The notes beneath the pieces were generated by a model that was not told the DNA's origin, did no database searches, and was given only the letters and a program-made list of their open reading frames with translations. From positions 1 to 44,163 of the forward strand of contig DATMWY010000247.1 of the NCBI GenBank assembly GCA_035562415.1: a DNA stretch of 44,163 nucleotides. The letters run 5' to 3'. The stretch is from Candidatus Deferrimicrobium sp. GTDB lineage: Bacteria > Zixibacteria > MSB-5A5 > GN15 > FEB-12. Each line of letters starts with the position of its first letter. The stretch's first letter is position 1. The translations under genes and the position numbers were made by a program. Positions 1 to 44,163 of this stretch are shown here, one piece after another.

Positions 1-369
1 GTGTATTCGGCGGCCAAGCAGCTGCTTGAGGCGTTCGCGCTCCCGTCGGCAAGCTCGTTCATGGCGGTGGCGCTGGTGGAGTATCCGCGCCGAGGGGCGT
101 TTTCGCTGGGGTTCATCTCCCGACGCATCGATCTGAACATTAACGGAGAAATCCGCAAGTTTGCCACGGTGTTTATTCCGGCCACGCCGACGCCGGTGAC
201 CGGCAGCGCCGTTCTGGTGCCGGTCGATGAATTGATTCTCGTCAACATGACGGTCGAAGAAGGCATCAAGTTTATCGTGTCCGGCGGAGTGGTCTCCCCG
301 GAGTCTATTAAGAGCGTTTCTGCCGACGCAGGAACGAAAACCGGAGAGGTAGCTCGTGAAACTCGCTAA
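1..369 (+). CDS. DUF502-family membrane protein, C-terminal part (5' end lies outside the window)
   Basis: ORF is open from the window edge. VEYPRRGAFSLGFIS...VFIPATPTPVTGSAVLVPVDELILVNMTVEEGIKFIVSGG resembles the conserved YPR-G-x-LGF / PTTPNPTSG / MSVE core of DUF502 proteins. Confidence 0.65.
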   Translation: MYSAAKQLLEAFALPSASSFMAVALVEYPRRGAFSLGFISRRIDLNINGEIRKFATVFIPATPTPVTGSAVLVPVDELILVNMTVEEGIKFIVSGGVVSPESIKSVSADAGTKTGEVARETR

Positions 370-1261
370 TCTGTTGATGGAGCGGCGCATTAATATCGAC
401 CTTAAGGCCGGCACCAAGGATGTCGCCGTGCAGGAACTTTTGGATTTGATCCAACGGGAAGGAGTCAAGCTGGATTACGACGGCGTGCTGGCTTCGATCC
501 GCGAGCGCGAGGAAATTGAGAATACGTCCTATGGCCGGGGCTTCGCCTTTCCGCACGCCCGCACGGACGCCGTCGACGAAATGTTTATTCTCGTCGGCAT
601 CTCCAAATCGGGTCTGTCGGACAAGACACCCGACGGCACGCCGGTGCACGTGGTCTGCACGCTGCTCACGCCCTCGACGATTGCCAAGCTCTATTTGCAG
701 ACGCTGTCGGGGTTAGCGGCCTTTGCAAGAATGCCGGGGACGCTGGACCAGGTGCGCGAGGTAAAGCACGCTCGCGACATTATCAAGCTCATTTCCGATG
801 CCAACGTCATGGTTGACAAGGAACTGATGGTCAAGGACGTCATGCGCCACGACGTGGTCACCGTCACGCCCGACGACACGCTCAAGGAAGTGGCCAACAA
901 GATGTTTCGGCATCGTCTGTCGGCCATCGCGGTGGTGGACGAAAACCGTAAACTCCTCGGCGTCATCAGCGACCGGGATCTGATCCGCGCCGCCCTGCCT
1001 GATTATCAGGCGCTGATTTCCAACCTCAATTATTCGCTGGACGTCGAGCCGTTCGAGGAGCTGCTCAAACGCGAGGACAAGATCAAGGTGTCGCAGTTGT
1101 ATCAGGAGCAATACGAGGTGACGACACCCCAGACGCGCATTGTCGAAGTGGCCGCCATGATGATTTTCAAGGACGTGCGGCGGGTTTTTGTCACGCAGCA
1201 GGACAATCTGGTCGGCGTTCTGCTGCGTAAAGACATTGTCAATATGATTATTCGGGGATAG
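356..1261 (+). CDS. PTS EIIA(Ntr)-type regulatory domain fused to a CBS pair
   Basis: The N-terminal ~150 aa look like PTS_EIIA_2/PtsN (GFAFPHARTD histidine context). The C-terminal half has two CBS repeats (VMRHDVVTVTPDDTLKEVANKMFRHRLSAIAVVD and VAAMMIFKDVRRVFVTQQDNLVGVLLRKDIV). It overlaps the upstream ORF by 14 nt. Confidence 0.7.
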   Translation: MKLANLLMERRINIDLKAGTKDVAVQELLDLIQREGVKLDYDGVLASIREREEIENTSYGRGFAFPHARTDAVDEMFILVGISKSGLSDKTPDGTPVHVVCTLLTPSTIAKLYLQTLSGLAAFARMPGTLDQVREVKHARDIIKLISDANVMVDKELMVKDVMRHDVVTVTPDDTLKEVANKMFRHRLSAIAVVDENRKLLGVISDRDLIRAALPDYQALISNLNYSLDVEPFEELLKREDKIKVSQLYQEQYEVTTPQTRIVEVAAMMIFKDVRRVFVTQQDNLVGVLLRKDIVNMIIRG

Positions 1262-1318
1262 CCAGTGGCGCTCTTTTGAGTCACCGGACAAAGAACCACA
1301 GAATTAAGGAGGTAGATC

Positions 1319-1948
1319 ATGGCAGATCGACTTGATGTCTTACTGAAGGAATACGAAGGTCTACTGGAAAAGGACCGGCATTTGACTTCATTTTACCATC
1401 AATACTCGACAGTGGGAGCGACTGCAATAGGCGTCGTATTCTACTATGCCTACTCTTCATGCGAACACCAATTCGTGTTTCTAGCCGTGCCGTTGTTAAT
1501 ATGCCTGCTGGCTCTCTTCCTTGAATTCTGGCGAGTGGACTCAGCCATGGTTGCCGCTCATCTTTGTCAAATTGGCGAGAGGATGAGGGAACCTTCGCAT
1601 AATGGCCAAGAAAAAGAAACCAAGAGAAATCACTTATTAGTTTCGACCTCGACAACGCTCGACAAAGGATTATTTATAGTACACAAAGCATCTGGTAAAA
1701 AGCTCTTCAATCCGATGTGGTTGTTCGTCTGGGCGTTCTTTTTTGCCCTTCTCTGGATTACGATTGTATCTTTTTGGAATGCATATGAATGGTTTGAAAA
1801 CAATGGTTACGGGTGGCAACGAGTAGCCTATCTCGCCTTAACTGGAGGACTCACAGTCGCCACTATCTTTGTGTTGTGGATGTTTGAGGGGCGTAAGCGG
1901 TTAGAACGATTCTGCCGTGAAGTGACCGGGTTGATGTGGCAGAATTAA
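1319..1948 (+). CDS. hypothetical multi-pass membrane protein
   Basis: 209-aa ORF with GGAGG 6 nt upstream of the ATG (aaggaggtagatcATG). It has several hydrophobic helices and no recognisable motif. It lies in an AT-richer stretch. Confidence 0.5.
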   Translation: MADRLDVLLKEYEGLLEKDRHLTSFYHQYSTVGATAIGVVFYYAYSSCEHQFVFLAVPLLICLLALFLEFWRVDSAMVAAHLCQIGERMREPSHNGQEKETKRNHLLVSTSTTLDKGLFIVHKASGKKLFNPMWLFVWAFFFALLWITIVSFWNAYEWFENNGYGWQRVAYLALTGGLTVATIFVLWMFEGRKRLERFCREVTGLMWQN

Positions 1949-1964
1949 GAAGGCGGGAACTGAC

Positions 1965-2771
1965 TTGAAGTTTCTTGTTTGGTTTCTTTCTATATCCGTT
2001 CTGGTTTACTGGGCTCCACGAGTCTTTCTGAATTTCGTTATCCCATGTATCGTGCGGTGCGAGGCAGTCGAAATCCTACCGGGCGTTTACAAGCTCGGAG
2101 GGCTCCGTAGCAGAGTCAAGAACGTATACGCACTGACGAAGGGGCCACTGACTATTATCGATCCCGGATTATTCTCGCCAGTGCGATGCATCGACAAATC
2201 ACTGCGACACATTGGATACCGAATCACAGACATCAAATTTATTGTGGCCACCCACTACCACATTGATCACATTGGCAGTGTTGGGGCACTCCGGAGAAAG
2301 AGCGGCGCCCAGGTCATTGCCCACGAGCTGGATGCGCCATTTATCGAGGGCCACCGAAGGGACCAATACCCGCATGCCCCTTGGCATTTGAAAACAGCCC
2401 TTTTGTTTGTCGATCTATTACTTCACGACTATGTAAGCAAAGTAGACATTATAGTGAGGGATAGTCAACACCTGACTGCTCTTGGTGATTTGGAAATTAT
2501 ACATACACCCGGACACACTCCCGGTCATATGTGCCTGCTTGACAGACCACGTAAGATTCTGTTCTCCGGCGATGCCGTGCAAAATTTTGACGGCAGAATT
2601 ACCCGCGCCAAAGAGATTTACTCCGACGACTTAGAAGCTGACATGGAATCCCTTCGTCGTCTCACAGAAGTCGATTTTGTTCATGTGCTTCCTGGAGATG
2701 GTCAGCCACTGCTACATGAAGGCAAAGCCCGAGTCGCGCGATACGTAAAATCACTGGTTTTAAATCCATAA
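1965..2771 (+). CDS. MBL-fold metallo-hydrolase
   Basis: HxHxDH motif (ATHYHIDHIGS), later HTPGHTPGH and a GD(A) motif. TTG start per the ORF track, preceded by an N-terminal hydrophobic segment. Confidence 0.8.
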   Translation: MKFLVWFLSISVLVYWAPRVFLNFVIPCIVRCEAVEILPGVYKLGGLRSRVKNVYALTKGPLTIIDPGLFSPVRCIDKSLRHIGYRITDIKFIVATHYHIDHIGSVGALRRKSGAQVIAHELDAPFIEGHRRDQYPHAPWHLKTALLFVDLLLHDYVSKVDIIVRDSQHLTALGDLEIIHTPGHTPGHMCLLDRPRKILFSGDAVQNFDGRITRAKEIYSDDLEADMESLRRLTEVDFVHVLPGDGQPLLHEGKARVARYVKSLVLNP

Positions 2772-2879
2772 ATGCTTCCGGAGGAGCCAGTAGCGTCAAC
2801 AACTGCCTATGTCTCAGAGTCCTACAAATCAAACGCGGTGTCGCATATTACGCAACTCCAACAGCATGTGTAAAGGACG

Positions 2880-4091
2880 ATGACCTCAAACCGACGACGG
2901 TACGACGTTGACCCGTACCTCTACCTCCTGCTGATTCTGACCGTGCTGGTCTGCTTGCCCGGATTCTACATCGGGATATCGGATTCGCACGTGACGCCGG
3001 CGATCGGAGTTTTCTTTTTTGGCATGGCCATTTTTGGCGGCGCCTTTATCCTCTCCTGGGCGGCGGAGGCGGCGCAGATCGACATCTCCGAATCGCTGGC
3101 GGTCGCAATCCTCGCTCTTCTGGCGGTACTGCCCGAATACGCCGTCGATTTTGTGTTCACCTGGAAATCCGCCCATGACCCGCGGTATGCCCACTACGCC
3201 ATCGCCAACATGACCGGCGCCAATCGCCTGCTGGTGGGGCTGGGATGGCCGCTCGTATTATTGATTTCTCTGATAGTCAAGAAGGGCAAAGCCATTGTTC
3301 TTGATGAAAGCCAGCGGGTGGAGATCTTCTATCTCGCCATGGCCACGATTTATTCGTTCACGATTCCTCTCAAAGGCCATCTCAGTCTTATAGATACGAT
3401 CATTTTGGTGACGTTGTTTGGCCTGTATACGCGACGGGTGACGCAGATGGAAGCGACAGAACCGGAACTGGTCGGACCGGTGCGAATCGTGGCCAACCTG
3501 GGCACCACGGCGCGGCGGATGGCTACCATCTTTATGTTCGCCTTCGCCGGGGCAGTGATTTTTTTCGTGGCGGAGCCGTTTGCCGAGTCGCTGGTGAGCA
3601 TGGGACGTCAGTTCGGGATCAACGAATTTCTGCTGGTCCAGTGGCTGGCGCCGATCGCGTCGGAGTCGCCGGAGTTCATTGTGGCGTGCACCTGGGCGGC
3701 GCGCGGAGCGGCCGGCTCGGCTTTGAAGGCACTTATCTCGTCAAAAGTGAATCAGTGGACGCTGCTGGTCGGTACCATCCCGCTGGTGTATGCCATTTCC
3801 GGACGAGCCGTCAGGCCGTTCATGCTCGATACCTTGCAAGACCATGAACTGCTGTTGACCGCCGCACAGTCGGTGTTCGCCGTGGCGGTGCTCGTCAACC
3901 TGAAACTCGGCCGCTCCGAGGGAATCTTGCTGTTTGTTCTGTTCATGGGCCAGCTTATCGTCGAAAAAATCCGGATGGAGGTGGCGGCGGTGTACATTCT
4001 TTTGGCGCTCGGATTTCACATCAAGCATTGGCGACATTTGATTCCGGCTGCCCGCATCGGCCTGGGACTGAAGCAGAAAAAGCGGCATTGA
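2880..4091 (+). CDS. CaCA-type (sodium/calcium exchanger-like) membrane transporter
   Basis: 403-aa polytopic protein with two alpha-repeat-like segments ending in PE (LLAVLPEYAVD and PIASESPEFIVA), as in Na+/Ca2+ exchanger family proteins. Confidence 0.55.
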   Translation: MTSNRRRYDVDPYLYLLLILTVLVCLPGFYIGISDSHVTPAIGVFFFGMAIFGGAFILSWAAEAAQIDISESLAVAILALLAVLPEYAVDFVFTWKSAHDPRYAHYAIANMTGANRLLVGLGWPLVLLISLIVKKGKAIVLDESQRVEIFYLAMATIYSFTIPLKGHLSLIDTIILVTLFGLYTRRVTQMEATEPELVGPVRIVANLGTTARRMATIFMFAFAGAVIFFVAEPFAESLVSMGRQFGINEFLLVQWLAPIASESPEFIVACTWAARGAAGSALKALISSKVNQWTLLVGTIPLVYAISGRAVRPFMLDTLQDHELLLTAAQSVFAVAVLVNLKLGRSEGILLFVLFMGQLIVEKIRMEVAAVYILLALGFHIKHWRHLIPAARIGLGLKQKKRH

Positions 4092-4124
4092 GCGATCCTT
4101 TCGTCGTGGGCGTATGTCCTGAAA

Positions 4125-4272
4125 CTGTCCCATAAGCCCGATATCACCGTGGGCGTTTCGTGAAACTCCCTTACTATGACTCCGCGTAGCGGCAGGGCTT
4201 GCCCCTGCCGTTTAGGTGGTGAGGGACAAGCCCTCACCCTACGCGAGTCAGTAGTGTATGCTTTTGGGACAG
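4125..4272. repeat. nested inverted-repeat / multi-hairpin structured element between convergent genes
   Basis: Outer stem ctgtccca (4125-4132) pairs with tgggacag (4265-4272). Second stem tactatgactccgcgtag (4172-4189) pairs with ctacgcgagtcagta (4239-4253). These enclose two GC hairpins: ggcaggg-cttg-cccctgcc (4191-4209) and ggtgaggg-acaag-ccctcacc (4218-4238). A further hairpin, gagacc-N8-ggtctc, lies at 4326-4345. Confidence 0.45.
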
Positions 4273-4366
4273 CCTCTCTTCGTGCGCCCGCTCTTAACGG
4301 TAGACGGGGACATCCACCGCGCACGGAGACCGTAGGAGGGGTCTCTCTGGAAACCAGCCAATGTGC

Positions 4367-4999
4367 TTAAAAGAAAAACACAACCGAGGCTGATACCACG
4401 CCGTCGGGAGACGCTCCCAATGCTACTTCGTGATCGCGCTCTTTTCTGGGAAAGCCGGACAAATGGGCGTCGACGTAGGCGTCAAACATGGAGATAAAGG
4501 TGACAATAACCGCGAACCAGGTGAACTTGTTGCGTTCGTCTTTGCGGTCTTGATAAAGATCATACCACTGATTGCGCGCCGCCGGCAGGGCAGCGTTGTC
4601 AAACTCGCGACGAAAAACAGCCGCCTGGCGTCCATAATGGATTGCCGAACCGACAAACCACGCATCCAGACCGGCAAACACGACCGCCTTGACGTACCGC
4701 CGATTGCCGATCTGCCCCAGCCCAGGCACAAACATGGATTTGAACAGTGCCAGCGTGGGATTTTGCGTCAGATGCTTCTCGAAATCCGTCGGATTATTAA
4801 CCGGCGTGTAGGGAAGCAGCGCATTCCCCGGCTGATACAGTGCTGTGTCTACCTGTATAACGGAATCGGCCCCGGCCCGCGACGTGTCCACAAGTGGCGT
4901 ATCGCTCCACGCTGAGCCTGCCGGCATCAGCGTCAGCAGCACGATGCCGAGCGATTTCTGGAGCGCCTCAACAGTATACTTTGAGCTGCTTTTCGGCAA
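4367..4999 (-). CDS. DUF5683-like membrane protein
   Basis: Has a signal-like N-terminus. SMFVPGLGQIGNRRYVKAVVFAGLDAWFVGSAI resembles the (L/V)PG(L/A)GQIYN-(K/R)-YWK core of DUF5683. It overlaps the upstream lipid kinase stop by 32 nt. Confidence 0.5.
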   Translation of the reverse strand: MPKSSSKYTVEALQKSLGIVLLTLMPAGSAWSDTPLVDTSRAGADSVIQVDTALYQPGNALLPYTPVNNPTDFEKHLTQNPTLALFKSMFVPGLGQIGNRRYVKAVVFAGLDAWFVGSAIHYGRQAAVFRREFDNAALPAARNQWYDLYQDRKDERNKFTWFAVIVTFISMFDAYVDAHLSGFPRKERDHEVALGASPDGVVSASVVFFF

Positions 5000-5909
5000 T
5001 GCGTATCTCGAGCACTTCGGATGGAGGGTTCACCAGCTCGCCGTCGAGGTACAATGTCCGATCTGCCACCGGCTGAATGGTGATGGCGCCGCCCCGGTAC
5101 AATTTGATCTCACTGCGAAAGGAGTATTTTCGCCGAAAAGTCTGTTTGATGAACGCGGCAGTGTCGACGACACGGTCGCCGCCGTCGAAGATGACCTCGG
5201 CTTGGCGATCATCGAACTGAGAAGTGGGACTCAGAGGAAACCCGACCGTAAAAGGAAGCAGGCAGACACTGCAAACGGACGGACGGACGTCAAAACGGAA
5301 GGAGTCTATGGCGATCGACATCGCCGTCGGCTCGACTGCCGCCGCCGCTTTTGCCGCCAGTCGTCCCCAGGAGAATCCAAAGCGCGGCGTTTTAGTTCCT
5401 TCCAGAAGCCGGGCCAGCTGGGCAAACAATCCAAGGCCAAGTGATCCGAGAAAAAACCGACCGGATACCGTGGCGGTGTCGATCTTGCGGTAATTGCGCT
5501 TAAGGATATTGTCGATGGCGCTGTCGATGTCCGGTCTGTCGCACAGCGCCCGAGCGATATTGTTGAACCGTCCGGCGGGAAGGATCCCCATCGGCAAATC
5601 CGCTTCTGCGGCCACTTCCGCCACCCCATTGACGGTGCCGTCGCCGCCGCAGGCAATCAGCGCCGTCACGGCTCCGCGACGCTGCATATAGTCCGGCGCC
5701 GGACGCGTCGCCGGCACGAGCCCGCATACCAGCCGTGCCCGCCGCACCATGCCCTCGGCCGATTCACCCTCGTACACGGTGTAAAACCATCCCTGCTGGC
5801 GGATGCGTCGGGTCAGTTTTTCGATCGCTTTCGGGTTGTAGCCGGCCGCCCGGCTGTTGACTAATACGTAATAGTGGGCATGCTGGTCTTTCTGGTGTCT
5901 TTGACGCAT
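4968..5909 (-). CDS. diacylglycerol/lipid kinase family protein (YegS/BmrU-like)
   Basis: GGDGTVNGV catalytic-domain motif, with typical overall length and layout for the DAGK_cat family. Confidence 0.8.
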   Translation of the reverse strand: MRQRHQKDQHAHYYVLVNSRAAGYNPKAIEKLTRRIRQQGWFYTVYEGESAEGMVRRARLVCGLVPATRPAPDYMQRRGAVTALIACGGDGTVNGVAEVAAEADLPMGILPAGRFNNIARALCDRPDIDSAIDNILKRNYRKIDTATVSGRFFLGSLGLGLFAQLARLLEGTKTPRFGFSWGRLAAKAAAAVEPTAMSIAIDSFRFDVRPSVCSVCLLPFTVGFPLSPTSQFDDRQAEVIFDGGDRVVDTAAFIKQTFRRKYSFRSEIKLYRGGAITIQPVADRTLYLDGELVNPPSEVLEIRIAEKQLKVYC

Positions 5910-6111
5910 CGCAGACTCTATATACGCAAAAAGCGATTCACCGGATAGTGATTTCCGCGCCGCTCGACGATGGGTGACGCTCCCAGCCTCGTTTGGGAGT
6001 GGACAGCTCCCGACTGCCCGGCTCTTGCTCCTGTGGCCTCAGTGCATATATTCACAATGAGAACGAAACAAGAGAGTTGCGAACTTTGGCGTGATTACGC
6101 CGGGAGGCATT

Positions 6112-7503
6112 ATGAACTACCGCACTGAATCCGATACGATGGGGCCTATACAGGTTCCCGCCGACCGATATTACGGCGCCCAGACGGCGCGCTCGCTGAT
6201 CCACTTTCGGATCGGCACCGAGCGCATGCCGCGTGAGATCATTCGCGCGATGGGGATCCTCAAGAAGGCCTCGACGCTGGTCAATGTGGAGCTGGGGCTG
6301 CTGCCCAAAGAGAAGGGGGAATTGATCGTCAAAGCGGCCGACGAGGTGATTGACGGCAGACTCGACGACCACTTCCCGCTGGTGGTCTGGCAGACCGGCT
6401 CGGGCACACAGACGAACATGAACGTCAACGAGGTCATCTCCAATCGCGCTATTGAGATAGCCGGCGGGCAGCTCGGCTCGAAAAAACCGATTCATCCCAA
6501 CGACGACGTCAATAAATCGCAATCGTCGAATGACACCTTTCCGACCGCGATGCACATCGCCGCCGTCGAGGAGATTCACCGCCGCCTGATCCCGATGGTG
6601 ACCCACCTGCGCGACACGCTGGCGCAGAAAGCGAATACGTTTACCGATATCATCAAGATCGGCCGGACGCACCTCATGGACGCCGTGCCGCTGACTTTAG
6701 GCCAGGAGTTCTCCGGCTACGTGCAGGCGCTGACCAACGGACTTGAGCGAATCAATGACGCCCTTAAGCGACTGTATCCACTGGCGCTGGGCGGCACGGC
6801 GGTCGGCACCGGACTGAACACCCATCCGCAGTTTGCCGTGAAAGTGGCCGACAGTATCGCCCGGCTGACCGGAAAATCCTTTGTCACCGCGCCCAACAAG
6901 TTCGAGGCGCTGGCGGCACACGACGCCATCGTGGAGACATCGGGTGTCCTCAAGACGCTGGCCTGCTCGCTGATGAAGATCGCCAACGACGTACGCTGGC
7001 TGGCCTCCGGGCCTCGCAGCGGGCTGGGGGAGATTCGGATTCCCGAAAACGAACCCGGATCATCGATCATGCCCGGGAAAGTCAACCCGACTCAGTCCGA
7101 AGCCATGACAATGGTCTGCGCCCAGGTGATCGGCAACGACGTGGCCATCAACGTCGGCGGCGCCTCCGGCAACTTCGAGCTGAACGTCTTCAAGCCGCTT
7201 ATGATCCACAACCTGCTGCAATCGATCCGGCTTTTATCGGATGCCTGTGAAATGTTCAACGAACACTGCGCGGTCGGCATTGAGCCGATCAAGGAGAACA
7301 TTAAAGAGCACTTGGACAATTCCCTGATGCTGGTGACCGCGCTCAACCCGCATATCGGCTATGACAACTCGGCCAAAATCGCCAAGCACGCGCACAAGAA
7401 CAACCTGACCCTCAAACAGGCCGCGGTCGAGCTCGGCATTCTGACTGCCGAGAAGTTCGATTCCGTTGTCCGCCCGGAGGATATGATCGGCCCGAAGGGG
7501 TGA
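6112..7503 (+). CDS. fumC: class II fumarate hydratase
   Basis: [16 protein letters not shown] signature and N-terminal [28 protein letters not shown] 6112 is preferred over GTG 6091 because GGGAGG lies 4 nt upstream. Confidence 0.95.
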
Positions 7504-7556
7504 GGGGATGCGGGCCGCAGGAAATCGGGTAAACGCGAAGCGTGTAGGAAAAGCCC

Positions 7557-10500
7557 ATGCCCAGTCGCGATGATGAAATCTTGAAGGCGATCATAAAGAA
7601 GGTCGGCGTAGGGTCTATGGGAGCCAGACGCAGTAACGACGGCATCGTCTGGAGTTTGAACTATTTCCGTTGTGGCTTGGGGAAGCTTCCACCCGAGATC
7701 GCAGAGCTGCAAAATCTGCAAGAGCTTGATCTTTCAGCTAATCGGTTGACTTCCCTGCCGCCTGAGATCGCCGAGCTGCAAAATCTGGAGTGGCTTGATC
7801 TGAGCGACAATGCACTGAGGGCGATGCCACCTGAAATCGCACAACTGCAAAGTCTGGAATGGCTTGATCTGAGCGACAATCAACTGACGGCCCTGCCACC
7901 TGAAATTGCAGAACTGCAAAATCTGCAATGGGTTGGCCTGAGCTACAATCAACTTACGGCGCTGCCACCTGAAATCGCACAACTGCAAAATCTGCAAAAG
8001 CTAAATTTGAGCGGCAATCAATTGACGGCACTGCCACCTGAAATCAAACAACTGCAAAGTCTGCATGAGCTCGATCTGAGCGGCAATCAACTGACGGCGC
8101 TGCCACCTGAAATCGCACAGCTGCAAAATCTGCAAAAGCTAAATTTGAGCGGCAATCAACTGACGGCACTGCCACCTGAAATCGCACAACTGCAATATCT
8201 GGAACTGCTTTATTTGACCCGCAACCGACTGATGGCACTGCCGCCTGAAATCGCACAACTGCAAAATCTGCAGACGATTGCTCTGAGCCACAATCAACTG
8301 AAGGCACTGCCGCCTGAAATCGCACAACTGCAAAATCTGCGATGGCTTGATCTTCGTTCCAATCAACTGACGACGCTGCCATCTGAAATCGCACGCCTGC
8401 GAAAACTTGAAGAACTTCACCTTGACAATAATCTATACTTGAAAATACCGCCGCCGGAAGTCGTCAAAGAGGGTGTAACCGCCATACAGGACTATTTTCA
8501 ACGACTGGCGGCAGGGAAAGTAAGGCGCTACGAGGCGAAGTTAGTTATTGTCGGCCAGGGAAAAGTAGGCAAGACCTGTCTGTCGCGAGCGTTGAGAGAG
8601 CTTCCGTTCGTTCCCCAACTCAAAACGAGCGGTGTGGAGGTCAACAATTGGACGTTTATTCACCCGTCTCTAAAAAAACAGAAGATCACTCTGCGCATCT
8701 GGGATTTCGAAGGACAGGACATCGCGCACACCACGCACCAGTTTTTCCTTACCGGTCGGTCGCTGTATCTGCTCGTTTTCAATGCCCGCCTCGGCTCAGA
8801 CGTGGGACGTATTCCTTACTGGCTCGAAACCATTCGCGCCCGCGCGCCGAAGTGCGAGGTAATACTCGTTGCCGCCGAGTGCGCTGAGTGTATTCCCAAG
8901 CTGGACTACCAGAGTTTGAAAGAGCGATTCAAGCAGCAGTTGGTCCATGAGGACTATTTCTGGATAGATTCACGAACGGGGCTGGGCATCGAAGAACTGA
9001 AGAAGCATATCGCCCAACGGGCCTCCAGATTGGATCTGATGGGACATGAATGGCCCAAATCAGACATGGATATTGAAAAGAACATTGAGAGCCTTGGCGC
9101 GCAAGGGACGGCGCATACCCGTCGACAAAATCTACAAACGTTAATGACCGAAGCAGGCGTCGACACGACGCAGCACGAGGCCCTTGCTCGAACGCTCGGA
9201 GATCTGGGAACAATCACCCATTTCCCCGACAGTATGTATCTGAACGACCTGATCGTGCTCAACCCACAGTGGCTCACGGGTGCAATCAGTGCGGCATTGG
9301 AAGACGAGCGCCTTGAAAAGTCTGGCGGGTATCTTGAGCATCACTGGCTTACGGACCTGTGGGAGAAGCGTTATCCAGCGCTTGTCCCCACGTTTCATCG
9401 CTGCATGGAAGAGTTTGAGATTTGCTATCCTATCGATGGCGACAACACCCGCAGCCTTGTTCCCCTGCGCTTCAGGCCGCAAAAACCGACAATCCCCTGG
9501 AAGGATGACCCCACGTTGCTGACGCGCAACGTGCGTTACCATTTTCAATTCATTCCGGCCGGCGTGATGGCGCGCTTTATCGTCAAAACTCACCGAATGA
9601 TCGTCAAAACAGCGGATCAGCCCTATGGCGTTTTCTGGGAAAACGGCGTCTTCTTACAAAAGGACAATGCACAAGCCTTGTGCGAGCATAACCCTGACGC
9701 CCGCACGATCATGTTTGAAGTGCGCTCGTTATATCCACAAAGCTTTATGGAGCAGTTATGCGGGTACTTAGAGTCGATCCTGGAGCCGTATAAGGGGTTA
9801 AACCCCGAAAAGACAGTGGGGTGTATCGGAGATCCTACAAGGCTGCCGAAGTGTGCGGGCGAATTCAGCTATGATCAATTGATGTATGCGATGGCAAAAG
9901 AACCGTACACTATAAGTTGCTCAAAAGGATGGCATGAAGTTGATGCTCGCATACTGGTCACCGGCCTTACATCGTTTTCACGAGAGATTGATCGCTCTCA
10001 AAGAATCGATGAGAGTACAAAGAGAATTTTGCGCGAGTTGACAGATGTCAAAGAGGTTGTCTACAGAATTGACGCAGCTACAAGAGAGATAGTCGAGCAC
10101 CAGCAGCGCGACTTTGTTGTGATGTTGACATTTATTGATAAAGCTGTGACTGAAATTTGCCCTGCGGTCGTTGCAATCACTGCTGCAGATCGCAAACCCC
10201 TCGATCCGCGCACCTGGTTTGACCGGAAATACCGGTTGAGGTTGTATTGCCAGGCTGAGGAAGGGATTCACCCGGTGGGCAGAACATATGAATTTAGCGT
10301 GTCGCGCGAATGGTGGCTGGCGATCGGGCCGTATGCCAAAAGGTTCTTGGGAATTCTTAAGTCAGTTGCCGGACCGGCCGTAGCGGCTCTGCCGCTTTAC
10401 CTAAACCAGGTCGAGTGGCAGATCATGAAAGATGATTTCCAGTTGATGGAAGAACTTGTAAAGGTATTAGATGTGCCAGAAGTCAAAGATCGTGCGTCAC

Positions 10501-10721
10501 AGTATTTGCCTGGCTTTTCTGCGGGAGAATATCACCAATTTGAGGGAGCCGCTTTGAGAGGATTAAAGGCTGTGTTGGAGAGCGTCGATCCGAACGGTGA
10601 ATGGGGTGGGTTACAGAGATGGCCCACACCCGACGGGAAGTTTCTCTGGTTGTGCGAAAAACACTACACAAAATTGGAACGTCCGACACCGAGCTACGAA
10701 AGGCCGCAAAAGAAAAAATAG
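7557..10721 (+). CDS. ROCO-family protein: 11 leucine-rich repeats, Roc GTPase, COR, plus a ~300-aa uncharacterised C-terminal region
   Basis: Eleven 23-aa LRRs (LPPEIAQLQNLQxLxLSxNQLTA). P-loop VIVGQGKVGKT and switch II DFEGQD. COR-like WPKSDMDIEKNIESL follows. The C-terminal third has no motif I recognise. Confidence 0.85.
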   Translation: MPSRDDEILKAIIKKVGVGSMGARRSNDGIVWSLNYFRCGLGKLPPEIAELQNLQELDLSANRLTSLPPEIAELQNLEWLDLSDNALRAMPPEIAQLQSLEWLDLSDNQLTALPPEIAELQNLQWVGLSYNQLTALPPEIAQLQNLQKLNLSGNQLTALPPEIKQLQSLHELDLSGNQLTALPPEIAQLQNLQKLNLSGNQLTALPPEIAQLQYLELLYLTRNRLMALPPEIAQLQNLQTIALSHNQLKALPPEIAQLQNLRWLDLRSNQLTTLPSEIARLRKLEELHLDNNLYLKIPPPEVVKEGVTAIQDYFQRLAAGKVRRYEAKLVIVGQGKVGKTCLSRALRELPFVPQLKTSGVEVNNWTFIHPSLKKQKITLRIWDFEGQDIAHTTHQFFLTGRSLYLLVFNARLGSDVGRIPYWLETIRARAPKCEVILVAAECAECIPKLDYQSLKERFKQQLVHEDYFWIDSRTGLGIEELKKHIAQRASRLDLMGHEWPKSDMDIEKNIESLGAQGTAHTRRQNLQTLMTEAGVDTTQHEALARTLGDLGTITHFPDSMYLNDLIVLNPQWLTGAISAALEDERLEKSGGYLEHHWLTDLWEKRYPALVPTFHRCMEEFEICYPIDGDNTRSLVPLRFRPQKPTIPWKDDPTLLTRNVRYHFQFIPAGVMARFIVKTHRMIVKTADQPYGVFWENGVFLQKDNAQALCEHNPDARTIMFEVRSLYPQSFMEQLCGYLESILEPYKGLNPEKTVGCIGDPTRLPKCAGEFSYDQLMYAMAKEPYTISCSKGWHEVDARILVTGLTSFSREIDRSQRIDESTKRILRELTDVKEVVYRIDAATREIVEHQQRDFVVMLTFIDKAVTEICPAVVAITAADRKPLDPRTWFDRKYRLRLYCQAEEGIHPVGRTYEFSVSREWWLAIGPYAKRFLGILKSVAGPAVAALPLYLNQVEWQIMKDDFQLMEELVKVLDVPEVKDRASQYLPGFSAGEYHQFEGAALRGLKAVLESVDPNGEWGGLQRWPTPDGKFLWLCEKHYTKLERPTPSYERPQKKK
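7686..8444 (+). repeat. in-frame tandem array of eleven 69-nt units encoding the LRRs
   Basis: Period of 69 nt. The units starting at 7962 and 8100 differ at only 2 of 69 positions by hand alignment. Confidence 0.85.
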
Positions 10722-10724
10722 ATT

Positions 10725-10747
10725 GGCAGGTCTGAAGCAGACCTGCC
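10725..10747. terminator. hairpin shared by the convergent ROCO and BirA-like genes
   Basis: ggcaggtctg-aag-cagacctgcc, a perfect 10-bp stem. On the minus strand it is followed by aatctatttttt. It sits 3 nt after the ROCO stop and abuts the BirA-like stop. Confidence 0.55.
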
Positions 10748-11686
10748 CTACGAGTCTCTCAGCACCAGCCTCCCGGTCTTAATCGGCGAGCGGTGGCCTG
10801 AGAGGTACAATTCCAAATTCTCTCCGATTGATTCGACGCGCCCGCTGGCGATGGGTTGATCGTAACTTGTCGCGTCCTCACCATATATGCACACCTCCCG
10901 ACCGATTATATCCGAACGACGACGATACACGTTAAGCAGCTTGCCGTACTGTCCCTGGGCCAGCAGGCCATAGTTTTCCTCCAGTCGCTCAAGTAGGCGC
11001 GGCAACACTGTCCGCTGCGTGCACGCGATCCGGTTCGGAGCAAAATCCTTCAAAGAGGCAACGCGCGGCACAAACGGGTCGCGGGGAACATCCGGCGTCG
11101 ATTCCACGTTGAGGCCGATCCCGATCACTGCCGAGGTCACGACGTCTCCCTGACTCTGGGTGTGGGCGATCACACCCGCAACTTTGGCGTTGTCGATCAA
11201 TACGTCGTTGACCCATTTAATGGAGGCTTTGCCATGGAAACCCTCGATAGCGTCAATAGCCTCGATCACCGACACTGCCGCGAGGATGGTGAAACCGACG
11301 GCGAAGTGATCCACCCTCTGTCTGGGTGCAAAGAAGGCGCATAAATGGATATTTCCGGGCAGCGCCACCCATGGGCGGTTTTTGAAGCCGTGCAGCCTGC
11401 TGCCGGAGCCGGCGAGGGTCAAGATGCCGTTGGGAAGACTGCTTTCGGACTGACTGATTCTAATTAACGCGTCAAATTGTGACTCGGACGCCGTCTTGAC
11501 GGCCAGCAGATATTTCCAGAAAGATTTAGTGCCGATACCGGATCGCAACAATTGGTCTGATCGAAACAGCCCGGAAATCAGGGGCCGAATCTCTTCCTCG
11601 GCTGAGGCCGCGACAACGGCCTGCCAAGGCTGAGTCGCCAGGCCAAGTTCGGCTGCATAATCCGAATCGTCGCAGTAGACGTTCAT
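10748..11686 (-). CDS. biotin/lipoate protein ligase family protein (BirA-like, no obvious HTH)
   Basis: KASIKWVNDVLIDNAKVAGVI matches the KWPND-(L/I)-x-GKK-x-GIL core of biotin protein ligases. The biotin loop is divergent (GSGSRLHGFKNRPW rather than GRGRxGRxW). Confidence 0.6.
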   Translation of the reverse strand: MNVYCDDSDYAAELGLATQPWQAVVAASAEEEIRPLISGLFRSDQLLRSGIGTKSFWKYLLAVKTASESQFDALIRISQSESSLPNGILTLAGSGSRLHGFKNRPWVALPGNIHLCAFFAPRQRVDHFAVGFTILAAVSVIEAIDAIEGFHGKASIKWVNDVLIDNAKVAGVIAHTQSQGDVVTSAVIGIGLNVESTPDVPRDPFVPRVASLKDFAPNRIACTQRTVLPRLLERLEENYGLLAQGQYGKLLNVYRRRSDIIGREVCIYGEDATSYDQPIASGRVESIGENLELYLSGHRSPIKTGRLVLRDS

Positions 11687-11875
11687 GATCTAACCTGTGT
11701 TGTCAATGATGCTGTTCCGAATAACATAATCCGACGCAACTTACGAAAGGTCGGCGCTTTCGGCAATGTCAGCTACAGGGCGCTCGAAGGCTGCCACTTG
11801 AATTCCCATCCCAACCCTCTTATTCTGTCTGCAGATCATAGCTGATTGGTTCGATAATTTGAGCGAGATCATAAT

Positions 11876-13234
11876 ATGAAGGAAAAGACATTGATTGCCT
11901 CAACCTCCGGTGTGCGAGGCATTATTGGCGCCGGCCTGGACCCTTTGGTGGCAATCGGTTATGCCGCCGCCTTTGGCACAATGTTGCGTAAAGGAAGTGT
12001 GGTTGTGGGGCACGACAGCCGCCCATCGGGTGATATGATCACGCGCGCGGTAATTTCGGGGATGGTGTCGACTGGGCGGGACGTCATCGATGTCGGCATC
12101 GTGCCGACCCCGACAGTCGAGATCGCGGTCGCCGAGTTGAGTGCGTCGGGTGGCATCTGCGTGACGGCGTCGCACAATCCAGCTCAGTGGAATGCCCTCA
12201 AATTCTTCAACCGCGAAGGCGAATTCATTACACCGGCCCAATTCAAGAAGCTTCAGGCTATCTACAACTCAGGCCGGTTCGACTTTCGACCGTTTTTCGA
12301 GCTTGGTGAAATCGAAACTCAGTCGCACTGGATCGAAAGGCATGTGCAACTGATCTTGGCTGCGCCGTCTCTGAAACTGCCAGCAATAAAGCGTCGCCGG
12401 TTCCGCGTCGTGGTTGACGCTATTAACGGCGCTGGTTCCGTGGCATTGCCGCTCCTGCTGAGAAAAATGGGCGTGACCGTTGTAGAGATAAATTGTCGCG
12501 GTGACGGCGACTTTGTTCATGAGCCGGAGCCGGTGCCCGCAAATCTTGGCCAGGTGAGCAAAGCAGTACGACGCCACAAGGCCGACCTCGGCTTGGCCTG
12601 CGACCCCGACGCCGATCGTCTGGCGCTGGTCGACGAAATCGGTCATCCGATCGGCGAGGAGCTGACGCTTGCTATTGCCGTGAAGCAGGTTCTTAAGAAC
12701 GCTTCCGGGCCGGTCGTGATAAATCTATCAACCTCCAATGTTACGGCTGACGTGGCGCGATTGTCAGGCTCAAAGGTCTATTATTCTCCGGTGGGCGAAG
12801 CCAATGTAGTGCACATGATGCGCCGACGTCAGGCGGTTATCGGAGGAGAGGGCAACGGCGGCGTTATCTATCCTGCAGTTCACACCGGCCGCGACGCTCT
12901 GGTGGGCGCAGCGCTCATTCTGTCATGCCTGGCAGAGGAAAAAACGAGTCTGGCCGGCCTTGTGCGAACGCTGCCGAAGTATTATATTAAAAAGACGAAA
13001 GCGGTACTTCCGGAGAACTTTTCCAATCGCCTGCGCCGGTTTGAACGTGAAACTGCGAAACTTCTGGGCGCTACGCGCTGTGACCGCCGTGACGGTCGGC
13101 GCTTTGATTTCCGACAGGGGTGGCTTCAAATTCGCGCCTCGAACACCGAACCGATCTTTCGGCTTATTGTAGAAACAGTCGATAAAGACTTAACCGACCG
13201 GCTATGTAAGCAAATCGAAGGGTATTTCACCTGA
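11876..13234 (+). CDS. glmM: alpha-D-phosphohexomutase, probably phosphoglucosamine mutase
   Basis: Active-site TASHNPAQWNALKF and metal loop DPDADRL. It lies immediately upstream of glmS. Confidence 0.7.
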   Translation: MKEKTLIASTSGVRGIIGAGLDPLVAIGYAAAFGTMLRKGSVVVGHDSRPSGDMITRAVISGMVSTGRDVIDVGIVPTPTVEIAVAELSASGGICVTASHNPAQWNALKFFNREGEFITPAQFKKLQAIYNSGRFDFRPFFELGEIETQSHWIERHVQLILAAPSLKLPAIKRRRFRVVVDAINGAGSVALPLLLRKMGVTVVEINCRGDGDFVHEPEPVPANLGQVSKAVRRHKADLGLACDPDADRLALVDEIGHPIGEELTLAIAVKQVLKNASGPVVINLSTSNVTADVARLSGSKVYYSPVGEANVVHMMRRRQAVIGGEGNGGVIYPAVHTGRDALVGAALILSCLAEEKTSLAGLVRTLPKYYIKKTKAVLPENFSNRLRRFERETAKLLGATRCDRRDGRRFDFRQGWLQIRASNTEPIFRLIVETVDKDLTDRLCKQIEGYFT

Positions 13235-13249
13235 TCGAAGGAACGAGCT

Positions 13250-15076
13250 ATGTGTGGTATTGTAGGCTACGTTGGCAGTAGAAAGGCGCTGCCCATTCTG
13301 ATGAGCGGCCTGAAGCGGCTGGAATACCGCGGCTATGACTCGGCGGGTATTGCACTTTTGGCCGACGACGGCCTCATGGTGGCGAAAACGGCCGGCAAGA
13401 TCGGACGATTGGAGGAATTGCTCGGCGACAACGATTACGATTGCTCGCATGGCATTGCCCACACGCGTTGGGCGACCCACGGTGAACCCACTCAGCTCAA
13501 CGCCCACCCCCATACCGACGAAAAGGGTGAAATCGCATTGGTCCACAACGGCATCATCGAAAACTATCGCACGCTCAGGGAGTTTCTGACCCGGCAAGGC
13601 TACACAATTCGCACGGAAACCGACACTGAAATTCTCGTGCATCTGATTCGATTTCATTATCGCGGCTCGCTGACCGAGGCGGTGCGCGCGGCGTTGATCG
13701 AGGTGGAAGGAACATATGGTATTGCCGTCATATCATCGATGCATCCCGGCGTTCTAGTGGCCGCGCGGATGGGATCGCCGCTGGTAGTCGGTGACGGGGA
13801 TGGAGAAAATTTCATTGCCTCGGACGTGTCGGCCATGCTCGAACATACCAACCGGGTCGTCTACCTCGAGGACGGCGAAATCGCCACCGTTACGGCACAC
13901 GAATACAACATCACCACGATTCAGAACGTGCGGATCACCCCTCAAATCGAGGAAGTCTCCTGGACGCTCGATATGATCGAAAAAGAGGGATACGAGCATT
14001 TCATGCTCAAAGAAATCCACGAGCAGCCGACGACGCTGCGCAACGCCTTTCGCGGCCGACTGAATTGGGAGGAGGGCATTCCCCGGCTGGGCGGATTGAA
14101 CCTCCAGTACGACGCTTTGCGGGAAATCAAACGCGTCATTATTACCGCTTGCGGTACCTCCTGGCATTCGAGCCTGATCGGCGAATATATCATCGAGGAA
14201 CTGGCGCGGGTGCCCGTGGAAGTGGAGTACGCTTCGGAGTTTCGCTATCGCTCGCCGATATTTGATCCGCACACGATTTTTCTGGCCGTCAGTCAGTCCG
14301 GAGAAACAGCGGACACATTGGCCGCGATGCGGGAAGCCAAGAAACGCGGCGTCACGACGCTCGGCGTGGTCAACGTCGTCGGTTCGTCGGTCGCCCGGGA
14401 GTCGGACGGCGGCGTGTATATTCACGCCGGGCCGGAGATCGGCGTGGCCTCGACCAAAGCCTTCACCTCACAGGTGATGGTGCTGTCTCTCATAGCCACG
14501 CTCCTGGCGCGGATGCGCACCCTGTCGGTCCAGCAGGGGCAGGAGATTATGGACTGCATCCAGAAAATTCCCGATCAGGTCCAGTCTATTCTGGAGGCCG
14601 GCGATCAGATCAGACAGATCGCCGAGGCATATTACCGGGCCAACAATTTCCTCTACCTCGCCCGCGGGATTAATTTCCCGGTGGCGCTGGAAGGAGCGCT
14701 CAAGCTCAAGGAAATCTCCTACATTCATGCCGAAGGGTACCCGGCCGCTGAAATGAAGCATGGCCCGATCGCTCTCATCGATGAAAACATGCCGGTCGTC
14801 GTCATTGCGCTCAAGGATCCGGTGTATGACAAGGTGATGTCGAACATTGCCGAAGTGCGAGCGCGCAACGGCCGCGTCATCGCCATCGCTACCGAGGAGG
14901 ACACCGAAATCGCCGACCGCGTTAATCACGTCATTTACATTCCGCCGACCTTTCGTCTGCTGACCCCGCTGCTGTCGGTTATCCCCTTACAGCTGCTCGC
15001 TTACCATATAGCGGTGCTGCGCAATTGCCCGGTCGATCAGCCGCGCAACCTGGCCAAATCAGTGACGGTGGAATAA
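13250..15076 (+). CDS. glmS: glutamine--fructose-6-phosphate aminotransferase
   Basis: N-terminal MCGIVGY nucleophile, two SIS domains and the typical C-terminal AKSVTVE. Confidence 0.95.
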   Translation: MCGIVGYVGSRKALPILMSGLKRLEYRGYDSAGIALLADDGLMVAKTAGKIGRLEELLGDNDYDCSHGIAHTRWATHGEPTQLNAHPHTDEKGEIALVHNGIIENYRTLREFLTRQGYTIRTETDTEILVHLIRFHYRGSLTEAVRAALIEVEGTYGIAVISSMHPGVLVAARMGSPLVVGDGDGENFIASDVSAMLEHTNRVVYLEDGEIATVTAHEYNITTIQNVRITPQIEEVSWTLDMIEKEGYEHFMLKEIHEQPTTLRNAFRGRLNWEEGIPRLGGLNLQYDALREIKRVIITACGTSWHSSLIGEYIIEELARVPVEVEYASEFRYRSPIFDPHTIFLAVSQSGETADTLAAMREAKKRGVTTLGVVNVVGSSVARESDGGVYIHAGPEIGVASTKAFTSQVMVLSLIATLLARMRTLSVQQGQEIMDCIQKIPDQVQSILEAGDQIRQIAEAYYRANNFLYLARGINFPVALEGALKLKEISYIHAEGYPAAEMKHGPIALIDENMPVVVIALKDPVYDKVMSNIAEVRARNGRVIAIATEEDTEIADRVNHVIYIPPTFRLLTPLLSVIPLQLLAYHIAVLRNCPVDQPRNLAKSVTVE

Positions 15077-15199
15077 CGCCGGCACCGATTGTTCGTTTCT
15101 CGTTTCCATCGCAAGAAATGGCTTGAGCCGCTCTGGGCAGAATTCTATATTCCCAGTGCTATGATGGCAGGTTCGAAATTTAGCAGCAGGAGACCGAAG

Positions 15200-16723
15200 A
15201 TGACAACTCGCAGCCGCTTGCTACCAGCGCTTTTGCTCGCTCTTCTTTCGATCTCTTTGAACTCCTGCGGCAACAGCGAGGCCATCCGTCTGCGGTATGA
15301 AGCGGAAAAGGCGCTCCACCAGGCCGAGAAGCAGCTTGAGGATACCGGCATCAAACCAGAGCTCGTCGATCCTCAAATGCGAAAAGCGATCGCCGCGAGT
15401 TTTGCCCACGTGGTGCAATTGTGCTATCGATCATTGAACTCGGTCGACAGTCTTCGGAGTCCGGTCGAATATCGAGAGCTGCAGATACTGGCGTTTCGTT
15501 CCTCTACCCGCCTGTCACAGTTAAACTATGCCGCCAAACGATTTGACACCTGCGTCGCGATTTTGAACGAATTTCTGACTCATGTGAAACCCGGCGGATC
15601 GGCGGCCCTGGCAACGTACGTCAATCTCGGCCAGGCCCTGCAGGCATCGCGCCACTGGGACAGCGCTCTCGTCGTGTACAATTATGCGGTGCAGAACTTT
15701 TACCCGCCGGCGGATGATTCCGGAGAAGTCATGCTGTCTCTGTTCAGTCTTCCCGCACACATTTACAGGGTCACTGAAATCAGCGGCGATTCGCTGGCCG
15801 CTCGTCAGAAATTCGCCGACGCGGAACGATATTACTCCGGCCTGATTTCCGGGTACCCGAATACCCGGCTGGCCGTGGCCTCGCGCGCCATGCTGTCACG
15901 TCTTTATGACCAAACCGGTCAATGGGAAAAGGCACTGGCACAAATGCAACTGGTCGCCGAGTCTCCTCCCGCCGACCAAAAATCAGCGCCGGGTCGTTCC
16001 GGATCATCAGCTAATCTCGCGGTTCGTCTGCGTATAGCCGACGTGTACGCCGCCAGAATGAAAGATTTTGCGCAGGCGATACGACTGTATAATGAAATCC
16101 TCGATAGTCTTGGCCCGGATGACTCGCTTTCACGAGCGCTGGTCATGTTCAAGATCAGTCTGGTCGACATGGAACAGGGGCGCTACGCCGAAGCTCGACA
16201 AAAATTAATAGACCTCAAGGAAAATTATCCTCGTTTTTATGTCGGTACTCCGATGGCCCAGTATGCCATGGCCCGCTCTTTTGAGCTTGAGGGAAACTGG
16301 AATCGGGCGGAAATCGAATATACGTTCTTGATTCAGCATTATCGCGGGTCAGACGAGGCCATGTCCACGTACCTGTATGTCGCGAACCTGTTGGACAAAC
16401 AGGGACGAGCGCCGGAGGCGGCGCGATGGTATCGTGAGGCGGAACAGTACTTTGACGAGGCGGCGGCTCAGGGGGCCGGGACGATCGGCGAAGCTAAAGC
16501 GTTGGCGTTCAAGGCCGATCTATACTATCAAAAGAAAGAATGGCCAAAGGCCGCCGAAATTCTGCTGACATTGTTCGAAAAATGTCCACAGTCCGACCCG
16601 GGCCGCCGTGCCCTGTTAAAAGCTTCCGCCATTTACCGAAACATACTTAAAGAACCCGCTCGCGCCGATTCGCTTATTGAGGTACTAAAGGCCAGCTTCT
16701 CGGAAGTGGCCGAAGAATGGTAA
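15200..16723 (+). CDS. TPR-repeat lipoprotein
   Basis: Start moved to ATG 15200 (AGGAG ~7 nt upstream). This gives MTTRSRLLPALLLALLSISLNSCGN with an L-N-S-C lipobox. The remainder is TPR-like helical repeats. Confidence 0.65.
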   Translation: MTTRSRLLPALLLALLSISLNSCGNSEAIRLRYEAEKALHQAEKQLEDTGIKPELVDPQMRKAIAASFAHVVQLCYRSLNSVDSLRSPVEYRELQILAFRSSTRLSQLNYAAKRFDTCVAILNEFLTHVKPGGSAALATYVNLGQALQASRHWDSALVVYNYAVQNFYPPADDSGEVMLSLFSLPAHIYRVTEISGDSLAARQKFADAERYYSGLISGYPNTRLAVASRAMLSRLYDQTGQWEKALAQMQLVAESPPADQKSAPGRSGSSANLAVRLRIADVYAARMKDFAQAIRLYNEILDSLGPDDSLSRALVMFKISLVDMEQGRYAEARQKLIDLKENYPRFYVGTPMAQYAMARSFELEGNWNRAEIEYTFLIQHYRGSDEAMSTYLYVANLLDKQGRAPEAARWYREAEQYFDEAAAQGAGTIGEAKALAFKADLYYQKKEWPKAAEILLTLFEKCPQSDPGRRALLKASAIYRNILKEPARADSLIEVLKASFSEVAEEW

Positions 16724-16791
16724 TAGCAGAACCCGCCAGCGGGCGCAGTGTACAAGCATGAGGTAATATGACTGTTCGATTTGGAGGAAAG

Positions 16792-17361
16792 ATGAAACCA
16801 AAGGTATTGATGATTCTATGCGCGACGGCGCTGCTGATGGCGGCGGGAGCCGGCGCTCAGGTTGACTTTCTCGGTTTGACCGACACGCTCTACGCTGATA
16901 TCGCCAAAGTCAACGATTTCAACTGGACGATTACTATTTCGTTTAGTAACGATGAAGCGGTAGCGGGCCTGACGGTGCCGCTTAAATTATCGGCCGGAAT
17001 GGCGCGGATAGTGGCCGATTCGGCGATTTATGCCGGTGGGCGCGCGGAAAAATTCGCGTACAAAGGCTTTCGGTCCGACAGCGCTCTCGGATGTGTCCTT
17101 TTGGGAATGATTGCCAACATGGGCCCCACGCAAAACCAGCTCATCGCCGGCAAGGGACGCCTGGCGACGATTTTCGTCTCGTCCAGAGATCGCAAGCCGA
17201 TTGAAAAATTGACGGTGGACACGACGACCTTGTCTCCCAACAATTCCCTGATGGCGGTAGCCGACTTGAGCGCAATGAAAGCTCTGCAGGACACGATACC
17301 GGCACATATGAGCAAGAAACGCGAAATCATACCGGCGTTTTTGGCGCGGCAGGTCAAGTAA
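16792..17361 (+). CDS. hypothetical secreted protein
   Basis: ATG 16792 has GGAGG 4 nt upstream. Signal peptide MKPKVLMILCATALLMAAGAGAQ. No recognised motif. Confidence 0.5.
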   Translation: MKPKVLMILCATALLMAAGAGAQVDFLGLTDTLYADIAKVNDFNWTITISFSNDEAVAGLTVPLKLSAGMARIVADSAIYAGGRAEKFAYKGFRSDSALGCVLLGMIANMGPTQNQLIAGKGRLATIFVSSRDRKPIEKLTVDTTTLSPNNSLMAVADLSAMKALQDTIPAHMSKKREIIPAFLARQVK

Positions 17362-17392
17362 TCGGCCGCTGTACAAGACTTATGGCGTCAGA

Positions 17393-17416
17393 CGCCCGGT
17401 AAGTGCCGGGCGTTTT
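17393..17416 (+). terminator. rho-independent terminator
   Basis: cgcccgg-taagtg-ccgggcg followed by tttt, 32 nt after the stop of the upstream gene. Confidence 0.6.
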
Positions 17417-17574
17417 GCTTTGCACTTTCACATTCGGTACGCTCCCAGTAGATAGTAAGTCGGGTTCCGAATCTCGTGTCAGCGGGATAAATAACCCAAC
17501 AACAATTTCCGAAGAAAATGTCGGGTTTCCCGTCCCCGACTGGTCGGGGACTTGGAACCCGACCTACGAAACTC

Positions 17575-18813
17575 TCACGTACTTTCCGGATCAGGTTCGA
17601 TCTTCGCCTTGGCCGTGACGACCGCGTGCTCCTTGGTCGCCGCAAATTTTCTCAGCCGCTCGAGCTGCTCTTTGTTCAGTCGCTGCTTCTGGATGATTTC
17701 TTTCATCAGGCCTCGGCCGTCAAGCACAAAGTACTCATTCAAACCAAATTCGCGAGCCAGTTTAGACAGTTCGGCAAATGCGCGTGCGTCGTCCGATTTG
17801 GTCACGAACTCTTCCTTGCGACTCACTGTCACCTGCACCCGGCCGCCGGCTCCTTCGAGCCTCGTGACATTCATCTCCTTGGCCAGCGCGATAATCTCCG
17901 TCCTCAGCGCCGTTCGTTCGGCGTCGGCCAGCTTACTGTTCTGGTCAATTTCAAGGAACCTAGTCGCCAGGGCATACGCTCTCTCAGCCGGTGACCCGGT
18001 GGCCTCAGCCGAACCAGCCCGCTGCGCGTCAATCATCAGCTTGTGCCTTTTGGCCGGACAGAGGGTAAAAAAGTCGCAGTAGCTGCAGTGGCGCCCCTCA
18101 ATCGTGGGAAAACTATCCAGCCGCTGCGCTTCAATCGTCTCAAGGACCGCCCCTCGCAGATTCTCCTGCAGCTCGTCAAGCTCGTCGGGCCGCAGCTGAT
18201 GTCGCACGATCTCGTCCATGCGGAGATAGTACTGCGCCAACTCGATCGTTTTCCACTGTGGGTAATTCTGCGCCACCGCCAGTTGGTACAATCCCATCTG
18301 ATACCTGAAATCCTCGTCGGTCGGCCTGGCCAGATTACGGCCCGTCTTGTAGTCGCAGATCTCAACGACGCCGTCCTCGCGTTTCCACAAGCGATCAACG
18401 ATGGCCAGAAATCGATATTGCGTTCCGTCGAGGGTAAAAGTGAGGCGCAGCTCGGTTCCGAGAAGTGTCCCCTGAGTAAATGGCTGATACCGCTCGTAGT
18501 GCTTTGAAAGCAGCCTCTCGCCGAGACGAATGAAGTCATCCACGGTGTGATATTCATCGGTGAGGCTGATGTGCTGTTGCCGGGCGCTTTCCCACTGTGC
18601 GCGATAGAAAGAGAGCATCTCCGGCTGCGGCAGAAGGACTCCGTCGGAGCCAAGTTCATAGAGGCGGGCCAGCGTGCGGTGGATAACATTGCCGAGAAAC
18701 GTATCGGCGGTTACTTTGCGCGGAACATCCACCTTTTCCACGTAGCGAAACTTGAACTGCCGCGGGCAGGTGCGGAAGGAATCGAGCGAGCTGTAGCTGT
18801 AACGAGAGAGCAT
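17575..18813 (-). CDS. PD-(D/E)XK nuclease family protein (RecB/AddB/Cas4-type fold) with a C-terminal extension
   Basis: N-terminal YSYSSLDSFRTCPRQFKFRYV. Nuclease core DRL...EICDYKTG. Cys cluster CSYCDFFTLCP, which with the N-terminal Cys is typical of the Fe-S cluster-bearing members. The last ~150 aa are charged/helical with no motif. Confidence 0.75.
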   Translation of the reverse strand: MLSRYSYSSLDSFRTCPRQFKFRYVEKVDVPRKVTADTFLGNVIHRTLARLYELGSDGVLLPQPEMLSFYRAQWESARQQHISLTDEYHTVDDFIRLGERLLSKHYERYQPFTQGTLLGTELRLTFTLDGTQYRFLAIVDRLWKREDGVVEICDYKTGRNLARPTDEDFRYQMGLYQLAVAQNYPQWKTIELAQYYLRMDEIVRHQLRPDELDELQENLRGAVLETIEAQRLDSFPTIEGRHCSYCDFFTLCPAKRHKLMIDAQRAGSAEATGSPAERAYALATRFLEIDQNSKLADAERTALRTEIIALAKEMNVTRLEGAGGRVQVTVSRKEEFVTKSDDARAFAELSKLAREFGLNEYFVLDGRGLMKEIIQKQRLNKEQLERLRKFAATKEHAVVTAKAKIEPDPEST

Positions 18814-18875
18814 AGGAGTAACCTCAGGAGGACCCTATATAACGGTTTCGGAATACCGACGTAAGACCGGAATTA

Positions 18876-19910
18876 TCACGGCCCGCCGCGTCGAGCCTTG
18901 TTCGTAACTTTCTCATACAATCCCAGCAAAAAACCGACTCCCAGACCAAAATGAATGGTCGGAAAGATGATCGGCCCGTACCGAAGACACGCACCATGCT
19001 TTCGCTTCAGAGCGAGGAACACCGAATATAATGCCACCACCCACAAGTACGCCACCGTCGCCGCTCCGAAAATAGCTGCCGTTCGCACAGAAAAAGGCGC
19101 CATGACAAGCAGGACGGCAAAGCCCATAACCCCGGCGGCAGCCAGCCATTGCACCAGGGCCACCTGACGGTGCTTCATCGCAAACTGGAAACGCCCCCGG
19201 CCATAGCGCATCATCTGACGCCACAGCCCGCGAAACGTCGCTCGCGGATAGTACAGGACTTTCAGGCGCGGTGACAAAAACGACCGAAGTCCGGCCTTTC
19301 TGATGCGAAAATTGAAATCGACATCCTCGCAGGCGTCATACTGTTCATCAAAGTAACCAATCTCGTCGAAAAGTGATCTGGCATACATGGCCCCGGAAGA
19401 GGTCGGGTCGACTTCCCCTTCGAAGTCGGAATAAATCTCCGACCCCGGCTTGTGGCCGAGCGCCGATCCGCGACAAAGCGACACCGCCTTTTGGAAAGGA
19501 TTGATGTCGGGAGGCGTCAACGGCTGCGGTCGACAGAGGCAGGCAGCACCGGTCGTCTTGAAAAACTGGATAATGTCACGCAGCAAATGCTTGCTCGGAA
19601 TAAATGTGTGCCCATCCATCACCACCACGTACGGCGCAGTGGAATTCTTGACGCCCACATTTCGTCCCGACGAGGGCCGCCGAACCGGGTTATCGAGTAC
19701 CTTAAGCGATCCGAAACGGCTTTTGAACGATTCGGCGATTTCCCGCGTCCGGTCGGTCGAGCCCCCGTCGGCAATAACAATCTCCACTTTGTCCGCCGGA
19801 AACTCCTGGTGATAAATCTGCTCGAGCGTTTGCCCGATAAATTTTTCTTCGTTCAGCACGGGCATGATAACGGCAATGTCGTATCTCGCTTCGGCAGCTG
19901 TCATAAGCAT
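18876..19910 (-). CDS. family 2 glycosyltransferase with C-terminal TM helices
   Basis: IAVIMPVLNEEKFI, DGGSTDRT and the VVMDGH (DxD-like) pattern. The C-terminus is hydrophobic. Confidence 0.8.
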   Translation of the reverse strand: MLMTAAEARYDIAVIMPVLNEEKFIGQTLEQIYHQEFPADKVEIVIADGGSTDRTREIAESFKSRFGSLKVLDNPVRRPSSGRNVGVKNSTAPYVVVMDGHTFIPSKHLLRDIIQFFKTTGAACLCRPQPLTPPDINPFQKAVSLCRGSALGHKPGSEIYSDFEGEVDPTSSGAMYARSLFDEIGYFDEQYDACEDVDFNFRIRKAGLRSFLSPRLKVLYYPRATFRGLWRQMMRYGRGRFQFAMKHRQVALVQWLAAAGVMGFAVLLVMAPFSVRTAAIFGAATVAYLWVVALYSVFLALKRKHGACLRYGPIIFPTIHFGLGVGFLLGLYEKVTNKARRGGP

Positions 19911-20057
19911 ATTTCCTGTGCCAATTTATCGCTTCACGGGCCTAAGGCAACTGAGGAATGCGGCCGGCGGGACGGCTTGAGAAAATGCCTCATAAAGACG
20001 CGACGCGACAAGGCAATCGCGGGTTAGATGGCCATCAAAGCCAATTCTCGAGGCTGT

Positions 20058-21104
20058 TTATTCATGCCCCAAGCGGCGGCCAGTAGCCCGATCGAAATAA
20101 AGCAGATCTTCAGAGGCAAAAGTGAAATTCACGTGCGCACCAGGCTCAAAAGCAGCAGGACAGTTTGAGACTGTCAACGTAAGCTTCTCAAATGAAAGAG
20201 TCATCACATACTGCCCTCCGACATATTCGGATGACACGATCGTGCCGGTGTGCCGCCCATTCGGTAAAAGCTCAATCCGCTCCGGCCGCAGCCCCACTAT
20301 GATTTTTCCGGAGAATCGCATGTTGTCTGCCACCGGCTGCCCGAATGGCTGTAACCTGCCGCCGTCTATGACAGCCTCAATGACGTTGATTTGAGGCTGG
20401 CCGATGAATCTGGCTACAAACAGATTGGCTGGCTGATGATACAACTTCTGTGGCGTACCGAGCTGGGCGATCCGGCCCTGATGCAACAGCGCTATCCGGT
20501 CACCCATCGTCAGCGCTTCCGATTGATCGTGCGTCACGTGTATGGTAGTAATGCGCAACTGCTTTTGAAGCGAAACGATTTCGCGGCGCATGCGCGTCCG
20601 CAAGTCGGCATCAAGATTCGAGAGGGGTTCATCGAATAGAAATACCGACGGCTGGCGGATCAGCGCCCGTCCGAGCGCCACGCGCTGGCGCTCACCGCCA
20701 GAAAGCTGCGCCGGGCGGGAGGGTAACTTATCGGACAGGCCGAGGAGCTCGGCCACTTCCCGGACACGCCGCTTGATTTCGGAGCTACTTATTTCAGCTA
20801 TGGTCAGGGGAAACGAAAGATTTTTCTCAACCGTCATGTGCGGATAGAGGGCATAATTCTGAAAGACCAGACCAACGCCTCTCTCCTTCGGCCGCAGCTT
20901 GTCGATGCGTCTCTGGCCAATGAATATCTCGCCGCTGTCAGGCTCCTCCAAGCCGGCAATGAGTCGCAGGAGTGTCGACTTGCCGCAGCCGGACGGCCCA
21001 AGCAGGACGAGGAGTTCACCCTCTGCCAGCTCGACAGAAATATCCCTCAGCACGTCGTTGTCCCCGAACCGTTTCGAAATGTTTTTTAGGACCAAACCGG
21101 TCAT
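20058..21104 (-). CDS. ABC transporter ATP-binding protein, MalK/UgpC-type (no permease or binding protein in the window)
   Basis: Walker A GPSGCGKST, signature LSGGERQRVALGRAL and Walker B FLFDEPLSNLD. The C-terminal regulatory/TOBE-like domain gives a length of ~348 aa. Confidence 0.9.
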   Translation of the reverse strand: MTGLVLKNISKRFGDNDVLRDISVELAEGELLVLLGPSGCGKSTLLRLIAGLEEPDSGEIFIGQRRIDKLRPKERGVGLVFQNYALYPHMTVEKNLSFPLTIAEISSSEIKRRVREVAELLGLSDKLPSRPAQLSGGERQRVALGRALIRQPSVFLFDEPLSNLDADLRTRMRREIVSLQKQLRITTIHVTHDQSEALTMGDRIALLHQGRIAQLGTPQKLYHQPANLFVARFIGQPQINVIEAVIDGGRLQPFGQPVADNMRFSGKIIVGLRPERIELLPNGRHTGTIVSSEYVGGQYVMTLSFEKLTLTVSNCPAAFEPGAHVNFTFASEDLLYFDRATGRRLGHE

Positions 21105-21332
21105 CTAATTCACTTTCCTGATAATCCCCGGCCAGATATTGAGACTTCTTCCCGATTCTCGCAACAATAGAACAGGCTCAACCGCGGTGGTGACAAGTAC
21201 CTGTGCGAGATGGCCTAATGAGCCCCTGAGAGGCAAGCATCGATTTTCGTTCAGTTCGCCCAAAACTTGGTCCATAAGCTCTGCAGGCCACAAAAAATGG
21301 CAGATGTTGTCACCTGCCATATTCGTCTGCAC
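21105..21332 (-). CDS. hypothetical 75-aa protein (weak call)
   Basis: It fills the dnaN-ABC gap. Its TAG stop abuts the ATG of the ABC ATPase (TAGATG). No motif and no clear SD. Confidence 0.3.
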   Translation of the reverse strand: MQTNMAGDNICHFLWPAELMDQVLGELNENRCLPLRGSLGHLAQVLVTTAVEPVLLLRESGRSLNIWPGIIRKVN

Positions 21333-21341
21333 GATCTGATT

Positions 21342-22454
21342 TCACTCGGCCAGCCGCAACGGCATCACCAGACAAAGAAAATCCTCTTTGGGTACCTCCG
21401 GACTGTAGACTACTGCTGCCGCGACCGCCGTCGACAGCTCAAAGACTACCTCTTCCCCGTCCATCTTACTCAGCACGTCGGTGATATATGTGGCATTGTA
21501 GCCGAGTTCGATCGGCTCACCAACGTAGTCACACTCTATGACTTCGCGACCTTCTCCTCCCATCTCGGCGTTGGCCGTTGATAGGGTGAGTTGATTGTCC
21601 TGTATGCCAAATCTGACCTGGTGCGTCAGGATGTTGGAGAGAATGGAGACTCGACGCACGGAGCTGGCCAGTTCCGCTCGAGAGACGGTAAGCTTCTTAT
21701 CGTTGCCGGTCGGGATAACTTGTTCGAAATTCGGGTAGGGCCCTTCAATGAGCCGCGAGCTCAGGACAATATCTCCCAGATTGAAGATGATATTGTTTTC
21801 CCCAAAAATAATACCCACCTCATCTTTTTCACTCGTGACAAACTTAGGAATAATGTCCAGCACCTTGGGCGGAATAATAACATCTTCATAGAGGCCCTTG
21901 AGTTTGGGATTGCTGACTGCCAACCTTGCCAGCCGGTGGCCATCGGTCGCCACCATCTGCATTTTTTCCCCTTTTGTCTGCCAGAGAATGCCATTCAGAG
22001 CCGGCCTCGTTTCATCATTGGAACACGCGAAGGTCGTCTTCCGAATCATTTTCACCAGGTCGGCGCCGCTGATCTTGATTTCTTTTTTAACGTTTACCGC
22101 CGGTAACTTCGGAAAATCCTCGGCTGCCACAGTGGCAATTTTGTACGACCCGTTCGGAATCTTGATTTCCACTCGCGTTCCCACCGTTTCGAACAATATC
22201 TCCGCCTCCGGCAACTCCTTTACGATCTCAAAGAGAATCCGCGCCGGCATAGAGACTGACCCTTTCCTCGTTACCACGCTCTCCAAGGAAGCGGAAATCG
22301 ACACGTCAAGGTCCGTAGCGGACAACTTAATCTTGTTCTCCAACGCCTCTATGAGGATATTTGATAGAATGGGGAGCGTGGACTTCGACGGCACAACCTG
22401 AAGCACGTACTGCAAGTACCCACTCAACCGTGATTTAGCCAATGCGAACTTCAT
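21342..22454 (-). CDS. dnaN: DNA polymerase III beta sliding clamp
   Basis: 370 aa, located directly downstream of dnaA, with a typical N-terminus (MKF...LxxxLxxVxxVVxxKSTLPIL). Confidence 0.95.
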   Translation of the reverse strand: MKFALAKSRLSGYLQYVLQVVPSKSTLPILSNILIEALENKIKLSATDLDVSISASLESVVTRKGSVSMPARILFEIVKELPEAEILFETVGTRVEIKIPNGSYKIATVAAEDFPKLPAVNVKKEIKISGADLVKMIRKTTFACSNDETRPALNGILWQTKGEKMQMVATDGHRLARLAVSNPKLKGLYEDVIIPPKVLDIIPKFVTSEKDEVGIIFGENNIIFNLGDIVLSSRLIEGPYPNFEQVIPTGNDKKLTVSRAELASSVRRVSILSNILTHQVRFGIQDNQLTLSTANAEMGGEGREVIECDYVGEPIELGYNATYITDVLSKMDGEEVVFELSTAVAAAVVYSPEVPKEDFLCLVMPLRLAE

Positions 22455-22738
22455 CTATTCTTACCTCTCGATGGGTTTTACTCCACAATCTACTCTACTA
22501 ATACTGAGGTTTATATCAAAAATAAAGTAGTAATATAGCACTGTCAATTGTTAGTAAGCTCAGGAAGTGCAAAAAGGAGGCTTTTAGTTGCTTAAGAAAC
22601 AAGCAGTTATGGGCGACGTTCGAAAGTAGGGTATATGGGAAGCTTGGGGGAGAATAGCAGCGCAGGTGACAGCTTATCCACTGTGCGCCCATGATTACAG
22701 CCTGCCCACAGGGAGCGCACGAAAATTGTCCACCCGTG
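22455..22738. promoter_or_regulatory. dnaA-dnaN intergenic region with DnaA-box-like 9-mers and an AT-rich tract (oriC candidate or dnaN promoter)
   Basis: TTATCCACt at 22674-22682 and TTgTCCACc at 22726-22734. AT-rich run tttatatcaaaaataaagtagtaatatagc around 22510-22540. Confidence 0.4.
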
Positions 22739-24154
22739 TTAATATAAGAGCATCGCGGAAAGACGGTCAATTTTCTCCCTGAAGTTGGCGTCGGAGGCAA
22801 TACGCCTCGTAATCAGGTCACAGGCATGAATCACCGTCGAGTGATCGCGGCCCCCAAAGGCGGCGCCGATGACCTTAAGTGAACTGTCCGTCAGAGAACG
22901 ACTGAGGTACATAGCTACCTGGCGGGCTAAGGCGATGTCGGACGTTTTCTTCTTGGCTGTCATCATCTGTGGATCCACGTGAAAAAATTCAGATGCTTTT
23001 TTCTTGATAAGCTCAAGCGAAATATCCCGCCTCTGAGAGGGGATATTATCTTTCAGCACTTGGCGGGCCAATTCTACATCAAGCGCGACCTGCTTCAGCG
23101 AGGCATAAGCAAGAACTCGAATCAACGCCCCTTCGAGCTCACGGATATTGGTTGATACGATGTCCGCGATGCAGCGTACCACCGTCTCCGGTAACGCCGT
23201 CCCCTCGGACTCGAGCTTTTTGTGCAGGATTGCCATTCGATTTTCGAGGTCCGGGGCTTGCAAATCGGTCACCAGTCCCCACGAGAAGCGTGAAAGCAGC
23301 CGCGCCTCGAGGCCCTTTATTTCCTTGGGTGAACGGTCCGAGGTGAGAACGATTTGTTTGCCGAGATGGTGCAGCGTATTAAAGGTGTGAAAAAACTGTT
23401 CCTGAGTCGACTCCTTGCCGGTCAAAAACTGAATGTCATCAATCATAAGGACATCGACATCCCGGTACACGCGCGTGAAGTCAGAAACCGTCCGATCCGT
23501 TATGGCGGCAATAAAGTCCGACGTGAACTTCTCGGAGGTCGCATAGATCACCTTCTTCGATGGGAACGCCGATAGAATGCTGTTGCCGATAGCTTGCACA
23601 ATGTGGGTCTTGCCCAAGCCGGTGCCGCCATAAATGTAAAGGGGATTGTAGTTAGTGAGCCCGGGCGCCTCGGCCACGGCCATAGCGGCAGCACAGGCAA
23701 ACTGATTAAAATCACCGACCACGAGAGAGTCGAAATCGTAACGTCGATTGAGATTGCATCGTTCCCGCTTGGGCCGATCGTTCTCGACCTGGCCGTGGTG
23801 ACCATTGTTGCCGGAGAGATCAAGTGCGCTCTGTTCAGGCAGACTTTCATCGTTCAATGGTATGTATACCAGTTCGTACCGGTGTCCGAGGACTTGTTCA
23901 AAAGCCTCTTCGATAAGTCCGTGAAAATGTCCGCGGATCCACTCGGCTACGAACTGATTCGGTACCGCCAGCCGAAACTCCCCATTACCGTTAGGCTCTC
24001 CTTTGGATGTTTTGAACCAGGTATGGAAGGACTGTTCCGAAAGGCGGCGAGAAATGTACTGCAGACAGTCTCTCCATTCCTGAGAATTCTTGATGCTTTC
24101 TGTGGCAATCACGTTTCCACCCCTGAATATCTGTAAGTTTTTTTGGTCGACCAT
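22739..24154 (-). CDS. dnaA: chromosomal replication initiator protein DnaA
   Basis: Walker A GGTGLGKTH, MIDDIQFL, and the C-terminal DNA-binding signature GGRDHSTVIHAC. Confidence 0.95.
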   Translation of the reverse strand: MVDQKNLQIFRGGNVIATESIKNSQEWRDCLQYISRRLSEQSFHTWFKTSKGEPNGNGEFRLAVPNQFVAEWIRGHFHGLIEEAFEQVLGHRYELVYIPLNDESLPEQSALDLSGNNGHHGQVENDRPKRERCNLNRRYDFDSLVVGDFNQFACAAAMAVAEAPGLTNYNPLYIYGGTGLGKTHIVQAIGNSILSAFPSKKVIYATSEKFTSDFIAAITDRTVSDFTRVYRDVDVLMIDDIQFLTGKESTQEQFFHTFNTLHHLGKQIVLTSDRSPKEIKGLEARLLSRFSWGLVTDLQAPDLENRMAILHKKLESEGTALPETVVRCIADIVSTNIRELEGALIRVLAYASLKQVALDVELARQVLKDNIPSQRRDISLELIKKKASEFFHVDPQMMTAKKKTSDIALARQVAMYLSRSLTDSSLKVIGAAFGGRDHSTVIHACDLITRRIASDANFREKIDRLSAMLLY

Positions 24155-24514
24155 TCATGACGTCAGTCGGTCGGCGAGTGTGGTCTGATGAAGAGCACAA
24201 TTTGTCCACAACGTTATCAACAATCGAATAGCTCGCAATGTGAGGCAATTACTTTATGCAGAGGCAGTTATCCAACCCCGCAGATTAATTTTCCACACGT
24301 TGTTCACATGATCGCGCTTGACTGATTTCATATCAACTGATAACGCCAACGTGGCCTTTCGTCAAGCGGTGCATTGTGATATTTCCCACAAAGACTGAAG
24401 TGATTGTGTTTCGTGACGTTGGCTAAGATGGATAGCTTTCCTGCCTCGTTGGTTTTCTTTCGTCGCAGACGACATTGCATTCAGAGTCAGACCAAGATAG
24501 TCGCCGTCAAAGAG
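24155..24514. promoter_or_regulatory. region upstream of dnaA with DnaA-box-like 9-mers (dnaA promoter and/or oriC candidate)
   Basis: TTgTCCACA at 24202-24210, TTATCCAac at 24268-24276 and TTtTCCACA at 24289-24297. Each has one or two mismatches to TTATCCACA. Confidence 0.45.
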
Positions 24515-25579
24515 TTATCTTTGAGACGTTCGTTCGATCGACCGGGCGATCATTTCGAACAGACGCACCTGCTCCGGGGTACCGTCGACAGCGGCCGGTC
24601 GGCCCGCGTCGGATGCTTCGCGCAACGAGGTCATGAGTGGAATTTGCCCCAGCAGCGGCACACCGAGACGGGCGGCGAGATCTTTGCCGCCGTCTTTGCC
24701 GAAGATGTAATCCTTTTGGCCGTTGTTGTCGTAGTAGGCCATGTTTTCTATGACGCCAATGACTTTGAGCTTGGTCCGTTCCGCCAGCTTGGCCACACGT
24801 CCGGCGACATTGGTGGCGGTAATTTGTGGCGTCGTCACGACAATCAGCTCGGCGGCAGGAATGGCCTGGGCGATGGTAAGGGTGACATCGCCGGTGCCGG
24901 GAGGAAGATCGAGAAACAAGTAATCGAGGTCATCCCACATGACGTCGACGAGAAACTGGTTGATTGCTTTGTGCAGCAACGGCCCCCGCCAGATAACCGG
25001 CTCGTCCTCCTTGACAAAAAAGCCCATTGACACCACCTGGATATTGTGGCCTTTACGCAGCGGCACGATTTTGTCGTCGATAGCCGTCGGCTGGCCTTGT
25101 ATCCCCAGCATGCGCGGTATCGAAAAGCCGTACACGTCGGCGTCCAGAATCCCGATCTGGCGACCCAGGCGGGCCAGCGCCGCGACCAGATTGGTCGTGA
25201 TAGTTGATTTGCCCACTCCCCCTTTGCCCGACGAGACCGCTATGAACCGTTTGGCGAAATTCAGGATGTGCGTTTCGGGCTGTGGCCCCTTTTGGGCATA
25301 GCCGAGCTTCTGTCGGAGCCGTTCCCGTTGTTCGTCGGTCATGACGTCGAATTCCACCTTGACCGATTTCACACCCGGAATAAAGCTCACCCCACGGGTC
25401 ACGTCTTCGGTAATCTTCTCTTTCAACGGACAGCCCGGGACGGTGAGTGTCACAGCTACCGTGACGTGGCCATCGTCGATGTCGACGCGTTTCACCATGT
25501 CCAGCTCGGTCAATGGCTTACGCAGCTCGGGGTCGTTGATGCCGCTCAGGACATGCATAACAGCTTCTTTGGTCAGCAT
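24515..25579 (-). CDS. Mrp/NBP35-family Fe-S cluster carrier ATPase (ApbC-like) with N-terminal DUF59/MIP18 domain
   Basis: Deviant Walker A SSGKGGVGKST, N-terminal VTLTVPGCPLK, and a CxxC-less ApbC-like layout. Confidence 0.9.
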   Translation of the reverse strand: MLTKEAVMHVLSGINDPELRKPLTELDMVKRVDIDDGHVTVAVTLTVPGCPLKEKITEDVTRGVSFIPGVKSVKVEFDVMTDEQRERLRQKLGYAQKGPQPETHILNFAKRFIAVSSGKGGVGKSTITTNLVAALARLGRQIGILDADVYGFSIPRMLGIQGQPTAIDDKIVPLRKGHNIQVVSMGFFVKEDEPVIWRGPLLHKAINQFLVDVMWDDLDYLFLDLPPGTGDVTLTIAQAIPAAELIVVTTPQITATNVAGRVAKLAERTKLKVIGVIENMAYYDNNGQKDYIFGKDGGKDLAARLGVPLLGQIPLMTSLREASDAGRPAAVDGTPEQVRLFEMIARSIERTSQR

Positions 25580-25906
25580 ATCAGCAATTCATTCTTCTTT
25601 CAGTTCATGTTGTCACAGCGGCGGGTGGCCGCCGCTTATATCCGTAATTGTGCCTAATATACGACATGGGAACGCCTTCTTCACTACCTATAAATGAAGC
25701 CGATGCCTGTTTGTGCCCAGCCAGAATATAGTGATGCGAGTCGATCTCTCTGCCGGGTGTCGCACACCCTTCCCACCAAAAGCCTCCGTCGTCGGGCGAC
25801 GTTCAAGTAAAGGGCAGAATTTCCGACGATAGAAAAGGAAACCGTAGCCAAAGCTCGCGCCGCGAGCCGCTTACGGCCCGTTCTGTGCCTGACGGATTGG
25901 CACGAT

Positions 25907-28360
25907 TTGGCAGGGGAAGCGGGGTGGATCATGACTGAGGAAGTCGCAACATCTACAGACAACAAATGGCTTAGGGCTGTCCCTATAGCGATGGGGGGAT
26001 CGGCCGCTCTTATCGGGCTGCTGGCCTATGCAGGCTGGGCTTTCGATATCGTTTTTCTGCAGGGCATCCGCCGCGATTTCGTGACCATGAAGCCGAATAC
26101 GGCCGTGGGGATTCTCATGCTTGGAACTTCGGTAGTTATTCTGGGTCTCGGCCAAAGTCGCCGGTTTGCCCGAATTTCGGCAAGTATACTGTCATTGCTG
26201 ACGGCGGCAATCGGAGCTCTTTCTCTCGCCGAATACATCTTTGCAGCTGACTTCGGTATCGATCAGCTTCTATTCAGAGAGCACCCGGTGGCCATCGAAA
26301 CCTGGAGCCCAGGGCGCATGGCTTTAATCACGAGTGTCTGCTTCCTGATAGTCGGCGTTGCTCTTCATATGATTGCCGCGGAATACCGGCGGATAAAGCG
26401 TCTACCGGACTTTTTTTTGTCGGCAACCGCGTTGATCGCCCTCTTCGTACTTCTCGGATATGCTTTCGACGAGCGCGCGCTGCGGAATTTGAACATGTAC
26501 GGCGCGATGGCCCTTCACACCGCGGCGGCGTTTCTCCTGATTTGCCTGGGCAGTTTTGCGCTCCGGCCTTCCGAGGGAATCGTTGCTTCAGTGTTTACGA
26601 GCGCTCCAGGTGGCATGATGCTTCGGTGGGTCCTTCCCGCAGCCGTGACCGTACCCATCCTCGTTGGGTGGCTGCGGTGGACCGGTGAGAAACAGGGTTT
26701 GTACGGCACCGGCGTTGGAGTCGCGCTGTCAGTCGTGATTACTATACTGCTCCTGACAATCCTCGTTTTGCTGGGAGCCGCCAAAATAAACCGGTCACAG
26801 GATCGGATTGATCTGATAGAGAAATCGGCGCGTGAAAACGACGAGCGACTGAGGACGTTGCTCAACGCCAGCCGAATGTCAGCCTACATGTTTGATCGGC
26901 AAGGAAGGTTTGTTTTCACCAACCGGCATACGGATGACCTGTATCAATCGGTCACGGGTGCTCTGATCGGCAAGACGCTGTACGATCTATATCCGGCGCC
27001 ACAAGCGGATATCTACCACGCCAACAATGAGCGCGTGTGGAATTCCGGTGCGATGGTTGAGATTGAGGAGACAGCACAAATTTCCGCCGGTACCAAGACG
27101 TACCTTTCGCATAAGTTCCCCGTTTGCGACGAAAACGGAGAAATGATCGCCCTGGGTGGGATCTCCTACGATATTACGGAACTTAAGAACGCGGAGAGTG
27201 AAATCAACAGATTCTTTCAGTTGTCCATCAATTTGCTCTGCATTGCCAATCTTGACGGATATTTCGTGAAGCTCAATCCCATGTGGGAACAAACACTCGG
27301 ATTCAGCAACGATGAGTTGACCGCAAAACCTTTCATTGAATTTGTTCATCCGGAAGACCGCGAGAAGACTCTGGCTGAGGTACAGAAGTTGGCCTCGGGA
27401 GTGAAGGTGATTTCCTTTGAAAATCGTTATCTTTGCAAGGACGGATCATACAAAACCCTCCTCTGGAATTCAGCGTCGGCGGTCGAATACGGCCTGATCT
27501 ATGCGACCGCAGTCGACATTACTGAGCGCAAGCAAGCGGAGGCAGACATCCTTAAACTCAACGCCGACCTATCACGACAATCCACAGCGCTTCAAGCGGC
27601 CAACAAGGAAATCGAGGCATTCAGCTACTCGGTCTCCCACGACCTGCGAGCACCACTTCGAAGTATCGACGGTTTCAGTCAGGCGCTCCTCGAGGACTAC
27701 CGGGACCGGCTCGATGAGACCGGCAGAGACTATCTGAGGCGCGTGCGGTCGGCCGCCCAGCGCATGGCCCAGCTCATCGATGATATGCTTCAGTTATCAC
27801 GAATCACGCGCATCGAGCCGAATCCGGAGCATGTCAACCTGAGCGCCGTCGCGGGGGCGGTCATTGCCGATTGCCGACGGAAAAGCCCGGATCGAGCAGT
27901 CGAGGTCACAATCCAAGACGGTCTGGAGGTTGACGGAGACCCGCGGCTTCTGCGGGTGGTTCTTGAGAACCTGCTCGGCAATGCCTGGAAATACACTTCG
28001 AAAAAAGCGGCGGCACATATCGAATTCGGCTCTCGGACAGACGCCGGTGATGCCACGTTCTTTGTGCGCGATAACGGCGCCGGTTTTGACATGGCCTACG
28101 CCGACAAGCTCTTCGGTGCGTTTCAGCGCCTGCATTCAGTGGAAGAATTCGAGGGTACGGGAATCGGTCTGGCGACCGTGAAACGAATTATCCATCGGCA
28201 CGGGGGTGAAGTCTGGGCCGAAGGAGCCGTGGATGCCGGCGCCACATTCTATTTCACATTGAAACCTACAACGATAGTTGGAGAAAATGATGAAAGACAA
28301 GATCATTCTGCTGGTCGAGGACAATCCGGACGACGTGCAGTTGACGCTGCGTGCTCTTAA
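25907..28360 (+). CDS. membrane-bound PAS-domain sensor histidine kinase
   Basis: ~8 predicted TM helices and two PAS-like segments. H-box [17 protein letters not shown]-box GNAWKYT, G1 DNGAGFD, G2 GTGIGLATV. An alternative ATG start is at 25931. Confidence 0.85.
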
Positions 28361-28742
28361 GCAGAACAACATCACCAACGAAATAGTGGTCGCCAAAGAC
28401 GGTGTCGAGGCGCTCGAATACCTGTTTTGTACCGGAACATACGCCGGTCGTAACCCGTACGCCTTGCCTCAGGTGGTGTTAATGGACCTGAAACTGCCGC
28501 GTGTCGATGGCCTGGAGCTCCTCCGTCACATTCGCGCCGACCGACGAACGAAATTTCTGCCCGTGGTAATCCTGACGTCTTCCAAGGAAGAACAGGACTT
28601 GATAGGCAGCTATAGCTTGGGCGCCAATAGTTATATTCACAAACCGGTGGATTTCGCACAGTTCTGTGAAGCTGTGCGCCACCTCGGGCTGTACTGGCTG
28701 CTCCTCAATGAAGTTCCGCAAATTGAGACGGTGTTGTCATGA
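28290..28742 (+). CDS. single-domain CheY-like response regulator
   Basis: [23 protein letters not shown] and HKP motifs. GGAG lies 6 nt upstream of ATG 28290 (alternative starts at 28278 and 28287). It overlaps the kinase 3' end. Confidence 0.85.
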
Positions 28743-29878
28743 ATACGCCGCTCCGCGTGTTGCTCGTGGAAGACCGCGAGGAAGATGCAGTTCTGGTCGA
28801 AAGAGAGCTGCGCCAGGGTGGCTTTGATCCTACGAGCACTCGCGTCGAGACGGCTGAAGCCATGCGCCGAGCCTTGACTGAGGAACAATGGGACGTCATC
28901 ATCGCCGATTACTCGCTTCCCCAGTACAGTGGCATGGCGGCGTTTCGACTGTACCAAGAGGTCGGGCTTGATGTGCCGTTCATCCTTGTGTCCGGCACCA
29001 TCGGTGAGGAAATCGCCGTCTCGGCCATGAAGGCGGGAGTACACGACTATGTCATGAAAAATAACCTGGCGCGATTGGCGCCTGCGATCCAACGCGAGCT
29101 GCGGGAGGCGACGGAGCGATCGGCTCGCAGGCAGGCTGAAGAGGAGCTCAAGAAGACCGAACGCCTGCGAATGATTGGGCAATTGACCGCTTCTCTCATT
29201 CACGATTTGAAGAATCCTCTGCAGTCGATCCTCAGCTCGGCGGAACTCCTGAGTGCCGAGGACATCCGGCCGGAGCAGCGGCTGAAGTTCGGCGATCTGA
29301 TTGAGCGTCAGATTCAGCGGATTCTATCGATGAGCGATGAAGTCCTCGATTTCGTGAAGGGTGGCGTACAACTTGCACTGCGGCCGGTCAATCCGGCGGC
29401 CGTTGCGCAGGAAGTGGTCGATACGTATGCACCCGTCTTTGCGAAAGCAGGCATCGACCTGTCATGCGCCAGTGATCCGGAGAGCCCTCCGGTGCTTACT
29501 ATCATGGCCGACGAGCGCAAAATCTGGCGAGTGCTGCAGAACATGATCGCAAACGCCAAGGACGCCATGCCCCGAGGCGGCCAGGTCACCCTGAGAGTGA
29601 GTCCGGCGGGTGAGCAGGTCGTCATCGAGGTCTCTGACGAAGGGGGAGGCATACCCGAACCCATCCGAGACTCTCTCTTCAAGCCGCTCGTTTCATACGG
29701 AAAGAAGTGCGGCACGGGACTGGGGCTGGCCATTGTGAAAAGCATCGTGGAGGCGCACGGCGGCTCCATACGATTCACGATGCGAGAGGGTACCGGCACT
29801 ACCTTTCACATTACGTTGCCGCGATTTCCCGTTGGACCTCGAGATGACAAAGCCGTGCTCGTGGCTGCCGTTTCATGA
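28739..29878 (+). CDS. receiver-histidine kinase hybrid protein
   Basis: N-terminal receiver (VLLVEDREED, IIADYSLP). H-box SLIHDLKNPLQSI, N-box NAKDAM, DEGGGIP, GTGLGLAIV. ATGA overlap with the upstream gene. Confidence 0.85.
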   Translation: MNTPLRVLLVEDREEDAVLVERELRQGGFDPTSTRVETAEAMRRALTEEQWDVIIADYSLPQYSGMAAFRLYQEVGLDVPFILVSGTIGEEIAVSAMKAGVHDYVMKNNLARLAPAIQRELREATERSARRQAEEELKKTERLRMIGQLTASLIHDLKNPLQSILSSAELLSAEDIRPEQRLKFGDLIERQIQRILSMSDEVLDFVKGGVQLALRPVNPAAVAQEVVDTYAPVFAKAGIDLSCASDPESPPVLTIMADERKIWRVLQNMIANAKDAMPRGGQVTLRVSPAGEQVVIEVSDEGGGIPEPIRDSLFKPLVSYGKKCGTGLGLAIVKSIVEAHGGSIRFTMREGTGTTFHITLPRFPVGPRDDKAVLVAAVS

Positions 29879-31146
29879 ATTGCTCAGCTCCCAAAACTGA
29901 CCCGGCCAACGGACCGGCGCTCGAATCCGAGCCGCTCTCGAAAATTCTCGTGGTTGATGACGACGATGATCTGCTGGACGCGGTGACGACCCAATTCGCT
30001 TCTACCTACGAAGTCCATACGGCTTCGAACGGTGCGGAGGGTCTGCAGCGCTTGAGCACCAACGGTCCGTTCTCGGTCATCGTCTCCGACATGCAGATGC
30101 CGGAAATGAACGGGATTGACCTGCTGCGCCACGCACGTGCCCTTTGCCCCGACACGGTGCGCGTCATGATGACCGCTTACGGCGATCTGAACACAGCCAT
30201 ACGTGCCGTGAACGACGGGTACGTTTTCCGCTTTGTGGTCAAACCGTTCCGCCGCGAGGAAATGGCCGGTGTCCTTGAAATTGCTGTAGCTCAATATCGT
30301 CTTGTCACCGCAGAACGGGAGTTGCTCGAACGTACGCTCCTTGGCGCAATCCAGGCTCTCATCGATGTGCTCGCGCTCACGAACCCGCTGGCATTCGGGC
30401 GCGCGTCCCGCCTTCGCTCGTACGCACGGCAGGTGTCGGAAGGCCTGAACGTAGAGTCGGCGTGGGAGGTTGAACTCGCGGCGCTCATGTCGCAAATCGG
30501 ATGCGTCACCATCCCCTCGGATATCATTGCCAAGGCCTATTCCGGCGATAATTTGCTGCCGGAGGAGCAGACCCAGTATTCACGGCTGCCGGAAGTGAGC
30601 GCATCCCTCATAGCCCACATTCCCCGCCTGGAGCGCGTGGCTCGGATCATTTCGCTGTTATCTCATCGCTCGCGTGGACAGGTGCCTCCTGCCCCAAGTG
30701 CGAGCGGCCCGGCAGATTTCGAATCGACGGCCGCCAGTATTCTCGCGGCGACAATGGATCTCGAAGCGCTGCTGGCGCGCGGATTTTCCAAGTCCAGGGC
30801 CCTGGGAGAGCTTCAGAAGCAGAAAACGTTGTATGAACCGCGCGTGTTCAGGTCCCTTTTCGCTCTCGAAGTCGTAGCTTCAGACCGGAAAATGGCGGTC
30901 GTGAATATCTGCGACCTGAACAATACCATGGTGATCCGGCAGAATATCTACGCGGACAATGGCCTCCTCGTTATCGGTGAGGGTCAACAGGTGACTTTGG
31001 CCATGAGAGAACTGTTGCGAACCTATTACGAACGCGGCGCCATACCCGAAGTGGTGGACGTCTGGGTCTCGGCTGAAACTTCGAAATCGCTGGTGGAGGA
31101 CATCGTTCCTCGCCAGTCCAGAGGACGTACGCCGGCCAAAGCGTAG
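29875..31146 (+). CDS. response regulator with a degenerate HD-GYP-like output domain
   Basis: Receiver (ILVVDDDDD, VIVSDMQMPEMNG, VKPF). The output domain aligns by eye to RpfG-type HD-GYP, but the HD dyad reads SQ (AALMSQIGCVTIP) and no HHE/GYP motif is visible. ATGA overlap with the upstream gene. Confidence 0.65.
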   Translation: MNCSAPKTDPANGPALESEPLSKILVVDDDDDLLDAVTTQFASTYEVHTASNGAEGLQRLSTNGPFSVIVSDMQMPEMNGIDLLRHARALCPDTVRVMMTAYGDLNTAIRAVNDGYVFRFVVKPFRREEMAGVLEIAVAQYRLVTAERELLERTLLGAIQALIDVLALTNPLAFGRASRLRSYARQVSEGLNVESAWEVELAALMSQIGCVTIPSDIIAKAYSGDNLLPEEQTQYSRLPEVSASLIAHIPRLERVARIISLLSHRSRGQVPPAPSASGPADFESTAASILAATMDLEALLARGFSKSRALGELQKQKTLYEPRVFRSLFALEVVASDRKMAVVNICDLNNTMVIRQNIYADNGLLVIGEGQQVTLAMRELLRTYYERGAIPEVVDVWVSAETSKSLVEDIVPRQSRGRTPAKA

Positions 31147-31147
31147 C

Positions 31148-32119
31148 TTACCGCGCCGGCAGAAGATCGGGGTTGCTCTGACGGATCATGTCAAGGTAGC
31201 CCATGCCGCGCGGGCCGAAATAGGCTTCCTCGGACGAATAGACTTTATCCTGCAAGGCGTAGTCCAGCTCAACAAACCGATATCCGAGCCATTTCAGTCG
31301 GGTCAGCAGCATGTCCAATGATTCCGCGTTGAGGCGATTGGCACGGAGCTGCAGGATGTGGCGGCAGGATCGGTGAAGCAGATCCCGGGCCAGCTCCTCG
31401 CTGCGCTCGACCCTGCCGACGACATGAGCGAGATACTCGTTGCGCAGCGCAGTAACTTTGGCCGTATCCGGCCGGTCACCGAGCTTCTCAAACGACAGAT
31501 TGTACAGATAATCGTCAACGACGACGGTCGCATGTACCACGACCATCTGCATTTCGTCAAGATACTCCCTGACCTGCTGTTTGATGGCCAGCGTGTTGCC
31601 GTAATGCAGGTACGGGTAGCGAAAATAGCGCTTGTTCTGGCCAAAGCCGTCCAGCATCGGCTCCAGGGCCTGGTTGCCGGCGGCAACGTCTTGAAGGAAT
31701 TTGTCGGGGCTCAATTGATTGAGGTCTTCATGTGAGTAGGTGAGATTGCCCAGCAGGTGCCCGTCGTTCAGCCAGGAGCCGAGCAGGTCAAAGCTGGTGC
31801 CGATCTGGCTGCCGACCACAAAGCCGGCCGCTTTCACCTCGTGTTTTCGCAATGCGGCGAGGATCTTATCCGTGACTTCCTGCCGGTTAATCTCGGTGAA
31901 TGATTCGGCCACCGGCAGTTGATCAAACGTGATGCATATCTCCTTACTCGGCGCTTTTTCCCCGGCAAACAGAACGCGAGGGGCTGTAGCGGCGACGAAT
32001 ATGACAACACCAGCCACACGAAGAGACCATGAATGATGCATTCGACTGTGATACATCGTGTTTGATTGGAATTTCATCATTTGCTTCACGCTCTTCGTCA
32101 CAGACTGTCTTTTGTCCAC
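31148..32119 (-). CDS. polysaccharide deacetylase (NodB-homology)-like secreted protein
   Basis: Signal/TM segment, then ICITFDQLP (a variant of the TFDD motif), YPYLHYG and later H-containing motifs. The start codon is uncertain. Confidence 0.55.
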   Translation of the reverse strand: MDKRQSVTKSVKQMMKFQSNTMYHSRMHHSWSLRVAGVVIFVAATAPRVLFAGEKAPSKEICITFDQLPVAESFTEINRQEVTDKILAALRKHEVKAAGFVVGSQIGTSFDLLGSWLNDGHLLGNLTYSHEDLNQLSPDKFLQDVAAGNQALEPMLDGFGQNKRYFRYPYLHYGNTLAIKQQVREYLDEMQMVVVHATVVVDDYLYNLSFEKLGDRPDTAKVTALRNEYLAHVVGRVERSEELARDLLHRSCRHILQLRANRLNAESLDMLLTRLKWLGYRFVELDYALQDKVYSSEEAYFGPRGMGYLDMIRQSNPDLLPAR

Positions 32120-32358
32120 ATTGCGTTGTTTGCCTTCCGCGAATCAACAAAAAGTTTGAACGTCATACGTGAGACATCGCCGCAAGTCTTTGTTATACAT
32201 AACGATAACAAGGCGACGAGCTGTCCCGGTCTTTTTTTATAGACCGAGCCATTGCATTTTGGACTGCGATCCGCTATATTCGACTCGCCGTGTCCGAACC
32301 TTTGGAAGGCGCAGGTGTAAGTATACGGGATGTGTGGATGGCAATGGAAGTGATACAT

Positions 32359-32727
32359 ATGAACAAAAAGGTAATTATCGCCGCCAACAACATGATCTTT
32401 ACGTCCAAGATCATGACGGTGCTGGATCGTCTCGAGGCCGAAGGAATCAAAGCGATTCGCTCCGACGAAATCTTCAGCATTGCCCAGGAGAAACGACCTG
32501 ACCTTATTATTATCGACCTGAACCTCAACGGCATTGAGGCGCCGGCGCTGATCAACAAACTCAGGTCCTACGGCGCCACGCAGAAAATCCCTATTGTCTG
32601 TTATTCGCCTCACGTTTTGAAGGATCAGATGAAGGCCGCGCTTTCGGCCGGGGCCACGGAAGTATTCCCCAATTCCCAGATGAGTTCCCGGATGAATCAG
32701 ATTCTCGGGAAGTACATTCAGAACTGA
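32359..32727 (+). CDS. stand-alone receiver-like (pseudo-receiver) protein
   Basis: CheY-like (beta-alpha)5 pattern starting at MNKKVIIAANN. The DLIIIDLNL aspartate is retained, but the acidic pair (AANN) and the conserved Lys context (EVFPNS) are missing. Confidence 0.55.
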   Translation: MNKKVIIAANNMIFTSKIMTVLDRLEAEGIKAIRSDEIFSIAQEKRPDLIIIDLNLNGIEAPALINKLRSYGATQKIPIVCYSPHVLKDQMKAALSAGATEVFPNSQMSSRMNQILGKYIQN

Positions 32728-32747
32728 CGAAGCCCCTGAAACCTCTT

Positions 32748-32776
32748 AAGCCGGGTGTTATCGCCCGGCTTTTTTC
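32748..32776 (+). terminator. rho-independent terminator
   Basis: aagccggg-tgttatcg-cccggctt followed by ttttt, 21 nt after the stop codon. Confidence 0.65.
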
Positions 32777-32806
32777 GTGGTTGGCTGAAATAATCGGCGA
32801 CCGGAT

Positions 32807-33799
32807 CTACTGTGGCCCCTCAATTACAAGCGTTTGACATTCGGGCTTATGGATAAAGCAATATCTGAATTTGATGATGACGAATTGTCCAACCGGCTGG
32901 CGGTCATCGACCGCTGGAGCAAAGCGCCATTTGGGCAAGACATCGAGAAGGTTAATGGCGAAGCCGTACTGTTTTGGATTTTCTCGCAATACCAGATTGG
33001 GTAACTCATTATGCGACGAGCACGAGTCAATGTAAACCTTGAGCTGAGCCGAATCACCATTATGCCACCGACAGCTGAAGTACTGAGTCTCAAGTGCATT
33101 TGACGATTGACCGGGCCGCTCCACGTAGGGTGCGGCCTGATCCCATGTATCAATGTGGGCTGAGAAGGGCGTTGCCTGACCTGCTGCATCGATGTAGAGC
33201 AGGACATCGACTTCCCCCTCTCGCCCGTATTGCTGTGCAAGCTCGGGCACTTCGGGGTCGACTTTCCTCACCAGCCGTACATTTTGTTTCACCGACTCGC
33301 CATGCTCCGGCCCCAGGGCTAAATCAAATATAGAGATGGCACGCTCATCTATGTAGAGGGGACCATCGAAGCCAGAAATCGCAATACCGTCACAGCCTCC
33401 GATCGTATCTTCACCAGTACCACCCTCATTGGGTGCAAAAGATGGAACGTCGTCACCCGGCAACGGAGGAGCTGCAAGCGTGTACACCGGCATCGGGCTT
33501 ACCTGAAGGAGCTCGGGTCGCTGTTCAGGAACAACTTTAAGCCCTGTGAAACCCAAGAATCCTTCATGTTTAGCCGGCAAGGTCCAGCCGTTTTCGGAAT
33601 GCCAAGCGGGTTGAACAGGAGTGTTGTCCAACATTGACTCGGTCACCTGCAAGTCGGCTGTTTGAGCCGTCGCGCCAGTTGACGCAGGCCTTTCAGCATC
33701 AAGGAAAACAGCGCAGAGGAAACCTATGATTACGGCCGTTAACATGCCATCGAGCATGTTCGATTGATACTCTGCTTGCATATCACTTGGCCGCCTCAC
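32807..33799 (-). CDS. TonB C-terminal-domain-like envelope protein
   Basis: One N-terminal TM helix and a Pro-containing linker. The C-terminal VRKVDPEVPELAQQYGREGEVDVLLYIDAAGQ ... LPKWRFAPAVDDRQPVGQFVIIKFRY resembles the TonB_C fold pattern. GTG 33799 is preferred (GGAGG 8 nt upstream) over the track start at 33808. Confidence 0.5.
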   Translation of the reverse strand: MRRPSDMQAEYQSNMLDGMLTAVIIGFLCAVFLDAERPASTGATAQTADLQVTESMLDNTPVQPAWHSENGWTLPAKHEGFLGFTGLKVVPEQRPELLQVSPMPVYTLAAPPLPGDDVPSFAPNEGGTGEDTIGGCDGIAISGFDGPLYIDERAISIFDLALGPEHGESVKQNVRLVRKVDPEVPELAQQYGREGEVDVLLYIDAAGQATPFSAHIDTWDQAAPYVERPGQSSNALETQYFSCRWHNGDSAQLKVYIDSCSSHNELPNLVLRENPKQYGFAINLLDVLPKWRFAPAVDDRQPVGQFVIIKFRYCFIHKPECQTLVIEGPQ

Positions 33800-33814
33800 G
33801 AATCTCACCTCCCT

Positions 33815-33928
33815 TCACGGTACATGCGAGCCGTTCATGTCGATAATATTCCGTTCCCCGACAATGATCCCGAATTCGGGTTCAAAGTCGGGGAAGCGGA
33901 TTTGCAGTCGTTCTTCAGTATTTGCCAT
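33815..33928 (-). CDS. possible 37-aa ORF (not in the track; weak)
   Basis: Hand translation gives MANTEERLQIRFPDFEPEFGIIVGERNIIDMNGSHVP. There is a weak AAAGG 6 nt upstream. Its stop lies 15 nt (33800-33814) before the GTG of the TonB-like gene, and the GGAGG that serves that gene sits directly after the stop. Confidence 0.25.
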   Translation of the reverse strand: MANTEERLQIRFPDFEPEFGIIVGERNIIDMNGSHVP

Positions 33929-33951
33929 GCCTAGCCTTTGGAGGTGCGCCT

Positions 33952-34149
33952 TTAGGTCAGGGTGAGGATTTCACCTTTAAGGCTTGACAACAAGCTCCAA
34001 AACGATATTCCGAGACACCCGAAAGCGTCCCAGAACCAGTCGGTGCTGCTCCCGTCTAAGAGGCGGGAGCACGACCCGGCGACCGCAGATTGAACGAAAG
34101 TTGCAGCCATCACAACAATCATAATCATCGCCAAAATCTTCTTTTTCAT
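33952..34149 (-). CDS. small secreted two-Cys peptide (65-aa precursor, ~41-aa mature form)
   Basis: AGGAG 6 nt upstream of the ATG. Sec-type signal MKKKILAMIMIVVMAATFVQSAVA. Mature part GSCSRLLDGSSTDWFWDAFGCLGISFWSLLSSLKGEILTLT is Trp/Phe-rich with 2 Cys. Confidence 0.55.
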   Translation of the reverse strand: MKKKILAMIMIVVMAATFVQSAVAGSCSRLLDGSSTDWFWDAFGCLGISFWSLLSSLKGEILTLT

Positions 34150-34199
34150 GACTTCTCCTTTTGCGTCTTGTGGTTAAGGGTTGGACGTCCGAAAACCTC

Positions 34200-34766
34200 C
34201 TACTGACGACTCAATATACTGCCCACATCACCTCCTTCCTGTAGAACAGCGGTTAAGGGAGGATACTTGGCCAGCCCGGTGAACTTAACACTGACGGTCG
34301 AGTCTGCGCCAACAGCAAATGTGAGCAGGTCGAAAGAATCGCACTCACATTCAATTGGTGCAGTCAATACACTCATCGTGCTATGGCAACTCTGGAATCC
34401 GCGTGTACTGTTTGGGAGGACCTGGATAGCAAGGCTGACCCCGCGAACCTTGTCTCGCAGATCAAGTGAATCAACCTTGCGCCAATACATATCGGCGTGG
34501 TGAACGATCAATGCATTCACCGACTCATACTGGTTGGACGGGATGACATAGGCCGAATCCAAATCCTGTCGAGCCGAAGCTTGCGCGGCCAGCAGCTGCC
34601 GCTGATACTCATGGCGTTCCCGAATCATTCGATGTTGCACTGCCAAGAGCATGACAGCTAGCGCCAGCCCGAGCAGGGCGAAACCATTACGACTCCAGCG
34701 CCAGGCTCGGTGCCATTTAGTACGTGCCCGCAAAACATGGCGAGCTTCCCTTTCGCTTAGTTGCAT
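34200..34766 (-). CDS. hypothetical single-pass membrane protein
   Basis: AGGAG 7 nt upstream. Basic cytoplasmic N-terminus, one TM helix (GFALLGLALAVMLLAV) and a ~120-aa extracytoplasmic domain containing CECD. It is the first sizeable ORF after the sigma-54 promoter at 35122-35138. Confidence 0.5.
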   Translation of the reverse strand: MQLSEREARHVLRARTKWHRAWRWSRNGFALLGLALAVMLLAVQHRMIRERHEYQRQLLAAQASARQDLDSAYVIPSNQYESVNALIVHHADMYWRKVDSLDLRDKVRGVSLAIQVLPNSTRGFQSCHSTMSVLTAPIECECDSFDLLTFAVGADSTVSVKFTGLAKYPPLTAVLQEGGDVGSILSRQ

Positions 34767-34838
34767 ACCAGACTCCTATAGCACCCGCATTTCGTGTTTC
34801 TCGCAGGGCTGTCGAAGTAGCGGCACTTCCACTTGGTG

Positions 34839-34883
34839 TCACACGAGCAGAGTGTCCTTTATCACGTTTCGCGTGACTTTCAT
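34839..34883 (-). CDS. 14-codon leader mini-ORF (speculative)
   Basis: GGAGGTTAG-N5-ATG gives MKVTRNVIKDTLLV. The same GGAGGTTAG-N5-ATG block occurs in the paralogous leader at 41838-41851, where the ORF is only 3 codons long. Confidence 0.2.
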   Translation of the reverse strand: MKVTRNVIKDTLLV

Positions 34884-35121
34884 GAAGCTAACCTCCGTCT
34901 AATGTTTGCCGAGTTATTAATTGCTGCGTAACGGCTTTCTCCAATTCTCCATGGGGGTCAATTACATCATGCCATGTATGTTACTTCCTTTCAGTTATCA
35001 TACCATAGCTGGGCCCAGGCCGGGCGGAGGCGGTTGGCTTGCCGTTGGTCCCACACCCGGCCCGTCAGTGGTCACGCCTGAAACCAGGAAACGGTCGTTC
35101 TGTTTGCACGATAGAATTACA

Positions 35122-35138
35122 GGCAACTAGCGTGCCAA
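35122..35138 (-). promoter_or_regulatory. sigma-54 (-24/-12) promoter
   Basis: The minus strand reads tTGGCACgctagTTGCc. This fits TGGCAC-N5-TTGC with GG and GC correctly spaced. It faces the 34766-32807 operon. Confidence 0.7.
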
Positions 35139-35246
35139 TTTGACGGATGCGAGCGACCGAATTGCCTAACCGACTGAATGACAATCGAATGCGATGCGAT
35201 AAAAGACGTGAGAAGGCAATGATTTATCTTCGCAGTGCGTTGATCA

Positions 35247-35352
35247 TTACGAGCTGTTTTACGAGGAGAATGTGATCTACAATCCTAAGTGGCAAAGACT
35301 CAATGAGATCGCTGGCGTTTGCGGGTTACGAATGAATTCGTAAAATTCGTAA
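35247..35352 (-). promoter_or_regulatory. putative enhancer (UAS): five TTACGA(A/G) half-sites including an 18-bp palindrome
   Basis: TTACGAG at 35247 and 35259 (12-nt spacing). TTACGAAT-ga-ATTCGTAA at 35326-35343, plus an extra ATTCGTAA at 35345-35352. These lie 110-215 bp upstream of the -24 element and are duplicated collinearly at 42106-42211. Confidence 0.55.
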
Positions 35353-35408
35353 TGGAGCCTGATCGATTGAGAGGTTTAAACAATGAGTGGAAGACGACCG
35401 GTCGCCTA

Positions 35409-37538
35409 CTACAGCCCCAGCTTGCGCCGGCGATGACGAACCGTCCCCTCGCTCACACCCAGCAACTCCGCCGCTCTGCTTTGATTCCCCCCTGATCGCA
35501 CTATTGCTGCTTCCAAGTCCTCCCGCTGGCGCTCTTGCTCCTGCTCGCGGGCACGCTGCAAAATTTTCACCGAGTCCTGCCCCGCCTCTGTCCACAAGCG
35601 CTGCACCAGCGCCTGCAACTGCCGTACATTCCCCGGCCAACTCCACTGCGACAGCAGCTCGCCTAACTCAGAAATAGCCGTCTCATTTCCGCCTGTCAGA
35701 TCAAACCCGGCAAACGTCAAGAAATGCCGCACCAACGCCGGAATATCTTCTCTGCGCGCATCTAATGGCGACAACACGATCGGAATCTGGTTCAACCGAT
35801 GATACAAATCGAGCCGCAGCCGTCCGATGCGCAACAGCTCCTGGACATCAGTACTGCTGGCTGCGATCAATCTGAAATTGACCGCCCGCCGCTCATTCTC
35901 TCCCAGTCGCCGGACACACCGTGTTTCCAGGACTTCCAAAAGCTTCGCCTGCACTGCCGATGACGCCTCCGCCACTTCATTGAGAAACAACGTTCCCTCC
36001 GCGGCTTCGGCGATCAGCCCCGGACGATCCTCACTGCCGGTAAACGCCCCTTTCGTGCATCCAAAGAGCTCCGCCTCGGCCAGTGCATCGGGGATCGTCG
36101 CCATGTTCACGATCACCAGTTTGCCGGTACGTCCGCTGCAATAATGGACATATCGAGCAAATAAATCTTTGCCGGTGCCCGTCGCCCCCGACAAAAGCAC
36201 GGTCATTTCCGACGGCGCGATGTTTTCGACCAGGGCCACGATCTTCTTCATCGCCGGACTCACCGCCACCACGACCGGGCGCGCCGCGTCGGCTGTCTTC
36301 GTTTTTGCGGGAGGCAGGACGTGCACGCGAAGTTGGGCATCGATCTTGTCCACGTAGTGCGTGACATCCTCCGCGGCAAAATACTCCCGCGCCAGATACA
36401 GCATAGCCGTTCGCTCGGTTTCAGCGTGCAGCCCTGACGTGGCCGCGAGATAGCGCGTCACCGCCAGCTCGTAGCGCGAGCCGACGAGGTTGAACATGTC
36501 CATCGCCTTCCCGTACCACTGGCGCGCTTTGTCCGCGTCACCCCGATGAGCTTCCACCTGCGCAAAAACACGATGACAGGCCGCGATCTCGACTCGCTCG
36601 TTGATCTTCTCGGCGACCACCAGCGCCTCGGAGGCGAATTGCTCAGCCAGTTGAAACTTGTTCGTGGCGACATAGAGGTCCCCAAACAGCCGTTTGATCT
36701 GCGATACGAGAGCCGACTCCGGCGCGATCTTGATAGAAATCTCTAACCCGGCTTTGAGCGCCTTCTCGGCGGCGGGGTAGTCTCTGTCCAGGATGCAAAT
36801 CAGGCCGAGATTTTCGTAGTAGATCGCTTTCTCTCTGATGTACTTATCGAGATACGGCCGGCACTTGGCGATCGTCTTTCTGGCCGTGGCGATATCGCCT
36901 TTGTAGGCCAGAGGGAGAGGAAACATCTCGGTGTAAATGAGGACATTCTTTTCACCGGTAGATTCAATCCGCTCGGCAATATCAGCGTATACGATCCGTG
37001 ATTCGCGAATGGCCCCCGTCATAAAAAGCAAATAGGCGAGGTTACTTGATGCAACAGTCGCACCGTGATCGTAATGTAACTGACAGTATATGTCGATGCA
37101 CTTCCGGAGGTTGGAAATGGACGACTCAAGGTGTCCCAATATCAACAACACATACGATAACTGATTAAGGGCGCGGGCAGAACCTTTCAAATCCCGGCAT
37201 CTCAAAAAGTTCACGTGAGCCTCAAGTAAGACCTCCTGTGCCTCTGCGTGCCTGCTCAGTGCCGAGAGAAGCCATCCTTTGAGGAACTTCGCCCAAGCAA
37301 ATATGTCCGTTCGTTCGCTACCCCGAAACTTCTCGATCACTTCATCGATAAGATTGCCAACGGAATAGTCACCCAGATACAAGGACGCTTCTGCAGTCAG
37401 AAGAGAATGATGCCCTATTTCTGCCGCACCGAGGCCGGCGACATCAATGTTCTTCAGTTCGTTAAGAGCGTCACAATAGCGCTTATTGCGAACCAATTCC
37501 TCGATTGCTTGTAGGCTCTTCACGGTCTGGTTTGTCAT
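35409..37538 (-). CDS. sigma-54-dependent transcriptional activator with a ~400-aa N-terminal TPR-like domain
   Basis: Walker A GATGTGKD, sigma-54 contact loop GAFTGS, R-finger region LRLDLYHRL, and a C-terminal Fis-type HTH (GNQSRAAELLGVSEGTVRHRRRKLG). The N-terminus is made of TPR-like helical repeats, and there is no receiver domain. Confidence 0.9.
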   Translation of the reverse strand: MTNQTVKSLQAIEELVRNKRYCDALNELKNIDVAGLGAAEIGHHSLLTAEASLYLGDYSVGNLIDEVIEKFRGSERTDIFAWAKFLKGWLLSALSRHAEAQEVLLEAHVNFLRCRDLKGSARALNQLSYVLLILGHLESSISNLRKCIDIYCQLHYDHGATVASSNLAYLLFMTGAIRESRIVYADIAERIESTGEKNVLIYTEMFPLPLAYKGDIATARKTIAKCRPYLDKYIREKAIYYENLGLICILDRDYPAAEKALKAGLEISIKIAPESALVSQIKRLFGDLYVATNKFQLAEQFASEALVVAEKINERVEIAACHRVFAQVEAHRGDADKARQWYGKAMDMFNLVGSRYELAVTRYLAATSGLHAETERTAMLYLAREYFAAEDVTHYVDKIDAQLRVHVLPPAKTKTADAARPVVVAVSPAMKKIVALVENIAPSEMTVLLSGATGTGKDLFARYVHYCSGRTGKLVIVNMATIPDALAEAELFGCTKGAFTGSEDRPGLIAEAAEGTLFLNEVAEASSAVQAKLLEVLETRCVRRLGENERRAVNFRLIAASSTDVQELLRIGRLRLDLYHRLNQIPIVLSPLDARREDIPALVRHFLTFAGFDLTGGNETAISELGELLSQWSWPGNVRQLQALVQRLWTEAGQDSVKILQRAREQEQERQREDLEAAIVRSGGNQSRAAELLGVSEGTVRHRRRKLGL

Positions 37539-37812
37539 TTTCTACGGTCGCTTGCTTTTCATTCAAAAACTTGATCACGATGAAATAGTACGAGCCGAGT
37601 TCAAGGTAATAGTTCCAATTACTGAAGGACCACTGGCTGTCTGCGTAGATCTTGTGATCAGGTACTCCCCATCCCCCGTCATCCCCTTCACGTGCTCTGT
37701 CACTGCCAATGATTCGCGGCCAGCCGGGCCAGGAGGAGCGAGCGGAGAGAGGCGGCGAAAGGACGGTGAATAGAAACAGCCCCAGCAATGATAGCGCTGT
37801 TAACCTCTTCAT
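37483..37812 (-). CDS. hypothetical small secreted protein
   Basis: Signal peptide MKRLTALSLLGLFLFTVLSPPLSARS with a Trp/Tyr-rich mature part. Its 3' end overlaps the EBP start by 56 nt, which lowers confidence. Confidence 0.4.
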   Translation of the reverse strand: MKRLTALSLLGLFLFTVLSPPLSARSSWPGWPRIIGSDRAREGDDGGWGVPDHKIYADSQWSFSNWNYYLELGSYYFIVIKFLNEKQATVENDKPDREEPTSNRGIGSQ

Positions 37813-38069
37813 GTGATTCTCACCTTGCTTTCAAGAGCTTTTCCTGCGGTCCGGGCGTAATGCCCAAACCAGTCTCCTCCTCATTTGTCGGTAAAAAGAT
37901 ACACGACCCCCAACATGCTGTCAAGGGAAAAATTGACGCCGCGGCTGCTAATTTTCGCGTCGGTAGGCGCCGACCGTACCATCCGCCGGCGACGGCGTCA
38001 GTGCCAAAATACGGCACTCACTGGCGCGGTGCCACAGGGCTCGCCCGCGGCACCCCGCTTCCGGTTCGC

Positions 38070-38324
38070 TTACACGTACCGCTCAACGAAAAACGAGATG
38101 GTTCCGGCCACAAGCCCGGCGAGCAACATGAAAAGCAGCAGGCGTCCCACACGCCGTTTCTCTGGCGGAGCTAAGGTATAGCCGGCGGACAGCGTCATGA
38201 GACAGCCGCCAACAAACCAGCCCAGGACCGAAAAGGCTCCGCCGGCCTTGCCGATCGCTTCCGCCACGAACACCGCGATCAGCACGCCGAGGAAATGCAG
38301 CAGGTAATTGCGTGTTTCACTCAT
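38070..38324 (-). CDS. hypothetical 84-aa three-helix membrane protein
   Basis: Three hydrophobic helices and no motif. It is GC-rich, unlike the adjacent ABC/rSAM genes. Confidence 0.4.
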   Translation of the reverse strand: MSETRNYLLHFLGVLIAVFVAEAIGKAGGAFSVLGWFVGGCLMTLSAGYTLAPPEKRRVGRLLLFMLLAGLVAGTISFFVERYV

Positions 38325-38485
38325 GCGTCCCTCGTATCACCCTTATTCAATCCAATCTCCAACCGCCCAGGCAATTGTACATCCGACCAATGTTACCAAT
38401 TCTGCCCATAATGAACTATTCCCGCTAGAACATTGAACCCCAGTGATCCGCTGCTATGCGAGCCGATGACCGTCGCCCAGAAGAA

Positions 38486-39244
38486 TCAGTAGTCACCGTT
38501 TTTACTGACGTACAGAGAGATGCCTAATGACGCAAGCGCCATGAGTATGAGAATAAGCATATCAAACGAGAAGAAGTTCGATGCACTCACTAGGTACGCT
38601 TGTCGGGCGCTGTTGCAGGTGTAAGTCAGCGGATTAATCGTGCTAATGGCTTGAATCCAGGAGGGGGCTTTCGAAATGTCATAATACATAGTACTGGAGA
38701 ACGTAAGCGGCATCGAAACCAACATAACCAAAATCTCACGAAGGTCATCCCGTTTCATCATCAGGCCAATAGCTAATCCAAGTGAAAGCCAGACGATCGT
38801 GCCAAGAAGTACTGTAACGCCGAGGACAAGCGCATTGGCGACATGTGCTACTGCCACCTCTCCTTGGGAAATGATAAGGGCTAGCATTATCAGGATAATC
38901 ACTTTGACCATGTTGACGACTGATTGAGCGACAATTTTCCCGCCAACGTACTCTTTCAGTCCGCCATGCGAGAGAACGATAATACCGAGCATACCTGACA
39001 TTTTGTCGTGACGTACGAATGTTAACGCTATCTGAAATGTCATAAAGGTTACAAAACCTACAAGACCTGGCGTGAAGTAATCCAAGTAATTGACGGACAT
39101 CCCCTCGTACGAAAAAGCTGACAGATTCCTTCCGAAAACGGTGGCAAAGAACACCAGCAGGAAAAGCGGGGCGACGAAATGAAGTACCACGCTCAAACCT
39201 GATGTAATGACCGTTTTGAACTCACGCCAAATAATGGTCTTCAT
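38486..39244 (-). CDS. ABC-2 type transporter permease
   Basis: 252 aa with six hydrophobic helices in the ABC-2 layout. ATGA start/stop overlap with the upstream ATPase gene. Confidence 0.8.
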   Translation of the reverse strand: MKTIIWREFKTVITSGLSVVLHFVAPLFLLVFFATVFGRNLSAFSYEGMSVNYLDYFTPGLVGFVTFMTFQIALTFVRHDKMSGMLGIIVLSHGGLKEYVGGKIVAQSVVNMVKVIILIMLALIISQGEVAVAHVANALVLGVTVLLGTIVWLSLGLAIGLMMKRDDLREILVMLVSMPLTFSSTMYYDISKAPSWIQAISTINPLTYTCNSARQAYLVSASNFFSFDMLILILMALASLGISLYVSKNGDY

Positions 39245-40161
39245 TTTGGTCTCGTTCCATATCTATCAAAAAGATCTGTGAGTGAGGTTTTTGTTTCACT
39301 CATGCTTGTGATCCCGAATTTCTTACGTAGCGCTTCAAGAAAACAGAGAACGTCACGGGTGTACTCTGCGAATTCAAGAGTGATAACGGTGTCGCTTCCC
39401 TGAACAACCTTAATGTTGTCCGCTGACAGGTTTTCTGAGAACCGGCAGTGACGGGATAGGTTGACCGTAAGTTTTACTTTGATTTCGCCGGATAGATTGT
39501 CTTTTTTGCCCACGTATAAAAGTTCCCCGTCCCTTATGAAACCGACCCGGCCACAGGTTCTTTCCACTTCAGTTACGTCGTTTGACGCCAGCAGGATTGT
39601 GCACGTGTTATCAGAAACGTACTCCTTTATGGCCTGCCACATTGCCAGCTTTCCTTGGATGTCAATCCCTAAGCTCGGCTCATCGAGCAAGATGTACTTT
39701 GGTTTGCCCAAAAAAGTTCTCGCCAGTTGAGCCCGGCGGAATTGCCCACCCGACAATGCCAATACCCCTTTCTTTCGAAAATCACCGAGCCCGAATATTT
39801 CGACTGCCTTTTCAATCTCGAACTCACTCATCCTGGCCGGAACTTTTCTCAATTTACAATAGAAACGCAGATTGTCTTCAACGTTGAGCAATAGGTCGAG
39901 AGCATGACCCTGCGGCATTTCGGCCAGAGACCTACGTATGCCAGCCAGGTCCGTGTTTATCTCTTTGCCGTCAAAGAATATTCGTCCGTGCGTTGGTTTC
40001 AGCAAAGTCGAGCAAATGCGCAGCGTAGTGGTCTTGCCCGCTCCATTTGGACCGAGCAGCCCAAACACCGTTCCCTTGGCAATGGACAGCGTCACTCCCC
40101 TCAGTGCCTCAAAGGAACCATACTTCTTCGACACGTCTTGAAGAACAATAGCATCTGCCAT
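39241..40161 (-). CDS. ABC transporter ATP-binding protein (DrrA/ABC-2 partner type)
   Basis: Walker A GPNGAGKTT, signature LSGGQFRRAQLA and Walker B ILLDEPSLGID. TGATG overlap with the rSAM stop codon. Confidence 0.9.
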   Translation of the reverse strand: MADAIVLQDVSKKYGSFEALRGVTLSIAKGTVFGLLGPNGAGKTTTLRICSTLLKPTHGRIFFDGKEINTDLAGIRRSLAEMPQGHALDLLLNVEDNLRFYCKLRKVPARMSEFEIEKAVEIFGLGDFRKKGVLALSGGQFRRAQLARTFLGKPKYILLDEPSLGIDIQGKLAMWQAIKEYVSDNTCTILLASNDVTEVERTCGRVGFIRDGELLYVGKKDNLSGEIKVKLTVNLSRHCRFSENLSADNIKVVQGSDTVITLEFAEYTRDVLCFLEALRKKFGITSMSETKTSLTDLFDRYGTRPK

Positions 40162-41579
40162 CAGCGTAACCTTACATTATGGTTGCTCTTCGGGCACAGG
40201 GGGTGGATGCCCCACGCTGATCCATACACTTTATAGACATCTCTGACGCACCATCCCATCTCATGAACGCATTTTACGTAGTGCTCGCATTCATAGCAGG
40301 CTCTACCTAAGAAATACGATTTTTCAGGGTAAAGCAACGACTTCACCTTATCAGATTGCCAAACATCGTTCAGTGTAGTTTTCGACAGATCACCCAACAG
40401 GAAGGGCTCTTTGCTCGGCAACTGTTCGCATGGGATAACTTTTCCCGACGGTGTTATCACTAACCCCATTCTTCCAAACGCACATCTGGCTCTTGAAAGG
40501 AACTTGGCAAACTTCTCTTGGTTTGTGAGATTACCACTATCTAATCTTGGTGTCGCGACGATCGCATTGTGCTTGTTGATCTTGTCAATTTGATCGTTTA
40601 GCCAGGCGATGTCGGAATCGTCGACAAAAAGTGAGTCACAGTGTCGATACGTACTTCTATAATACCGACTCAGCACGATGTTTTCTATAACCGCAGAAAC
40701 CAAATATTTCACGAGTTCTGGGATATCCATTACGTTATATTTCGTTACCACGCTGTTTGTTGAAACCGTGATGCCAGCGAGTTGTAGGTTTCCAATCGTG
40801 TGAATTGCTTCAGCTACATACCCTTTCCTCCCAACCAGCATCTCCGTCGATTCTGGTTTGAGTGAATCTATGCTTACCTGCATTCGCAACACCCCGGAAT
40901 CTGCCAGCCGAAAACACATGTTGGGAGTCAGGTATTCCTTTGTCGACAATATAAGGATGATATCCTTGCTATTAATATATTCGATGAGGTCAAAGACCCA
41001 TCTCCTGGTAAAAGGATCACCGCCTCCCAAATACATGACTTGCACCTTGGAGTCGCACGCCTGATCTACAATTGCTTTCGCGAAGGCCAGACCCATTTCT
41101 GACAAGTCTTCCCTAGAATCCCGGTTTGCGTAGCAATACAAACAGTGAGAGCTGCATCTATAAGTCAACAACAGTACAAGTGATAACGGCGTCTTTAACC
41201 TGAAATGTGACATGTCGACTGATGACTTCGGCATTATGAAATCATAAGGTTGGTATTTGTCGTTTATCATGCCTTCGACAAGAAAGTCTTTGACCTCTCG
41301 AAGGTAGTTCATCATGAACGCCTCGGCCTGTTCCCGAGAAACCCGTGTCACACTTGAAAGAAGGCTTATTATTTCATCCATACGACGACTTCCGTTGAAC
41401 AAGCTTAGTATTATAGCATGAAGCGGATGGAGGAGGCTTTGGTTGATGACATCTCCTGTGACAGCATCTATTTTGTAGCAAAGAATATTGCTTTCTGCCG
41501 CTCGCAATCTCAAATCAGGGTTGAAGCACAACATTGAGATACTCTTATAGGCGGGGGCATCATATGAAGCCCCCGCCAT
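40161..41579 (-). CDS. radical SAM / SPASM-domain peptide-modifying enzyme with an N-terminal RRE (PqqD-like) region
   Basis: CSSHCLYC, a CxxxCxxC cluster motif at ~aa 142-149. C-terminal Cys-rich twitch/SPASM pattern (CAFGRMGLVITPSGKVIPC ... CYECEHYVKCVHEMGWC ... HPLCP). The first ~110 aa (LHAIILSLFNGSRRMDEIISLLSSVTRVSREQAEAFMMNYLREVKDFLVEG) look like a PqqD/RRE winged helix. Confidence 0.85.
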   Translation of the reverse strand: MAGASYDAPAYKSISMLCFNPDLRLRAAESNILCYKIDAVTGDVINQSLLHPLHAIILSLFNGSRRMDEIISLLSSVTRVSREQAEAFMMNYLREVKDFLVEGMINDKYQPYDFIMPKSSVDMSHFRLKTPLSLVLLLTYRCSSHCLYCYANRDSREDLSEMGLAFAKAIVDQACDSKVQVMYLGGGDPFTRRWVFDLIEYINSKDIILILSTKEYLTPNMCFRLADSGVLRMQVSIDSLKPESTEMLVGRKGYVAEAIHTIGNLQLAGITVSTNSVVTKYNVMDIPELVKYLVSAVIENIVLSRYYRSTYRHCDSLFVDDSDIAWLNDQIDKINKHNAIVATPRLDSGNLTNQEKFAKFLSRARCAFGRMGLVITPSGKVIPCEQLPSKEPFLLGDLSKTTLNDVWQSDKVKSLLYPEKSYFLGRACYECEHYVKCVHEMGWCVRDVYKVYGSAWGIHPLCPKSNHNVRLR

Positions 41580-41582
41580 CGA

Positions 41583-41711
41583 TCACTGGAGCATGAATCC
41601 AATGATGCAACTGGCACACATCAGGCCACAAATGAACCCTGCGGAAAGAGTCCCTTCCCCAGGAAGTGTTCCTTGAGCCAGCCCCTGGCTCAATGGCTCA
41701 AGCAGGCCATT
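41583..41711 (-). CDS. candidate precursor peptide, 42 aa (not in the ORF track)
   Basis: Hand translation gives MACFEPLSQGLAQGTLPGEGTLSAGFICGLMCASCIIGFMLQ. Its stop lies 3 nt before the rSAM ATG. It has no SD of its own and its start lies inside the 16-codon ORF 41698-41748. Confidence 0.45.
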   Translation of the reverse strand, partial: NGLLEPLSQGLAQGTLPGEGTLSAGFICGLMCASCIIGFMLQ

Positions 41712-41748
41712 GAGGTCCAGGGTGCTTCTTAGATCGTGCGCTAACATA
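41698..41748 (-). CDS. 16-codon upstream ORF carrying the strong SD, possibly the true N-terminus of the precursor via a +1 shift
   Basis: GGTGAGGTGA-ttt-ATG gives MLAHDLRSTLDLNGLL-stop, with the terminal context CTT TGA G. Confidence 0.3.
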   Translation of the reverse strand, partial: YVSARSKKHPGPQWPA

Positions 41749-41980
41749 AATCACCTCACCTGTTTAGGGATTATCAGTATCAGCTTAGCCGTAAGTTTCT
41801 TGACGGCAACGTCTTTTTCAAAGCTTCATGTGTTCATTGGTCTAACCTCCTTTCGTTTTTTTCCCTTAGGCCGGGCCCGGTTTTCTGATCGACCCGACGG
41901 CAAAAGCTTTTCTCCACACCCGGCCGGGGTCACGCCTCAAACGAAGAGACGGTTGTTCTGTTAGCACGACAGAACGTAGG

Positions 41981-41997
41981 GCAATCGGTGTGCCGGA
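41981..41997 (-). promoter_or_regulatory. sigma-54 (-24/-12) promoter of the peptide/rSAM/ABC operon
   Basis: The minus strand reads cGGCACaccgaTTGCc, with GG and GC elements at the canonical spacing. It is homologous in position to the promoter at 35122-35138. Confidence 0.65.
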
Positions 41998-42105
41998 TTA
42001 GAGCAAACGTGCGATAAAATCACATAACTGATTGATTGACAATCGAATGTGTTGCGAGGAATACCTAGAGTATCCGAGGCTCGTTCAGGAGAAGCGCCGG
42101 ATTAT

Positions 42106-42211
42106 TACGAGCGGCTTTACGAGGAGAATATGATCCACTATTCTAAGTGGCGGAGAGTCAATGAAATCGTCGTCGTTTGCGAATTACGAATGAATCCGTA
42201 ATATTCGTAAT
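42106..42211 (-). promoter_or_regulatory. putative enhancer (UAS), paralogue of 35247-35352
   Basis: TTACGAG at 42106 and 42118. TTACGAAT-ga-ATcCGTAA at 42185-42202, plus ATTCGTAA at 42204-42211. Distances to the -24 element are identical to those in the other copy (110 nt, and ~200 nt to the palindrome centre). Confidence 0.55.
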
Positions 42212-42319
42212 GGCGTCCGATTGATTCCAAGTCCAATTGTGAAGGGAAAGTGATCCGTCCCCGTCTGTAACTCCAATTTTGGGCCGACACCGGTATCCCG
42301 TACCCGCATCCGATTTTAC

Positions 42320-42844
42320 CTACTCCGATTCGTATGAGATAAGGTAACTGACATCGTACCCGGCCAGCTTTTCGCGCCAGGGTAAGAAGGACAGATCGAT
42401 CACGGCAGAGATACCTGCCACCGTGCCTCCCAGCCGTTCAATTAGACGACAAACAGCCTCCAGTGTTCCACCGGTGGCAATCAGATCATCCACGACCACT
42501 GTTCGCTCTCCCTTGTGAACGGCGTCTTCATGAAGCACGATACTATCGCTGCCGTATTCGAGGTCATACTGCTGAGCGACCGTTTTGTAGGGCAGTTTTC
42601 CCGGCTTGCGGGCCACGGCAACCCCAATGCCCAGGCGATCTGCCAGCGCCGCCCCAAAAATGAACCCGCGCGCCTCGACGGCAACGATTTTTTGAGGCTG
42701 TTTGGAGCGGACAAATCGCTCCATACCGTCGACCGCGAGACGAAAACCGGCGGGATCCTGTAGAAGTGTAGTTATATCGTAAAAGTTGATCCCCGGTTTG
42801 GGAAAGTCCGGAACCGTTCGGATGTATCTCTTCAATTCATTCAT
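42320..42844 (-). CDS. apt: adenine phosphoribosyltransferase
   Basis: MNELKRYIRTVPDFPKPGINFYDITTLL and PRPP loop VVVDDLIATGGTLEA. ATG 42844 is used instead of the longer track ORF, which would overlap acyP. Confidence 0.9.
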   Translation of the reverse strand: MNELKRYIRTVPDFPKPGINFYDITTLLQDPAGFRLAVDGMERFVRSKQPQKIVAVEARGFIFGAALADRLGIGVAVARKPGKLPYKTVAQQYDLEYGSDSIVLHEDAVHKGERTVVVDDLIATGGTLEAVCRLIERLGGTVAGISAVIDLSFLPWREKLAGYDVSYLISYESE

Positions 42845-42863
42845 CTGTTTTCGCCGCAACCCG

Positions 42864-43142
42864 TCAGAAGGAAACGTCAAACCTCGTGTAGCGTCCCGTG
42901 AAGGCCGTCCAGGTGACCACAATGTCGGTGACTTGCGCATGTGAGGGACCGACTTTCAACTGCCCGATAAGTTCTTCCAGCAGACCGCGATCTCCTTCGG
43001 CCATCACCGCCACGGTGCCATCTCTGTTGTTCTTGACCCAGCCGGTTACACCAAGCTCCGTTGCCTGTCGATAACACCAGTAGCGATAACCGACTCCCTG
43101 AACCATTCCCCGGATAGTAAGCTGGACGCCCGCGGCGCTCAC
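42864..43142 (-). CDS. acyP: acylphosphatase
   Basis: 92 aa with (I/V)xGxVQGVGYR and GWVKNNRDGTV signatures. Confidence 0.85.
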   Translation of the reverse strand: MSAAGVQLTIRGMVQGVGYRYWCYRQATELGVTGWVKNNRDGTVAVMAEGDRGLLEELIGQLKVGPSHAQVTDIVVTWTAFTGRYTRFDVSF

Positions 43143-43711
43143 AATTTCTGAACGGCAAGTTCCATCGCTCGCCTGGCCGCTTCAAGGGGATCGTTTATCT
43201 GGATGACTTCATCGCCGAGTTTCCAGGCATTTACGGCAATCAGCGGCTTGCCGGCATTCAGGGCGAAGGCCATTTCCGACAGGGTTCCGTATTTTCCCGG
43301 CAGCGCTACGACGGCGTCAGCCGCTCGGACAACCATAATGTTGCGCGCCTCGCCAAAGCCGGTCGGGATGACATAATCGATAAACTCGTTGGCGTCTTCC
43401 TTATTGTCGCTCGGCAGAATGCCGATAGTGACCCCGCCGGACTCCTTGGCCCCGCGCGCCACCCCTTCCATTATTCCGCCCAGACCGCCGCAGACGACCA
43501 CGCCGCCATGTTCGGCCACGTATTTGCCCACCAGGGCCGCCATATCCCGCAGCTTCTTCGAGCATTTTCCCGCTCCGATGACGGCAATCACGGGCTTTCT
43601 CACAACGGCGGCTCCGGCCGAGTCATCTTGTTCTCTCTCTTTCGTCATAACACCTTTGCTGTTACCCATCATGATCTTTTGGGCCATGGTTGCCATTTGC
43701 GGTCGTAACAA
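43139..43711 (-). CDS. LOG/TIGR00725-family (SLOG fold) protein
   Basis: VIAVIGAGK..., CGGLGGIMEGVARGA, and PGKYGTLSE (the PGGxGTxxE-like motif). The true start is probably downstream of 43711 (for example ATG 43648), because 43711 abuts the tRNA. Confidence 0.7.
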   Translation of the reverse strand: MLRPQMATMAQKIMMGNSKGVMTKEREQDDSAGAAVVRKPVIAVIGAGKCSKKLRDMAALVGKYVAEHGGVVVCGGLGGIMEGVARGAKESGGVTIGILPSDNKEDANEFIDYVIPTGFGEARNIMVVRAADAVVALPGKYGTLSEMAFALNAGKPLIAVNAWKLGDEVIQINDPLEAARRAMELAVQKL

Positions 43712-43713
43712 AA

Positions 43714-43787
43714 TCGGGGCGACTGGATTTGAACCAGCGACACCTTAGTCCCGAACCAAGTGCGCTACCGAACTGCGCTACGCCCCG
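43714..43787 (-). tRNA. tRNA-Pro (anticodon CGG), no encoded CCA
   Basis: Hand-folded cloverleaf. Acceptor CGGGGCG/CGCCCCG, D stem GCGC/GCGC, anticodon stem CTTGG/CTAAG with loop TTCGGGA, T arm GCTGG-TTCAAAT-CCAGT. 74 nt. Confidence 0.9.
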
Positions 43788-43872
43788 AAGATGATCACTT
43801 CAAGAGCCTGAATAATACGACCTGTGCGCCGCTTGTCAACAGGATTTCCGGGCGCGGCGCCCCCACCCCTTA

Positions 43873-44130
43873 CCCTCCCCCAAAGGGGGAGGGAGATAAT
43901 GGGTCAAAATCACGCCGCCCCCTTTGGGGGAGGGAGACGCGGAGCGTCGTGAGGGGGCTCCTCACCGGCTCGCCACGCGGTACCCCACCTAACAGGTGCG
44001 TTTTTCCTGAGATAGAAAGGGGAAAATCCCACCCTAAAGGGGAGTGTTGAAAAAGTCCTTCATGTGGGCTGCAGACGTCCCCGTCTGCCCCTAATTGGTT
44101 GTAGCACATAGGCAGGTGTGGACATCTGCC
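43873..44130. repeat. hairpin-dense GC-rich intergenic region upstream of tRNA-Pro
   Basis: ccctccccc-aaa-gggggaggg (43873-43893). ccccc-ttt-ggggg (43918-43930). gtgagg-gggct-cctcac (43949-43965). gcagacg-tccc-cgtctgc (44071-44088). ggcag-N10-ctgcc (44111-44130). Confidence 0.45.
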
Positions 44131-44163
44131 GCGCATTTGAAGGGTGCGAGAGGGTTTTTCAAC

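Follow-up and report, generated by a model that had tools for sequence, protein, structure and literature searches.

The window analysed here is a stretch of 44,163 nucleotides from an uncultured bacterium (Candidatus Deferrimicrobium sp., contig DATMWY010000247.1). It contains the gene of an enhancer-binding protein, that of a small exported partner and two sets of candidate target genes, named cargo A and cargo B after the regulatory modules described below.

37896-37924: sigma-70-like promoter TTGACA-17-TATCTT, upstream of the 109-aa gene
37483..37812, minus strand: small exported protein of 109 aa, overlapping the activator start by 56 nt
35409..37538, minus strand: enhancer-binding protein (EBP) with a TPR region of ~400 aa, sigma-54 AAA+ domain, AAA lid and HTH_8 (..LLGVSEGTVRHRRRK..)
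41583..41747, minus strand: candidate RiPP precursor of 54 aa with its own RBS and the C-terminal core GFICGLMCASCIIGFMLQ, first gene after module B
38486..41579, minus strand: cargo operon B, with a radical SAM/SPASM maturase (40161-41579), an ABC ATPase (39241-40161) and an ABC-2 permease (38486-39244)
34200..34766, minus strand: cargo A, an ORF of 188 aa with an N-terminal membrane helix

The activator combines a sigma-54 activation domain (Sigma54_activat, PF00158, E = 4.4e-51; Walker motif GATGTGKD; GAFTGS loop) with a C-terminal Fis-type HTH_8 (E = 1.4e-7), and its best PDB matches are NifA, ZraR, NtrC1 and FleQ. No named EBP equivalog was found above the NCBIfam cut-offs, the best being RtcR with 222 bits versus 650. 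Its N-terminal TPR domain shows generic similarity only (LGN/Pins, kinesin light chain, OGT) and sets off a separate small family of 71 clusters (50% identity, E <= 1e-30). In the literature, no paper was found on TPR-type sigma-54 activators, nor on Zixibacteria together with sigma-54. The 109-aa protein, a signal peptide followed by PDPxKPLPW..PNGDEGGW, accompanies the activator in 10 loci. With regard to the targets, cargo B has a GC content of ~45-48% and a codon usage atypical for the window. Its maturase (PF04055, E = 2e-19; SPASM, PF13186, E = 7e-9) carries CxxxCxxC in its radical SAM core and is extended by ~125 aa at the N-terminus, and its exporter comprises ABC_tran and ABC2_membrane; together with the 54-aa precursor ORF, which is Cys-rich and matches no family, these are the components by which a radical SAM/SPASM RiPP cluster is recognised. 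No named subfamily was above cut-off for the maturase (best PqqE, 92 bits versus 381). Cargo A belongs to no family, and a search of 5.8 billion proteins gave no homolog; the codon score of this ORF is specific to its frame and on par with that of the radical SAM gene, and a terminator-like hairpin follows it at 34007-34036.

A regulatory segment of ~320 nt occurs twice in this region. The parts of the two copies, modules A and B, are the following.

35326..35352, minus strand: module A distal cluster (TTACGAA 35346-35352, TTACGAA 35337-35343, TTCGTAA 35326-35332)
35247..35265, minus strand: module A proximal pair CTCGTAA-N5-CTCGTAA (35247-35253 and 35259-35265)
35163..35196, minus strand: module A conserved block CATCGCATTCGATTGTCATTCAGTCGGTTAGG
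35123-35137, minus strand: module A promoter TGGCAC-GCTAG-TTGC (TGGCACGCTAGTTGC), an exact match, with a predicted start near 35112
34984..35112, minus strand: module A leader, with GGCGTGACC, a GC-rich hairpin and the Shine-Dalgarno-like GAAAGGAAG at 34984-34992
42184..42210, minus strand: module B distal cluster (TTACGAA 42204-42210, TTACGGA 42195-42201, TTCGTAA 42184-42190)
42105..42123, minus strand: module B proximal pair CTCGTAA-N5-CTCGTAA (42105-42111 and 42117-42123, 12 nt from start to start)
42021..42054, minus strand: module B conserved block CAACACATTCGATTGTCAATCAATCAGTTATG, containing AATCAATCAGTTA, a candidate architectural-protein site
41981-41995, minus strand: module B promoter CGGCAC-ACCGA-TTGC (CGGCACACCGATTGC), one mismatch, with a predicted start near 41970
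41846..41970, minus strand: module B leader, with GGCGTGACC, a GC-rich hairpin, an A-rich linker and the Shine-Dalgarno-like GAAAGGAGG at 41846-41854

On the minus strand the parts come in the same order in both copies: distal cluster, proximal pair, conserved block, -24/-12 promoter and leader. An earlier note on this DNA had described a collinear duplicated module of ~320 nt with no net indel over ~215 nt, and the alignment agrees: 35051-35370 matches 41909-42228 without a gap and with 69.1% identity, 6858 nt apart throughout, the second-best position for the 320-mer (whole window, both strands) reaching 36% (mean 24.9%, sd 2.4%, z = 18). A repeat search of the window returned two blocks, 35061-35199 (71%) and 35242-35368 (83%), which share one offset, so that there is no indel across ~308 nt. 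The sole indel between the copies, of 5 nt, lies in the leader (GTGACC[ACTGA]CGGGCCGGG). All the elements listed in that note (repeats, palindrome, third half-site, block and promoter) were located in both copies, and only its strand label has to be amended, since TTACGAG, TTACGAAT-ga-ATTCGTAA and TGACAATCGAATG were quoted as they read on the plus strand and called minus strand. Upstream of copy B, a remnant of the 3' end of the activator gene was also considered and rejected as unconvincing (~48% identity).

The distal cluster of module A starts 57 nt past the activator stop codon. It includes the palindrome TTACGAATGAATTCGTAA (35326-35343), whose second copy at 42184-42201 has one mismatch; there, TTACGGA and TTCGTAA make up the 18-bp palindrome. 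A third half-site is found in each copy (35346-35352 in A, 42204-42210 in B), and CGCAAA after the distal cluster might be a degenerate sixth site. The window has 14 YTCGTAA heptamers, nine of them inside the two modules. Counted from the first G of GGCAC, the half-sites stand at about -216/-207/-196 and -129/-117, distances usual for enhancers, and these positions are kept within a few nt in 10 modules from six genomes. Further downstream, the conserved block, with CATCGCATTCGATTG at 35182-35196 and 42040-42054, reads CAYCRCATTC..TTG..CAATCAGTT in both copies, its conserved part across modules being CAYCRCATTC..TTG..CAAYCAGTT. The AATCAATCAGTTA of copy B fits the IHF consensus WATCAANNNNTTR, whereas copy A and most orthologous modules do not, so that the match to IHF is not a consistent one.

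The promoter motif deserves separate consideration. Allowing at most one mismatch, TGGCAC-N5-TTGC was found twice in the window against 3.35 expected, which alone is not above chance, so that support for the -24/-12 match comes from its position and conservation. In the same 10 modules, YGGCA(C/T)-N5-TTG(C/A) occupies the same place, and GG, CA and TTG are invariant alignment columns; copy B and most orthologous modules have CGGCAC instead of TGGCAC, and both modules of locus L005 have TTGA at -12, not TTGC. This positional conservation supports the proposal, already made for both copies, that these are sigma-54 promoters. No RpoN-box ORF was found in the window or in the related loci retrieved.

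Anatomy and linkage to the activator gene are conserved beyond this genome. Five other uncultured genomes have this architecture, with unchanged distances, immediately downstream of their orthologous TPR-AAA+-HTH activators, and the module starts 40-60 nt past the ortholog stop codon in loci L001, L005, L015, L095, L096 and L100 (L096 and L100 are near-identical and hence not independent). In related genomes the module is usually present twice, with two modules each in L001, L005 and L095. Variants of the half-sites also occur: in module 1 of L005 they are mixed (TTGCGAC, TTACGTA), and in L015 the corresponding interval, -209 to -104, is taken up by six direct repeats that recur every 21 nt. 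The latter locus came from a metagenome scan with the activator alignment, in which generic EBPs (RxDLYHRLN) otherwise predominated. Close EBP orthologs lacking an adjoining module were found as well (L003, L004, L006 and L099), and L003 has an IS21 element at that place.

We propose, with a probability of about 0.8, that modules A and B are both complete enhancer-promoter cassettes which depend on sigma-54 and are served by the TPR-AAA+-HTH activator whose gene lies between them. A GAFTG-type loop occurs in a single ORF of the window, sited between the two copies, as had been noted of the only sigma-54 activator there; the accompanying suggestion, that this EBP would bind the TTACGA repeats and co-activate both operons, is supported by the comparative evidence. 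DNA binding, sigma-54 dependence, looping and a role for the leader are what we infer from these sequences. The activator would be made from its own sigma-70-type promoter, along with its small exported partner, and its ~400-aa TPR domain would act as signal input. Its Fis-type HTH would bind the TTACGAA-type half-sites, three of them distal (one pair forming the 18-bp palindrome) and two in the proximal direct repeats, and the bound protein would assemble into an ATPase-active hexamer. The DNA would then loop, probably aided by a factor on the -60 block, allowing the hexamer to touch RNA polymerase-sigma-54 at YGGCAC-N5-TTGC and to open the promoter. Copy B most likely drives the operon of precursor peptide, radical-SAM/SPASM maturase and ABC exporter, and copy A the orphan membrane protein. 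The two-operon regulon of the earlier note is therefore retained as regards its two targets, although 'operon A' may be one orphan gene and two is a lower bound. The cargo genes of the window have no counterpart downstream of the orthologous modules.

Alternatively, the sigma-54 promoters might be real and the repeats bound by some other protein (a repressor, a nucleoid protein or another activator), with the EBP acting elsewhere, which we regard as improbable. The 127-nt enhancer region is 83% identical between the copies and keeps inter-site sequence such as CACTTAGGA; this conservation exceeds the need of five heptamers, so additional factors probably bind. Similarly, the block at -60 is kept whatever the half-site type, so at least one further factor must recognise the module. 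On the other hand, the module adjoins the activator gene in six genomes, whose neighbourhoods share no second DNA-binding regulator. The half-site sequence differs in two lineages, and it does so together with the recognition helix of the activator: TTACGAA pairs with SEG[TS][VI]R[HY]R, TGCGAC with SDTAVRRR and TTCGTAC (six times) with TEGAVRKQ, a link that comprises three specificity classes only. The number and geometry of the sites suit a hexamer too, with six sites in L015 and L096 and the 18-bp dyad in the window.

Two parts of the module are left unexplained by the model of the earlier note, namely the conserved leader and the conserved -60 block. Each leader, ~130 nt long, finishes with a GC-rich hairpin followed by GAAAGGAGG, a near-perfect Shine-Dalgarno-like sequence. 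The hairpin arms are GGGCCGGG (35056-35063) and CCCGGCC (35018-35024) in module A, and GGCCGGG (41919-41925) and CCCGGCC (41869-41875) in module B, whose leader has in addition a 5' hairpin, UUCUGU..ACAGAA. After the Shine-Dalgarno-like element come mini-ORFs of two codons in A (34967-34975) and three codons in B (41826-41837). A conserved leader mini-ORF was nevertheless rejected, as one is present in just five of the 10 modules and varies in sequence and in length (2-18 codons); half of the modules have no usable start codon after that element.

A second alternative, which we consider quite improbable, is that the duplicated segment has been selected mainly for its leader, which would be a cis-regulatory RNA or would stabilise the mRNA, and that the upstream repeats are secondary. 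The leader is indeed retained where the half-site type differs (L005, L015, L096), and its Shine-Dalgarno-like element, GA(A/G)AGGAGG, keeps a fixed distance from TTGC (+126 to +135 in the short form, +301 to +308 in the long form). Moreover, the inverted repeat CUGCCGGGU..ACCCGGCAG is in register, with 88.8% of cells pairing against at most 53% when slid by one column. However, the RNAalifold covariation term for this 11-bp hairpin is 0 and only three pairs are changed on both sides, and the folds of four of five leaders are no more stable than those of shuffled controls (z = +0.7 to -0.6; L015, z = -3.0). A globally structured leader is consequently not supported by the z-scores, which are near 0 in those four; one hairpin is consistent, with weak covariation. 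At the gathering threshold, Rfam returned only a tRNA, and E-value scans of both leaders gave chance matches (E > 2); the patchy mini-ORFs described above do not favour an RNA-centred explanation either. Most likely the leader acts post-transcriptionally, on mRNA stability or ribosome loading, a role that adds to the enhancer-promoter cassette and does not conflict with it.

The enhancer-promoter reading must also be weighed against the view that the two copies regulate nothing and are neutral leftovers, either of a segmental duplication or of a repeat that is mobile or dispersed. Duplication by simple copying does occur, since the second copy in L001 is a segmental duplication, 97-98% identical, that also took in ~30 nt from the 3' end of the activator gene. 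In the window, however, identity is uneven: it reaches 80-90% at the repeat clusters, the CATTCGATTGTCA block and the leader, and falls to ~40% (saturated) in the spacer at 35205-35235 and to 50-53% near the promoter spacer, which points to an old duplication whose conserved parts have been kept by selection. Likewise, the architecture persists among modules of different genomes that are only 41-57% identical overall. The module is also rare elsewhere. Among 185,579 species genomes, a search for the composite enhancer pattern yielded two true copies, both in one related MAG, both adjoining the activator and both with the promoter 110 nt downstream. The other seven matches had no promoter; six were coding-like chance matches and one (L008) was an unrelated non-coding tandem array of GCTCGTAAATTT. 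Viral contigs gave no true copy of the composite pattern, only unrelated chance matches, and an nhmmer core profile run over all the DNA retrieved (well over 0.5 Mb) found no further copies. A dispersed repeat, which had been raised as an alternative from the outset, is thus not what the search reveals, the only two reference copies being promoter-associated and confined to one related genome. As regards a mobile element, the window has just the two copies, accompanied by neither a transposase nor terminal inverted repeats, and a neutral origin can hardly be sustained. Finally, the idea that the 83% stretch encodes a small plus-strand protein (..YEENxI..KWxRxNEI..NS*) can be dismissed, for although a frame of ~33 codons is open in both copies with similar translations, the mismatches spread 8/5/4 over codon positions 1/2/3 (no third-position bias and no sign of coding selection), stop codons break the frame in L001 and L005, and 'YE..YE' and 'NS*' are by-products of the TTACGAG repeats 12 nt apart and of AATTCGTAA.

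A wider and rather doubtful extension of the enhancer-promoter cassette served by its TPR activator is that activator, 109-aa partner and enhancer/promoter/leader make up together an expression cassette that is portable and self-contained. The cue sensed by its TPR domain would be a peptide or a protein, perhaps one that originates in the cargo or in the exported partner, in the style of quorum sensing. The conserved promoter-leader unit would repeatedly be copied before newly acquired cargo of foreign composition, such as RiPP clusters, orphan genes and genes of small secreted proteins rich in Cys. Re-tuning of the half-sites (TTACGAA, TGCGAC, TTCGTAC) would keep paralogs insulated from each other, and the leader would be a new motif, its hairpin and perfect Shine-Dalgarno-like element stabilising the mRNA or loading ribosomes and so making foreign cargo expressible.

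The significance of the locus is that it offers a concrete, testable regulon, and with it a code of DNA recognition, for TPR-sensor sigma-54 activators, a hitherto uncharacterised family that occurs in uncultured bacteria of the FCB group (MAGs labelled Zixibacteria or Ignavibacteriales). Sigma-54 control would here be tied to a radical-SAM peptide cluster, and the three half-site/helix variants could be naturally orthogonal activator/enhancer pairs. A duplicated enhancer-promoter beside its activator is an expected route by which small regulons grow.

Several known systems offer points of comparison. Cargo B shares with radical SAM/SPASM RiPP clusters (sactipeptide/ranthipeptide, AlbA, StsB) a Cys-rich precursor, a CxxxCxxC plus SPASM maturase and an ABC-2 exporter; in contrast to sactipeptide and ranthipeptide clusters, it lies below every named-family cut-off and its precursor has no family match. 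In the literature, no described radical SAM/SPASM RiPP cluster under sigma-54 activator control was found. Another parallel, of a functional kind only, is that with the TPR peptide receptors of the RRNPP type, which have a pro-peptide gene adjacent (PlcR/PapR, NprR/NprX, Rap/Phr). In both cases the gene of a cytoplasmic TPR-sensor regulator lies beside that of a small exported protein (here overlapping), and the targets include secreted or peptide products; however, the output here is a sigma-54 AAA+ activator in place of a phosphatase or an HTH activator of the sigma-70 kind, the locus has no linked system for peptide import, and the 109-aa protein is a putative cue source only. The leader, in turn, recalls the STAB-SD of Bacillus thuringiensis cry3A (Agaisse and Lereclus, 1996, reference 106 in PMC3997798). 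Both present a 9-nt complement of the 16S rRNA 3' end inside a long 5' leader, far upstream of the first long ORF, although the element here occurs in FCB-group MAGs and not in Firmicutes, and comes after a conserved GC-rich hairpin, with a mini-ORF of 2-18 codons next in five of 10 modules. We take the STAB-SD sequence to be GAAAGGAGG. The closest relatives of the whole arrangement are the enhancer-dependent sigma-54 promoters of the NtrC/NifA/XylR type, such as glnAp2, nifH and Pu (reviewed in PMC7057263 and PMC7175178). Like the present locus, they have an activator with an AAA+ sigma-54 domain, a loop of the GAFTGA type and, at the C-terminus, an HTH of the Fis type, encoded next to its targets. 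In both, several dyad or repeat sites precede a GG-N10-GC promoter by 100-220 bp, and the stretch between these sites and the promoter holds a conserved element, at the place commonly taken by IHF. Such promoters and activators were reportedly treated by Bush and Dixon in 2012. The present system differs from them in that the input is a TPR array of ~400 aa instead of a receiver, GAF, PAS or V4R domain, the enhancer has a fixed layout of 3+2 (possibly 4+2) half-sites, the intervening block has no consistent match to the IHF consensus, and a conserved leader of 130 nt, or ~300 nt in its long form, follows the promoter. The mechanism itself is textbook enhancer-dependent transcription, that is, an ordinary bacterial gene switch built on an uncharacterised activator family.

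The minus-strand stretches at 35051-35370 (copy A) and 41909-42228 (copy B), 6858 nt apart throughout, align gap-free with 69.1% identity. Placed elsewhere on either strand of the window, the 320-mer matches at 36% at best (z = 18); the collinear duplication described in the earlier note is thus genuine and diverged. A repeat search returned two blocks at one offset (35061-35199, 71%; 35242-35368, 83%), and MAFFT placed a single extra 5-nt indel deeper in the leader. Identity is uneven: the CATTCGATTGTCA block, both repeat clusters and a portion of the leader agree at 80-90%, but 35205-35235 at about 40%. The duplication is thus so old that spacers free of constraint have randomised, and the retained blocks are under selection. 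All the motifs that had been listed were found where they were placed, the sole error being that the repeats were quoted in plus-strand orientation while called minus strand. The two modules hold 9 of the window's 14 YTCGTAA heptamers.

Features around the two copies
42320-42940, minus: adenine phosphoribosyltransferase
41909-42228, minus: copy B
41826-41837, minus: mini-ORF M-N-T-stop after the copy B Shine-Dalgarno-like element
41583-41747, minus: 54-aa Cys-rich ORF with its own RBS, core GFICGLMCASCIIGFMLQ
40161-41579, minus: radical SAM/SPASM enzyme with an N-terminal extension of ~125 aa
39241-40161, minus: ABC ATPase
38486-39244, minus: ABC-2 permease
38070-38324, minus: 84-aa membrane ORF
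37896-37924, minus: sigma-70-like promoter TTGACA-17-TATCTT
37483-37812, minus: 109-aa exported protein, 56-nt overlap with the activator gene
35409-37538, minus: activator, 709 aa
35051-35370, minus: copy A, beginning 57 nt past the activator stop
34967-34975, minus: mini-ORF M-A-stop after the copy A Shine-Dalgarno-like element
34200-34766, minus: 188-aa ORF with one membrane helix
34007-34036, minus: terminator-like hairpin

The window also carries dnaA, glmM and glmS (22739-24154, minus; 11876-15076, plus); it is chromosomal and probably lies near the replication origin. A bacterial ROCO protein of 1054 aa (7557-10721, plus) combines an LRR array, a Roc GTPase and COR-A/COR-B, its leucine-rich repeats being visible as nine 69-nt tandem DNA repeats at 7617-8468.

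In the activator, some 400 N-terminal residues form a TPR array; a Sigma54_activat domain (E = 4e-51) with a GAFTGS loop, an AAA lid and HTH_8 follow. No second such protein was found in the window, so that the only sigma-54 activator there does lie between the copies, as had been claimed. Its best solved relatives are NifA, ZraR, NtrC1 and FleQ (residues ~410-710); the TPR part gave generic TPR matches only, and no NCBIfam equivalog cut-off was reached. Full-length homologs (up to 60% identity) come mostly from MAGs labelled Zixibacteria, FCB group and Ignavibacteriales, and the TPR-domain family is small, with 71 clusters (50% identity, E <= 1e-30), mostly of ~710-aa proteins. In every locus examined, the gene of a ~110-aa exported protein overlaps the activator start by ~56 nt. 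Conservation of this protein, which has no Pfam or NCBIfam family, is limited to the signal peptide and a PDPxKPLPW-x5-PNGDEGGWxDP segment, and it may act as the activator's partner or signal.

Exported partner genes with the conserved overlap (L numbers: fetched loci of activator homologs in other uncultured genomes)
window, 37483-37812, minus
L001, 9724-10056
L003, 9715-10050
L004, 1565-1897
L005, 9727-10059
L095, 7280-7612

When the neighbourhoods of eleven activator homologs were fetched, the same kind of module was found within 40-60 nt downstream of the activator stop codon in six genomes (window, L001, L005, L015, L095, L096); L002 and L009 are other fetches of the L001 locus, and L100, from another assembly, has a near-identical copy of the L096 module. 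Counted from the first G of GGCAC, distal half-sites lie at about -216, -207 and -196 (forward, forward, reverse, the last two forming the 18-bp dyad) and two proximal direct repeats at -129 and -117; from -60 there is a conserved block, CAYCRCATTC..TTG..CAAYCAGTT, followed by the promoter YGGCA(C/T)-N5-TTG(C/A). The invariant columns of the alignment (A5) coincide exactly with the half-sites, the -60 block and the promoter. Both L005 promoters (12403-12416, 16014-16027) read TGGCAC-N5-TTGA, so that -12 has GA where GC is nearly invariant. Between the distal half-site cluster and the proximal one, the spacer holds CACTTAGGA / CCCTTAGGAA (35280-35300 / 42138-42158, minus), kept across genomes and also seen in L001 at ~12250; lying outside the half-site model, it may be a further protein-binding site. 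In L003 (12568-14900) and L097 (10755-11273), IS21-type (IstA/IstB) or transposase-like genes directly follow the activator, at the module's expected place.

Two modules a few kb apart, with different small genes behind each, occur in L001, L005 and L095, and the two-promoter arrangement therefore recurs in the activator family. The L001 copies are 98% identical, and the second still includes ~30 nt from the 3' end of the activator gene; this is a recent segmental duplication. The window (~70%) and L005 (58%) pairs are each mutual closest relatives and much older than the L001 pair; the two L095 copies fall in different module lineages.

The link between half-site and recognition helix spans three specificity classes only, L096 and L100 not being independent and the sites of L005 module 1 being mixed: TTACGAA (proximal pair CTCGTAA) goes with S-E-G-[TS]-[VI]-R-[HY]-R in the window, L001, L095 and L005 module 2; TGCGAC, in the same 2+dyad+2 layout, with SDTAVRRR in L096 and L100; and TTCGTAC, as six direct repeats between -209 and -104, with TEGAVRKQ in L015. 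This L015 array (7538-7663) is built of (A)TTCGTACCA x6 at an exact 21-nt period, or two helical turns, and replaces the 3+2 layout upstream of the sigma-54 promoter, so that all six sites lie on one face of the helix, as one would expect if the activator is a hexamer. The pattern fits an activator that would itself read the half-sites, six of them nucleating the hexamer. The -60 block is constant whatever the half-site type and is presumably read by another factor, an architectural protein or RNA polymerase; the IHF consensus is matched by copy B alone.

The earlier note had allowed for a dispersed repeat. A scan of 185,579 species (one genome each) for the composite pattern TTCGTAA-N45-75-CTCGTAAA-N4-CTCGTAA shows that it is not dispersed: true matches are confined to the L001 MAG, whose two modules each have GGCAC-N5-TTGC 110 nt downstream. 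The remaining seven are promoter-less and unrelated, six being coding-like by chance and L008 a non-coding GCTCGTAAATTT tandem array; viral contigs gave unrelated matches only. Searched with an nhmmer profile built on the module core, all fetched DNA gave nothing but known modules, except for one weak match downstream of a second L001 TPR-activator paralog with its own palindrome and CGGCAC-N5-TTGC. That paralog (18908-21166) is followed by a GGCGGTAAGCGTTT..AAGCGTTTGCCGCC palindrome, a CAATCTGTT block and CGGCACAGCCGTTGC (18200-18930, minus); further on, ~80-130 nt into the transcript, a terminator-like hairpin with T8 could reflect attenuation or a short RNA.

The duplicated segment runs on beyond the promoter. 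All modules share a GAGCGTG-like element ~45-55 nt after TTGC and a GC-rich inverted repeat CUGCCGGGU..ACCCGGCAG (GGCCGGG/CCCGGCC in the window), and in all 10 an A-rich linker precedes GA(A/G)AGGAGG, at +126 to +135 from TTGC or, with a ~175-nt insertion in L001 and L005, at +301 to +308. In the window, near-perfect anti-16S sequences GAAAGGAAG / GAAAGGAGG (34984-34992 / 41846-41854, minus) belong to the 5' leader, and the first long ORF begins 80-220 nt downstream of them. In 5 of the 10 modules an ATG follows at ideal spacing and opens ORFs of 2-18 codons that are not conserved. The hairpin pairs in register in 88.8% of cells, versus at most 53% when slid by one column. Since its covariation is weak (term 0; double changes in three pairs), for four of five leaders the predicted fold is no more stable than that of shuffled sequences, and Rfam gave no match for the leaders, the leader is treated as a conserved element without an assigned role. 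The Shine-Dalgarno-like element is, we assume, the same nonamer as the STAB-SD sequence. Our best guess is that the leader may work after transcription, stabilising the mRNA or loading ribosomes in the manner of STAB-SD (Agaisse and Lereclus, 1996, as listed in PMC3997798).

Cargo, that is, the genes downstream of a module, varies from genome to genome. Cargo B (38486-41747, minus) is an uncharacterised RiPP-like cluster comprising a candidate 54-aa precursor, an N-terminally extended rSAM/SPASM maturase and an ABC-2 exporter; its low GC (~45-48% versus 54% for the window) and atypical usage, with weak codon adaptation, suggest that it was acquired. A search of 5.8 billion proteins gave no homolog of the cargo A ORF, which also lacks a family match; the codon score of this ORF is frame-specific, as for the rSAM gene. 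In the other genomes the cargo genes encode small proteins with signal peptides. What is conserved is a unit of small exported protein, activator and module; the module is apparently re-used ahead of foreign cargo.

The proposal of an enhancer-binding protein flanked by two enhancer and sigma-54 promoter copies has the support that sequence and genome comparison can give, and we put at about four in five the probability that both copies would function as sigma-54 enhancer-promoter cassettes for the adjacent activator. Our literature search found no paper on a TPR-sensor sigma-54 activator family. Enhancer-dependent sigma-54 activation is a well-known kind of system (PMC7057263; PMC7175178); what is undescribed is the TPR-sensor activator family to which it is attached here.

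Follow-up and report, generated by a model that had tools for sequence, protein, structure and literature searches.

A sigma-54-linked candidate locus for a radical SAM-modified peptide in a Zixibacteria genome

Introduction

Sactipeptide and ranthipeptide loci (sbo-alb/AlbA, SkfB, CteB, StsB, PapB) place a precursor with a Cys-containing core directly upstream of an RRE-radical SAM-SPASM enzyme and carry ABC export or immunity genes; in sbo-alb a stem-loop follows the precursor gene. The streptide operons (SuiA/StrA, SuiB/StrB, StrC) have the order precursor, RRE-radical SAM-SPASM enzyme and transporter, and the streptide-type operons of streptococci are under Rgg/SHP control, with a repeat-domain regulator and a neighbouring small secreted-peptide gene beside the operon (PMC9389541, PMC13361665). 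In Myxococcus xanthus, secondary-metabolite genes are under the direct control of an enhancer-binding protein (EBP) and -24/-12 promoters (PMC7910581).

Each of these features recurs in a stretch of 44,163 nucleotides from Candidatus Deferrimicrobium sp. (contig DATMWY010000247.1; hereafter the window): the gene order, the stem-loop, the repeat-domain regulator next to a gene for a small secreted product, and the EBP with its promoters at a natural-product cluster. The locus is likely to be a sigma-54-dependent biosynthesis and export locus for a RaS-RiPP of a rare, uncurated family on the chromosome of an uncultured Zixibacteria MAG, and with its relatives it forms an uncharacterised radical SAM RiPP family in which the sigma-54 wiring is conserved.

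Results

The ORFs listed in the first-pass annotation are all present on the minus strand, on which all features given below lie. The left boundary that it had drawn at 35409 leaves out part of the system: just downstream of the activator gene, at 35061-35368, the enhancer, promoter and leader occur a second time, facing three further ORFs. The context is chromosomal (dnaA is present), and the glmS product of the window shares 86-88% identity with proteins from Zixibacteria MAGs. Ten homologous loci retain both the radical SAM-ABC-ABC-2 module and a precursor that has this leader and three invariant Cys in a hydrophobic tail.

An enhancer and a -24/-12 promoter had been proposed upstream of the precursor gene, and pattern counts bear them out. 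The enhancer (upstream activator site) of P_up (42184..42210) follows the 27-nt pattern TTACGAATNTTACGNATTCATTCGTAA and consists of three ATTCGTAA-type half-sites (TTACGAAT a TTACGGAT tc ATTCGTAA); the pattern occurs twice in the window (0 expected), and the five exact ATTCGTAA octamers of the window all fall inside the two enhancer copies. P_up itself (cGGCACaccgaTTGCc, 41980..41995) follows the enhancer at ~200 bp and precedes the precursor start codon by 232 nt, and is one of exactly two matches to the strict pattern YGGCAC-N5-TTGCH in 44 kb (0.18 expected); the loose -24/-12 pattern shows no enrichment, with 17 matches in the window where 21 are expected. Comparable triple repeats occur in the homologous loci L001 (ATTCGTAC(C)) and L167 (CAATTCGGCGC). 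The L001 promoter (CGGCACAGATGTTGCC) is at the equivalent relative position and is the sole match in 21 kb; the -12 elements of L166 and L167 are imperfect only. The 5' leader (41826..41850) has a strong Shine-Dalgarno GGAGG and a 3-codon mini-ORF (ATG AAC ACA TGA), an arrangement also found at P_down and in L001 and L170; a GGCCGGG...CCCGGCC stem, which may be conserved to judge by three sequences only, precedes the Shine-Dalgarno.

This regulatory block of ~390 bp (triple ATTCGTAA enhancer, -24/-12 element, structured leader) is present at both 42.2 kb and 35.3 kb, the copies at 41919-42226 and 35061-35368 being 71-83% identical at a spacing of 6858 bp. The second enhancer (35326..35352) comes after the activator stop codon at a distance of 57 nt and is itself followed by a strict-pattern promoter, P_down (TGGCACgctagTTGCc, 35122..35137). 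From this arrangement the regulon appears larger than first noted, with P_down probably driving a second operon. Its first gene (34200..34766, also in the source annotation) encodes a 188-aa protein with an N-terminal membrane anchor, followed by a 65-aa secreted peptide (33952..34149; signal peptide and a 41-aa mature part with two Cys) and a 333-aa TonB-like protein (32807..33808) with an N-terminal anchor and a Pro-rich spacer, whose Pfam TonB_C match is weak (8e-4, 20.2 bits, under the 24.6 cut-off). Neither of the two smaller products belongs to a Pfam family, and the second-operon proteins have no detectable homologues adjoining the other clusters searched at the DNA level. On the contig of homologue P0007, genes for 172, 69 and 274 aa (the last with a faint TonB_C match) lie directly upstream of the precursor, a likeness in architecture only.

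The sigma-54 EBP (35409..37538) was confirmed by Pfam (TPR_12, Sigma54_activat at 4e-51, AAA_lid_14, HTH_8) as the TPR-AAA+-HTH activator it had been taken for: an N-terminal MalT-like TPR domain of ~400 aa, an AAA+ domain (GAFTGS loop, Walker B LNE) and a Fis-type HTH. With its TPR sensor domain, it is an unusual sigma-54 activator. Full-length homologues adjoin the homologous clusters (L001 48%, L166 40%, L170 34%, L087 30% identity), and the activator is kept in all six close-subfamily loci with enough flank (the window, L001, L166, L167, L170, L087), so that its link to the cluster is conserved and no coincidence of a single genome; it is absent from two relatives (L004/L005 and L003). A GAFTGA-type loop and the HTH are conserved among the activators, and all five have Asn in place of Asp in Walker B, which could change their ATPase behaviour. 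A sigma-70-like promoter (TTGACA-17-TATCTT, 37896..37924; a pattern match only, 10/12 consensus positions) sits upstream of the activator gene and its neighbour orf109 (37483..37812), which shares its last 56 nt with the start of the activator gene. The product of orf109 is a 109-aa secreted protein with a signal peptide and a DDGGWG motif that belongs to no Pfam family.

In L001, L166 (two), L167 (three) and L087, too, the activator gene is directly preceded by homologues or paralogues of orf109 (signal peptide, DDGGW/DPWG). With one to three such genes for secreted proteins (100-140 aa) directly ahead of, and overlapping, the activator gene in five loci (window included), the regulatory half might be a sigma-54-coupled, quorum-sensing-like circuit, in which a secreted protein or the exported RiPP is processed outside and sensed by the TPR domain; by analogy with the RRNPP/Rgg-SHP receptors of the streptococcal RaS-RiPP operons, the modified peptide could be an autoinduced signal or competition factor. 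The MalT type of TPR domain is a ligand-binding type, one enhancer is common to both promoters, and SuiB, the closest structural relative of the enzyme, is encoded in an Rgg/SHP-controlled operon (PMC9389541, PMC13361665). We nevertheless regard such a circuit as rather unlikely: the secreted proteins are far larger than known RRNPP propeptides, have unconserved C-termini and are equally compatible with envelope proteins unconnected to signalling, the locus lacks a peptide importer (Opp), and experimental precedent for a TPR-sensing EBP was not found among the top-ranked literature matches.

In the sigma-54-dependent biosynthesis and export locus that we favour, the first gene is the precursor gene (41583..41747; 54 aa, MLAHDLRSTLDLNGLLEPLSQGLAQGTLPGEGTLSAGFICGLMCASCIIGFMLQ). 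First noted as a short Cys-rich ORF, it is a conserved gene: 10 distinct homologues, with L6, L15 and the three Cys unchanged, each stand immediately before the gene of a homologous enzyme; a profile search among 5.8 billion proteins returned 10 clusters only, none of them named, a further homologue lies in L172, and no curated NCBIfam model claims the peptide. Alignment with seven homologues shows L6, L15, C40, C44 and C47 to be invariant. The leader is conserved as L-x8-L within M..xL..xLxxNGLL and ends in a Gly (mostly G-D or G-G; A-G-F in the window) 2-3 residues ahead of the first Cys, and the hydrophobic core of ~17 aa holds the three invariant Cys (C-x2/3-C-x2-C).

Between the precursor stop and the radical SAM start lies a GC-rich hairpin of 9 bp (GGCGGGGGC-N10-GCCCCCGCC, 41550..41577), which folds at -25 kcal/mol (z -3.7; none of 200 shuffles folds as well). 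Equivalent hairpins of unrelated sequence were found in all eight loci folded, and one more was seen in the sequence of L172. Because of these hairpins, and because homologues start at MLxxxP, the most probable start of the enzyme is 41534, at Met16 in the long ORF that reaches 41579. The translational coupling of precursor and enzyme that had been read from a 3-nt gap is not supported, since the hairpin separates the two genes.

The predicted enzyme of 457 aa (40161..41534) is an RRE-radical SAM-SPASM peptide maturase. Pfam places Radical_SAM (2.3e-19) and SPASM (7e-9) on 40161-41579, and all cluster-binding Cys are present (CX3CX2C and seven conserved SPASM Cys). The RRE of the first-pass annotation is assigned on structure only: the Pfam PqqD/RRE model gave no match to the N-terminus at E<=0.01, and the AF2 model (pLDDT 92.6) has an N-terminal beta3-alpha3 domain. 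Foldseek returned SuiB as the top match (8e-17) over the full length, N-terminal RRE included, and then PqqE, SkfB, TigE, CteB and anSME; the models support an architecture like that of RiPP maturases. In sequence searches of the PDB, PqqE (5e-27) came before SkfB and SuiB. No NCBIfam model is passed (best PqqE, 92 bits against a cut-off of 381) and no equivalog cut-off is approached, so the enzyme stands outside the characterised non-RiPP families. A 35%-identical relative is accompanied by an ECF sigma factor and type-1 ABC exporters in place of the window-type partners.

The DrrA-like ABC ATPase gene (39241..40161; Pfam ABC_tran 8.8e-28) and the DrrB-like ABC-2 permease gene (38486..39244; ABC2_membrane 1.6e-19) follow, and ORF coordinates confirm the start/stop overlaps TGATG (radical SAM/ATPase) and ATGA (ATPase/permease). 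The ATPase scores 191.8 bits with NCBIfam drrA, under the 312 cut-off. In the close subfamily, ATPase copies (47-54% identical) follow the radical SAM gene and permease copies are 57-61% identical; this co-conservation of all three genes is confined to the close subfamily, and the DrrAB-like exporter co-evolves with the enzyme. An 84-aa hydrophobic membrane protein (38070..38324; ~3 predicted helices) belongs to no Pfam or NCBIfam family and is not conserved at the other loci, where tblastn found no counterpart; that it serves immunity or has an accessory function is speculation.

The top NCBIfam and PDB sequence scores (PqqE, MftC, tungsten-cofactor maturase, AhbD/NirJ) would also suit a cofactor or protein maturase of the PqqE, mycofactocin, anSME or heme-d1 kind, in which case the short ORF would either encode a cofactor precursor or have no bearing on the enzyme, and the precursor core of some members resembles a CX3CX2C metal-binding motif. 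We consider this improbable: scores to those families are 4-6 times under the curated cut-offs, pqqBCD, mftB-F and sulfatase genes were not found nearby, the Cys spacing varies (CX2CX2C in L007, L170 and L172), and the enzyme is always accompanied by a dedicated ABC-2 exporter and a peptide of leader-core layout.

As to composition, the AT-rich block of the first-pass annotation is real, with a shift smaller than its spot counts (46.8% GC in the module, 55% elsewhere in the window); the GC3 values are 0.51-0.55 in the module and 0.61-0.72 in housekeeping genes. Horizontal acquisition, proposed on this basis, is no more than hinted at: in several hosts the module has a higher AT content than the flanking DNA, but three of the named hosts, that of the window included, are Zixibacteria. 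That the ~300-bp direct repeats, which at 6858 bp apart flank the precursor-to-activator block, whose radical SAM-ABC part is AT-richer than the genome, are att-like insertion scars of a mobile island is highly improbable, since no integrase or transposase was found in or beside the block, the repeats are only 71-83% identical and best conserved exactly at the enhancer half-sites, the -24/-12 element and the leader, the second copy faces the downstream operon, and the homologous promoters of L001, L170 and L087 are single-copy.

Discussion

For the RaS-RiPP locus we propose the following course. The activator would be expressed from its own sigma-70-type promoter; on sensing a signal, the TPR domain would release the AAA+ ATPase, and an activator hexamer on the ATTCGTAA repeats would open sigma-54 closed complexes at P_up and P_down, co-inducing the membrane-anchored protein, the secreted 2-Cys peptide and the TonB-like protein of the second operon. 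The intercistronic hairpin would keep precursor mRNA in excess of enzyme mRNA. The N-terminal RRE would bind the leader and the radical SAM/SPASM core would then cross-link the peptide core via the three Cys; the ABC-2 pump would export the hydrophobic product and/or protect the producer, and a protease encoded outside the locus, which holds no leader peptidase, would cut off the leader close to the conserved Gly, a site that in most homologues is the G-D/G-G junction.

As far as sequence can tell, the product is a small Cys-containing peptide made, modified and exported by the cluster genes. Sacti- or ranthipeptide-type thioethers are probably its most likely modification, judging by the invariant Cys and the enzyme class only. 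A point against this prediction is that SuiB, the top structural match, makes a C-C bond and no thioether.

The parallel with sbo-alb drawn earlier stands for gene order and enzyme class only, the chemistry being predicted. The best fold matches include SkfB and CteB, but the window enzyme scores far under the cut-offs of the NCBIfam models of AlbA (50 bits, cut-off 850) and StsB (54 bits, cut-off 625), the window core is short (~17 residues) and strongly hydrophobic, and AlbE/F-type peptidases are missing. The streptide system, for all its likeness in order and fold, differs in sequence (18-19% identity), in its Lys-Trp C-C cross-link in a core that is not Cys-rich, in a transporter of another type than ABC-2, and in Rgg, a sigma-70-type HTH regulator, in place of an AAA+ sigma-54 activator. 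PqqE, likewise a radical SAM-SPASM enzyme acting on a small peptide (PqqA), gives the highest NCBIfam and PDB sequence scores, although far below the cut-off; PqqD is separate whereas the window RRE is fused, the locus is without pqqB/C/D, and the precursor has no Glu-X3-Tyr motif.

Members of the wider enzyme family (25-33% identity; Paenibacillus, Methanothrix, Syntrophobacteraceae, Acidobacteria) come with Cys-rich precursors that share the L..L...GL leader, and this recalls the Cys-rich/CXXX-repeat radical SAM target systems described in silico by Haft (TIGR04115-04118). Two wider-family precursors touch TIGR04117/04118 faintly (13-18 bits, cut-offs 35-50), whereas the window peptide matches none of these models; those systems are without characterised products as well. 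The enzyme and peptide families are rare and unnamed, with the product chemistry of their relatives likewise uncharacterised. In M. xanthus, finally, the sigma-54-controlled clusters are of the PKS/NRPS kind and the activators are non-TPR (PMC7910581), whereas in the window a dedicated TPR activator is embedded in a RiPP cluster and co-inherited with it.

Layout of the locus and its host

All open reading frames that the first-pass annotation had listed for the minus strand from 42.2 down to 35.4 kb were present, and the TGATG and ATGA gene overlaps read from the sequence were borne out. On this strand, Pfam assigned Radical_SAM (2.3e-19) and SPASM (7e-9) to the ORF at 40161-41579, ABC_tran to 39241-40161, ABC2_membrane to 38486-39244, and TPR_12/TPR_MalT, Sigma54_activat (4e-51), AAA_lid_14 and HTH_8 to the ORF at 35409-37538. 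The 54-aa precursor ORF (41583-41747, minus strand) has no Pfam or NCBIfam family, and no family in these two databases was found, even at E<=5, for orf84, orf109, orf188, orf65 or a 171-aa ORF. The finding is real and its first interpretation was essentially right. The window is chromosomal and carries dnaA at 22739-24154; the host is a Zixibacterium, since its GlmS shares 86-88% identity with Zixibacteria MAG proteins. Beside a tRNA gene (43714-43787) lies a 20-nt inverted repeat (CCCTCCCCCAAAGGGGGAGG / CCGCCCCCTTTGGGGGAGGG, 43873-43934).

The radical SAM-SPASM enzyme

As the first-pass annotation had proposed, the ORF encodes a radical SAM enzyme with a SPASM region, both above threshold (PF04055, 70.6 bits vs 29.5; PF13186, 36.3 bits vs 21.5). 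The cysteines of the CX3CX2C motif (C127/C131/C134, counted from Met16 of the long ORF) are kept in all homologues, and the barrel fold is present in the AF2 model. The SPASM region was compared with the pattern CX9-15GX4C ... CX2CX5CX3C ... C, in which seven Cys serve two auxiliary clusters; C351, G364-X4-C369, C413-X2-C416-X5-C422-X6-C429 and C447 are invariant, with a last spacing of X6 vs X3 in the pattern, and in the homologue alignment the seven SPASM Cys and the CX3CX2C motif together are invariant or nearly so. The AF2 model, built on ten sequences (pLDDT 92.6, pTM 0.90), shows at residues 1-80, before the barrel, an N-terminal four-strand sheet (one strand of 3 residues) with three helices; Pfam PqqD gave no match in this N-terminus at E<=0.01.

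SuiB was the top Foldseek match in the PDB (8e-17, aligned over the whole length), followed by PqqE, SkfB, TigE, CteB, BlsE and then anSME, which ranked 12th or lower. By sequence PqqE is nearest (5e-27); the PqqE model TIGR02109 scored 92.5 bits vs a cut-off of 381, and no pqq genes are present in the window. The sactipeptide-synthase models were likewise far from reached (AlbA NF012164, 50 bits vs 850; StsB NF045574, 54 vs 625). The enzyme falls outside the characterised non-RiPP families, which the first-pass annotation had raised as an alternative: the cofactor-maturase models (anSME, MftC, AhbD, NirJ, tungsten cofactor) gave 65-90 bits vs cut-offs of 265-650 (MftC, 86 vs 265), and no NCBIfam equivalog was approached.

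The subfamily is rare within a larger family. A word-indexed search returned only about 21 relatives among 5.8 billion proteins (the best 53% identical), and an exhaustive profile search of 1.84 billion cluster representatives returned 1209 proteins at E<=1e-30, with more than 150 full-length matches below 1e-75, among which the window's own subfamily amounts to essentially one 50% cluster. No NCBIfam enzyme model passed for the wider relatives (Paenibacillus, Methanothrix, Acidobacteria, Syntrophobacteraceae, Bacteroides).

The precursor peptide and the start of the enzyme gene

The comparison covered the contigs of the enzyme relatives, and genome and metagenome collections were scanned. Every close relative has an ORF of 45-55 aa directly upstream of the enzyme, e.g., MFVHELQDALKANGLVEVL...FGDMCGLFCANCIIGFNAY (locus L001), MSAELLRSKLEGSGLIDTL...AGDICGFMCASCIIGFMVY (L167) and MHNTIFQGALDQSGLRESL...LGDICVLCANCIFGAFQQ (L172), with further precursors at L166, L007/L086, L170, L087 and L005. 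In their alignment M1, L6, L15 and three Cys are invariant, a Gly stands 2-3 residues ahead of the first Cys (usually G-D or G-G; A-G-F in the window peptide), and the tail is hydrophobic. With ten distinct homologous peptides directly upstream of homologous enzymes, as is characteristic of RiPP precursors, the short Cys-rich ORF noticed in the first pass is a real, conserved precursor gene; the alternative raised there, that homologous loci lack such an ORF, fails because it is kept upstream of the enzyme in these loci. A search with a profile of these peptides found only 10 clusters among 5.8 billion proteins, 0 of them named, and no NCBIfam model passed for any precursor scanned. Judged by these model scores, the locus lies outside every curated enzyme or precursor family tested. 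A reading of the core as a fixed CX3CX2C cluster-binding motif was ruled out, because the spacing of the core Cys varies between homologues.

The wider enzyme family is likewise preceded by Cys-rich peptides, with an L..L...GL leader in common (e.g., CTIGCSMRCTSCSPGCS in Paenibacillus and CSQGCEKGCTTCTSCSSCS in Methanothrix), and two wider-family peptides match Haft's CXXX-repeat target models, faintly only. Two tandem Cys-rich precursor genes precede the enzyme at L010-L012 and L018 (Paenibacillus) and at L014 and L016 (Methanothrix); their cores are CxxxC-type repeats behind the L..L...GL leader, and no scanned NCBIfam precursor or enzyme model claims these loci.

The enzyme most likely starts at 41534, on sequence comparison, because the homologous enzymes start at MLxxxP, which corresponds to Met16 of the long ORF, and because the precursor stop and Met16 are separated by a perfect 9-bp GC stem (GGCGGGGGC-N10-GCCCCCGCC). 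A start at 41579 was rejected on the same two grounds, and the 3-nt gap that had been read as a sign of coupling between precursor and radical SAM gene no longer holds, since the start moves to 41534 and the hairpin lies between. In the window this hairpin has a folding energy of -25 kcal/mol (z -3.7), and a hairpin occurs at the same place in all eight loci folded (8/8; L172 has one too), with unrelated sequences and similar strength. RiPP operons usually rely on a hairpin behind the precursor gene to keep its message in excess of that for the enzyme.

Conservation and composition of the export module

In the close relatives whose contigs are long enough, copies of the ATPase (47-54% identical) and of the ABC-2 permease (57-61%) follow the enzyme. 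The exception is L003, whose enzyme is 47% identical: its upstream peptide is divergent and exporter genes are missing; among the relatives with enzymes of 25-36% identity, neither ATPase nor ABC-2 permease follows the enzyme. The Pfam domains of the exporter are present, and the DrrAB subfamily models stay below cut-off (TIGR01188, 191.8 vs 312; TIGR01247, 97.4 vs 223). The L001 cluster ends with an Rce1-like protease. At L171 (the contig of P0012, with an enzyme 35% identical), an ECF sigma factor and a 164-aa gene precede the enzyme and two type-1 ABC exporter genes follow it; because of this ECF sigma factor, the enzyme clade is wired there to a different alternative sigma factor.

The AT-rich block described in the first pass was recovered: the stretch from precursor to permease has 46.8% GC vs 55% in the rest of the window, and its GC3 is 0.51-0.55 vs 0.61-0.72 for glmS, dnaA and mrp. 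In composition, the gene for the activator resembles the host (56% GC, GC3 0.67). Two other loci, L087 (GC 43.5 vs 54.2) and L004 (36.7 vs 51.8), likewise have a module lower in GC than its flanks; L170 and L166 do not. The composition is consistent with the lateral spread suggested in the first pass, short of proof, and the locus has no mobility genes.

The sigma-54 activator and its neighbours

The activator has the domains of a bacterial enhancer-binding protein (PF00158, 173 bits; HTH_8, 31.6 bits), with a GAFTGS loop and the Walker A sequence GATGTGKD. A full-length TPR-AAA+-HTH activator adjoins the cluster in every close locus with enough flank, namely the window, L001, L166, L167 (where it is divergent and cut by the contig end), L170 and L087, which upholds the proposed link between sigma-54 control and the cassette. 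The L001 activator is 48% identical to that of the window (45% in the TPR part); the more distant L004/L005, as well as L003, have no such activator. In all five activators (window, L001, L166, L170, L087) the Walker B motif reads LNE, not LDE (N520-E521 in the window), with Asn in place of the Asp of the canonical hhhhDE, and a GAFTGA-type loop is retained; such an Asn could alter Mg/ATP handling in this subfamily.

Directly upstream of the activator, and overlapping its start, lie one to three genes for proteins of 100-140 aa that carry both a signal peptide and a DDGGW/DPWG motif (orf109 in the window, one each in L001 and L087, two in L166, three in L167). A sigma-70-like TTGACA-17-TATCTT stands upstream of the orf109-activator pair, as a pattern match. 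An RRNPP/Rgg-SHP system shares with this arrangement the TPR domain and the adjoining secreted-protein gene; the domain order and the AAA+/sigma-54 output differ, and no Opp peptide importer is present in the locus.

Two paralogous promoter regions and a second operon

Two matches to the strict pattern YGGCAC-N5-TTGCH lie in the window vs 0.18 expected (41980-41995 and 35122-35137, both minus strand). Measured against GG-N10-GC, TGGCAC-N5-TTGCW and an enhancer 80-200 bp upstream, both are predicted sigma-54 promoters, each correctly oriented relative to an enhancer copy that precedes it by about 200 bp. The 27-nt enhancer element TTACGAATNTTACGNATTCATTCGTAA has two matches in the window vs 0 expected, and the exact ATTCGTAA octamers of the window all (5/5) fall within these two elements. 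The regions upstream of the precursor operon (P_up) and downstream of the activator (P_down) are paralogous over about 390 bp (spacing 6858 nt, identity 71-83%), the conserved span consisting of enhancer, promoter and leader, the last closing with a strong Shine-Dalgarno sequence and a mini-ORF of 2-3 codons. A reading of the direct repeats as att sites was rejected from the repeat search and the comparison of the two copies. L001 has a single strict -24/-12 match in 21 kb (0.07 expected), 243 nt upstream of the precursor, with three ATTCGTAC(C)-type repeats about 190 bp above it; L170 and L087 have good promoters, and L167 and L166 imperfect -12 elements.

Each 5' leader carries a strong Shine-Dalgarno sequence with a mini-ORF (MNT, MA, MN or MEQ, then stop) 70-100 nt ahead of the first real gene (window, 41826-41850 and 34967-34990; L001, ~9630-9655; L170, ~3480-3500), which may be a ribosome-binding mRNA stabiliser or a standby site. 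A long-range stem GGCCGGG...CCCGGCC is also present in the leaders (window, 41860-41935 and 35005-35075; L001, 9545-9620); its consensus fold of -21 kcal/mol, with some compensatory changes among only three sequences, is suggestive. At gathering thresholds Rfam returned only a tRNA, so that the conserved 5' UTR contains neither a known riboswitch nor a known leader.

P_down lies 57 nt past the activator stop and faces three genes (operon 2, 32807-34766) for a 188-aa membrane-anchored protein, a 65-aa secreted protein with two Cys and a 333-aa TonB-like protein, the last with a weak TonB_C match (20 bits vs 24.6) and a single-sequence AF2 pLDDT of 32. The contig of P0007, a homologue, has genes of 172, 69 and 274 aa (with a faint TonB_C) directly upstream of the precursor, a likeness to operon 2 in size and architecture only. 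Because tblastn found no homologues of the operon-2 proteins in 170 related loci, what ties operon 2 to the system is its promoter and the similar architecture of the P0007 contig, and nothing else. Immediately after the 333-aa ORF stops, an intrinsic-terminator-like hairpin (AAGCCGGG-N8-CCCGGCTT then TTTTT on the + strand, 32748-32771) is oriented for plus-strand transcription, although no gene on that strand ends at this point. The interval 25907-31146, a few kb beyond operon 2, encodes a PAS histidine kinase, a hybrid receiver-kinase and a receiver-HD-domain response regulator.

Proposed mechanism and significance

A sigma-54-dependent locus for a radical SAM-modified ribosomal peptide (RaS-RiPP) is the best-supported model; it is carried by the parts listed, their conservation across loci and the promoter architecture, and from these we infer the remaining steps. 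The TPR domain would act as a sensor gating the AAA+ ATPase, and the activator would bind the ATTCGTAA repeats and open both promoters, the intercistronic hairpin presumably setting the stoichiometry of precursor and enzyme message. The predicted RRE of the enzyme would bind the precursor leader, and the three invariant Cys would be the sites of radical SAM-catalysed cross-linking; that the links are thioethers is, among the possible chemistries, nearly an even call. A protease encoded outside the locus would remove the leader close to the conserved Gly, and the DrrAB-like pump may export the hydrophobic product, give immunity, or both. A more far-reaching reading, which we consider improbable, is a self-contained sigma-54 peptide-signalling circuit in which the TPR activator senses a peptide derived from the secreted protein, or the exported RiPP itself, and switches on two operons, while the enzyme installs an undescribed type of cross-link on a very short hydrophobic C-x2/3-C-x2-C core; if true, an uncultured phylum would have yielded a new sensory class of enhancer-binding proteins as well as a new class of RiPP.

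Radical SAM RiPP clusters rank among the main sources of new peptide chemistry, and this one defines a compact, rare family (about 10 precursor clusters in 5.8 billion proteins, matched by no tested NCBIfam enzyme or peptide model), mostly in uncultured Zixibacteria, with an unusually short and hydrophobic core. The dedicated, conserved sigma-54 activator with its TPR sensor offers a tractable handle, a TPR-deleted form of which should turn the cluster on heterologously, and the duplicated enhancer/promoter block would tie operon 2 to the same signal. The locus is an attractive target for genome mining and for work on regulation.

Comparison with known systems

In the open-access literature searched we found no paper linking sigma-54 or a TPR-type enhancer-binding protein to a radical SAM RiPP, and nothing specific on RiPPs in Zixibacteria. 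Uncharacterised radical SAM RiPP families are numerous, with compendia of about 15,000 such enzymes (PMC10288494), and sigma-54 control of natural-product genes is documented for the PKS/NRPS clusters of Myxococcus (PMC7910581). Sactipeptide and ranthipeptide loci are also close to the window locus. The closest in working are the streptococcal RaS-RiPP operons, e.g., that of streptide, with a precursor, an RRE-rSAM-SPASM enzyme and a transporter, in which control lies with a repeat-domain regulator and the small secreted peptide that partners it (PMC9389541, PMC13361665); the likeness of the window activator to Rgg-SHP is one of analogy only. Nothing found here contradicts current understanding: the locus represents an uncharacterised, rare family within a well-known kind of system, and its regulatory wiring is both conserved and unusual.
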